DNA of 64,000 nt, taken from contig NC_134842.1 of NCBI RefSeq assembly GCF_965363235.1, forward strand, positions 33,976,757-34,040,756, given 5' to 3'. Positions 1 through 64,000 of the stretch are shown piece after piece. The stretch comes from Mytilus galloprovincialis. Its lineage: Eukaryota. Position 1 is the stretch's first letter. Each line of letters opens with the position of its first letter. The notes under the pieces are model-generated. The model was not told the origin of the DNA. It saw nothing but the letters and a program-made list of their open reading frames with translations, and ran no database searches. The position numbers were made by a program, and so were the translations under genes.

Positions 1-3000
1 AAATGTGATTGTCAAATTAAAGATGTTATGCAATTCCCGATGCCATAATTCACTCACCTGCTAAAACGAATGACAGAGAATTACTTTATTATTTGATAAA
101 TCAGGTGAACAGTGTGGCCAATTAACAGCAATTCTGTAGTGTGTATTAATGCTTTTTCACCAAAATACTTGTTATAAATTATAGTACAAGTTATAAGTAA
201 ATTTTCGGCAAATTTTGTACAAATTGTAACTAATTTTGTACAGGCACTTTTTGCACAAATTACAATTTGTACGATATCCAAATATAAATTAGAATTTGTA
301 CAATTTTTTTTATAATATCAGTATTCTATAATATCTATTTAAATAATGAAAAAAGAAATAGTAAAGATTTAAGATGAAATGAAGAGAAAAGAAACATAAA
401 ATGTTCAATGTGGAACGAGGAAAAACACTGAAACCACAGGCATCGACAATGAAAGGGAAGACAAAAGGACGAATAGCAAACCAAAGACTCACAAAAAAGG
501 AACCGAACAAAGACATCAAAATGAAAGCAAATGGCAATTCAAAGAAAGTATAATAATGCACATAATGCTTTATAGTCAAAATACTACGTTTACTATCGGA
601 GGGTCACAATTTCAACAGATATGTCACAGAACTGTTGAGACAAGATATCAAAATGTTTAGCCAAACAATCTATATCCTCATCTATGAAAGAACAAATGAC
701 TTATTGTTTTAGACAAAACCCATCTGGTTTCAAGGAACGCTTTGGTTTAACTTCTATCCAAGTACTTTTAACGTCCAACATGCGACTTCAATGATTTTAC
801 AGAAGTACATGATGTTGTTACATGTATCACCTGACATGACAAACTGGAACAATCTATTGAAATGAATCACAGAAGTCACGTGTTTTATGTCGGGTGATCT
901 TGTAAACAAACTCGAAAATTGTCACATACATTGGCCACACTTTATACTGGTGAACTTCTCATGATAATTGAATTTGAATATTTTCAAAATTTCAAAATAT
1001 CGTTCAATCAATGTCTATAAAGCAGGGACACGTCGCTTTCAGTGATAACTTGTAATGAGAATCTCAATTATATCTTTATACCAGCAGCATGGTTCCGGTC
1101 AAATTGGTGTTAACCCGATAGAGAGTAACATGTTTTGGCTTGACAGATACCTGTGAATACTGATAATCAGTTGGCGGTACAAGTACAGAGGTCAGTACAA
1201 AAAAAAAGATTAATTTCGTATTTGGATCCTTTGTGTTATCCTGTTCGATCTAATATCGTAAAACGTCTATACAATTTTACACTCTTTCAGTGTTTAATCG
1301 AAACAAAGGAATGTCCAAACGAAACCTGGAATATTCTAAACCTAATGAAGAGTGGTGGCAATTTTCCTAAGCATAAAGATTTCTTTTCTTGTGGTGCTCC
1401 AAATGTATGATTTGCCTGTACAGCAAAATGTTGGTTTCGGGAGGCACTGTTATGGAAACTGGTGCGGCGGATAAGTATGTCAGGATGTTTATTCTAAATG
1501 AAGTATTACAGACACACTACAAAAACAGAAGGTACATTAGCTGTAATTTATGCGCGTGACATGGATATAGTCTACGATATTGTGGCCAACGCCGAAAACA
1601 ACGAAAGGCACGATAGATTCTTGGAAAATTCTGTAAAATGGACCTTGAAAGCACAACATGCTTTGGTTCCACATTTCTATCACAAACTTAATTGCACACG
1701 ATCCTGGATCACCTTCTATGGCGTTGTTTTGTACAAAAAAAGCTGCTACCATGTTGACATGTGTTACACAATTTAGCACTATGTTGATGACGCTTCTCAA
1801 CAGGAAATTATGTAAAAAAATAACTTTATATTTATTTATGAAATGCACATATATACCCCTGGGGGTTGAAGGCATAATATACAATACAGTACAATATACA
1901 CAATGGAAAAATTAACATATTAAACATCATATATAAAGTGGTAAATCATACGGACTTATATACAAAAATGTATGTGTCTGCGGTATTGGGGAAAGAAGTT
2001 AACTTGTTAATCGTTTGCACGGACAATCAAAGACTGACATCAATGCTTATTATATCCAAACAGAAATTCCAATTTGTAGAACAATGAAAGACGAGGTTGA
2101 TGAGATACGAAGGCGTAAGAGAAAGCTTTTTGCAGAAGGATTTAGAAAGAACACTAACCAAAAAATATCTTATATTTTGACAAAGATTTCTTGTACTTTA
2201 TATTGTGTTTGAATTAATATGCACATAAATGGAACGCCCTGCTGGGCATATGAACTATACATGCACTAGGTTTATTCAAATGTTTAGTTCGTCTTCCTGA
2301 ACAGTCGGATCATTTTTATGATTAGGTATAAGAAGATGTAGTATGAGTGCCAATGAGAAAACTCTCCATCCAAGTCATAATTTGTATTTTTTAAAAGAAA
2401 AACCATCATACGTACGGTCTTCAACACGGAGCCTTGTCTCACACCGAACAGTAAGCTAAATGGCCTCTAAAATTACTAGTGTAAAACCATTCAAACGCGG
2501 AAACCAACGGTCTAATCTATATAACGAGAAACGAGAAACATTTTATGAACCACATTAACAAACGTTGGTATTTCAAGAGAAAAAAAAATGCATCAAAATT
2601 CTACATGCTTTAGTCGTTTTGTGAGTTGAATAATCGCAAATGTAGTTAAATAGGCGTTAATAATATACGAATCAAATAATGATGATTTAACAGATCTAGA
2701 TAATTCTATCATGTTTGAATCGCCAACATGATTTTTTTTAACTGCTAGTTACAAAACCGAAAACATGAGATGGAAATCTGTCAACTAAAGTTAGAAATTT
2801 GGTAATGGGATATCGTTCTGAGTTGTGCACACATTATGACAAAATGGAATTAATCTTCCGCCTCTATATTGCATAATGGAAAATCTTTTTTATTTTGGTT
2901 GATATTTGGCGATTGAACTTCACAGCTACTATTTTACGGTATATATATATGATGAAACCCCTATAATTTGGTTATTGTTCTATTATTAGTATTTCACCCT

Positions 3001-5265
3001 CCCATTAGACAGTTTTATACTTGACAAAAGTAAATAAATCTGAAAATGTTCCCTCACATATCGCTGATATAAGAGGGGAGGCAATAGGGGGTCCGTTAAA
3101 CAGTTAACAACAAATGTAAAAATGCCCCCCCCCCCCTTCTTATGAGCAGGGTGAAATAGGCGACCAAAATTAATGTATTTTCTGTTAGTTTTTAACTTAA
3201 ATCCGTATTTATAATATTGATATAATTCTTATCAGAGAGTTTTCCAAAATATATTGTGATTTTCGTACTAGAACCTTCATTGTCGTTTTTTAAATAAAGT
3301 TTTTGATTTTCTTAAACATGAGAAAAATTCAATTTGGATAGTACAATTTTGAGGCGAATAGCCCCCACTTAATTTATAATTGAAGCACATCATTTGAAAC
3401 AAGTTAAGCTTGAAACACATAGTTTAGGCTGTGAAGACGGCACCGCAGGAAATAAATAGTAAATTCCACTTGTATCTCACAGTGACACTGAGAAGTTCGT
3501 CCCAGGCGAGACAAAAAGCACTGTAAAACTCACATTTGAAATAATAATGTATGTAAAACATTGTGACGCATATATATACTTGTATCCGGTTGTGAAATCC
3601 CCAGTTTCTATTTTTAGCCTTTACTCTATTTCTTTCGATTGCACCACTCTAACAGTCAGCAAATCTCAATAAACATTTAATTAATTCGAGATTTGATAAG
3701 ACTGTATTCTTCGTGCAGCTCATTGAAAAGGTAAGGTTTAGTAACTATAATATATCCTATGGCTTTTTGCTAGTTTCTCATCTTATTGATTAAATATACA
3801 CAAGTATACATTATTAGATAAATAACCTATCGATACTAGATAAAATATTCATTGAAGATTAGCACACTAGTTGATTGAAAAGTTACAGATATATATATAT
3901 ATATATAGTATGTAATTGAAATGTACATGTTCGCTGTAATTTTTTCTTCAATAAACCTCTTATAGCGTACATGTATTTCGATATTGTTATGGGCGTAATT
4001 GTTTGTTATATATAATGTAAAGGCCCAGGGTGGTTTGCAATGAATGGATTTGCTAAAAATGTGCAGAGTAAATGCTGATTGAAAAAAAATGTGCAGAAAA
4101 TGTAAAGGAATGAAACATTAGAACATTACTTAAATTCTTTGATCATGCCTGAACATGACCACGGGTACACATGTCTGTCTAATTAAGGTAAAAACAACAT
4201 ACACGTATGCTATTCAGTTAATATCGTAATCTTATTTACTATACATCTACTATTTATTTTCCATTTATGTTAAACAGGTGCGTGCACTGTATCTTTAAGT
4301 TTTAAATCGATGCAGAACCAACACAACTTCCTCGTTTAAACAGTGTGAAAAATGTGAAATCTGAAAGTACTTTAAATGTAAGCTATTAAACACTTGAGTG
4401 GTTATGAACACGTATATTAATACATTTATATTGATCTAATTGTTTGGCTTGTATCCAACCAACACACCTAGGGTAAAGCCAATACCGTCAGCATTTTTTT
4501 TTTTATCCAGGTAAGAATATTAAATTTGTCGGTCATTCCTATATTTAGATCTTGTTTTTAAGTTTCAAGCAGTAAATTGAATAAATAAGGTAAGTAAAAT
4601 ATTATAACCATGATAAATGAAGATGTAGGTAAAGATTTATTCAGGTACAATATTATACAAATTTAAATACGTACGTAAGACAAGTATAAACCGTATTATT
4701 GTAGATTTACGACGTGTCTTTGTATTTACTTAATTTTTGCTGAATGTAATATTCAACCAACTTGTTATGATACACACTATCGATGAGACGACATTTTGTG
4801 TTGTGCAATAACTTTTCATTTTATTGAAAATCTCACATTTTGATAAATGCACTTTTAAACACGCCACTCGTATTAAGTCATCCTTACTAAATGGGTTCTA
4901 AAGACACGTTTTCCTTTCTTCAATTGAATATTTTATTTCCTCATATGCGACAACCAATCAATGCACATACATGAAACAGTGAGAATTCCTAACAAACCTT
5001 CAATTTCACAAATCCAATAACTATTTTAAATCACTTCCTCCAAATGTGATTTTGCACAAACATGCATGAACTATCTGTCACTGGACGATAAGTAAACATC
5101 AATCAAGCAATCTTAACGGGATTTGGATTTACTTTGCTGATAATCTTAATTGTGGATTTGAGGGAAAATATCACTAATTGCAATTGAGGCTTAACAGGTT
5201 AAGAAATTTTCTTAATACCGGATTGTTGTATACGAGATTGGTCCATTGGTAGGTGGATGGTTTCA

Positions 5266-5276
5266 GGGGGGGGGGG
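5266..5276. repeat. G11 homopolymer 250 bp upstream of the MVP ATG. The paired C-rich tract ccccctcccccccc is at 5370-5383. A third C12 tract is at 3125-3136.
   Basis: Seen directly. The G-rich context ggtaggtggatggtttcaggggggggggg has four or more GG runs, so G-quadruplex potential. Confidence 0.8.
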
Positions 5277-5490
5277 TCTATCTAGTAACTTATTTTGTGC
5301 TTGGAAAACTGTCTTTTCCAAAGTTGCCATACCTTACTATACATCGTACGGTTTGGCGTTTCTACCAATCCCCCTCCCCCCCCAAAAAAAACATAATAAA
5401 AATTAAAAATAAACTTTATGAAATTATTAATTACTGCTCAGAAGTTAACAAGACTTCGAGAATTTTAAATCAACAATTTAAAATGAACTT

Positions 5491-5525
5491 TTATTATTTC
5501 AGAGCTAAACAGACCCTCATCCACC
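5491..5525 (+). promoter_or_regulatory. MVP: Candidate 3' splice site for a spliced 5'UTR (ttattatttcag|agc at 5491-5502), followed by a short 5'UTR and the Kozak ATG
   Basis: Polypyrimidine tract plus CAG 24 nt upstream of the start codon. This implies an upstream non-coding first exon. One candidate donor is aaaag|gtaaggttt at ~3731. Unverified. Confidence 0.3.
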
Positions 5526-5662
5526 ATGTCGACATCAAGACGGGGAGACGAATCAATATACAGAATCCCTCCTTATTTTTACCTCCATGTTCTAGACCAG
5601 AACCTCAATGTAACAAGACTTGAAATTGGTCCACAGACATTTGTCAGACAAGACAATGAAAA
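5526..5662 (+). CDS. MVP: MVP exon 1 (coding part): [45 protein letters not shown] + K split (phase 2 end)
   Basis: ATG at 5526 in a strong Kozak context (ccaccATGt). It is the first ATG after an in-frame TGA at 5484. Matches human MVP residues [36 protein letters not shown]. Donor gtaagt at 5663. Confidence 0.8.
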
Positions 5663-6049
5663 GTAAGTATAACTATACCCTATTTATTCCCGTTAGTAGA
5701 ATGTCTGCCTAGATAAATTTTCTGGTGCATATCCTCCTCACACTATTCCATCAGAATAAATATCTCAAAAAGAAAATAAAAAAGTTTTATGGATTTTTTT
5801 TACACCAAAAGTCAGAGTACACTTGAAGTGAAAATTACCCAATGTTGTATGAAACTATTTATTTTTAGAGTATCATAGAATTAACAACTAAAGATACTAG
5901 TAACACGTTTTGGAATGGCAAGATTTTCTTGCATTTCATTTGTCAGATAGGCCAGACCATGTTCAACCAGATATTAATCTGACAGGATATATTCTTAAAA
6001 GTCAATACCGTAATAAGCGGATACAAATATTGCGCATTGATATTTACAG

Positions 6050-6245
6050 AGTGGTATATGGACCAGAGCGTATGATCACAGTGCCCCCAAGGCATTATTG
6101 TATCGTAGAAAACCCTGTACTAAAGGACAAAGAATGTAAAGTTGTCTTTGACGAAAGTGGACAGGCCAAACTTGTACATGCTGACCAGGAGATTAGATTG
6201 GCACAGGATCCTTTCCCACTGTACCCCGGGGAAATACTGAAACAG
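6050..6245 (+). CDS. MVP: MVP exon 2: (K)[65 protein letters not shown]
   Basis: Acceptor tatttacag|a at 6049/6050 completes the split AAA codon. Matches human [23 protein letters not shown]...[23 protein letters not shown]. Donor gtatga at 6246. Confidence 0.88.
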
Positions 6246-6555
6246 GTATGATATTTGTGGCTATAGGTTCAAGTTTTGATATAACAATTAACAGAACAAA
6301 GGAGTTACAATAATTAAAGTCGAAAATATATGAGTTGTTTTGATTTCAGCTTTTGGGCACGATTTCCCAGTAAACAGTTATTTTGAGCATTTAGCCAGTA
6401 AATCCAGTAATATATAAGTAATCAGGGATAATAATTTAATTTTTCCAATAATACATGATGCAGTTAAGGGAAAAATGTTATATTGATCACTTATTGACTT
6501 TCAATGATATAACATCCACGGATGACTTATTCGTTGTAACCCATAAAAGGCAGTG

Positions 6556-7140
6556 ACCGATTTGCTTTTTCTCCTTTTAAGTGTTGGTTACTGGTCTTAA
6601 CCATCCCTTTTGTCAGTGGTAGCAGATAATTTAATTCCCTCCCTTGTTATTTGAAGGTTGTAGCTCCCTTAAAAGCAGTTGATTTGATTTTTTCCATTTA
6701 ATTGATGTTTATTGGTTTCAACAGTCCCCTGACAGTGGTAGCTACATATTTGATTTCCTCCCTCTTTGCTTGAAGGTTGAAGCTGTTCTATAAGCAACTG
6801 ATTTGATTTGACCCTCCAAGTGTTGTTAATTGGTTGTAACCCTCCCTTAACTGTAGTAGCACCTGATTTAGTTATCTCCTTATTTGTTTGTTGTAGCCCT
6901 GCCCTGACTGTAGTTGCCACTGGTTTCGGCATCTTCTTTTTTGTTTATTGGTTGTTAAAAGTTTTAGGAGCTAATTTAATTTCCTTCCTTGTTGATGATA
7001 AGTATACCACCGTTAAAAATGGTAGCATTTTATTTGATTTTTACCATTGTGAATTAAAGGTGGAAACCCTTGATATTAGTAGCAGCCGATTTGAATTTCT
7101 CATTTGTTCATATGTTCTTAGGTTGTAACCTCCCTGAAAG
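6556..7140. repeat. Intronic minisatellite (about 60-bp half-units / 120-bp dimers, ~9-10 units). The last unit supplies the 3' splice site and first ~8 codons of MVP exon 3
   Basis: Recurrent motif ggttgtaaccctccct.aa..gtggtagca....tttgatttcctcccttgtt..ttgaaggttgtagc. The terminal copy ttaggttgtaacctccctgaaagtggtagcagccaa is the exon-3 acceptor plus [10 protein letters not shown]. Confidence 0.7.
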
Positions 7141-7472
7141 TGGTAGCAGCCAACTCAGCTCTTCGGCTCAGAGCTATTCTAGACTTTGAAGATGACGATG
7201 AGGAAAAGAGAACAGCTGGGGATGAGTGGCTATTTGAAGGACCAGGAACATATATCCCAAGGAAAGAGGTTGTTATTGAGGAGACTGTCAGAGCCACAGT
7301 CATTAGACCTAACCAGGCCATTAGACTGAGGGCTAGGAAGGAGACTATTGATAGACAAGGTGTTGCTAGGGTAACTGGTGAGGAATGGCTGGTGAAGAAG
7401 ACCGGAGCTTATCTCCCAGGAGCCTATGAAGAAGTTGTAGATGTTGTCAACGCCTATGTTCTAACAGATAAG
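7122..7472 (+). CDS. MVP: MVP exon 3: [117 protein letters not shown]
   Basis: In-frame TAG at 7119-7121 is the AG of acceptor ttcttag|gtt. Matches human [26 protein letters not shown]...[19 protein letters not shown]...RVTGEEWLV...VILTEK. Donor gtaaat at 7473. Confidence 0.88.
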
Positions 7473-7812
7473 GTAAATATAGTTCCAATCAGTGGAATGA
7501 CAATAAAAAGAAGATAAATTGATCTTTGATCTATTGGTGCATATTTCATATTTCTTTTGTTGATGTGATCGTTTGAATTTTCGTATTTAAAAAATATTTT
7601 GCATGTGTATTTAAATTTGCGGAGGAATAAATAGATGATAAACTAGTACACCATAAAAACGTTATATAAAATAGAGAAAGAAACTGTAGCATAATAGGAA
7701 CAAACAATTAAATATTTCTTAGAGTTATCTGGTCATATTAATCACCTTTCAAATACTAGTAATGTACAACGTAATTAGACAAGACATTATCATCTAATTT
7801 GTTATCGTGCAG

Positions 7813-7938
7813 AAAGCCCTCCATATGATATCATTGAGAACATTTAAAGACGACTTTGGTGTAACAAGAAAGAATGGAGAGGAATGGTTGATCAAAATGA
7901 CAGACACAGAAACACACATACCTAATGTGTATGAAGAG
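7813..7938 (+). CDS. MVP: MVP exon 4: KALHMISLRTFKDDFGVTRKNGEEWLIKMTDTETHIPNVYEE
   Basis: Acceptor tcgtgcag|aaa. Matches human [42 protein letters not shown]. Donor gtatgt at 7939. Confidence 0.88.
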
Positions 7939-8250
7939 GTATGTACTGATGTAACAGGGAATGAAATATGGAATAAACACTTATTGTTTTCCCTTTATGA
8001 ATAAAAGAAAAACGTTTCTGGGGAACACATCTTCACTTTGATTTCTTAAAATCCTTTCCTTACTTCCTTTCTATTTCACTTTTATTCAACAAAATATGAT
8101 TCTGACTCAGTGCAGTTCATACTCATGCACTCTTCCGAGTTTCATTTTACAAGTTATGAAAATATTCAATTTGAGTACAGCTCAGATTCGCTTAATTTCT
8201 GGTCAGAAGAAGTACCGATTGAGTCAAATAGAGTTCTGATCAGATTATAT

Positions 8251-8320
8251 GGAAATTCAATTGAATTGAGCAGAAGAGCTGAGTTGGCTGCTACCACTTG
8301 AATGCTCAATTCAATTCATT
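8251..8320. repeat. Small hairpin whose loop carries a perfect 27-nt inverted copy of the exon-3 5' end (8274-8300 = reverse complement of 7138-7164). It is flanked by a 14-bp stem (attcaattgaattgagca / tgctcaattcaatt).
   Basis: Seen directly. It explains the shared peptide [10 protein letters not shown] in track ORFs 7118-7321(-) and 8110-8301(+). Confidence 0.8.
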
Positions 8321-8513
8321 TTACTGGACAAGAAAAAAAAATCAAGCAAGTCTTTTCTACATTTGGTTTTCCGTTGAATACCTCAAATAAGTGATGCCCA
8401 AAACAGGTCAATCCACAGTCTTCATACTAAGCAATAGACCAATACTTAAGTAATTGCCATTGTTTTTATACGACCGCAAAATTTGAAAAATTTTTCGTCG
8501 TATATTGCTATCA

Positions 8514-8542
8514 CGTCGTCGTCGTCGTCGTCGTCGTCGTCC
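8514..8542. repeat. (CGT)9 microsatellite at the 5' end of element copy A. Shorter (CGT)n at 11083-11098 and 22875-22905 in copies B and C.
   Basis: Seen directly. It generates the poly-Arg run in the spurious ORF 8408-8623(-). Confidence 0.9.
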
Positions 8543-8555
8543 GAATACTTTTAGT

Positions 8556-9165
8556 TTTCGCACTCTAACTTGAGTAAAAGTGAATAGAAATCTATGAAAT
8601 TTTAACACAAGGTTTATGACCACAAAAGGAAGGTTGGGATTGATTTTGGGAGTTTTGGTCCCAACATTTTAGGAATTAGGGGCCAAAAAGGGCCCAAATA
8701 AGCATTTTCTTGGTTTTCGCACTATAACTTTAGTTTAAGTTAATAGAAATCTATGAAATTTTGACACAAGGTTTATGACCACAAAAGAAAGGTTGGTATT
8801 GATTTTGGGAGTTTTGGTTCCAACAGTTTAGGAATTAGGGGCCAAAAAAGGGCCCAAATAAGCATTATTCTTGGTTTTCGCACAATAACTTTAGTTTAAG
8901 TAAATAGAAATCAATGAAATTTAAACACAATGTTTATGACCACAAAAGGAAGGTTGGTATTGATTTTGGGAGTTTAGGTCCCAACAGTTTAGGAATTAGG
9001 GGCCAAAAAGGGACCCAAATAAGCATTTTTCTTGGTTTTCGCACCATAACTTTAGTATAAGTAAATAGAAATCTATGAAATTTAAACACAAGGTTTATGA
9101 CCATAAAAGGAAGGTTGGTATTGATTTTGGGAGTTTTGGTCCCAACAGTTTAGGAATAAAGGGCC
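8556..9165. repeat. Satellite, ~160-163-bp unit x ~3.7 (ttttcgcac.ataactt.agt.taagt.aatagaaatctatgaaatttaaacacaaggtttatgaccacaaaaggaaggttgg.attgattttgggagttttggtcccaacagtttaggaattaggggccaaaaagggcccaaataagcatt...)
   Basis: Unit starts at 8556, 8719, 8879 and 9042. The same satellite is at 11125-11400 (copy B) and 22935-23215 (copy C), and an inverted fragment at 22665-22715. Confidence 0.85.
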
Positions 9166-9712
9166 CAAAGGGTCCAAAATTAAACTTTGTTTGATTTCAT
9201 CAAAAATTGAATAATTGGGGTTCTTTGATATGCCGAATCTAACTGTGTATGTAGATTCTTAATTTTTGGTCCCGTTTTCAAATTGGTCTACATTAAGGTC
9301 CAAAGGGTCCAAAATTAAACTTAGTTTGATTTTAACAAAAATTGAATCCTTGGGGTTCTTTGATATGCTGAATCTAAAAATGTACTTAATTTTTTTATTA
9401 TTGGCCCAGTTTTCAAGTTGGTCCAAATCGGGGTCCAAAATTAAACTTTGTTTGATTTCATCAAAAATTGAATAATTGGGGTTCTTTGATATGCCAAATC
9501 TAACTGTGTATGTAGATTCTTAATTTTTGGTCCCGTTTTAAAATTGGTCTACATTAAAGTCCAAAGGGTCCAAAATTAAACTAAGTATGATTTTAACAAA
9601 AATTGAATTCTTGGGCCTCTTTGATATGCTGAATCTAAACATGTACTAAGATTTTTGATTATGGGCCCAGTTTTCAAGTTGGTCCAAATCAGGATCCAAA
9701 ATTATTATATTA
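9164..9712. repeat. Satellite, ~133-bp unit x ~4 (ggtccaaaattaaactttgtttgatttcatcaaaaattgaataattggggttctttgatatgc.gaatctaa...ttggtc.acatt.aggtccaaagg)
   Basis: Periodicity 9164/9298/9432/9566. Also present at 11405-11690 and 11880-12120 in copy B, and 23200-23960 in copy C. Confidence 0.85.
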
Positions 9713-9713
9713 A

Positions 9714-9930
9714 GTATTGTGCAATAGCAAGAAATTTTCAATTGCACAGTATTCAGCAATAGCAAGAAATCTTCAATTGCACAGTATTGTGCAATAGCAA
9801 GAAATCTTCAATTGCACAGTATTGTGCAATAGCAAATATTTTCAATTGCACAGTATTGCACAATAGCAAGAAATATCTAATTGCACAATATTGTGCAATA
9901 GCAAGAAATTCCAATTGGATTTCAATTGGA
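9714..9930. repeat. 35-bp tandem repeat x ~6 in which every unit is itself a hairpin (tattgTGTGCAATagcaagaaat.ttcaATTGCACAg)
   Basis: Seen directly. 8-bp complementary arms tgtgcaat/attgcaca within each unit. The same array is at 11693-11880 in copy B. Confidence 0.85.
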
Positions 9931-10597
9931 GTTATCTTTCTTTGTCCAGAATAGTAGTTGAATCAACTTAAATCATTGTTTTATACAATATACAATGTAT
10001 ATTCACTTTTACTACCAACTGATAGATTAAAACAATCTTTACCATTCAGTGATAGCAAGCACTTTTTTTACATTTTAATATTTTATGATGTATTTAAATG
10101 AGTAGTTATTGTTGCAAACTTCATTAGAAATTTGAATTGAGATCAGTTTTGAAATAAGGGAAAGGGGGATGTGAAAAAAAAATTGGGGGGTCAATTTTTT
10201 TCATTTCAGATTTCATAAATAAAAAGAAAATTTCTTCAAACATTTTTTTGAGAGGATTAATATTCAACAGCATAGTGAATTGCTCAAAGGCAAAAAAAAA
10301 TTTTTTAAGTTCATTAGACCACATTCATTCTGTGTCAGAAACCTATGCTGTGTCAACTATTTAATCACAGTCCAAATTTAGATCTGAATCCAGCTTGAAT
10401 GTTGTGTCCATACTTGCCCCAACCGTTCAGGGTTCAACCTCTGCGGTCGTATAAAGCTGCGCCCTGCGGAGCATCTGGTTGAAACTTAACGCCTACTGAA
10501 AAGAAATGTTAATGGTGCGATGGTTGAAAAACAGTTTCCAAGTTTTCTAATTGACCACAAAGACATTTTTTGTAATATACTTACGGTTTGATTTCAG

Positions 10598-10708
10598 GTT
10601 GTTGGAGTCGTCAACATCACCACACTTACCACAAGACAATATTGTATCATTCTTGACCCTTCCGATGAACATGGCAGACTACAACTGGGTAGAAAGAAAT
10701 TAGTTAAG
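10598..10708 (+). CDS. MVP: MVP exon 5: [37 protein letters not shown]
   Basis: Acceptor gatttcag|gtt; donor aag|gtaaat. Matches human [37 protein letters not shown]. Not in the ORF track because it lacks an ATG and is short. Confidence 0.85.
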
Positions 10709-11042
10709 GTAAATACAATGTTAGATGAATTAGCATAGATAATATTCTGTATAACTAAGTTTCATCAATGTATGCTATTGCATAGTATATAACACGTTAA
10801 TATTAATAAATTGGCATGCAACATGTTTATGTCAATAAAGTATTTTGAACCGTGACGAAAACGCCCTGTTATTATGTCATATGTACGGTGTATTTCTTAT
10901 TGCACCATCTCTAAAAGAATACTTAGTAATTGGCCGTTTGAACTTTCAAAATCTAAAGAATCATGGGTAATTTCATTGTTCGTACCCCAAAATGAAAATA
11001 ACGTCACGTCATTGGTTGATTTCCATTGTTTATAATATTTTT

Positions 11043-12708
11043 ATACGACCGCAAACGGTAGTATATTGGTATATGACGTTGGCGTCGTCGTCGTCGTCCG
11101 AAGACACATCGGTTTTCGCACTATAACTTTATTTTAAGTGAATAGAAATCTACGAAATTTAAAAACAAGGTTTATGACCACAAAAGGAAGGTTTGGATTG
11201 ATTTTGGGAGTTTTGGTCCTAACAGTTTAGGAATTAGGGGCCAAAAAAGGGCCCAAAATAAGCATTTTTCTTGGTTTTCGCACAATAACTTTAGTATAAG
11301 TAAATAGAAATCAATGAAATTTAAACACAAGGTTTATGACCACAAAAGGAAGGTTTGGATGGATTTTGGGAGTTTTGGTCCCAACAGTTTAGGAATTAGG
11401 GGGTCCAAAGGGTCCAAAATTAAACTTTGTTTGATTTTATCAAAAATTGAATAATTGGTTTTCTTTGATATGCCGAATCTAACCGTGTATGTAGATTCTT
11501 AATTTTTGGTCCTGTTTTAAAATTGGTCTACATTAAGGTCCAAAGGGTCCAAAATTAAACTTGATTTTAACAAAAAATTAATTCTTGGGGTTCTTTGATA
11601 TGCTGAATCTAACATGTACTTAGATTTTTGATTATGGGCCCAGTTTTCAAGTTGGTACAAATCGGGGTCCAAAATTATTATATTAAGTATTGTTCAATAG
11701 CAAGAAATTTTCAATTGCACAGTATTGCGCAATAGCAAGAATTCTTCAATTTGCACAGTATTGTGCAATAGCAAGAAATATCTAATTGCACAATATTGCA
11801 CAATAGCAAGAAATTTTCAATTGCACAGTTTTGAGCAATAGCAAGAAATATTCAATTGCACAGTATTGTCCCGTTTTCAAATTGGTCTACATTAAGGTTC
11901 AAAGGGTCAAAAATTAAACTTTGAAAAAAATTGAATATATGGGGTTCTTCAATATGCTGAATCTAACCATGTATTTAGATTTTTAATATTTGCGCCCGGT
12001 TATCAAATTGGTCCACTTTGAGGTTTAAAGGGTCTAAAATTGAACATTATTTACTTTTATCAAAATTGAATTCTTGGGGTTCTATGATATGCTGAATCTA
12101 ACCATGTATTTAGATATTGGACCATAATAGGTAAATGTCCAATTTAGAATTTTTAAGTTTTTAAGTTCAAGTTCTTAGACCACATTCATTCTGTGTCAGA
12201 AACCTATGCTGTGTCAACTATTTAATCACAATCCAAATTCAGAGCTGTATCAAGCTTAAATGTTGTGTCCATACTTGCCCCAACTGTTCATGGTTAGACC
12301 TCTGCGGTCGTATGAAGCTGCGCCCTGCGGAGCATCTGGTTGATATTTTGGCCCGGTTATCAAATTGGTCCACATTGAGGTCTAAAGGGTCCAAAATTGA
12401 ACTTTATTTGATTTCATCAAAAATTGAATTCTTGGGGTTCTTTGATATGCTGAATCTAACCATGTATTTGTATTTTGGATATTGGACCATAATAGGTAAA
12501 TGTCCAATTTAGAATTTTTAAGTTTTTAAGTTCAAGTTCTTAGACCACATTCATTCTGTGTCAGAAACCTATGTTGTGTCAACTATTAAATCACAATCCA
12601 AATTCTGAGCTGTATCAAGCTTGAATGTTGAGTCCATACTTGCCCCAACTGTTCAGTGTTCGACCTCTGCGGTCGTATAAAGCTGCGCCCTGCGGAGCAT
12701 CTGGTTAA
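11043..12708 (+). mobile_element. Helitron/Helentron-like element copy B (in MVP intron 5) with a tandemly duplicated 3' terminal module (two complete 3' ends ending at ~12341 and ~12708)
   Basis: Same 5' terminus TATACGACCGCAAACGG plus (CGT)n. The 3' end ...ctctgcggtcgtat.aagctgcgccctgcggagcatctggtt occurs twice ~367 bp apart, each preceded by the same ~330-bp 3' module (gaccacattcattctgtgtcagaaacctatg.tgtgtcaactatt.aatcaca.tccaaatt...). Confidence 0.6.
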
Positions 12709-12978
12709 CCAATCACGAAGTTTTGGCGTACACTTTTGAAAATATTACCCAGGATGCATTAGATTCTGAAACGGCGAATTGTCAATTAACAAGTCCGCGT
12801 TCAGATCAGCATCTTTACATTGTGTATTTTACAAAAGACATTCTTTTTCCTCAATGTCAAGGCAACTCAACAGCTGAAAGCTGATCTTTAACTTAACTTT
12901 AACGTTATCATCGAGGGCATCTTTCTTAATTCCCCGAGTATATAATTATTCTTATTTTATATAATTGTATTTTTATAG

Positions 12979-13104
12979 GGTGAGTGTTCCTTCTTTTTGT
13001 TACCTGGAGAACGATTTGAGAGAGGTATCCAGAATGTCTATGTACTAGGAGAAGATGAAGGTGTTATTCTACGAGCCACAGAATCATTCATTGATAAAGC
13101 TGCT
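12979..13104 (+). CDS. MVP: MVP exon 6: [42 protein letters not shown]
   Basis: Acceptor ttttatag|ggt; donor gct|gtgagt. Matches human [39 protein letters not shown]. Confidence 0.85.
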
Positions 13105-13705
13105 GTGAGTTGAACTGTGAACACTATTAAGTATTGATATCACGTGTTTCTTCTTTTTGTGATATGATTGGTTGTCCATACTATAAAACAAAACTTTAAC
13201 CAAATGATTAACGACCATTAAAAGTGAACACAGAAAATTGCATATTCTTGTCACCACGCTTCGTAATGTAAAGCCTGAATGAATGCTAAAGTGTTTATTC
13301 TCAAACGTTACAAGTTACTGTGGATTCATTATTTTCGTGGATACCAATTTTCGTGGTTTGAGGAAAACTTGCATATTCGTGGATATTTAATTTCGTGGTT
13401 TTGACAAAGTATGCATATATTCCTTTAGAAAATTTGCAATTCGTTGAATATTTAAATTCGTGGTTTCCCGGTACCCACAAAATCGACGAAAATTGGTATC
13501 CAACGAATAATAATGAATCCACGTTAGTAGTTATTCTGGGAACAGTCAACACTTTCATTAGTGATGAATGTTAAAATAAGTTTTGAACAGTTTGTCAATT
13601 ATTTCTGATATTGTGTGTCTGATATAAAATCCAAATGTTAATTGATATGTTTCGTTTATTTTGTTTCCCATTATGTATTTCTATTGATATTTTTTCTGTT
13701 TCCAG

Positions 13706-13855
13706 AAGGTAGAACGAAAACCAGGGGATAAATGGATGATTCGGGGACCAGCCGAATACGTTCCTCCTGTGGAGGTAGAGGTGACAATGAAGAGAACTGC
13801 ACTACCACTAGATGAAAATGAGGGTATCTATGTCAGATGTATTAAAACTGGAAAG
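13706..13855 (+). CDS. MVP: MVP exon 7: [50 protein letters not shown]
   Basis: Acceptor tttccag|aag; donor aag|gtatgt. Matches human [50 protein letters not shown]. Confidence 0.88.
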
Positions 13856-14113
13856 GTATGTCATACAGTTTCTATGTTCCACAAATAATCATATACATGT
13901 GTATTTTATGTGTATTTTTCTTAAAGATGTCAGTCAGTTGATAGTCTCATATTATGTAATGAAGTTCTATCAAACATCTATGTGTATAAAGCAAAATCAT
14001 TTAAGACATCAAATGTTATTTTCGGTGGTCTATAAGAATATAACTGAATAGAACTGTGAATTGAGCATATATATTTGTTTCCTTGTGATATCAAATATAA
14101 ATACACATTTTAG

Positions 14114-14355
14114 GTCAGAGCTGTAACTGGAGAGACCTACATGTTAAATCAGGATGAGGAACTATGGGCTAAAGAACTTTCTCCTGCAGTCGAGACTCTC
14201 CTTGCTGAGGCTAAAAACCCACAGGCCTTTGGTGAGAGAGGACCAAAACCAGGAAGTGAGGCTTCTAAACCACGTGACAAAACACGTGTGATCACTTTCC
14301 GAGTTCCACACAATGCTGCTGTACAGATTTACGATTATAAAGAAAAGAAAGCAAG
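14114..14355 (+). CDS. MVP: MVP exon 8: [80 protein letters not shown] + R split (phase 2 end)
   Basis: Acceptor attttag|gtc; donor ag|gtatat. Matches human [30 protein letters not shown]...[28 protein letters not shown]. Confidence 0.88.
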
Positions 14356-14595
14356 GTATATTTATAAAATTTAATAAAGTTAATAATTTAGTAAGATTCA
14401 ATGTAAGCATTAATTTTTATGTTTAGAATTGATAATGTCATCATAATACTGTTCTTGTACCTAACTTCAATTCGTGAAAGAGATTTGATTAGTAGTAGTC
14501 TGTTTATTTGAGCAATTCAATGTCTTAACAAGATCCTGATATGTAAATCATGTGATAAAATTTTAAGTTATCTTTATTTTTGCTTTTCTTAACAG

Positions 14596-14938
14596 GGTTG
14601 TTTTTGGTCCCGAGTTGGTTTTATTAGGTCCTGATGAACAATTCACGAAGCTTAGCCTTTCTGGTGGCAAACCAAAGAAAAACAATGTCATTAAATCTTT
14701 ATGTCTGTTTCTGGGGCCGGACTTCAGTACTGACATCATTACTGTAGAAACATCTGACCATGCAAGACTGTCATTACAGCTGTCGTACAACTGGCACTTT
14801 GAAATTGAAAGTAAAGAGGATAAAGTAGAGGCTGCTAAGATTTTCAGTGTACCAGATTTCATTGGAGATGCCTGCAAGGCTATAGCTTCCAGAGTCAGAG
14901 GTGCCGTAGCACAAGTACAGTTTGATGACTTCCATAAG
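14596..14938 (+). CDS. MVP: MVP exon 9: (R)[114 protein letters not shown]
   Basis: Acceptor ttaacag|g completes the AGG codon. Matches human [27 protein letters not shown]...[35 protein letters not shown]...[32 protein letters not shown]. Donor gtaagc at 14939. Confidence 0.9.
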
Positions 14939-15251
14939 GTAAGCATTATCTTTATACAGCAAATGGTCTGGTTTTAGGAATATTAAATTCGAGTGAGGGC
15001 ATACGAAACCTGAAACATTTCCCTAAATGCATGATGAGTGTAAAACTTTATCAAAATTGGTGTGTCCGAAGCGCTTTTTATGCCCCGCCTTTTTGAGTTA
15101 TGTCCCTTTATAACATTACATGCTAGCGGGGACATCATCTGTGTCCCTATGGACATATTCCCCATTTATCTTGATTGACCTCCATCATAAAAAACGTAAG
15201 AGCCTTTAAAATCCAATGTCATCTAAAAAGGAATACATTCTTTTGTTTTAG

Positions 15252-15463
15252 AATTCTGCAAGAATCATCAGATCTTCAGTATTTGGTTTTGACGAGAAAG
15301 GAAAAGTTCGAGGAGCTTTTAGATTCCCACAGAACAACTTGGTATTCACCAGTATTGATATTCAATCTGTTGAACCTGTAGATCAGAGAACAAGAGATGC
15401 CTTACAGAAATCTGTACAACTAGCCATTGAAATCACAACAAACTCACAGGAAGCTACTGCAAG
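15252..15463 (+). CDS. MVP: MVP exon 10: [70 protein letters not shown] + R split (phase 2 end)
   Basis: Acceptor ttgttttag|aat; donor ag|gtgagt. Matches human NSARIIRTAVFGFET...[34 protein letters not shown]. Confidence 0.88.
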
Positions 15464-16092
15464 GTGAGTAACTCAATAGAAATATGTAAAGCTAGCCATT
15501 GAATGCACATTTTACTCACGGGAAGCCGCTGAAAGGTAGGTTAGTTTGTCAACTTTTGTAATTAGTCACGACAAACTGAAGCTGAACCATATTCGATCGA
15601 TACAATCCTAGACATTTTCTAGGTGTAGTACACTACTGTTGCCTTGGAATTGATTCAGAAGTACATCATACATGTGTTAATGAATGTTGCACGCCTGCTA
15701 GATCTAATTGATCTTCAGAAGTAATATTGTTTAACCGTTGTGGACTGTACTAGAAGATATACAAAATTTATACTCGTACCAACATGGTTAGTGACACATA
15801 GACATATTGGGTATAAATGGCTCTGAACCAACAATATGTGGTCCAGATCATAAATGTCAGAAGTCGGAATAAACTGTTTACAGAGCGTGCAAATTTGGAA
15901 AAACAATATCCATAGAAACAATATTTTCTGAATAATTAACTTATCTGAAAACGTTTAATGTTGAAGATCTGATTTTGATGAATATTAAGTCTATACCAAA
16001 AAAAAATGAATATTATACCAATTCGTGTTTATACTTATTGTATAGTTGAAGCATGAACTATTATGTGTCTGAATGCCTTCAAATGGTTATGT

Positions 16093-16678
16093 CAAAGGAG
16101 TAGGTCCGGTAAGGACCGATTTTGGCCTCAAATTTCAGTTTCATCTGACGAAAGATTTTGACCACTTTTTAAACACTTAAGTGTTTATTTCATATGATGC
16201 AATTAATTTATGTGAAAGATTTTAACTTATTAAGTCATTAAAAACGATCCGATTCTGGCTCAAATATGAGAAATCTACCAAATATGCGAAAAATTGTCAC
16301 TTTTCAGATGGTTTTTGTCAAAAACGAAAGTGGCCGCATCCGTGTTCATCCTCAATCTTTATATATGTTATGTATTATCATTAAATACAACTTCCATTTC
16401 AATATTTTGGATGAACACGAATGCGGCCACTTTCATTTTACACGGAAACCGTCTAAAATTTAACTAAAATGCTGGAATTGTGAAGATTTCAGTAATTTAG
16501 CATGAATTAATGGTGCTAGTTCTCAATATATGTGCATTGTATTGTCATTAAGAGCCCATATTTATGTAGCAGAACCTTTCTACTATCCAATAAATGACTA
16601 AAAGTTTACATTTTAACAATTTTGTAAAACTGCTATATTTTGGGGCCAAAAAGGGGTCTTACTGGACCTACTCCTTTG
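16093..16678 (+). mobile_element. 586-bp MITE, copy 1 (inside MVP intron 10). ~35-bp imperfect TIRs caaaggagtaggtccggtaaggacc...ggtcttactggacctactcctttg. It also has an internal 26-bp-arm palindrome (gaaagtggccgcatccgtgttcatcc ... ggatgaacacgaatgcggccactttc).
   Basis: Terminal inverted repeats and the internal palindrome seen directly. No credible coding capacity. Second copy at 19701-20286 in opposite orientation. Confidence 0.75.
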
Positions 16679-16890
16679 ATGAGAAACGTAATATGTATAT
16701 TACATAACCAAATGAACTTATACCGAATAGTTTTATGTGGAAACTCTTCTTAGCCAGAAAGAACATTTTTTATCATGACCTCTGTCTGTTAAGACTGATG
16801 GATACAATTTTAATTCATACTTTTGCATTATGTTATTTGATGAAGATTTAATTCATAACTATTACTCTAAGTTTTCTTTTTAAATCTTAG

Positions 16891-17134
16891 ACATGAAGCA
16901 GAAAGATTAGAACAGGAAGCTAAAGGAAGATTAGAGAGACAGAAGATTTCAGATGAAGCAGAAGCCGAAAAATCCAGGAGACAGTTGTTGGAATTACAGG
17001 CAAACAGTGCTGCAGTAGAAAGTACTGGTCAGGCTAAAGCAGAGGCACAGTCCCGAGCTGAAGCTTCTAGGATTGAGGGTGAGGCAGCTGTAGACCAGGC
17101 CAAACTGAAATCACAGGCAATGAAAATTGAATCA
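16891..17134 (+). CDS. MVP: MVP exon 11: (R)[81 protein letters not shown]
   Basis: Acceptor aaatcttag|a completes the AGA codon; donor tca|gtaagt. Matches human [81 protein letters not shown]. Confidence 0.88.
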
Positions 17135-17519
17135 GTAAGTAGCATGGTTCATGTAAATTTTTACTGGAATTTGATGGCATAAGTGGTTAATAGGTGATTT
17201 GCTAAATCATTCAGATTTGACAACTTCATTGTTTAATTGTGTTTGATGTAGTTGTGAAGAATAGCCCACACACAAACTTAAATTTAAATCATTTCAGTTT
17301 AAAGTCGAGTTTATAATGGTGCTGGTTCCAAGTTTGTATATGTACCATTTTCTGTTTTGGCACAGTCCTTTTATTATCTGAAATTCTCTTTTGGGTGATC
17401 ATAAGAACCTTCGATTCATGTTACAACAAAACTACATGCTATCTATTCATTGAACTCAACAAAGCTGACAAGTTTTATTATTAATGATAACGTTAGTACA
17501 ATATAAAATCTTATTTTAG

Positions 17520-17861
17520 GAATCTGAATTGGAAAGACTTACACAAGCAAGAGAGGCAGAACTAGCATATGTCCGAGAACAAGATGAAATAGAACTAAGC
17601 AAATCTAGGGAAATGTCAAGCATTGAAACCACCAAATTCAAGAACATGGTGGACGCAATTGGAGCAAATACATTGGCAACCATGGCGTCGGCTGGACCAG
17701 ACCAACAGGTCCGTATGTTGCAGTCCCTGGGCCTGAAATCCACCTTAATCACGGACGGTAGCACACCTATTAATCTGTTTAATACAGCTAATGGATTGAT
17801 TGGAGGTATGATGCCAGCAAAGAGGCGAAATCGGAATGACGACGATGATTGTTATGAATAA
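17520..17861 (+). CDS. MVP: MVP exon 12 (terminal, includes TAA stop): [113 protein letters not shown]
   Basis: Acceptor cttattttag|gaa. Matches human EAELQRVQ...[58 protein letters not shown]. Stop TAA at 17859-17861. The C-terminal tail after NTANGLIGG is short and lineage-specific, so a further small intron at ggtatg (17807) cannot be excluded. Confidence 0.8.
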
Positions 17862-17863
17862 AT
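17858..17863 (+). promoter_or_regulatory. Candidate polyadenylation signal AATAAA overlapping the MVP stop codon (tgAATAAAtat). Alternative downstream signals at ~18386-18395 (aaataaataa).
   Basis: AATAAA hexamer seen in sequence. Usage cannot be known without transcript data. Confidence 0.3.
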
Positions 17864-19700
17864 ATTGGAATGTGCTTTTCTTATTAACATTAGTAATTTT
17901 GTGAAGAAAGTATTTTGTTTTGTAAAATTTATCATTTGAATATATTACATGTTATTGATACTAACATTATAAACAATTTGAACATGACATGGTATATCTT
18001 TGTTATATTTATTTATAACTGATGACATTGTATAATTTATAAACTTTGAAACGATGTGTGATAGAGGCGGGCTGATTTGTGTATTGTTTAGATGAGAAGG
18101 GGATAGTGTCAGAGAGTATGATGTTTTTTATATTTCAAAAAGTGATAGATATGTATGTTTTGTATATTTGATAGGTCTTTTTGTTACCTGGTCTTAACGT
18201 GTTAGGTCTATGGTCACTTTTATACGCTAATTTATCAAAATATTTAGTATATGTGCAATACATTTTTTTTGTATTTTAATAGTTTTCTTTATCACAACAT
18301 TGTTTGTTACTCATTTTTCTGAGATTTCAGAGATCAATTTCCATGAGTTATGTTTGTATATGTTATTTTACAATTAAATGTTTATAAATAAATAATCTTG
18401 ACTTGTGTTTCACTGGCATGGATCTCCCTTCCAATAGAACTCTGAGTATTCGGAACATTCTCCACGAGGGTCGTATTGACACAAAATGCACAAGAAAACA
18501 TTATCATAACATATTAATAATGACAAGAAATACCGTGAAATCGTACAAAATTTATAGAATAGTTTATGAAATTATTATTGAAATATATCTTACGTACAAT
18601 AATTAGGTCATACCACTCCAGTGACAAATTGAAATGAACGGGGCGTCAACAAGTTGTAGTAACATTCATGATATCAAATCTAATGCACCAGATGAGTATT
18701 TAGTCAATTAATGTCTCATTAGCAATGCTCGAAGCCAAAATATTTGAAAGTCAAAAACTAATACAGACGTTGAAAAGCCGATAAAACAAAAACAAAAAGG
18801 ACCAAAAAGTAAAGCCAAACCCGGAAAAGGAATCAGAGCTCGGTATAACCAGAAACAAGCATGAACGAATAACATACTAGTAATAATCTATAATCTAGAG
18901 TTGCTATCCCTAGTTAAATGTACTAAATAAACCATTACGAAGGAACGGTAGGTAATGTTGAAAACCCTCTGCGAATGACAGTTCACCAAAAGTGTTATCA
19001 AATAAAGTTAAGCGCAAAATTGTATGCAACATTGGCTTTTGTGTGGGTCATGTTCGCTTGATTAATTTATTTTTAACTTGTTTGTTGCTTGCTCAACGTG
19101 CAAGAAGAAACTAATTATTTTGTAAACGAAACGCGTGTCTTGCTTACTAATGTTTAATCCTGGTATCTATGATGTATTGAGTTTAGATACAACCTTTGGG
19201 TCGATGCCACTGCTGGTGGAGGTTTTTTCACCGATGGTATCACCAGCCCAGTAGTTAGCACTTTAGTGTTGACATGAATTATCATTGGTATGGTCCCAAT
19301 TATAAATTAACGGTTTACAAAACTTTTTTTCCTCAGGAATAGATTACCTTGGCTTTATTTGGCAAAACCTTTCGGAATTGTGGGTGACCAATGCTCTTCG
19401 ACTTTAACCTTATTTGGCCTTTTTTACTGTGTTGATTCGAGCGTCACGTGCACTGAAAATGCGCGTCTGGCGTACAAATTTTAATTCTGGTACGTATGAT
19501 GAGTTTATTCAATACCAATTTGTTATTTTTAGAGAAGTATTGATATATTCTTCTTCGTTCAAGTTCTTATGATTTTTTTTATTCGGACTTGCATGTTTAA
19601 TTGGGAAACAATTATTTGAGGAAAGCGTAATCAAAACAGCTTAAAATACAGTTAAGTAAAATCTTATATAATCTAATAAAAAAATGCCATGCTCACTAAA

Positions 19701-20286
19701 CAAAGGAGTAGGTTCAGTAAGACCCCTTTTTGGCCCCAAAATGTAGCAGTTTTACAAAATTGTTAAAATGTAAACCTTTAGTTATTTATTGGACAGTAGA
19801 ATGCTTCTGCTACATAAATATGGGCTGTTTTTGACAATACAATGCACATATATCCGGTACTAGCACCATTAAGTCATGTTAAATTACTGAAATCCTAATA
19901 ATTCTAGCATTTTAGTTAAATTTTAGACGGTTTTCGTGTAAAACGAAAGTGGCCGCATTCGTGTTCATCCTTGATATTGAAATGTAATTTGTATTTTATG
20001 ATAATACATAACATATATAAAGGTTGAGGATGAACACGGATGCGACCACTTTCATTTTTACCAAAAACCATCTGAAAAGTGACATTTTTCGGCATATTAG
20101 GTAGATTTTTCATATTTGAGCTTGAATCGGATCGTTTTTAATGACTAAATCTGTTAAAATCTTTCACACAAACTAATTAATTCAAATAAAATAGACACTT
20201 AAGTGTTTAAAAAGTGGTCAAAATCTTTCGTCAGATGAACCTGAAATTTGAGGCCAAAATCGGTCCTTACCGGACCTAATCCTTTT
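19701..20286 (-). mobile_element. 586-bp MITE, copy 2, inverted relative to copy 1, located ~1.8 kb downstream of the MVP stop codon
   Basis: Reverse complement of 16093-16678 along its whole length (~90% identity). Track ORFs 16266-16463(+) and 19916-20113(-) translate to near-identical peptides, which gives the pair away. Confidence 0.75.
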
Positions 20287-20825
20287 AAAGTCAACCATTC
20301 ATGTATAAATATGTACATAAATATGTTTAACCCCGCCGCGTTTTTGCGCCTGTCCCAAGTCAGGAGCCTCTGGCCTTTGTTAGTCTTGTATTATTTTAAA
20401 TTTTAGTTTCTTGTGTTCAATTTTGGAGTTTAGTATGGCGTTCATTATCACTGAACTAGTATATATAATGTATTTGTTTAGGGGCCATCTGAAGGACGCC
20501 TCCGGGTGCGGGAATTTCTCGCTGCATTGAAGACCTGTTGGTGACCTTCTGCTGTTGTCAGTTCTATGGTCGGGTTGTTGTCTCTTTGACACATTCCCCA
20601 TTTCAATTTTATGGATAGATACTTCAAATTAATCATACATGTATTTTGATTGTTCAAGTTGAGTTTGTCTTTTTCACAGTTAGAATTAAAGTTTTAATGG
20701 GGTTCAATGCCACGTACAATCGAATCTCGTCCCAACTTCTTATTGAGAAACTGTTGACACAGAGATATATCTTTTTTGTAATTTTGGTTGTTTAATGCAA
20801 ATATTTAATCCAATCGACAATATTT

Positions 20826-22200
20826 AAACATGTGAACTAGGCTAAACATTCAAAGTCAATGACCCATTACTTATTGTGCAGGACCAAATAACTTCTTTGG
20901 AAATGAGGAATGCCAATGCTTATTAAACTGTATACCAAATACCGTTGACTTATCATTAGTGGTGCCTTTTACACTAACCAAAACACAAACTTTAAATTGT
21001 AAACAATGAACAAGTCAAAGAATCATGATGGAGGGATTGTGCCATATAATCTCCACGAAAAAGAGACTTGCAAATGCTAATACCGAATATCATCGACTTA
21101 ACATAATTGGTTCCCCGTAACTACAATCCCGTCCCATTTCCCTCAAATATGACTTATTAAATTAGACTTATCACCGGGTTCATATTTACATGAGCAATAT
21201 GATTGTTGCCACATGTGAAGTAGGATCTGCTCACCCTTCCGGAGCACCTGAGATTACACCCAGTTTTTGGTCGGGTTCGTATTGCTCAGTCTTTTGTTTT
21301 CTATGTTGTGTTTTGTGTACTGTTGTTTGTCTTTTTGACCCATGGCGTTGTCCGCTTATTTTAGACTTATTAGTTTGAGTGTCCATTTGTTATCTTTCGC
21401 CTCTCCCTTAAGGAAGCTATTAAACCAAGAGTTCCAAATGGTGAAGTTGAAATCATCCCTTCGTAAATTTTACGGACGCCATCACGAGTTGGTTGACCGT
21501 TATGGAATAACCGTTTCACAAATGATATCGGATATGTTCCTTACGTCGTAACTACAATCCCCTTCCCTTTCATGAATATGACCTACCGAATTAGACTATT
21601 TACCGGATTTGTAATCACATAAGCAACACGACGGGTGCCACATGTGGAGCAGGATCTGCTTACCCTCCCGGAGCACCTGAGATCACCCCTAGTTTTTGGT
21701 GGGGTTCGTGTTGTTTATTCTTTAGTTTTCTATGTTGTGTCGTGTGTACTATTGTTTTTCTGTTTGTCTTTTTCATTTTTAGCCATGGCATTGTCAGTTT
21801 GTTTTAGATTTATGAGTTTGACTGTCCCTTTGGTATCTTTCGTCCCTCTTTTAAACTGATTTAATCACAAACTTTAACGAGTAAACTATGCAAAACATTC
21901 AAAGTCAATCAACCATGACTTAGGGGCGGAGCCAAATAATCTCCATGGAAATGAGATGTGCCAATACTAATGCATTAATTTACATACCAAATATCATTAA
22001 CCTACCACTAGCGATTCCTCTCAAACAGACCTAATCACAACCTAATACGTTTCAAAAGTTTCAAAGTCCATATGCCATCACTGATTGGGTGGGGTAAAAA
22101 ACTCCATGGCAATGAAATGTGTAAATGCTAATACAACTGCATACCAATGCATGCATATACACTAAACGTAGTCCTTTGTGCAGATTGACATTCATATTAT
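20826..22200. repeat. Three dispersed copies (20826-20950, 21885-21995, 22060-22150) of a ~110-bp repeat (aaacattcaaagtcaat.a.ccat.act.a...ccaaataa.ctcc.tgg.aatgag.a.tg.caatgct.at...ataccaaat)
   Basis: Seen by eye. These flank the ~440-bp duplicated repeat. Confidence 0.5.
21110..21870. repeat. Two tandem, diverged (~80%) copies of a ~440-bp interspersed repeat (gtaactacaatccc.tccc.tt...acatgtg.ag.aggatctgct.accct.ccggagcacctgagat.acccc.agtttttggt.gggttcgt.ttg...)
   Basis: Copy 1 ~21113-21548, copy 2 ~21549-21865. The weak ggttcg motif could hint at a SINE origin, but there are no convincing A/B boxes. Confidence 0.55.
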
Positions 22201-22285
22201 GTCGAAAACGTAGAAAATATTTCATTCATCGACGACTTTGACTGATAATGAACCCGTTTTTTATGCTAGTACTGAGGAACTGACT

Positions 22286-22665
22286 ACTGGGCCGGTATAA
22301 CCTTCGGGGACTAACAGGTGGTAATAATTAACGGTACAAATTTTACTGCACCAGATGCGTATTTCGAAGACACAGTGGTTTTCGCACGACGACGACGATG
22401 ACGACGCCAACGTCATACCAATATACGACCGCACACAATTTGCATAAAAACAAGTGCAAACATCTTTAAGATAAATTATAATTGGTGTCAACTGGTTCAA
22501 AAGTTAAACAGTTAAATATATATTATTCTGTTCCAAAGTTTGTAGGACGACCTCGAGCATCGGTGGAGACATTAATTGTCGAAATACGCATCTGGTGCAG
22601 TAAAATTTGTACCGTTAATTATTACCACCTGTTAGTCCCCGAAGGTTATACCGGCCCAGTAGACC
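22286..22665. repeat. Inverted-repeat structure immediately upstream of element copy C. Arms of ~95 bp (22286-22378 vs 22565-22660) enclose an inverted fragment of the element's 5' end (22370-22434 = reverse complement of gcggtcgtatat..ggtatgac..ggcgtcgtc).
   Basis: Seen directly. Track ORFs 22261-22500(-) and 22482-22772(+) share the peptide EIRIWCSKICTVNYYHLLVPEGYTGPV because they read the two arms. Confidence 0.75.
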
Positions 22666-22852
22666 AACACTCCCAAAATCAATCCCAACCTTCCTTTTGT
22701 GGTCATAAACCTTGTGTCTCTAAAAGAATACTTGGTAATTGGACGTTTCAAAATCTAAAGAATCATGGGTAATTTCATTGTTCGTACCCCAAAATGAAAA
22801 TAACGTCACGTCATTGGTTGATTTCCATTGTTTATGACATTTTATACGACCG

Positions 22853-24177
22853 CAAACGGTCGTATAATATTGGTATGACTTTGGCGTCGTCATCGTCGTC
22901 GTCGTCGTCCGAAGACACATCGGTTTTCGCACTATAACTTGAGTTTAAGTGAATAGAAATCTGTGAAATTTAAACACAAGGTTTATGACCACAAAAGGAA
23001 GGTTGGGATTGATTTTAGGAGTTTTGGTCCCAACAGTTTAGGAATAAGGGGCCAAAAAGGGCCCAAATAAGCATTTTTCTTGTTTTTCGCACAATTACTT
23101 TAGTATAAGTTAATAGAAATCTATGAAATTTTAACACAAGGTTTATGACCACAAAATGAAGGTTTGGTTTTATTTTGGGAGTTTTGGTCCCATCGAATTA
23201 GAGGCCAAAAGGGTCCAAAATTAAACTTTGTTTGGTTTCATCAAAAAATGTATTATTGGGGTTCTTCGATATGCCAAATCTTACCGTGTATTCAGATTCT
23301 TAATTTCTGGTCCTGTTTTCAAATTGGTCTACATTAAGGTCCAAAGGGTCCAAAATTAAACTCAGCTTGATTTTAACAAAAATTGAATTCTTGGGGTTCT
23401 TTGATATGCTGAATCTAAACATGTACTAAGATTTTTGATTATGGGCCCAGTTTTCAAGTTGGTTTAAATCGGGGTCCAAAATTAAACTTTGTTTGATTTC
23501 AACAAAAATTGAATCATTGGGGTTCTTTGATATGCTGAATCTAAACATGTATTAAGATTTTTGCTTATAGACCCAGTTTTCAAGTTGGTCCAAATCGGGG
23601 TCCAAAATTAAACTTTGTTTGATTTCAACATTAATTGAATCCTTGGGGTTCTTTGATATGCTGAATCTAAAAATGTATTTATATTTTTTATTATAGTCCC
23701 AGTTTTCAAGTTGGTCCAAATCGGGGTCCTTAATTAAACTTTGTTTGATTTCAACCAAAAATGAATATATGGGGTTCCTTGATATATGCTGAATCTAACC
23801 ATGTATTTATATTTTTGATATTTTGGCCCGGTTATCAAATTGGTCCACATTGAGGTCTAAAGGGTCCAAAATAGAACTTTATTTGATTTCATCAAAAATT
23901 GAATTCATTGGGTTCTTTGATATGGTGAAACCATATATCTAGATTTTGGATATTGGACCATAATAGGTAAATGTCCAATTTAAAATGTTTAAGTTTTTAA
24001 GTTTAAGTTCTTAGACCACATTCATTCTGTGTCAGAAACCTATGTTGTGTCAACTATTTAATCACAATCCAAATTCAGAGCTGTATCAAGCTTGAATGTT
24101 GTGTCCATACTTGCCCCAACTGTTCAGGGTTCCACCTCTGCAGTCGTATAAAGCTGTGTCCTGCAGAGCATCTGGTT
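22853..24177 (+). mobile_element. Helitron/Helentron-like element copy C (downstream of MVP), same termini and internal satellites as A and B. Its 3' end shows CpG-to-TpG/CpA changes relative to A and B.
   Basis: 5' end ttttatacgaccgcaaacggtcg plus (CGT)n. 3' end ctctgcagtcgtataaagctgtgtcctgcagagcatctggtt, versus ctctgcggtcgtataaagctgcgccctgcggagcatctggtt in A and B. Confidence 0.6.
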
Positions 24178-24688
24178 ATTTACATAGTATTGTCTATAGT
24201 ATCTTCTTCTGCTATGTACTTGGAAAGAATATAAGATATTGCTACCAAATGATCGATGCAAGCTCATTCCTAAAATAGTCATATACCTAAAACTACCGAT
24301 AAAATAGTGTTTTAAAATGCACAACTTCTACCGAGTTTACATAAGTTATAACGTGTAACTGTATCCACAATGGTCGGCTTACTAATCATGGTCAGTCCAT
24401 ACAAAGGAAGATTCCCATTGCAAATAGTGGTTAGGCCATAGTTGTTTTTTTATTTGTTTTGCGTCCGCGTGCGGGTAGGTTTTCTGCCAATTTGTGTCAA
24501 AAACAAACACAAACTTTTTTTTGTTCGTCAGTAGAAAATCCGTATTTTCCGGGTTTTTCCAGCCGTGTTTTTGTGTATTCTTATACTCAAATCTATTTTG
24601 CGCTTTAAATAACAAGTACGCTCCTTATTTAAAGCGTTTAAGCGATCTTGACTTCGATACATGTGAAAGCAGAAATGGCCAGTATAGG

Positions 24689-25136
24689 CCCAAGACCACA
24701 ATTAATGACCCCGCTTTTCGTTGTTCACGAATATAGTTCCCTTTAATTATAGTGTATTTTTTCTTTATTTTTTTTTCTTTCCCTTTCTCATTCATTTCTT
24801 AGCTTTTCTGGGGTGGAAATGAAAGAAGAGAGCTGAAATAAACTTCTGGATGGTTTATTTTAACTGATTTTAATAAGGAAAGAGTGATTAGGCCAGGTGC
24901 AAAAAGGTTATATTTACACTTTTCGGAACATCTCTTGACTTGCCTATAGGGGTATGGATGTGTATTGGCCAAATTTGTATGATGTAAAGATGCAATTTTT
25001 CTGAAAATTGCATATATTTTTGGACTTGTACTGTACATTACACACACAAAAAATTAGACAAAAAGAATAGGCAATTTTTTTTTAATGCGACAAAACGTTA
25101 TAAAGAAATGATAGAGGAATTAATTGTGGTCTCGGG
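24689..25136. mobile_element. First copy of the 448-bp MITE-like element. Its left TIR is exactly the left boundary of the macrosatellite array.
   Basis: Unique sequence ...gaaatggccagtatagg | cccaagaccacaattaatg. The 14 bp to its left (tggccagtatagg) resembles the in-array junction tggcccctaatagg. Confidence 0.65.
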
Positions 25137-26436
25137 CCTAAGAGGTGCATTTCAGCAAATTTTGAATTTATACTTTGACAACTTCTCTGAATGATCTATT
25201 GGTATTGATTTGTCAAACTATATGAGAAGAAATGATTTCCACTTTTATTTGATAGAAATTTGTAAAAAAAGTCACTTTTCAGCTGATATGCCCAAAAAGT
25301 AGCTTTTTCACTTTTTTCAATATTTTTGCAAAAGCAGTATCCTTAATTTTTCTCTGACATTTTTTTTCTGATATTTATTTGTGTTTGTGGTATTTATTTC
25401 ATGTGTTTTACTCATTTGTGAACTCTGAACACAAAGAAAAGTGGATAAAAGCATTAAAAGAGTGCAAAATGTGCTGTTTTAATAGTCTAGGTCTAACGGT
25501 CCGTACGAAGCAAGTGAAATATGAAGTTCTATGCACTTAAAAATTTTATTTCTTTAAACAGATTGCACTGAATCTATATCAAAAGCACTTATTACTGGTT
25601 GTTTAAACTTGTCTGTTTCACAGAATACCTTTATTTTCTTCTGTTGGATGGCTGGTGGTTAAAATTTTGGCATTTTAAGACTGAAATTTCATGCAGATTT
25701 TAAACAGTAAATTGAAAAAACTTTGCATCAGACCATACTGTCTACATATATAGTTAAAAGCAACAGTCTTGTAACATCCAGGCTTCATATTTGATCATAT
25801 CTCAGCAAGGATTTGAGCAAAAAGAAGCATATTTCCATCTCCAATATCATTTATATGCAATTTAATATGGAAATATAGGGAACGGCCCAAATTGACAACT
25901 TGTTATTTTAAGCTTGACATTGCTTAAGACCATGTAAAACTCATGTGTTATGCTCTTTGAAACTTATATTTACATCAAAAGAACATTTATGATATGTAAA
26001 ATGTTTTGTTTTAACTTAACAACTTCAGAAAATTGTTGTAAGTGGAAAATATTACATTTCATATAAGGCCTCACTTCATTTGAAAACCTCTATTTTTTGG
26101 CATAGGCACATATAAAATTAACTTTTGTCAAATTTTTATAAGTCTCATACATTAAGTATGCTATCATGTACTTTGAATAGCTAATATATTATCCATTGAG
26201 ACATTAAAAAGTGCAATTTGGTGTTTTTTGGGGATTTTTGAAGCCAAAATTTGAAAGTTGAAATTGTTCTATTTCAACGTCACAATTCAGCAACCAAAGT
26301 TGAGATATAAAAAATGCCACATTTTCTATAATATATATCATATGGCTTTGAAACTTTGTAAACTGACTCATAATACACTAAGCTTAACTCATGCCAAGTT
26401 TTATTGGAATTGGTCAAGTTTTTGGCCCCTAATAGG

Positions 26437-26884
26437 CCCAAGACCACAATTAATGACCCCGCTTTTCGTTGTTCACGAATATAGTTCCCTTTAATTATAG
26501 TGTATTTTTTCTTTATTTTTTTTTCTTTCCCTTTCTCATTCATTTCTTAGCTTTTCTGGGGTGGAAATGAAAGAAGAGAGCTGAAATAAACTTCTGGATG
26601 GTTTATTTTAACTGATTTTAATAAGGAAAGAGTGATTAGGCCAGGTGCAAAAAGGTTATATTTACACTTTTCGGAACATCTCTTGACTTGCCTATAGGGG
26701 TATGGATGTGTATTGGCCAAATTTGTATGATGTAAAGATGCAATTTTTCTGAAAATTGCATATATTTTTGGACTTGTACTGTACATTACACACACAAAAA
26801 ATTAGACAAAAAGAATAGGCAATTTTTTTTTAATGCGACAAAACGTTATAAAGAAATGATAGAGGAATTAATTGTGGTCTCGGG
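26437..26884. mobile_element. 448-bp MITE-like insertion inside the macrosatellite unit (representative copy). 18-bp TIRs CCCAAGACCACAATTAAT / ATTAATTGTGGTCTCGGG, flanked by a 9-bp TSD CCTAATAGG / CCTAAGAGG. Present in 19 units, with starts at 24689, 26437, 28185, 29933, 31681, 33429, 37761, 39509, 42549, 45589, 47338, 49086, 50834, 52582, 55621, 57369, 59118, 60866 and 62615.
   Basis: Five units (empty sites at 35169-35177, 36461-36469, 41249-41257, 44289-44297, 54321-54329) lack exactly this 448 bp plus one TSD copy. That accounts precisely for the 457-bp difference (1748 vs 1291). Confidence 0.7.
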
Positions 26885-29800
26885 CCTAAGAGGTGCATTT
26901 CAGCAAATTTTGAATTTATACTTTGACAACTTCTCTGAATGATCTATTGGTATTGATTTGTCAAACTATATGAGAAGAAATGATTTCCACTTTTATTTGA
27001 TAGAAATTTGTAAAAAAAGTCACTTTTCAGCTGATATGCCCAAAAAGTAGCTTTTTCACTTTTTTCAATATTTTTGCAAAAGCAGTATCCTTAATTTTTC
27101 TCTGACATTTTTTTTCTGATATTTATTTGTGTTTGTGGTATTTATTTCATGTGTTTTACTCATTTGTGAACTCTGAACACAAAGAAAAGTGGATAAAAGC
27201 ATTAAAAGAGTGCAAAATGTGCTGTTTTAATAGTCTAGGTCTAACGGTCCGTACGAAGCAAGTGAAATATGAAGTTCTATGCACTTAAAAATTTTATTTC
27301 TTTAAACAGATTGCACTGAATCTATATCAAAAGCACTTATTACTGGTTGTTTAAACTTGTCTGTTTCACAGAATACCTTTATTTTCTTCTGTTGGATGGC
27401 TGGTGGTTAAAATTTTGGCATTTTAAGACTGAAATTTCATGCAGATTTTAAACAGTAAATTGAAAAAACTTTGCATCAGACCATACTGTCTACATATATA
27501 GTTAAAAGCAACAGTCTTGTAACATCCAGGCTTCATATTTGATCATATCTCAGCAAGGATTTGAGCAAAAAGAAGCATATTTCCATCTCCAATATCATTT
27601 ATATGCAATTTAATATGGAAATATAGGGAACGGCCCAAATTGACAACTTGTTATTTTAAGCTTGACATTGCTTAAGACCATGTAAAACTCATGTGTTATG
27701 CTCTTTGAAACTTATATTTACATCAAAAGAACATTTATGATATGTAAAATGTTTTGTTTTAACTTAACAACTTCAGAAAATTGTTGTAAGTGGAAAATAT
27801 TACATTTCATATAAGGCCTCACTTCATTTGAAAACCTCTATTTTTTGGCATAGGCACATATAAAATTAACTTTTGTCAAATTTTTATAAGTCTCATACAT
27901 TAAGTATGCTATCATGTACTTTGAATAGCTAATATATTATCCATTGAGACATTAAAAAGTGCAATTTGGTGTTTTTTGGGGATTTTTGAAGCCAAAATTT
28001 GAAAGTTGAAATTGTTCTATTTCAACGTCACAATTCAGCAACCAAAGTTGAGATATAAAAAATGCCACATTTTCTATAATATATATCATATGGCTTTGAA
28101 ACTTTGTAAACTGACTCATAATACACTAAGCTTAACTCATGCCAAGTTTTATTGGAATTGGTCAAGTTTTTGGCCCCTAATAGGCCCAAGACCACAATTA
28201 ATGACCCCGCTTTTCGTTGTTCACGAATATAGTTCCCTTTAATTATAGTGTATTTTTTCTTTATTTTTTTTTCTTTCCCTTTCTCATTCATTTCTTAGCT
28301 TTTCTGGGGTGGAAATGAAAGAAGAGAGCTGAAATAAACTTCTGGATGGTTTATTTTAACTGATTTTAATAAGGAAAGAGTGATTAGGCCAGGTGCAAAA
28401 AGGTTATATTTACACTTTTCGGAACATCTCTTGACTTGCCTATAGGGGTATGGATGTGTATTGGCCAAATTTGTATGATGTAAAGATGCAATTTTTCTGA
28501 AAATTGCATATATTTTTGGACTTGTACTGTACATTACACACACAAAAAATTAGACAAAAAGAATAGGCAATTTTTTTTTAATGCGACAAAACGTTATAAA
28601 GAAATGATAGAGGAATTAATTGTGGTCTCGGGCCTAAGAGGTGCATTTCAGCAAATTTTGAATTTATACTTTGACAACTTCTCTGAATGATCTATTGGTA
28701 TTGATTTGTCAAACTATATGAGAAGAAATGATTTCCACTTTTATTTGATAGAAATTTGTAAAAAAAGTCACTTTTCAGCTGATATGCCCAAAAAGTAGCT
28801 TTTTCACTTTTTTCAATATTTTTGCAAAAGCAGTATCCTTAATTTTTCTCTGACATTTTTTTTCTGATATTTATTTGTGTTTGTGGTATTTATTTCATGT
28901 GTTTTACTCATTTGTGAACTCTGAACACAAAGAAAAGTGGATAAAAGCATTAAAAGAGTGCAAAATGTGCTGTTTTAATAGTCTAGGTCTAACGGTCCGT
29001 ACGAAGCAAGTGAAATATGAAGTTCTATGCACTTAAAAATTTTATTTCTTTAAACAGATTGCACTGAATCTATATCAAAAGCACTTATTACTGGTTGTTT
29101 AAACTTGTCTGTTTCACAGAATACCTTTATTTTCTTCTGTTGGATGGCTGGTGGTTAAAATTTTGGCATTTTAAGACTGAAATTTCATGCAGATTTTAAA
29201 CAGTAAATTGAAAAAACTTTGCATCAGACCATACTGTCTACATATATAGTTAAAAGCAACAGTCTTGTAACATCCAGGCTTCATATTTGATCATATCTCA
29301 GCAAGGATTTGAGCAAAAAGAAGCATATTTCCATCTCCAATATCATTTATATGCAATTTAATATGGAAATATAGGGAACGGCCCAAATTGACAACTTGTT
29401 ATTTTAAGCTTGACATTGCTTAAGACCATGTAAAACTCATGTGTTATGCTCTTTGAAACTTATATTTACATCAAAAGAACATTTATGATATGTAAAATGT
29501 TTTGTTTTAACTTAACAACTTCAGAAAATTGTTGTAAGTGGAAAATATTACATTTCATATAAGGCCTCACTTCATTTGAAAACCTCTATTTTTTGGCATA
29601 GGCACATATAAAATTAACTTTTGTCAAATTTTTATAAGTCTCATACATTAAGTATGCTATCATGTACTTTGAATAGCTAATATATTATCCATTGAGACAT
29701 TAAAAAGTGCAATTTGGTGTTTTTTGGGGATTTTTGAAGCCAAAATTTGAAAGTTGAAATTGTTCTATTTCAACGTCACAATTCAGCAACCAAAGTTGAG

Positions 29801-32800
29801 ATATAAAAAATGCCACATTTTCTATAATATATATCATATGGCTTTGAAACTTTGTAAACTGACTCATAATACACTAAGCTTAACTCATGCCAAGTTTTAT
29901 TGGAATTGGTCAAGTTTTTGGCCCCTAATAGGCCCAAGACCACAATTAATGACCCCGCTTTTCGTTGTTCACGAATATAGTTCCCTTTAATTATAGTGTA
30001 TTTTTTCTTTATTTTTTTTTCTTTCCCTTTCTCATTCATTTCTTAGCTTTTCTGGGGTGGAAATGAAAGAAGAGAGCTGAAATAAACTTCTGGATGGTTT
30101 ATTTTAACTGATTTTAATAAGGAAAGAGTGATTAGGCCAGGTGCAAAAAGGTTATATTTACACTTTTCGGAACATCTCTTGACTTGCCTATAGGGGTATG
30201 GATGTGTATTGGCCAAATTTGTATGATGTAAAGATGCAATTTTTCTGAAAATTGCATATATTTTTGGACTTGTACTGTACATTACACACACAAAAAATTA
30301 GACAAAAAGAATAGGCAATTTTTTTTTAATGCGACAAAACGTTATAAAGAAATGATAGAGGAATTAATTGTGGTCTCGGGCCTAAGAGGTGCATTTCAGC
30401 AAATTTTGAATTTATACTTTGACAACTTCTCTGAATGATCTATTGGTATTGATTTGTCAAACTATATGAGAAGAAATGATTTCCACTTTTATTTGATAGA
30501 AATTTGTAAAAAAAGTCACTTTTCAGCTGATATGCCCAAAAAGTAGCTTTTTCACTTTTTTCAATATTTTTGCAAAAGCAGTATCCTTAATTTTTCTCTG
30601 ACATTTTTTTTCTGATATTTATTTGTGTTTGTGGTATTTATTTCATGTGTTTTACTCATTTGTGAACTCTGAACACAAAGAAAAGTGGATAAAAGCATTA
30701 AAAGAGTGCAAAATGTGCTGTTTTAATAGTCTAGGTCTAACGGTCCGTACGAAGCAAGTGAAATATGAAGTTCTATGCACTTAAAAATTTTATTTCTTTA
30801 AACAGATTGCACTGAATCTATATCAAAAGCACTTATTACTGGTTGTTTAAACTTGTCTGTTTCACAGAATACCTTTATTTTCTTCTGTTGGATGGCTGGT
30901 GGTTAAAATTTTGGCATTTTAAGACTGAAATTTCATGCAGATTTTAAACAGTAAATTGAAAAAACTTTGCATCAGACCATACTGTCTACATATATAGTTA
31001 AAAGCAACAGTCTTGTAACATCCAGGCTTCATATTTGATCATATCTCAGCAAGGATTTGAGCAAAAAGAAGCATATTTCCATCTCCAATATCATTTATAT
31101 GCAATTTAATATGGAAATATAGGGAACGGCCCAAATTGACAACTTGTTATTTTAAGCTTGACATTGCTTAAGACCATGTAAAACTCATGTGTTATGCTCT
31201 TTGAAACTTATATTTACATCAAAAGAACATTTATGATATGTAAAATGTTTTGTTTTAACTTAACAACTTCAGAAAATTGTTGTAAGTGGAAAATATTACA
31301 TTTCATATAAGGCCTCACTTCATTTGAAAACCTCTATTTTTTGGCATAGGCACATATAAAATTAACTTTTGTCAAATTTTTATAAGTCTCATACATTAAG
31401 TATGCTATCATGTACTTTGAATAGCTAATATATTATCCATTGAGACATTAAAAAGTGCAATTTGGTGTTTTTTGGGGATTTTTGAAGCCAAAATTTGAAA
31501 GTTGAAATTGTTCTATTTCAACGTCACAATTCAGCAACCAAAGTTGAGATATAAAAAATGCCACATTTTCTATAATATATATCATATGGCTTTGAAACTT
31601 TGTAAACTGACTCATAATACACTAAGCTTAACTCATGCCAAGTTTTATTGGAATTGGTCAAGTTTTTGGCCCCTAATAGGCCCAAGACCACAATTAATGA
31701 CCCCGCTTTTCGTTGTTCACGAATATAGTTCCCTTTAATTATAGTGTATTTTTTCTTTATTTTTTTTTCTTTCCCTTTCTCATTCATTTCTTAGCTTTTC
31801 TGGGGTGGAAATGAAAGAAGAGAGCTGAAATAAACTTCTGGATGGTTTATTTTAACTGATTTTAATAAGGAAAGAGTGATTAGGCCAGGTGCAAAAAGGT
31901 TATATTTACACTTTTCGGAACATCTCTTGACTTGCCTATAGGGGTATGGATGTGTATTGGCCAAATTTGTATGATGTAAAGATGCAATTTTTCTGAAAAT
32001 TGCATATATTTTTGGACTTGTACTGTACATTACACACACAAAAAATTAGACAAAAAGAATAGGCAATTTTTTTTTAATGCGACAAAACGTTATAAAGAAA
32101 TGATAGAGGAATTAATTGTGGTCTCGGGCCTAAGAGGTGCATTTCAGCAAATTTTGAATTTATACTTTGACAACTTCTCTGAATGATCTATTGGTATTGA
32201 TTTGTCAAACTATATGAGAAGAAATGATTTCCACTTTTATTTGATAGAAATTTGTAAAAAAAGTCACTTTTCAGCTGATATGCCCAAAAAGTAGCTTTTT
32301 CACTTTTTTCAATATTTTTGCAAAAGCAGTATCCTTAATTTTTCTCTGACATTTTTTTTCTGATATTTATTTGTGTTTGTGGTATTTATTTCATGTGTTT
32401 TACTCATTTGTGAACTCTGAACACAAAGAAAAGTGGATAAAAGCATTAAAAGAGTGCAAAATGTGCTGTTTTAATAGTCTAGGTCTAACGGTCCGTACGA
32501 AGCAAGTGAAATATGAAGTTCTATGCACTTAAAAATTTTATTTCTTTAAACAGATTGCACTGAATCTATATCAAAAGCACTTATTACTGGTTGTTTAAAC
32601 TTGTCTGTTTCACAGAATACCTTTATTTTCTTCTGTTGGATGGCTGGTGGTTAAAATTTTGGCATTTTAAGACTGAAATTTCATGCAGATTTTAAACAGT
32701 AAATTGAAAAAACTTTGCATCAGACCATACTGTCTACATATATAGTTAAAAGCAACAGTCTTGTAACATCCAGGCTTCATATTTGATCATATCTCAGCAA

Positions 32801-35800
32801 GGATTTGAGCAAAAAGAAGCATATTTCCATCTCCAATATCATTTATATGCAATTTAATATGGAAATATAGGGAACGGCCCAAATTGACAACTTGTTATTT
32901 TAAGCTTGACATTGCTTAAGACCATGTAAAACTCATGTGTTATGCTCTTTGAAACTTATATTTACATCAAAAGAACATTTATGATATGTAAAATGTTTTG
33001 TTTTAACTTAACAACTTCAGAAAATTGTTGTAAGTGGAAAATATTACATTTCATATAAGGCCTCACTTCATTTGAAAACCTCTATTTTTTGGCATAGGCA
33101 CATATAAAATTAACTTTTGTCAAATTTTTATAAGTCTCATACATTAAGTATGCTATCATGTACTTTGAATAGCTAATATATTATCCATTGAGACATTAAA
33201 AAGTGCAATTTGGTGTTTTTTGGGGATTTTTGAAGCCAAAATTTGAAAGTTGAAATTGTTCTATTTCAACGTCACAATTCAGCAACCAAAGTTGAGATAT
33301 AAAAAATGCCACATTTTCTATAATATATATCATATGGCTTTGAAACTTTGTAAACTGACTCATAATACACTAAGCTTAACTCATGCCAAGTTTTATTGGA
33401 ATTGGTCAAGTTTTTGGCCCCTAATAGGCCCAAGACCACAATTAATGACCCCGCTTTTCGTTGTTCACGAATATAGTTCCCTTTAATTATAGTGTATTTT
33501 TTCTTTATTTTTTTTTCTTTCCCTTTCTCATTCATTTCTTAGCTTTTCTGGGGTGGAAATGAAAGAAGAGAGCTGAAATAAACTTCTGGATGGTTTATTT
33601 TAACTGATTTTAATAAGGAAAGAGTGATTAGGCCAGGTGCAAAAAGGTTATATTTACACTTTTCGGAACATCTCTTGACTTGCCTATAGGGGTATGGATG
33701 TGTATTGGCCAAATTTGTATGATGTAAAGATGCAATTTTTCTGAAAATTGCATATATTTTTGGACTTGTACTGTACATTACACACACAAAAAATTAGACA
33801 AAAAGAATAGGCAATTTTTTTTTAATGCGACAAAACGTTATAAAGAAATGATAGAGGAATTAATTGTGGTCTCGGGCCTAAGAGGTGCATTTCAGCAAAT
33901 TTTGAATTTATACTTTGACAACTTCTCTGAATGATCTATTGGTATTGATTTGTCAAACTATATGAGAAGAAATGATTTCCACTTTTATTTGATAGAAATT
34001 TGTAAAAAAAAGTCACTTTTCAGCTGATATGCCCAAAAAGTAGCTTTTTCACTTTTTTCAATATTTTTGCAAAAGCAGTATCCTTAATTTTTCTCTGACA
34101 TTTTTTTTCTGATATTTATTTGTGTTTGTGGTATTTATTTCATGTGTTTTACTCATTTGTGAACTCTGAACACAAAGAAAAGTGGATAAAAGCATTAAAA
34201 GAGTGCAAAATGTGCTGTTTTAATAGTCTAGGTCTAACGGTCCGTACGAAGCAAGTGAAATATGAAGTTCTATGCACTTAAAAATTTTATTTCTTTAAAC
34301 AGATTGCACTGAATCTATATCAAAAGCACTTATTACTGGTTGTTTAAACTTGTCTGTTTCACAGAATACCTTTATTTTCTTCTGTTGGATGGCTGGTGGT
34401 TAAAATTTTGGCATTTTAAGACTGAAATTTCATGCAGATTTTAAACAGTAAATTGAAAAAACTTTGCATCAGACCATACTGTCTACATATATAGTTAAAA
34501 GCAACAGTCTTGTAACATCCAGGCTTCATATTTGATCATATCTCAGCAAGGATTTGAGCAAAAAGAAGCATATTTCCATCTCCAATATCATTTATATGCA
34601 ATTTAATATGGAAATATAGGGAACGGCCCAAATTGACAACTTGTTATTTTAAGCTTGACATTGCTTAAGACCATGTAAAACTCATGTGTTATGCTCTTTG
34701 AAACTTATATTTACATCAAAAGAACATTTATGATATGTAAAATGTTTTGTTTTAACTTAACAACTTCAGAAAATTGTTGTAAGTGGAAAATATTACATTT
34801 CATATAAGGCCTCACTTCATTTGAAAACCTCTATTTTTTGGCATAGGCACATATAAAATTAACTTTTGTCAAATTTTTATAAGTCTCATACATTAAGTAT
34901 GCTATCATGTACTTTGAATAGCTAATATATTATCCATTGAGACATTAAAAAGTGCAATTTGGTGTTTTTTGGGGATTTTTGAAGCCAAAATTTGAAAGTT
35001 GAAATTGTTCTATTTCAACGTCACAATTCAGCAACCAAAGTTGAGATATAAAAAATGCCACATTTTCTATAATATATATCATATGGCTTTGAAACTTTGT
35101 AAACTGACTCATAATACACTAAGCTTAACTCATGCCAAGTTTTATTGGAATTGGTCAAGTTTTTGGCCCCTAATAGGTGCATTTCAGCAAATTTTGAATT
35201 TATACTTTGACAACTTCTCTGAATGATCTATTGGTATTGATTTGTCAAACTATATGAGAAGAAATGATTTCCACTTTTATTTGATAGAAATTTGTAAAAA
35301 AAAGTCACTTTTCAGCTGATATGCCCAAAAAGTAGCTTTTTCACTTTTTTCAATATTTTTGCAAAAGCAGTATCCTTAATTTTTCTCTGACATTTTTTTT
35401 CTGATATTTATTTGTGTTTGTGGTATTTATTTCATGTGTTTTACTCATTTGTGAACTCTGAACACAAAGAAAAGTGGATAAAAGCATTAAAAGAGTGCAA
35501 AATGTGCTGTTTTAATAGTCTAGGTCTAACGGTCCGTACGAAGCAAGTGAAATATGAAGTTCTATGCACTTAAAAATTTTATTTCTTTAAACAGATTGCA
35601 CTGAATCTATATCAAAAGCACTTATTACTGGTTGTTTAAACTTGTCTGTTTCACAGAATACCTTTATTTTCTTCTGTTGGATGGCTGGTGGTTAAAATTT
35701 TGGCATTTTAAGACTGAAATTTCATGCAGATTTTAAACAGTAAATTGAAAAAACTTTGCATCAGACCATACTGTCTACATATATAGTTAAAAGCAACAGT

Positions 35801-38800
35801 CTTGTAACATCCAGGCTTCATATTTGATCATATCTCAGCAAGGATTTGAGCAAAAAGAAGCATATTTCCATCTCCAATATCATTTATATGCAATTTAATA
35901 TGGAAATATAGGGAACGGCCCAAATTGACAACTTGTTATTTTAAGCTTGACATTGCTTAAGACCATGTAAAACTCATGTGTTATGCTCTTTGAAACTTAT
36001 ATTTACATCAAAAGAACATTTATGATATGTAAAATGTTTTGTTTTAACTTAACAACTTCAGAAAATTGTTGTAAGTGGAAAATATTACATTTCATATAAG
36101 GCCTCACTTCATTTGAAAACCTCTATTTTTTGGCATAGGCACATATAAAATTAACTTTTGTCAAATTTTTATAAGTCTCATACATTAAGTATGCTATCAT
36201 GTACTTTGAATAGCTAATATATTATCCATTGAGACATTAAAAAGTGCAATTTGGTGTTTTTTGGGGATTTTTGAAGCCAAAATTTGAAAGTTGAAATTGT
36301 TCTATTTCAACGTCACAATTCAGCAACCAAAGTTGAGATATAAAAAATGCCACATTTTCTATAATATATATCATATGGCTTTGAAACTTTGTAAACTGAC
36401 TCATAATACACTAAGCTTAACTCATGCCAAGTTTTATTGGAATTGGTCAAGTTTTTGGCCCCTAATAGGTGCATTTCAGCAAATTTTGAATTTATACTTT
36501 GACAACTTCTCTGAATGATCTATTGGTATTGATTTGTCAAACTATATGAGAAGAAATGATTTCCACTTTTATTTGATAGAAATTTGTAAAAAAAGTCACT
36601 TTTCAGCTGATATGCCCAAAAAGTAGCTTTTTCACTTTTTTCAATATTTTTGCAAAAGCAGTATCCTTAATTTTTCTCTGACATTTTTTTTCTGATATTT
36701 ATTTGTGTTTGTGGTATTTATTTCATGTGTTTTACTCATTTGTGAACTCTGAACACAAAGAAAAGTGGATAAAAGCATTAAAAGAGTGCAAAATGTGCTG
36801 TTTTAATAGTCTAGGTCTAACGGTCCGTACGAAGCAAGTGAAATATGAAGTTCTATGCACTTAAAAATTTTATTTCTTTAAACAGATTGCACTGAATCTA
36901 TATCAAAAGCACTTATTACTGGTTGTTTAAACTTGTCTGTTTCACAGAATACCTTTATTTTCTTCTGTTGGATGGCTGGTGGTTAAAATTTTGGCATTTT
37001 AAGACTGAAATTTCATGCAGATTTTAAACAGTAAATTGAAAAAACTTTGCATCAGACCATACTGTCTACATATATAGTTAAAAGCAACAGTCTTGTAACA
37101 TCCAGGCTTCATATTTGATCATATCTCAGCAAGGATTTGAGCAAAAAGAAGCATATTTCCATCTCCAATATCATTTATATGCAATTTAATATGGAAATAT
37201 AGGGAACGGCCCAAATTGACAACTTGTTATTTTAAGCTTGACATTGCTTAAGACCATGTAAAACTCATGTGTTATGCTCTTTGAAACTTATATTTACATC
37301 AAAAGAACATTTATGATATGTAAAATGTTTTGTTTTAACTTAACAACTTCAGAAAATTGTTGTAAGTGGAAAATATTACATTTCATATAAGGCCTCACTT
37401 CATTTGAAAACCTCTATTTTTTGGCATAGGCACATATAAAATTAACTTTTGTCAAATTTTTATAAGTCTCATACATTAAGTATGCTATCATGTACTTTGA
37501 ATAGCTAATATATTATCCATTGAGACATTAAAAAGTGCAATTTGGTGTTTTTTGGGGATTTTTGAAGCCAAAATTTGAAAGTTGAAATTGTTCTATTTCA
37601 ACGTCACAATTCAGCAACCAAAGTTGAGATATAAAAAATGCCACATTTTCTATAATATATATCATATGGCTTTGAAACTTTGTAAACTGACTCATAATAC
37701 ACTAAGCTTAACTCATGCCAAGTTTTATTGGAATTGGTCAAGTTTTTGGCCCCTAATAGGCCCAAGACCACAATTAATGACCCCGCTTTTCGTTGTTCAC
37801 GAATATAGTTCCCTTTAATTATAGTGTATTTTTTCTTTATTTTTTTTTCTTTCCCTTTCTCATTCATTTCTTAGCTTTTCTGGGGTGGAAATGAAAGAAG
37901 AGAGCTGAAATAAACTTCTGGATGGTTTATTTTAACTGATTTTAATAAGGAAAGAGTGATTAGGCCAGGTGCAAAAAGGTTATATTTACACTTTTCGGAA
38001 CATCTCTTGACTTGCCTATAGGGGTATGGATGTGTATTGGCCAAATTTGTATGATGTAAAGATGCAATTTTTCTGAAAATTGCATATATTTTTGGACTTG
38101 TACTGTACATTACACACACAAAAAATTAGACAAAAAGAATAGGCAATTTTTTTTTAATGCGACAAAACGTTATAAAGAAATGATAGAGGAATTAATTGTG
38201 GTCTCGGGCCTAAGAGGTGCATTTCAGCAAATTTTGAATTTATACTTTGACAACTTCTCTGAATGATCTATTGGTATTGATTTGTCAAACTATATGAGAA
38301 GAAATGATTTCCACTTTTATTTGATAGAAATTTGTAAAAAAAGTCACTTTTCAGCTGATATGCCCAAAAAGTAGCTTTTTCACTTTTTTCAATATTTTTG
38401 CAAAAGCAGTATCCTTAATTTTTCTCTGACATTTTTTTTCTGATATTTATTTGTGTTTGTGGTATTTATTTCATGTGTTTTACTCATTTGTGAACTCTGA
38501 ACACAAAGAAAAGTGGATAAAAGCATTAAAAGAGTGCAAAATGTGCTGTTTTAATAGTCTAGGTCTAACGGTCCGTACGAAGCAAGTGAAATATGAAGTT
38601 CTATGCACTTAAAAATTTTATTTCTTTAAACAGATTGCACTGAATCTATATCAAAAGCACTTATTACTGGTTGTTTAAACTTGTCTGTTTCACAGAATAC
38701 CTTTATTTTCTTCTGTTGGATGGCTGGTGGTTAAAATTTTGGCATTTTAAGACTGAAATTTCATGCAGATTTTAAACAGTAAATTGAAAAAACTTTGCAT

Positions 38801-41800
38801 CAGACCATACTGTCTACATATATAGTTAAAAGCAACAGTCTTGTAACATCCAGGCTTCATATTTGATCATATCTCAGCAAGGATTTGAGCAAAAAGAAGC
38901 ATATTTCCATCTCCAATATCATTTATATGCAATTTAATATGGAAATATAGGGAACGGCCCAAATTGACAACTTGTTATTTTAAGCTTGACATTGCTTAAG
39001 ACCATGTAAAACTCATGTGTTATGCTCTTTGAAACTTATATTTACATCAAAAGAACATTTATGATATGTAAAATGTTTTGTTTTAACTTAACAACTTCAG
39101 AAAATTGTTGTAAGTGGAAAATATTACATTTCATATAAGGCCTCACTTCATTTGAAAACCTCTATTTTTTGGCATAGGCACATATAAAATTAACTTTTGT
39201 CAAATTTTTATAAGTCTCATACATTAAGTATGCTATCATGTACTTTGAATAGCTAATATATTATCCATTGAGACATTAAAAAGTGCAATTTGGTGTTTTT
39301 TGGGGATTTTTGAAGCCAAAATTTGAAAGTTGAAATTGTTCTATTTCAACGTCACAATTCAGCAACCAAAGTTGAGATATAAAAAATGCCACATTTTCTA
39401 TAATATATATCATATGGCTTTGAAACTTTGTAAACTGACTCATAATACACTAAGCTTAACTCATGCCAAGTTTTATTGGAATTGGTCAAGTTTTTGGCCC
39501 CTAATAGGCCCAAGACCACAATTAATGACCCCGCTTTTCGTTGTTCACGAATATAGTTCCCTTTAATTATAGTGTATTTTTTCTTTATTTTTTTTTCTTT
39601 CCCTTTCTCATTCATTTCTTAGCTTTTCTGGGGTGGAAATGAAAGAAGAGAGCTGAAATAAACTTCTGGATGGTTTATTTTAACTGATTTTAATAAGGAA
39701 AGAGTGATTAGGCCAGGTGCAAAAAGGTTATATTTACACTTTTCGGAACATCTCTTGACTTGCCTATAGGGGTATGGATGTGTATTGGCCAAATTTGTAT
39801 GATGTAAAGATGCAATTTTTCTGAAAATTGCATATATTTTTGGACTTGTACTGTACATTACACACACAAAAAATTAGACAAAAAGAATAGGCAATTTTTT
39901 TTTAATGCGACAAAACGTTATAAAGAAATGATAGAGGAATTAATTGTGGTCTCGGGCCTAAGAGGTGCATTTCAGCAAATTTTGAATTTATACTTTGACA
40001 ACTTCTCTGAATGATCTATTGGTATTGATTTGTCAAACTATATGAGAAGAAATGATTTCCACTTTTATTTGATAGAAATTTGTAAAAAAAGTCACTTTTC
40101 AGCTGATATGCCCAAAAAGTAGCTTTTTCACTTTTTTCAATATTTTTGCAAAAGCAGTATCCTTAATTTTTCTCTGACATTTTTTTTCTGATATTTATTT
40201 GTGTTTGTGGTATTTATTTCATGTGTTTTACTCATTTGTGAACTCTGAACACAAAGAAAAGTGGATAAAAGCATTAAAAGAGTGCAAAATGTGCTGTTTT
40301 AATAGTCTAGGTCTAACGGTCAGTACGAAGCAAGTGAAATATGAAGTTCTATGCACTTAAAAATTTTATTTCTTTAAACAGATTGCACTGAATCTATATC
40401 AAAAGCACTTATTACTGGTTGTTTAAACTTGTCTGTTTCACAGAATACCTTTATTTTCTTCTGTTGGATGGCTGGTGGTTAAAATTTTGGCATTTTAAGA
40501 CTGAAATTTCATGCAGATTTTAAACAGTAAATTGAAAAAAACTTTGCATCAGACCATACTGTCTACATATATAGTTAAAAGCAACAGTCTTGTAACATCC
40601 AGGCTTCATATTTGATCATATCTCAGCAAGGATTTGAGCAAAAAGAAGCATATTTCCATCTCCAATATCATTTATATGCAATTTAATATGGAAATATAGG
40701 GAACGGCCCAAATTGACAACTTGTTATTTTAAGCTTGACATTGCTTAAGACCATGTAAAACTCATGTGTTATGCTCTTTGAAACTTATATTTACATCAAA
40801 AGAACATTTATGATATGTAAAATGTTTTGTTTTAACTTAACAACTTCAGAAAATTGTTGTAAGTGGAAAATATTACATTTCATATAAGGCCTCACTTCAT
40901 TTGAAAACCTCTATTTTTTGGCATAGGCACATATAAAATTAACTTTTGTCAAATTTTTATAAGTCTCATACATTAAGTATGCTATCATGTACTTTGAATA
41001 GCTAATATATTATCCATTGAGACATTAAAAAGTGCAATTTGGTGTTTTTTGGGGATTTTTGAAGCCAAAATTTGAAAGTTGAAATTGTTCTATTTCAACG
41101 TCACAATTCAGCAACCAAAGTTGAGATATAAAAAATGCCACATTTTCTATAATATATATCATATGGCTTTGAAACTTTGTAAACTGACTCATAATACACT
41201 AAGCTTAACTCATGCCAAGTTTTATTGGAATTGGTCAAGTTTTTGGCCCCTAATAGGTGCATTTCAGCAAATTTTGAATTTATACTTTGACAACTTCTCT
41301 GAATGATCTATTGGTATTGATTTGTCAAACTATATGAGAAGAAATGATTTCCACTTTTATTTGATAGAAATTTGTAAAAAAAGTCACTTTTCAGCTGATA
41401 TGCCCAAAAAGTAGCTTTTTCACTTTTTTCAATATTTTTGCAAAAGCAGTATCCTTAATTTTTCTCTGACATTTTTTTTCTGATATTTATTTGTGTTTGT
41501 GGTATTTATTTCATGTGTTTTACTCATTTGTGAACTCTGAACACAAAGAAAAGTGGATAAAAGCATTAAAAGAGTGCAAAATGTGCTGTTTTAATAGTCT
41601 AGGTCTAACGGTCCGTACGAAGCAAGTGAAATATGAAGTTCTATGCACTTAAAAATTTTATTTCTTTAAACAGATTGCACTGAATCTATATCAAAAGCAC
41701 TTATTACTGGTTGTTTAAACTTGTCTGTTTCACAGAATACCTTTATTTTCTTCTGTTGGATGGCTGGTGGTTAAAATTTTGGCATTTTAAGACTGAAATT

Positions 41801-44800
41801 TCATGCAGATTTTAAACAGTAAATTGAAAAAACTTTGCATCAGACCATACTGTCTACATATATAGTTAAAAGCAACAGTCTTGTAACATCCAGGCTTCAT
41901 ATTTGATCATATCTCAGCAAGGATTTGAGCAAAAAGAAGCATATTTCCATCTCCAATATCATTTATATGCAATTTAATATGGAAATATAGGGAACGGCCC
42001 AAATTGACAACTTGTTATTTTAAGCTTGACATTGCTTAAGACCATGTAAAACTCATGTGTTATGCTCTTTGAAACTTATATTTACATCAAAAGAACATTT
42101 ATGATATGTAAAATGTTTTGTTTTAACTTAACAACTTCAGAAAATTGTTGTAAGTGGAAAATATTACATTTCATATAAGGCCTCACTTCATTTGAAAACC
42201 TCTATTTTTTGGCATAGGCACATATAAAATTAACTTTTGTCAAATTTTTATAAGTCTCATACATTAAGTATGCTATCATGTACTTTGAATAGCTAATATA
42301 TTATCCATTGAGACATTAAAAAGTGCAATTTGGTGTTTTTTGGGGATTTTTGAAGCCAAAATTTGAAAGTTGAAATTGTTCTATTTCAACGTCACAATTC
42401 AGCAACCAAAGTTGAGATATAAAAAATGCCACATTTTCTATAATATATATCATATGGCTTTGAAACTTTGTAAACTGACTCATAATACACTAAGCTTAAC
42501 TCATGCCAAGTTTTATTGGAATTGGTCAAGTTTTTGGCCCCTAATAGGCCCAAGACCACAATTAATGACCCCGCTTTTCGTTGTTCACGAATATAGTTCC
42601 CTTTAATTATAGTGTATTTTTTCTTTATTTTTTTTTTCTTTCCCTTTCTCATTCATTTCTTAGCTTTTCTGGGGTGGAAATGAAAGAAGAGAGCTGAAAT
42701 AAACTTCTGGATGGTTTATTTTAACTGATTTTAATAAGGAAAGAGTGATTAGGCCAGGTGCAAAAAGGTTATATTTACACTTTTCGGAACATCTCTTGAC
42801 TTGCCTATAGGGGTATGGATGTGTATTGGCCAAATTTGTATGATGTAAAGATGCAATTTTTCTGAAAATTGCATATATTTTTGGACTTGTACTGTACATT
42901 ACACACACAAAAAATTAGACAAAAAGAATAGGCAATTTTTTTTTAATGCGACAAAACGTTATAAAGAAATGATAGAGGAATTAATTGTGGTCTCGGGCCT
43001 AAGAGGTGCATTTCAGCAAATTTTGAATTTATACTTTGACAACTTCTCTGAATGATCTATTGGTATTGATTTGTCAAACTATATGAGAAGAAATGATTTC
43101 CACTTTTATTTGATAGAAATTTGTAAAAAAAGTCACTTTTCAGCTGATATGCCCAAAAAGTAGCTTTTTCACTTTTTTCAATATTTTTGCAAAAGCAGTA
43201 TCCTTAATTTTTCTCTGACATTTTTTTTCTGATATTTATTTGTGTTTGTGGTATTTATTTCATGTGTTTTACTCATTTGTGAACTCTGAACACAAAGAAA
43301 AGTGGATAAAAGCATTAAAAGAGTGCAAAATGTGCTGTTTTAATAGTCTAGGTCTAACGGTCCGTACGAAGCAAGTGAAATATGAAGTTCTATGCACTTA
43401 AAAATTTTATTTCTTTAAACAGATTGCACTGAATCTATATCAAAAGCACTTATTACTGGTTGTTTAAACTTGTCTGTTTCACAGAATACCTTTATTTTCT
43501 TCTGTTGGATGGCTGGTGGTTAAAATTTTGGCATTTTAAGACTGAAATTTCATGCAGATTTTAAACAGTAAATTGAAAAAACTTTGCATCAGACCATACT
43601 GTCTACATATATAGTTAAAAGCAACAGTCTTGTAACATCCAGGCTTCATATTTGATCATATCTCAGCAAGGATTTGAGCAAAAAGAAGCATATTTCCATC
43701 TCCAATATCATTTATATGCAATTTAATATGGAAATATAGGGAACGGCCCAAATTGACAACTTGTTATTTTAAGCTTGACATTGCTTAAGACCATGTAAAA
43801 CTCATGTGTTATGCTCTTTGAAACTTATATTTACATCAAAAGAACATTTATGATATGTAAAATGTTTTGTTTTAACTTAACAACTTCAGAAAATTGTTGT
43901 AAGTGGAAAATATTACATTTCATATAAGGCCTCACTTCATTTGAAAACCTCTATTTTTTGGCATAGGCACATATAAAATTAACTTTTGTCAAATTTTTAT
44001 AAGTCTCATACATTAAGTATGCTATCATGTACTTTGAATAGCTAATATATTATCCATTGAGACATTAAAAAGTGCAATTTGGTGTTTTTTGGGGATTTTT
44101 GAAGCCAAAATTTGAAAGTTGAAATTGTTCTATTTCAACGTCACAATTCAGCAACCAAAGTTGAGATATAAAAAATGCCACATTTTCTATAATATATATC
44201 ATATGGCTTTGAAACTTTGTAAACTGACTCATAATACACTAAGCTTAACTCATGCCAAGTTTTATTGGAATTGGTCAAGTTTTTGGCCCCTAATAGGTGC
44301 ATTTCAGCAAATTTTGAATTTATACTTTGACAACTTCTCTGAATGATCTATTGGTATTGATTTGTCAAACTATATGAGAAGAAATGATTTCCACTTTTAT
44401 TTGATAGAAATTTGTAAAAAAAGTCACTTTTCAGCTGATATGCCCAAAAAGTAGCTTTTTCACTTTTTTCAATATTTTTGCAAAAGCAGTATCCTTAATT
44501 TTTCTCTGACATTTTTTTTCTGATATTTATTTGTGTTTGTGGTATTTATTTCATGTGTTTTACTCATTTGTGAACTCTGAACACAAAGAAAAGTGGATAA
44601 AAGCATTAAAAGAGTGCAAAATGTGCTGTTTTAATAGTCTAGGTCTAACGGTCCGTACGAAGCAAGTGAAATATGAAGTTCTATGCACTTAAAAATTTTA
44701 TTTCTTTAAACAGATTGCACTGAATCTATATCAAAAGCACTTATTACTGGTTGTTTAAACTTGTCTGTTTCACAGAATACCTTTATTTTCTTCTGTTGGA

Positions 44801-47800
44801 TGGCTGGTGGTTAAAATTTTGGCATTTTAAGACTGAAATTTCATGCAGATTTTAAACAGTAAATTGAAAAAACTTTGCATCAGACCATACTGTCTACATA
44901 TATAGTTAAAAGCAACAGTCTTGTAACATCCAGGCTTCATATTTGATCATATCTCAGCAAGGATTTGAGCAAAAAGAAGCATATTTCCATCTCCAATATC
45001 ATTTATATGCAATTTAATATGGAAATATAGGGAACGGCCCAAATTGACAACTTGTTATTTTAAGCTTGACATTGCTTAAGACCATGTAAAACTCATGTGT
45101 TATGCTCTTTGAAACTTATATTTACATCAAAAGAACATTTATGATATGTAAAATGTTTTGTTTTAACTTAACAACTTCAGAAAATTGTTGTAAGTGGAAA
45201 ATATTACATTTCATATAAGGCCTCACTTCATTTGAAAACCTCTATTTTTTGGCATAGGCACATATAAAATTAACTTTTGTCAAATTTTTATAAGTCTCAT
45301 ACATTAAGTATGCTATCATGTACTTTGAATAGCTAATATATTATCCATTGAGACATTAAAAAGTGCAATTTGGTGTTTTTTGGGGATTTTTGAAGCCAAA
45401 ATTTGAAAGTTGAAATTGTTCTATTTCAACGTCACAATTCAGCAACCAAAGTTGAGATATAAAAAATGCCACATTTTCTATAATATATATCATATGGCTT
45501 TGAAACTTTGTAAACTGACTCATAATACACTAAGCTTAACTCATGCCAAGTTTTATTGGAATTGGTCAAGTTTTTGGCCCCTAATAGGCCCAAGACCACA
45601 ATTAATGACCCCGCTTTTCGTTGTTCACGAATATAGTTCCCTTTAATTATAGTGTATTTTTTCTTTATTTTTTTTTCTTTCCCTTTCTCATTCATTTCTT
45701 AGCTTTTCTGGGGTGGAAATGAAAGAAGAGAGCTGAAATAAACTTCTGGATGGTTTATTTTAACTGATTTTAATAAGGAAAGAGTGATTAGGCCAGGTGC
45801 AAAAAGGTTATATTTACACTTTTCGGAACATCTCTTGACTTGCCTATAGGGGTATGGATGTGTATTGGCCAAATTTGTATGATGTAAAGATGCAATTTTT
45901 CTGAAAATTGCATATATTTTTGGACTTGTACTGTACATTACACACACAAAAAATTAGACAAAAAGAATAGGCAATTTTTTTTTAATGCGACAAAACGTTA
46001 TAAAGAAATGATAGAGGAATTAATTGTGGTCTCGGGCCTAAGAGGTGCATTTCAGCAAATTTTGAATTTATACTTTGACAACTTCTCTGAATGATCTATT
46101 GGTATTGATTTGTCAAACTATATGAGAAGAAATGATTTCCACTTTTATTTGATAGAAATTTGTAAAAAAAAGTCACTTTTCAGCTGATATGCCCAAAAAG
46201 TAGCTTTTTCACTTTTTTCAATATTTTTGCAAAAGCAGTATCCTTAATTTTTCTCTGACATTTTTTTTCTGATATTTATTTGTGTTTGTGGTATTTATTT
46301 CATGTGTTTTACTCATTTGTGAACTCTGAACACAAAGAAAAGTGGATAAAAGCATTAAAAGAGTGCAAAATGTGCTGTTTTAATAGTCTAGGTCTAACGG
46401 TCCGTACGAAGCAAGTGAAATATGAAGTTCTATGCACTTAAAAATTTTATTTCTTTAAACAGATTGCACTGAATCTATATCAAAAGCACTTATTACTGGT
46501 TGTTTAAACTTGTCTGTTTCACAGAATACCTTTATTTTCTTCTGTTGGATGGCTGGTGGTTAAAATTTTGGCATTTTAAGACTGAAATTTCATGCAGATT
46601 TTAAACAGTAAATTGAAAAAACTTTGCATCAGACCATACTGTCTACATATATAGTTAAAAGCAACAGTCTTGTAACATCCAGGCTTCATATTTGATCATA
46701 TCTCAGCAAGGATTTGAGCAAAAAGAAGCATATTTCCATCTCCAATATCATTTATATGCAATTTAATATGGAAATATAGGGAACGGCCCAAATTGACAAC
46801 TTGTTATTTTAAGCTTGACATTGCTTAAGACCATGTAAAACTCATGTGTTATGCTCTTTGAAACTTATATTTACATCAAAAGAACATTTATGATATGTAA
46901 AATGTTTTGTTTTAACTTAACAACTTCAGAAAATTGTTGTAAGTGGAAAATATTACATTTCATATAAGGCCTCACTTCATTTGAAAACCTCTATTTTTTG
47001 GCATAGGCACATATAAAATTAACTTTTGTCAAATTTTTATAAGTCTCATACATTAAGTATGCTATCATGTACTTTGAATAGCTAATATATTATCCATTGA
47101 GACATTAAAAAGTGCAATTTGGTGTTTTTTGGGGATTTTTGAAGCCAAAATTTGAAAGTTGAAATTGTTCTATTTCAACGTCACAATTCAGCAACCAAAG
47201 TTGAGATATAAAAAATGCCACATTTTCTATAATATATATCATATGGCTTTGAAACTTTGTAAACTGACTCATAATACACTAAGCTTAACTCATGCCAAGT
47301 TTTATTGGAATTGGTCAAGTTTTTGGCCCCTAATAGGCCCAAGACCACAATTAATGACCCCGCTTTTCGTTGTTCACGAATATAGTTCCCTTTAATTATA
47401 GTGTATTTTTTCTTTATTTTTTTTTCTTTCCCTTTCTCATTCATTTCTTAGCTTTTCTGGGGTGGAAATGAAAGAAGAGAGCTGAAATAAACTTCTGGAT
47501 GGTTTATTTTAACTGATTTTAATAAGGAAAGAGTGATTAGGCCAGGTGCAAAAAGGTTATATTTACACTTTTCGGAACATCTCTTGACTTGCCTATAGGG
47601 GTATGGATGTGTATTGGCCAAATTTGTATGATGTAAAGATGCAATTTTTCTGAAAATTGCATATATTTTTGGACTTGTACTGTACATTACACACACAAAA
47701 AATTAGACAAAAAGAATAGGCAATTTTTTTTTAATGCGACAAAACGTTATAAAGAAATGATAGAGGAATTAATTGTGGTCTCGGGCCTAAGAGGTGCATT

Positions 47801-50800
47801 TCAGCAAATTTTGAATTTATACTTTGACAACTTCTCTGAATGATCTATTGGTATTGATTTGTCAAACTATATGAGAAGAAATGATTTCCACTTTTATTTG
47901 ATAGAAATTTGTAAAAAAAGTCACTTTTCAGCTGATATGCCCAAAAAGTAGCTTTTTCACTTTTTTCAATATTTTTGCAAAAGCAGTATCCTTAATTTTT
48001 CTCTGACATTTTTTTTCTGATATTTATTTGTGTTTGTGGTATTTATTTCATGTGTTTTACTCATTTGTGAACTCTGAACACAAAGAAAAGTGGATAAAAG
48101 CATTAAAAGAGTGCAAAATGTGCTGTTTTAATAGTCTAGGTCTAACGGTCCGTACGAAGCAAGTGAAATATGAAGTTCTATGCACTTAAAAATTTTATTT
48201 CTTTAAACAGATTGCACTGAATCTATATCAAAAGCACTTATTACTGGTTGTTTAAACTTGTCTGTTTCACAGAATACCTTTATTTTCTTCTGTTGGATGG
48301 CTGGTGGTTAAAATTTTGGCATTTTAAGACTGAAATTTCATGCAGATTTTAAACAGTAAATTGAAAAAACTTTGCATCAGACCATACTGTCTACATATAT
48401 AGTTAAAAGCAACAGTCTTGTAACATCCAGGCTTCATATTTGATCATATCTCAGCAAGGATTTGAGCAAAAAGAAGCATATTTCCATCTCCAATATCATT
48501 TATATGCAATTTAATATGGAAATATAGGGAACGGCCCAAATTGACAACTTGTTATTTTAAGCTTGACATTGCTTAAGACCATGTAAAACTCATGTGTTAT
48601 GCTCTTTGAAACTTATATTTACATCAAAAGAACATTTATGATATGTAAAATGTTTTGTTTTAACTTAACAACTTCAGAAAATTGTTGTAAGTGGAAAATA
48701 TTACATTTCATATAAGGCCTCACTTCATTCGAAAACCTCTATTTTTTGGCATAGGCACATATAAAATTAACTTTTGTCAAATTTTTATAAGTCTCATACA
48801 TTAAGTATGCTATCATGTACTTTGAATAGCTAATATATTATCCATTGAGACATTAAAAAGTGCAATTTGGTGTTTTTTGGGGATTTTTGAAGCCAAAATT
48901 TGAAAGTTGAAATTGTTCTATTTCAACGTCACAATTCAGCAACCAAAGTTGAGATATAAAAAATGCCACATTTTCTATAATATATATCATATGGCTTTGA
49001 AACTTTGTAAACTGACTCATAATACACTAAGCTTAACTCATGCCAAGTTTTATTGGAATTGGTCAAGTTTTTGGCCCCTAATAGGCCCAAGACCACAATT
49101 AATGACCCCGCTTTTCGTTGTTCACGAATATAGTTCCCTTTAATTATAGTGTATTTTTTCTTTATTTTTTTTTCTTTCCCTTTCTCATTCATTTCTTAGC
49201 TTTTCTGGGGTGGAAATGAAAGAAGAGAGCTGAAATAAACTTCTGGATGGTTTATTTTAACTGATTTTAATAAGGAAAGAGTGATTAGGCCAGGTGCAAA
49301 AAGGTTATATTTACACTTTTCGGAACATCTCTTGACTTGCCTATAGGGGTATGGATGTGTATTGGCCAAATTTGTATGATGTAAAGATGCAATTTTTCTG
49401 AAAATTGCATATATTTTTGGACTTGTACTGTACATTACACACACAAAAAATTAGACAAAAAGAATAGGCAATTTTTTTTTAATGCGACAAAACGTTATAA
49501 AGAAATGATAGAGGAATTAATTGTGGTCTCGGGCCTAAGAGGTGCATTTCAGCAAATTTTGAATTTATACTTTGACAACTTCTCTGAATGATCTATTGGT
49601 ATTGATTTGTCAAACTATATGAGAAGAAATGATTTCCACTTTTATTTGATAGAAATTTGTAAAAAAAGTCACTTTTCAGCTGATATGCCCAAAAAGTAGC
49701 TTTTTCACTTTTTTCAATATTTTTGCAAAAGCAGTATCCTTAATTTTTCTCTGACATTTTTTTTCTGATATTTATTTGTGTTTGTGGTATTTATTTCATG
49801 TGTTTTACTCATTTGTGAACTCTGAACACAAAGAAAAGTGGATAAAAGCATTAAAAGAGTGCAAAATGTGCTGTTTTAATAGTCTAGGTCTAACGGTCCG
49901 TACGAAGCAAGTGAAATATGAAGTTCTATGCACTTAAAAATTTTATTTCTTTAAACAGATTGCACTGAATCTATATCAAAAGCACTTATTACTGGTTGTT
50001 TAAACTTGTCTGTTTCACAGAATACCTTTATTTTCTTCTGTTGGATGGCTGGTGGTTAAAATTTTGGCATTTTAAGACTGAAATTTCATGCAGATTTTAA
50101 ACAGTAAATTGAAAAAACTTTGCATCAGACCATACTGTCTACATATATAGTTAAAAGCAACAGTCTTGTAACATCCAGGCTTCATATTTGATCATATCTC
50201 AGCAAGGATTTGAGCAAAAAGAAGCATATTTCCATCTCCAATATCATTTATATGCAATTTAATATGGAAATATAGGGAACGGCCCAAATTGACAACTTGT
50301 TATTTTAAGCTTGACATTGCTTAAGACCATGTAAAACTCATGTGTTATGCTCTTTGAAACTTATATTTACATCAAAAGAACATTTATGATATGTAAAATG
50401 TTTTGTTTTAACTTAACAACTTCAGAAAATTGTTGTAAGTGGAAAATATTACATTTCATATAAGGCCTCACTTCATTTGAAAACCTCTATTTTTTGGCAT
50501 AGGCACATATAAAATTAACTTTTGTCAAATTTTTATAAGTCTCATACATTAAGTATGCTATCATGTACTTTGAATAGCTAATATATTATCCATTGAGACA
50601 TTAAAAAGTGCAATTTGGTGTTTTTTGGGGATTTTTGAAGCCAAAATTTGAAAGTTGAAATTGTTCTATTTCAACGTCACAATTCAGCAACCAAAGTTGA
50701 GATATAAAAAATGCCACATTTTCTATAATATATATCATATGGCTTTGAAACTTTGTAAACTGACTCATAATACACTAAGCTTAACTCATGCCAAGTTTTA

Positions 50801-53800
50801 TTGGAATTGGTCAAGTTTTTGGCCCCTAATAGGCCCAAGACCACAATTAATGACCCCGCTTTTCGTTGTTCACGAATATAGTTCCCTTTAATTATAGTGT
50901 ATTTTTTCTTTATTTTTTTTTCTTTCCCTTTCTCATTCATTTCTTAGCTTTTCTGGGGTGGAAATGAAAGAAGAGAGCTGAAATAAACTTCTGGATGGTT
51001 TATTTTAACTGATTTTAATAAGGAAAGAGTGATTAGGCCAGGTGCAAAAAGGTTATATTTACACTTTTCGGAACATCTCTTGACTTGCCTATAGGGGTAT
51101 GGATGTGTATTGGCCAAATTTGTATGATGTAAAGATGCAATTTTTCTGAAAATTGCATATATTTTTGGACTTGTACTGTACATTACACACACAAAAAATT
51201 AGACAAAAAGAATTGGCAATTTTTTTTTAATGCGACAAAACGTTATAAAGAAATGATAGAGGAATTAATTGTGGTCTCGGGCCTAAGAGGTGCATTTCAG
51301 CAAATTTTGAATTTATACTTTGACAACTTCTCTGAATGATCTATTGGTATTGATTTGTCAAACTATATGAGAAGAAATGATTTCCACTTTTATTTGATAG
51401 AAATTTGTAAAAAAAGTCACTTTTCAGCTGATATGCCCAAAAAGTAGCTTTTTCACTTTTTTCAATATTTTTGCAAAAGCAGTATCCTTAATTTTTCTCT
51501 GACATTTTTTTTCTGATATTTATTTGTGTTTGTGGTATTTATTTCATGTGTTTTACTCATTTGTGAACTCTGAACACAAAGAAAAGTGGATAAAAGCATT
51601 AAAAGAGTGCAAAATGTGCTGTTTTAATAGTCTAGGTCTAACGGTCCGTACGAAGCAAGTGAAATATGAAGTTCTATGCACTTAAAAATTTTATTTCTTT
51701 AAACAGATTGCACTGAATCTATATCAAAAGCACTTATTACTGGTTGTTTAAACTTGTCTGTTTCACAGAATACCTTTATTTTCTTCTGTTGGATGGCTGG
51801 TGGTTAAAATTTTGGCATTTTAAGACTGAAATTTCATGCAGATTTTAAACAGTAAATTGAAAAAACTTTGCATCAGACCATACTGTCTACATATATAGTT
51901 AAAAGCAACAGTCTTGTAACATCCAGGCTTCATATTTGATCATATCTCAGCAAGGATTTGAGCAAAAAGAAGCATATTTCCATCTCCAATATCATTTATA
52001 TGCAATTTAATATGGAAATATAGGGAACGGCCCAAATTGACAACTTGTTATTTTAAGCTTGACATTGCTTAAGACCATGTAAAACTCATGTGTTATGCTC
52101 TTTGAAACTTATATTTACATCAAAAGAACATTTATGATATGTAAAATGTTTTGTTTTAACTTAACAACTTCAGAAAATTGTTGTAAGTGGAAAATATTAC
52201 ATTTCATATAAGGCCTCACTTCATTTGAAAACCTCTATTTTTTGGCATAGGCACATATAAAATTAACTTTTGTCAAATTTTTATAAGTCTCATACATTAA
52301 GTATGCTATCATGTACTTTGAATAGCTAATATATTATCCATTGAGACATTAAAAAGTGCAATTTGGTGTTTTTTGGGGATTTTTGAAGCCAAAATTTGAA
52401 AGTTGAAATTGTTCTATTTCAACGTCACAATTCAGCAACCAAAGTTGAGATATAAAAAATGCCACATTTTCTATAATATATATCATATGGCTTTGAAACT
52501 TTGTAAACTGACTCATAATACACTAAGCTTAACTCATGCCAAGTTTTATTGGAATTGGTCAAGTTTTTGGCCCCTAATAGGCCCAAGACCACAATTAATG
52601 ACCCCGCTTTTCGTTGTTCACGAATATAGTTCCCTTTAATTATAGTGTATTTTTTCTTTATTTTTTTTTCTTTCCCTTTCTCATTCATTTCTTAGCTTTT
52701 CTGGGGTGGAAATGAAAGAAGAGAGCTGAAATAAACTTCTGGATGGTTTATTTTAACTGATTTTAATAAGGAAAGAGTGATTAGGCCAGGTGCAAAAAGG
52801 TTATATTTACACTTTTCGGAACATCTCTTGACTTGCCTATAGGGGTATGGATGTGTATTGGCCAAATTTGTATGATGTAAAGATGCAATTTTTCTGAAAA
52901 TTGCATATATTTTTGGACTTGTACTGTACATTACACACACAAAAAATTAGACAAAAAGAATTGGCAATTTTTTTTTAATGCGACAAAACGTTATAAAGAA
53001 ATGATAGAGGAATTAATTGTGGTCTCGGGCCTAAGAGGTGCATTTCAGCAAATTTTGAATTTATACTTTGACAACTTCTCTGAATGATCTATTGGTATTG
53101 ATTTGTCAAACTATATGAGAAGAAATGATTTCCACTTTTATTTGATAGAAATTTGTAAAAAAAGTCACTTTTCAGCTGATATGCCCAAAAAGTAGCTTTT
53201 TCACTTTTTTCAATATTTTTGCAAAAGCAGTATCCTTAATTTTTCTCTGACATTTTTTTTCTGATATTTATTTGTGTTTGTGGTATTTATTTCATGTGTT
53301 TTACTCATTTGTGAACTCTGAACACAAAGAAAAGTGGATAAAAGCATTAAAAGAGTGCAAAATGTGCTGTTTTAATAGTCTAGGTCTAACGGTCCGTACG
53401 AAGCAAGTGAAATATGAAGTTCTATGCACTTAAAAATTTTATTTCTTTAAACAGATTGCACTGAATCTATATCAAAAGCACTTATTACTGGTTGTTTAAA
53501 CTTGTCTGTTTCACAGAATACCTTTATTTTCTTCTGTTGGATGGCTGGTGGTTAAAATTTTGGCATTTTAAGACTGAAATTTCATGCAGATTTTAAACAG
53601 TAAATTGAAAAAACTTTGCATCAGACCATACTGTCTACATATATAGTTAAAAGCAACAGTCTTGTAACATCCAGGCTTCATATTTGATCATATCTCAGCA
53701 AGGATTTGAGCAAAAAGAAGCATATTTCCATCTCCAATATCATTTATATGCAATTTAATATGGAAATATAGGGAACGGCCCAAATTGACAACTTGTTATT

Positions 53801-56800
53801 TTAAGCTTGACATTGCTTAAGACCATGTAAAACTCATGTGTTATGCTCTTTGAAACTTATATTTACATCAAAAGAACATTTATGATATGTAAAATGTTTT
53901 GTTTTAACTTAACAACTTCAGAAAATTGTTGTAAGTGGAAAATATTACATTTCATATAAGGCCTCACTTCATTTGAAAACCTCTATTTTTTGGCATAGGC
54001 ACATATAAAATTAACTTTTGTCAAATTTTTATAAGTCTCATACATTAAGTATGCTATCATGTACTTTGAATAGCTAATATATTATCCATTGAGACATTAA
54101 AAAGTGCAATTTGGTGTTTTTTGGGGATTTTTGAAGCCAAAATTTGAAAGTTGAAATTGTTCTATTTCAACGTCACAATTCAGCAACCAAAGTTGAGATA
54201 TAAAAAATGCCACATTTTCTATAATATATATCATATGGCTTTGAAACTTTGTAAACTGACTCATAATACACTAAGCTTAACTCATGCCAAGTTTTATTGG
54301 AATTGGTCAAGTTTTTGGCCCCTAAGAGGTGCATTTCAGCAAATTTTGAATTTATACTTTGACAACTTCTCTGAATGATCTATTGGTATTGATTTGTCAA
54401 ACTATATGAGAAGAAATGATTTCCACTTTTATTTGATAGAAATTTGTAAAAAAAGTCACTTTTCAGCTGATATGCCCAAAAAGTAGCTTTTTCACTTTTT
54501 TCAATATTTTTGCAAAAGCAGTATCCTTAATTTTTCTCTGACATTTTTTTTCTGATATTTATTTGTGTTTGTGGTATTTATTTCATGTGTTTTACTCATT
54601 TGTGAACTCTGAACACAAAGAAAAGTGGATAAAAGCATTAAAAGAGTGCAAAATGTGCTGTTTTAATAGTCTAGGTCTAACGGTCCGTACGAAGCAAGTG
54701 AAATATGAAGTTCTATGCACTTAAAAATTTTATTTCTTTAAACAGATTGCACTGAATCTATATCAAAAGCACTTATTACTGGTTGTTTAAACTTGTCTGT
54801 TTCACAGAATACCTTTATTTTCTTCTGTTGGATGGCTGGTGGTTAAAATTTTGGCATTTTAAGACTGAAATTTCATGCAGATTTTAAACAGTAAATTGAA
54901 AAAACTTTGCATCAGACCATACTGTCTACATATATAGTTAAAAGCAACAGTCTTGTAACATCCAGGCTTCATATTTGATCATATCTCAGCAAGGATTTGA
55001 GCAAAAAGAAGCATATTTCCATCTCCAATATCATTTATATGCAATTTAATATGGAAATATAGGGAACGGCCCAAATTGACAACTTGTTATTTTAAGCTTG
55101 ACATTGCTTAAGACCATGTAAAACTCATGTGTTATGCTCTTTGAAACTTATATTTACATCAAAAGAACATTTATGATATGTAAAATGTTTTGTTTTAACT
55201 TAACAACTTCAGAAAATTGTTGTAAGTGGAAAATATTACATTTCATATAAGGCCTCACTTCATTTGAAAACCTCTATTTTTTGGCATAGGCACATATAAA
55301 ATTAACTTTTGTCAAATTTTTATAAGTCTCATACATTAAGTATGCTATCATGTACTTTGAATAGCTAATATATTATCCATTGAGACATTAAAAAGTGCAA
55401 TTTGGTGTTTTTTGGGGATTTTTGAAGCCAAAATTTGAAAGTTGAAATTGTTCTATTTCAACGTCACAATTCAGCAACCAAAGTTGAGATATAAAAAATG
55501 CCACATTTTCTATAATATATATCATATGGCTTTGAAACTTTGTAAACTGACTCATAATACACTAAGCTTAACTCATGCCAAGTTTTATTGGAATTGGTCA
55601 AGTTTTTGGCCCCTAATAGGCCCAAGACCACAATTAATGACCCCGCTTTTCGTTGTTCACGAATATAGTTCCCTTTAATTATAGTGTATTTTTTCTTTAT
55701 TTTTTTTTCTTTCCCTTTCTCATTCATTTCTTAGCTTTTCTGGGGTGGAAATGAAAGAAGAGAGCTGAAATAAACTTCTGGATGGTTTATTTTAACTGAT
55801 TTTAATAAGGAAAGAGTGATTAGGCCAGGTGCAAAAAGGTTATATTTACACTTTTCGGAACATCTCTTGACTTGCCTATAGGGGTATGGATGTGTATTGG
55901 CCAAATTTGTATGATGTAAAGATGCAATTTTTCTGAAAATTGCATATATTTTTGGACTTGTACTGTACATTACACACACAAAAAATTAGACAAAAAGAAT
56001 AGGCAATTTTTTTTTAATGCGACAAAACGTTATAAAGAAATGATAGAGGAATTAATTGTGGTCTCGGGCCTAAGAGGTGCATTTCAGCAAATTTTGAATT
56101 TATACTTTGACAACTTCTCTGAATGATCTATTGGTATTGATTTGTCAAACTATATGAGAAGAAATGATTTCCACTTTTATTTGATAGAAATTTGTAAAAA
56201 AAGTCACTTTTCAGCTGATATGCCCAAAAAGTAGCTTTTTCACTTTTTTCAATATTTTTGCAAAAGCAGTATCCTTAATTTTTCTCTGACATTTTTTTTC
56301 TGATATTTATTTGTGTTTGTGGTATTTATTTCATGTGTTTTACTCATTTGTGAACTCTGAACACAAAGAAAAGTGGATAAAAGCATTAAAAGAGTGCAAA
56401 ATGTGCTGTTTTAATAGTCTAGGTCTAACGGTCCGTACGAAGCAAGTGAAATATGAAGTTCTATGCACTTAAAAATTTTATTTCTTTAAACAGATTGCAC
56501 TGAATCTATATCAAAAGCACTTATTACTGGTTGTTTAAACTTGTCTGTTTCACAGAATACCTTTATTTTCTTCTGTTGGATGGCTGGTGGTTAAAATTTT
56601 GGCATTTTAAGACTGAAATTTCATGCAGATTTTAAACAGTAAATTGAAAAAACTTTGCATCAGACCATACTGTCTACATATATAGTTAAAAGCAACAGTC
56701 TTGTAACATCCAGGCTTCATATTTGATCATATCTCAGCAAGGATTTGAGCAAAAAGAAGCATATTTCCATCTCCAATATCATTTATATGCAATTTAATAT

Positions 56801-59800
56801 GGAAATATAGGGAACGGCCCAAATTGACAACTTGTTATTTTAAGCTTGACATTGCTTAAGACCATGTAAAACTCATGTGTTATGCTCTTTGAAACTTATA
56901 TTTACATCAAAAGAACATTTATGATATGTAAAATGTTTTGTTTTAACTTAACAACTTCAGAAAATTGTTGTAAGTGGAAAATATTACATTTCATATAAGG
57001 CCTCACTTCATTTGAAAACCTCTATTTTTTGGCATAGGCACATATAAAATTAACTTTTGTCAAATTTTTATAAGTCTCATACATTAAGTATGCTATCATG
57101 TACTTTGAATAGCTAATATATTATCCATTGAGACATTAAAAAGTGCAATTTGGTGTTTTTTGGGGATTTTTGAAGCCAAAATTTGAAAGTTGAAATTGTT
57201 CTATTTCAACGTCACAATTCAGCAACCAAAGTTGAGATATAAAAAATGCCACATTTTCTATAATATATATCATATGGCTTTGAAACTTTGTAAACTGACT
57301 CATAATACACTAAGCTTAACTCATGCCAAGTTTTATTGGAATTGGTCAAGTTTTTGGCCCCTAATAGGCCCAAGACCACAATTAATGACCCCGCTTTTCG
57401 TTGTTCACGAATATAGTTCCCTTTAATTATAGTGTATTTTTTCTTTATTTTTTTTTCTTTCCCTTTCTCATTCATTTCTTAGCTTTTCTGGGGTGGAAAT
57501 GAAAGAAGAGAGCTGAAATAAACTTCTGGATGGTTTATTTTAACTGATTTTAATAAGGAAAGAGTGATTAGGCCAGGTGCAAAAAGGTTATATTTACACT
57601 TTTCGGAACATCTCTTGACTTGCCTATAGGGGTATGGATGTGTATTGGCCAAATTTGTATGATGTAAAGATGCAATTTTTCTGAAAATTGCATATATTTT
57701 TGGACTTGTACTGTACATTACACACACAAAAAATTAGACAAAAAGAATAGGCAATTTTTTTTTAATGCGACAAAACGTTATAAAGAAATGATAGAGGAAT
57801 TAATTGTGGTCTCGGGCCTAAGAGGTGCATTTCAGCAAATTTTGAATTTATACTTTGACAACTTCTCTGAATGATCTATTGGTATTGATTTGTCAAACTA
57901 TATGAGAAGAAATGATTTCCACTTTTATTTGATAGAAATTTGTAAAAAAAGTCACTTTTCAGCTGATATGCCCAAAAAGTAGCTTTTTCACTTTTTTCAA
58001 TATTTTTGCAAAAGCAGTATCCTTAATTTTTCTCTGACATTTTTTTTCTGATATTTATTTGTGTTTGTGGTATTTATTTCATGTGTTTTACTCATTTGTG
58101 AACTCTGAACACAAAGAAAAGTGGATAAAAGCATTAAAAGAGTGCAAAATGTGCTGTTTTAATAGTCTAGGTCTAACGGTCAGTACGAAGCAAGTGAAAT
58201 ATGAAGTTCTATGCACTTAAAAATTTTATTTCTTTAAACAGATTGCACTGAATCTATATCAAAAGCACTTATTACTGGTTGTTTAAACTTGTCTGTTTCA
58301 CAGAATACCTTTATTTTCTTCTGTTGGATGGCTGGTGGTTAAAATTTTGGCATTTTAAGACTGAAATTTCATGCAGATTTTAAACAGTAAATTGAAAAAA
58401 ACTTTGCATCAGACCATACTGTCTACATATATAGTTAAAAGCAACAGTCTTGTAACATCCAGGCTTCATATTTGATCATATCTCAGCAAGGATTTGAGCA
58501 AAAAGAAGCATATTTCCATCTCCAATATCATTTATATGCAATTTAATATGGAAATATAGGGAACGGCCCAAATTGACAACTTGTTATTTTAAGCTTGACA
58601 TTGCTTAAGACCATGTAAAACTCATGTGTTATGCTCTTTGAAACTTATATTTACATCAAAAGAACATTTATGATATGTAAAATGTTTTGTTTTAACTTAA
58701 CAACTTCAGAAAATTGTTGTAAGTGGAAAATATTACATTTCATATAAGGCCTCACTTCATTTGAAAACCTCTATTTTTTGGCATAGGCACATATAAAATT
58801 AACTTTTGTCAAATTTTTATAAGTCTCATACATTAAGTATGCTATCATGTACTTTGAATAGCTAATATATTATCCATTGAGACATTAAAAAGTGCAATTT
58901 GGTGTTTTTTGGGGATTTTTGAAGCCAAAATTTGAAAGTTGAAATTGTTCTATTTCAACGTCACAATTCAGCAACCAAAGTTGAGATATAAAAAATGCCA
59001 CATTTTCTATAATATATATCATATGGCTTTGAAACTTTGTAAACTGACTCATAATACACTAAGCTTAACTCATGCCAAGTTTTATTGGAATTGGTCAAGT
59101 TTTTGGCCCCTAATAGGCCCAAGACCACAATTAATGACCCCGCTTTTCGTTGTTCACGAATATAGTTCCCTTTAATTATAGTGTATTTTTTCTTTATTTT
59201 TTTTTCTTTCCCTTTCTCATTCATTTCTTAGCTTTTCTGGGGTGGAAATGAAAGAAGAGAGCTGAAATAAACTTCTGGATGGTTTATTTTAACTGATTTT
59301 AATAAGGAAAGAGTGATTAGGCCAGGTGCAAAAAGGTTATATTTACACTTTTCGGAACATCTCTTGACTTGCCTATAGGGGTATGGATGTGTATTGGCCA
59401 AATTTGTATGATGTAAAGATGCAATTTTTCTGAAAATTGCATATATTTTTGGACTTGTACTGTACATTACACACACAAAAAATTAGACAAAAAGAATAGG
59501 CAATTTTTTTTTAATGCGACAAAACGTTATAAAGAAATGATAGAGGAATTAATTGTGGTCTCGGGCCTAAGAGGTGCATTTCAGCAAATTTTGAATTTAT
59601 ACTTTGACAACTTCTCTGAATGATCTATTGGTATTGATTTGTCAAACTATATGAGAAGAAATGATTTCCACTTTTATTTGATAGAAATTTGTAAAAAAAG
59701 TCACTTTTCAGCTGATATGCCCAAAAAGTAGCTTTTTCACTTTTTTCAATATTTTTGCAAAAGCAGTATCCTTAATTTTTCTCTGACATTTTTTTTCTGA

Positions 59801-62800
59801 TATTTATTTGTGTTTGTGGTATTTATTTCATGTGTTTTACTCATTTGTGAACTCTGAACACAAAGAAAAGTGGATAAAAGCATTAAAAGAGTGCAAAATG
59901 TGCTGTTTTAATAGTCTAGGTCTAACGGTCCGTACGAAGCAAGTGAAATATGAAGTTCTATGCACTTAAAAATTTTATTTCTTTAAACAGATTGCACTGA
60001 ATCTATATCAAAAGCACTTATTACTGGTTGTTTAAACTTGTCTGTTTCACAGAATACCTTTATTTTCTTCTGTTGGATGGCTGGTGGTTAAAATTTTGGC
60101 ATTTTAAGACTGAAATTTCATGCAGATTTTAAACAGTAAATTGAAAAAACTTTGCATCAGACCATACTGTCTACATATATAGTTAAAAGCAACAGTCTTG
60201 TAACATCCAGGCTTCATATTTGATCATATCTCAGCAAGGATTTGAGCAAAAAGAAGCATATTTCCATCTCCAATATCATTTATATGCAATTTAATATGGA
60301 AATATAGGGAACGGCCCAAATTGACAACTTGTTATTTTAAGCTTGACATTGCTTAAGACCATGTAAAACTCATGTGTTATGCTCTTTGAAACTTATATTT
60401 ACATCAAAAGAACATTTATGATATGTAAAATGTTTTGTTTTAACTTAACAACTTCAGAAAATTGTTGTAAGTGGAAAATATTACATTTCATATAAGGCCT
60501 CACTTCATTTGAAAACCTCTATTTTTTGGCATAGGCACATATAAAATTAACTTTTGTCAAATTTTTATAAGTCTCATACATTAAGTATGCTATCATGTAC
60601 TTTGAATAGCTAATATATTATCCATTGAGACATTAAAAAGTGCAATTTGGTGTTTTTTGGGGATTTTTGAAGCCAAAATTTGAAAGTTGAAATTGTTCTA
60701 TTTCAACGTCACAATTCAGCAACCAAAGTTGAGATATAAAAAATGCCACATTTTCTATAATATATATCATATGGCTTTGAAACTTTGTAAACTGACTCAT
60801 AATACACTAAGCTTAACTCATGCCAAGTTTTATTGGAATTGGTCAAGTTTTTGGCCCCTAATAGGCCCAAGACCACAATTAATGACCCCGCTTTTCGTTG
60901 TTCACGAATATAGTTCCCTTTAATTATAGTGTATTTTTTCTTTATTTTTTTTTCTTTCCCTTTCTCATTCATTTCTTAGCTTTTCTGGGGTGGAAATGAA
61001 AGAAGAGAGCTGAAATAAACTTCTGGATGGTTTATTTTAACTGATTTTAATAAGGAAAGAGTGATTAGGCCAGGTGCAAAAAGGTTATATTTACACTTTT
61101 CGGAACATCTCTTGACTTGCCTATAGGGGTATGGATGTGTATTGGCCAAATTTGTATGATGTAAAGATGCAATTTTTCTGAAAATTGCATATATTTTTGG
61201 ACTTGTACTGTACATTACACACACAAAAAATTAGACAAAAAGAATAGGCAATTTTTTTTTAATGCGACAAAACGTTATAAAGAAATGATAGAGGAATTAA
61301 TTGTGGTCTCGGGCCTAAGAGGTGCATTTCAGCAAATTTTGAATTTATACTTTGACAACTTCTCTGAATGATCTATTGGTATTGATTTGTCAAACTATAT
61401 GAGAAGAAATGATTTCCACTTTTATTTGATAGAAATTTGTAAAAAAAGTCACTTTTCAGCTGATATGCCCAAAAAGTAGCTTTTTCACTTTTTTCAATAT
61501 TTTTGCAAAAGCAGTATCCTTAATTTTTCTCTGACATTTTTTTTCTGATATTTATTTGTGTTTGTGGTATTTATTTCATGTGTTTTACTCATTTGTGAAC
61601 TCTGAACACAAAGAAAAGTGGATAAAAGCATTAAAAGAGTGCAAAATGTGCTGTTTTAATAGTCTAGGTCTAACGGTCAGTACGAAGCAAGTGAAATATG
61701 AAGTTCTATGCACTTAAAAATTTTATTTCTTTAAACAGATTGCACTGAATCTATATCAAAAGCACTTATTACTGGTTGTTTAAACTTGTCTGTTTCACAG
61801 AATACCTTTATTTTCTTCTGTTGGATGGCTGGTGGTTAAAATTTTGGCATTTTAAGACTGAAATTTCATGCAGATTTTAAACAGTAAATTGAAAAAAACT
61901 TTGCATCAGACCATACTGTCTACATATATAGTTAAAAGCAACAGTCTTGTAACATCCAGGCTTCATATTTGATCATATCTCAGCAAGGATTTGAGCAAAA
62001 AGAAGCATATTTCCATCTCCAATATCATTTATATGCAATTTAATATGGAAATATAGGGAACGGCCCAAATTGACAACTTGTTATTTTAAGCTTGACATTG
62101 CTTAAGACCATGTAAAACTCATGTGTTATGCTCTTTGAAACTTATATTTACATCAAAAGAACATTTATGATATGTAAAATGTTTTGTTTTAACTTAACAA
62201 CTTCAGAAAATTGTTGTAAGTGGAAAATATTACATTTCATATAAGGCCTCACTTCATTTGAAAACCTCTATTTTTTGGCATAGGCACATATAAAATTAAC
62301 TTTTGTCAAATTTTTATAAGTCTCATACATTAAGTATGCTATCATGTACTTTGAATAGCTAATATATTATCCATTGAGACATTAAAAAGTGCAATTTGGT
62401 GTTTTTTGGGGATTTTTGAAGCCAAAATTTGAAAGTTGAAATTGTTCTATTTCAACGTCACAATTCAGCAACCAAAGTTGAGATATAAAAAATGCCACAT
62501 TTTCTATAATATATATCATATGGCTTTGAAACTTTGTAAACTGACTCATAATACACTAAGCTTAACTCATGCCAAGTTTTATTGGAATTGGTCAAGTTTT
62601 TGGCCCCTAATAGGCCCAAGACCACAATTAATGACCCCGCTTTTCGTTGTTCACGAATATAGTTCCCTTTAATTATAGTGTATTTTTTCTTTATTTTTTT
62701 TTCTTTCCCTTTCTCATTCATTTCTTAGCTTTTCTGGGGTGGAAATGAAAGAAGAGAGCTGAAATAAACTTCTGGATGGTTTATTTTAACTGATTTTAAT

Positions 62801-64000
62801 AAGGAAAGAGTGATTAGGCCAGGTGCAAAAAGGTTATATTTACACTTTTCGGAACATCTCTTGACTTGCCTATAGGGGTATGGATGTGTATTGGCCAAAT
62901 TTGTATGATGTAAAGATGCAATTTTTCTGAAAATTGCATATATTTTTGGACTTGTACTGTACATTACACACACAAAAAATTAGACAAAAAGAATAGGCAA
63001 TTTTTTTTTAATGCGACAAAACGTTATAAAGAAATGATAGAGGAATTAATTGTGGTCTCGGGCCTAAGAGGTGCATTTCAGCAAATTTTGAATTTATACT
63101 TTGACAACTTCTCTGAATGATCTATTGGTATTGATTTGTCAAACTATATGAGAAGAAATGATTTCCACTTTTATTTGATAGAAATTTGTAAAAAAAAGTC
63201 ACTTTTCAGCTGATATGCCCAAAAAGTAGCTTTTTCACTTTTTTCAATATTTTTGCAAAAGCAGTATCCTTAATTTTTCTCTGACATTTTTTTTCTGATA
63301 TTTATTTGTGTTTGTGGTATTTATTTCATGTGTTTTACTCATTTGTGAACTCTGAACACAAAGAAAAGTGGATAAAGCATTAAAAGAGTGCAAAATGTGC
63401 TGTTTTAATAGTCTAGGTCTAACGGTCCGTACGAAGCAAGTGAAATATGAAGTTCTATGCACTTAAAAATTTTATTTCTTTAAACAGATTGCACTGAATC
63501 TATATCAAAAGCACTTATTACTGGTTGTTTAAACTTGTCTGTTTCACAGAATACCTTTATTTTCTTCTGTTGGATGGCTGGTGGTTAAAATTTTGGCATT
63601 TTAAGACTGAAATTTCATGCAGATTTTAAACAGTAAATTGAAAAAACTTTGCATCAGACCATACTGTCTACATATATAGTTAAAAGCAACAGTCTTGTAA
63701 CATCCAGGCTTCATATTTGATCATATCTCAGCAAGGATTTGAGCAAAAAGAAGCATATTTCCATCTCCAATATCATTTATATGCAATTTAATATGGAAAT
63801 ATAGGGAACGGCCCAAATTGACAACTTGTTATTTTAAGCTTGACATTGCTTAAGACCATGTAAAACTCATGTGTTATGCTCTTTGAAACTTATATTTACA
63901 TCAAAAGAACATTTATGATATGTAAAATGTTTTGTTTTAACTTAACAACTTCAGAAAATTGTTGTAAGTGGAAAATATTACATTTCATATAAGGCCTCAC

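Follow-up and report, generated by a model that had tools for sequence, protein, structure and literature searches.

The tandem array that occupies positions 24687 to 64000 (minus strand) of the window, a 64,000-nucleotide stretch of the Mytilus galloprovincialis genome, is very probably a multimer of a non-autonomous KolobokP transposon, (LTDR-INT)n, from which LTDRs have been removed at five places. Its family identity, architecture, boundary and junction types were established in this analysis, from motif positions, unit spacing and alignment of the LTDRs to the published consensus, relative to which the multimer lies in reverse complement. KolobokP elements have the form LTDR-INT-LTDR, where two LTDRs of ~450 bp, each with its own inverted ends of ~20 bp, surround an internal region (Kojima & Bao 2022, Mob DNA 13:24, PMC9587614). 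The same source gives, as traits of KolobokP, LTDRs of about 450 or 660 bp, inverted ends of 11-20 bp and a TSD of 3-5 bp, and describes two LTDRs bordering a 4-kb internal region in Mytilus genomes. It also reports multimers, (LTDR-INT)n-LTDR, in which two INTs occasionally meet without an LTDR and one or other INT tip bears a micro-deletion (mostly 3-4 bp at INT-INT junctions), and excision sites that lose 1-5 flanking bases on one side (PMC9587614). The pattern seen in the window is real, yet already explained: a published lineage of bivalve transposons ordinarily behaves in this way.

The multimer contains 19 LTDRs and 24 INT copies, the last INT being cut by the window end at 64000, past which the right side of the array continues. 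Anchor spacing from 24687 to the window end resolves two unit lengths, long (1748/1749 bp) and short (1291/1292 bp), with a baseline difference of exactly 457 bp, or 448 + 9; the variation of +/-1 bp is homopolymer length. Long (L) and short (S) units follow one another in the order LLLLLL SS LL S L S LLLLL S LLLLL. An exact-motif search recovers the left arm CCCAAGACCACAATTAAT 19 times and the right arm ATTAATTGTGGTCTCGGG 19 times, and all filled sites read ...GGCC CCTAATAGG|CCCAAG...CTCGGG|CCTAAGAGG TGCATT.... The preliminary description of this DNA, which had recorded a 448-bp segment with 17/18 terminal inverted repeats between CCTAATAGG and CCTAAGAGG, and 19 filled and five empty units in this order, is borne out on each of these points. 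No further copies of the segment or of the unit were found within the window outside the array.

A representative LTDR (26435..26886, minus strand, 452 bp, GGCC...GGCC), delimited by the ends conserved across diverged copies, equals that 448-bp segment plus GG and CC. One arm of its terminal inverted repeat, GGCCCAAGACCACAATTAAT (26435..26454), is complementary at 19/20 positions to the other, ATTAATTGTGGTCTCGGGCC (26867..26886), and the inverted repeat extends through the flanking 9-mers, at 26/30 over 26425-26454 / 26867-26896. The inverted repeat score is 15-18 here, a range to be set against background 466-bp windows, only 4 of 25,496 of which reach at least 8, and a predicted single-strand fold (z = -3.7) would place the 9-mers in the terminal stem. 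The GG...CC termini are conserved in all LTDR copies compared and fit the 5'-RR...YY-3' ends of KolobokP. Computed against published supplement text that carries machine-reading errors, the window LTDR is 88.8% identical to that of KolobokP-1_MyCo over positions 3-450 of 452 bp and 86.7% identical to that of KolobokP-4_MyGa, and the LTDR of locus L031 is 94% identical to the published consensus. Similarity of the window LTDR to Mytilus copies is 88-90%, and the AGACCACAATTAAT motif of the LTDR end recurs in KolobokP LTDRs described from other bivalves (PMC9587614). Independent LTDR copies, for which the preliminary description had proposed a search, lie in unrelated flanks at six loci (L002, L028, L030, L031, L034 and L036), which supports its view of the segment as a separate mobile unit bearing terminal inverted repeats. 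Scanning the 18-base end through bacterial genomes and viral contigs gave chance matches only; in a metagenome scan, one of 14 loci (L006) was real.

Autonomous relatives of the form LTDR-Y-LTDR are present at L006, L031, L034, L035 and L036. Repeats of 452 bp in direct orientation border the internal region Y at L031, L034, L035 and L036, and border a different internal region, X, in the window and at L032. Y is 3963 bp long. Its 667-aa ORF matches the Pfam PF20700 transposase domain (5e-65), and a 154-aa ORF on the opposite strand matches PF05551 (zf-His_Me_endon); the 667-aa ORF with a convergent ORF of 154 aa or 121 aa is carried by L006, L031 and L032. The Y proteins cluster with entries from Mytilus edulis, californianus, trossulus and coruscus. 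The complete element measures 452 + 3963 + 451 = ~4.87 kb, bears a 20-bp TIR and a 4-bp TSD (ATTC|...|ATTC at L031), and matches the Table S1 rows KolobokP-1_MyCo (4848 / 449 / 4 / 20), -4_MyGa and -6_MyEd. Although Pfam labels PF20700 'Mutator-like transposase', the published classification of this architecture and of the Mytilus families is Kolobok.

The window carries X as its INT. A representative copy (26887..28182, minus strand, 1296 bp, TAAGAGG...CCTAATA) is non-coding and 96% identical (96.3%) to the copy at L032, a metagenome contig in which X sits as LTDR-X-LTDR-Y and whose Y is 99.7% identical to the Y of L006. No protein relatives of X were found in six frames, the remaining reading frames of the unit gave no matches at the protein level, a profile built from five ORF relatives found nothing new, and no RNA genes (Rfam, tRNA) occur in the unit. 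X as a remnant of Y was ruled out, there being no protein or DNA similarity between the two. With a non-coding INT in the window and a transposase-encoding relative with the same ends at L006 and L031, two expectations of the preliminary description, a non-autonomous segment and a coding relative elsewhere, proved correct.

The left edge of the array coincides with the left end of the segment at 24687, where the junction reads ...CCAGTATA|GGCCCAAG and the flank is unique; no unit homology was detected in the window upstream of 24684. The first LTDR (24687..25138, minus strand), the outer terminus of the element, is 100% identical to the internal copies from 24684 on. The TATA directly outside it (24683..24686) is the predicted 4-bp TSD of the whole multimer, and a partner TATA is predicted after the last LTDR, beyond the window. 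That the array starts exactly at an LTDR terminus would follow from unequal exchange between LTDRs having multiplied LTDR-INT; had the array pre-existed, such a start would be a coincidence of less than 1%. The idea of a TIR element inserted into a pre-existing array thus gives way, the array being the transposon multimer itself.

The 9-mers decompose accordingly. The left one, CCTAATAGG (26428..26436), consists of the last seven bases of the preceding INT (CCTAATA) and the first two LTDR bases (GG); the right one, CCTAAGAGG (26885..26893), of the last two LTDR bases (CC) and the first seven INT bases (TAAGAGG). Judged from the sequence, each is two LTDR bases plus seven INT bases and not a 9-bp TSD. 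The family-wide conserved ends GGCC...GGCC assign two bases of each 9-mer to the element, and the same CTAATA|GGCC and GGCC|TAAGAGG junctions border the unrelated 3.96-kb internal region at other loci. Because the 9-mers are part element and part INT, the Mutator or hAT inference once drawn from their length fails; the family is very probably KolobokP, of the Kolobok superfamily, the Pfam label notwithstanding. Contrary to the expectation that other copies would carry 9-bp TSDs, no 9-bp repeat was found at the outer flanks of solo or composite copies, which, read in the register of the 9-mers, match at 1-4 of 9 positions (L031 1/9, L036 3/9, L034 1-2/9, L002 4/9). Perfect 4-bp duplications occur in two of the four testable outer-flank pairs, ATTC at L031 and TGTT at L002, and a 4-bp match is absent at the older copies L034 (TATA/TTAA) and L036 (ATTA/TAAG). 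A 4-bp TSD is listed for the matching Mytilus families in Table S1 (PMC9587614).

These data weigh heavily against the reading of a single insertion, by a miniature element of Mutator-like or hAT-like kind, into a pre-existing 1291-bp satellite unit with a 9-bp TSD, after which filled and empty units were co-amplified. An 8/9 direct repeat around a 17/18 inverted-repeat segment, a single 9-mer in each short unit and the 'Mutator-like' name that Pfam gives the associated transposase all invite it. However, every copy keeps the GG and CC of the 9-mers as conserved ends of the element, and at other loci and in other species the unrelated Y is bordered by junction bases identical to these, down to the T/G difference and the side on which each base stands. 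No outer flank examined has a 9-bp repeat, the array begins at an element terminus, there are two different 'empty' alleles, and the literature places the family in Kolobok, with a TSD of 4 bp (PMC9587614). We regard such an insertion as scarcely credible. An X-only array in a sister species or population, without an LTDR at its edges and with uninterrupted ...CCTAATATAAGAGG... or single-9-mer junctions, would mean that the array is older than the LTDR.

Other superfamilies were also considered. A hAT element needs an 8-bp TSD and YARNG ends, whereas the ends here are GGCCC.../...GGGCC and no 8-bp repeat is consistent, the 6/8 match seen only at L002 being TGTT plus the element's own GG. The 8-11-bp TSD of Mutator/MULE elements is missing from the outer flanks of L031, L036, L034 and L002. 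A PIF/Harbinger assignment rested on mPing-like ends (GGCCAGTCACAATGG versus GGCCCAAGACCACAAT, a mere lead that did not hold up), on the TAA beside the right end and on taking the G-type short junction for a precise empty site; this assignment was abandoned because the left TAA is two bases out of register and other copies lack TWA. The 3-bp flanks are ATA/TAA in the window, GTT/TGT at L002 and TTC/ATT at L031; L028 and L030, where the right flank is the one available, read GTA and AGT there. Treating the 9-mers as an inverted-repeat extension or as the core of a site-specific recombination system was superseded by the LTDR/INT decomposition obtained from complete elements.

A short unit is an INT-INT junction without an LTDR, minus 5 bp of one INT tip. 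The five junctions are not uniform: four carry CCTAATAGG (T type) and one carries CCTAAGAGG (G type). At the first T-type junction (35169..35177) the LTDR is missing and the first five bases (TAAGA) of the right-hand INT are lost; the others, found by exact-motif search, lie at 36461..36469, at 41249..41257 on a different unit haplotype (C>A plus A insertion) and at 44289..44297 on the majority haplotype. At the G-type junction (54321..54329), the bases are lost from the tip (TAATA) of the left-hand INT. Divergence among units is tiny, with five variable sites among 23 units and two more within the 448-bp segment. Since those five are the only variable sites in ~30 kb of INT copies, an origin of the G type as a random point change of the T type is not reasonable, with a chance that we estimate at roughly 1e-3. 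The short units do represent a state without the segment, as the preliminary description had it, but with two junction types they are not a perfect empty site. Short units fall on three unit haplotypes that long units carry as well. Nor were both allelic states captured and co-amplified, the two types showing secondary loss instead, of the kind described for this lineage (PMC9587614); the other suggestion of the preliminary description, loss within the array, named the right kind of process. A comparable junction occurs in an array from Mytilus trossulus (L035), where a Y-Y junction reads TCTAAGAGG.

Units more than 99.9% identical, with homopolymer lengths making up three of the variable sites, are the kind of sequence in which assemblies are error-prone, and mis-assembly of near-identical repeats might have produced the long/short order or the short units themselves. 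This is very improbable. Collapse does not yield clean 457-bp deletions with two distinct junction sequences, and linked variants define haplotypes, C>A always occurring together with the A insertion. The same junction class, moreover, appears in the independent assembly of another species (L035) and has been published (PMC9587614).

For the KolobokP multimer, we propose that unequal exchange between LTDRs multiplied LTDR-INT into at least 24 units, possibly aided by nuclease cuts or LTDR-INT circles. Unequal exchange between LTDRs cannot produce an INT-INT junction, and the two junction types show secondary LTDR loss. At five places an LTDR would have been removed together with five flanking bases of one INT tip. 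Four of these removals took bases from the right tip and left CCTAATAGG; the fifth took them from the left tip and left CCTAAGAGG. Following PMC9587614, the LTDR would have been excised as a non-autonomous unit in a transposase-linked step, perhaps via a circle with a TSD-length spacer, and the short state may then have spread locally by unit duplication, a pair of adjacent short units having one haplotype in common.

The sequence fits both excision driven by the transposase and a transposase-independent deletion whose endpoints are the 8/9 direct repeats at the base of the inverted-repeat stem. With the KolobokP identity unchanged, short units may conceivably have arisen through replication slippage or microhomology-mediated end joining between those repeats, much like the transposase-independent precise excision of Tn10/Tn5 in bacteria, though we think this the less probable course. 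In the 9-mer register, precisely one repeat period (457 bp) is deleted, the direct repeats sit at the base of a 27-30-bp inverted-repeat stem with the predicted fold noted above, a crossover on either side of the mismatch yields both the T and the G outcome, and LTDR-TAAGA-LTDR in L035 is likewise one shared 9-mer. Yet at least two, possibly four, independent events against only ~7 other mutations in the array favour a catalysed process. In other KolobokP families, with different INT tips, a one-sided micro-deletion is likewise the rule when an LTDR is lost, and INT-LTDR and LTDR-INT forms are common and asymmetric, which implicates the transposition machinery (PMC9587614).

A bolder version of transposase-linked excision, in which the array would record LTDR mobilisation still under way via circular intermediates, we consider unlikely. 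The 5-bp losses on both sides would then be excision taking a TSD-length spacer from either flank, and LTDR-TAAGA-LTDR in L035 would be the junction of a circle that homologous recombination had reintegrated. If true, the family would be active in mussels at present, and the timing of excision relative to unequal exchange could be read from unit patterns.

What the window adds to the published lineage is a large example (at least 24 units) of a Mytilus family that is non-autonomous and has an internal region absent from the published table, and the loss of flanking bases on either side upon LTDR loss, seen inside one near-identical array. For annotators, it warns that a short palindromic junction beside inverted repeats can mimic a 9-bp TSD and mislead superfamily assignment, a risk that Pfam's 'Mutator-like' label raises further.

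The closest known system is the KolobokP-1_MyCo / -4_MyGa / -6_MyEd group, which shares with the window multimer and its relatives ~450-bp LTDRs with 20-bp inverted ends, a GG start, a CC end and, probably, a 4-bp TSD, ~4.87-kb LTDR-INT-LTDR monomers encoding a transposase and an opposite-strand His-Me finger nuclease, and solo LTDRs, LTDR-sharing multimers and INT-INT micro-deletion junctions. The window differs in its INT of 1296 bp, which is non-coding and absent from the Mytilus families in Table S1 (no N1_MyCo or N1_MyGa), in the size of its multimer (at least 24 units, >39 kb), in a micro-deletion of 5 bp, and in an LTDR ~10% off the LTDRs adjoining Y even though its X is 96% identical to the L032 copy. 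In bacterial composite and pseudo-compound transposons (Tn10, IS26 translocatable units), too, two direct copies of a short element, each with inverted ends of its own, enclose a cargo, either that element or the composite as a whole is mobile, and arrays arise by recombination between flanking copies; in KolobokP, however, the transposase is in the cargo rather than in the flanking repeats, the host is a eukaryote and the transposase is of another superfamily. LTR retrotransposons and TRIMs likewise form (LTR-INT)n-LTR arrays and solo repeats by unequal exchange (PMC12628747; PMC9587614), but INT-INT junctions are not expected of them because LTRs have no functional inverted ends and do not undergo excision. 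Precise excision of mPing (PIF/Harbinger) via TSD microhomology also leaves one copy of a short flanking repeat, although its TSD is the 3-bp TAA/TTA and it belongs to another superfamily (PMC4561436).

Exact searches with the inverted arms of the 448-bp segment (19 occurrences of each in the window), together with unit-anchor spacing, show a tandem array that starts at 24687 and runs to the window end at 64000; its right end and the target site duplication expected there lie beyond the window. Anchor spacing resolves long units of 1748 or 1749 bp and short units of 1291 or 1292 bp in the order LLLLLL SS LL S L S LLLLL S LLLLL, which is the order given in the preliminary description. The baseline difference between long and short is exactly 457 bp, additional single bases being homopolymer-length variants. 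All filled sites read GGCC-CCTAATAGG-CCCAAG...CTCGGG-CCTAAGAGG-TGCATT; the short junctions differ among themselves, with CCTAATAGG in four of the five and CCTAAGAGG in the other. The inverted repeat is not a product of chance, since it scores 15-18, whereas among 25,496 background windows of equal span only 4 score 8 or more. Motif searches, spacing and background score thus confirm the arms, the filled/empty difference and the unit order first described. The units are almost identical: comparison of 23 of them gives five variable sites, and the segment adds two more. Three unit haplotypes carry short units, and each is present in long units too.

The left edge of the array coincides with the left end of the segment (...CCAGTATA|GGCCCAAG); the sequence upstream is unique, and no unit homology was found in window positions 1-24683. 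Had the segment inserted into a pre-existing satellite, as was proposed, the edge of an array of 1291-bp units would have to lie by chance only a few bases from where the segment later landed, a coincidence of less than 1%. Upstream of the array lie exons of a major vault protein gene (5910-17861, plus strand; Pfam Vault, Vault_2, Vault_3, Vault_4 and MVP_shoulder), so the window is gene-bearing metazoan DNA. A composite repeat, built of tandem repeats of ~161 bp, 126-135 bp and 35 bp, occurs at least three times (8554-9917, 11111-12706 and 23100-23929), partly inside the vault-protein gene region, and a piece at 22693 is inverted relative to 23130-23158. It resembles satellite-carrying mobile elements reported in bivalves.

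An 82-aa ORF within the segment, used as a search handle and not taken as a gene, retrieved related ORFs from public contigs. Among the loci so reached are a filled unit of this type of array (L001; 96% identity, both junctions the same), a solo segment copy in unrelated flanks (L002; 92.6% identity, flanked by TGTT/TGTT), two copies at 76-80% (L028 and L030) and a core fragment (L029). Conservation across the five loci stops at GGCC on either side, so the GG and CC of the 9-mers, the 8/9-matching direct repeats at the segment edges, are the element's own bases. The best-conserved part among diverged copies is the segment centre (~150 bp; window 26604-26748), which is 87% identical in L029, where it is present without the inverted ends (2384-2530).

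Scanning metagenome contigs with the 18-base end identified a further locus, L006, in which the right end of the segment is followed by TAAGAGG and a 3.96-kb region (Y) unrelated to the rest of the window unit (X); Y ends in CTAATA, after which the left end of another copy begins. The junctions around Y repeat the bases of the window junctions, and the T/G difference falls on matching sides in both. Because they are identical beside an unrelated sequence, these bases are not a target site duplication (TSD) from one insertion into X. An intact 667-aa protein is encoded by Y (L006 1000-3003, minus strand); its Pfam match is PF20700 ('Mutator-like transposase'), at 5e-65. The opposite strand codes for a 154-aa protein, which has a His-Me finger domain of the I-PpoI type (PF05551). 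Proteins of Mytilus edulis, M. californianus, M. trossulus and M. coruscus share the 90% cluster of this transposase and place the host group among Mytilus mussels. In M. edulis (L031), two direct 452-bp copies of the segment, here long terminal direct repeats (LTDRs), surround Y as flank-ATTC|LTDR-Y-LTDR|ATTC-flank, with a 4-bp duplication. Across all loci, clean TSDs were found in two of the four testable outer-flank pairs. Locus L032 reads LTDR-X-LTDR-Y, its X being 96.3% identical to that of the window. The window LTDR is only ~90% identical to the Y-adjoining LTDRs of L032 (reverse-complement 1394-1844) and L031, despite the 96% identity of X, and this suggests that here the LTDR subfamily was exchanged or converted independently of the internal region (INT). 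The outer LTDR end in L031 (reverse-complement 8641-8712) has a 36-bp tandem duplication of its first bases, with GGCCCAAGACCACAATTAATGACCCCACTTTTCGTT twice. About 260 bp upstream of an M. californianus LTDR-Y-LTDR copy is another LTDR-like left end, more diverged, with the sequence TTTATA|GGCTTCAGACCACAATTAAT (L036, reverse-complement 7680-7750).

A search of the literature for a transposase paired with a His-Me nuclease led to the KolobokP transposons of Kojima & Bao 2022 (PMC9587614). In these, an INT lies between two LTDRs of ~450 bp, each with its own short inverted ends and RR...YY termini, and TSDs are 3-5 bp; LTDRs also occur abundantly as solo copies, and there are multimers, (LTDR-INT)n-LTDR (PMC9587614). 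The published LTDR consensus of KolobokP-1_MyCo aligns over its whole length with the reverse complement of the window segment at 88.8%, and with the L031 LTDR at 94%, both figures being lowered by machine-reading errors in the supplement; the AGACCACAATTAAT end motif is common to other bivalve KolobokP LTDRs. Architecture and LTDR sequence together directly identify the window element as KolobokP, in place of the Mutator- or hAT-like assignment; naming by PF20700 alone would place these elements in the wrong superfamily. The suggested 9-bp TSD likewise gives way to conserved GG/CC ends, junctions shared with Y, and the 4-bp duplications of L031 and L002.

The long unit is accordingly an LTDR (452 bp, e.g. 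26435-26886) plus a non-coding INT (1296 bp, e.g. 26887-28182; TAAGAGG...CCTAATA), and the short unit is an INT minus 5 bp. The left 9-mer consists of seven INT bases and the LTDR GG, the right one of the LTDR CC and seven INT bases. The INT tips TAATA and TAAGA are alike and GG/CC complete the pattern, which gives the two 9-mers the look of an 8/9 direct repeat. T-type short junctions lack TAAGA, the right-hand INT tip, and the G-type lacks bases of the left-hand tip, TAATA. Since unequal LTDR exchange moves whole LTDR-INT periods only, these INT-INT junctions are secondary LTDR losses, at least two of them independent, one per junction type. Up to four would be compatible with the three haplotype backgrounds, but markers could also have been shuffled by unit exchange. 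The filled arrangement predates the present homogeneity of the array, because both its junctions exist in the 4%-diverged L001. The preliminary interpretation therefore holds for a genuine element bounded by terminal inverted repeats (independent copies such as L002), its non-autonomy (the INT is non-coding), a transposase partner (Y, between copies of the same ends) and loss within the array, but not for TSD, superfamily, satellite insertion or pristine empty sites.

Whereas family, architecture, boundary and junction classes are read directly, the mode of LTDR removal is one that we infer. In KolobokP multimers the LTDR that separates two INTs is sometimes lacking, and one or the other INT tip then carries a micro-deletion; excision takes 1-5 flanking bases from one side only (PMC9587614). 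Data from other families, namely one-sided micro-deletions and many asymmetric INT-LTDR forms, favour an excision linked to the transposase in which the LTDR leaves as a non-autonomous unit, perhaps via a circle with a TSD-length spacer (PMC9587614). The same products would arise if the LTDR were deleted between the 8/9 repeats without transposase; these repeats lie at the base of the inverted-repeat stem, and a predicted fold places the 9-mers within it. We consider this route possible but less likely than excision. In M. trossulus (L035; GCA_036588685.2, JAZBVT010000048.1), the array runs LTDR-Y-LTDR-LTDR-Y-Y-LTDR-Y-LTDR. Only TAAGA separates two of its LTDRs (reverse-complement 4730-4734), and the resulting GGGCC-TAAGA-GGCCC resembles, in sequence, what an excised LTDR circle with a 5-bp spacer would have at its junction. 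Beside this LTDR-LTDR, two Y regions abut without an LTDR (reverse-complement 9142, TCTAAGAGG). The main text of PMC9587614 does not use the term 'LTDR-LTDR'.

Array growth would follow the published multimer model, unequal exchange between LTDRs, possibly nuclease-induced (PMC9587614), which fits the left boundary and the way in which neighbouring units share variants locally. The window array is a non-autonomous KolobokP family whose INT is absent from the published Mytilus list and whose multimer is unusually long. Its coding relatives, LTDR-Y-LTDR copies of ~4.87 kb, share the parameters of KolobokP-1_MyCo (4848 bp, LTDR 449, TSD 4, TIR 20), to which KolobokP-4_MyGa and KolobokP-6_MyEd are similar (Table S1 of PMC9587614).
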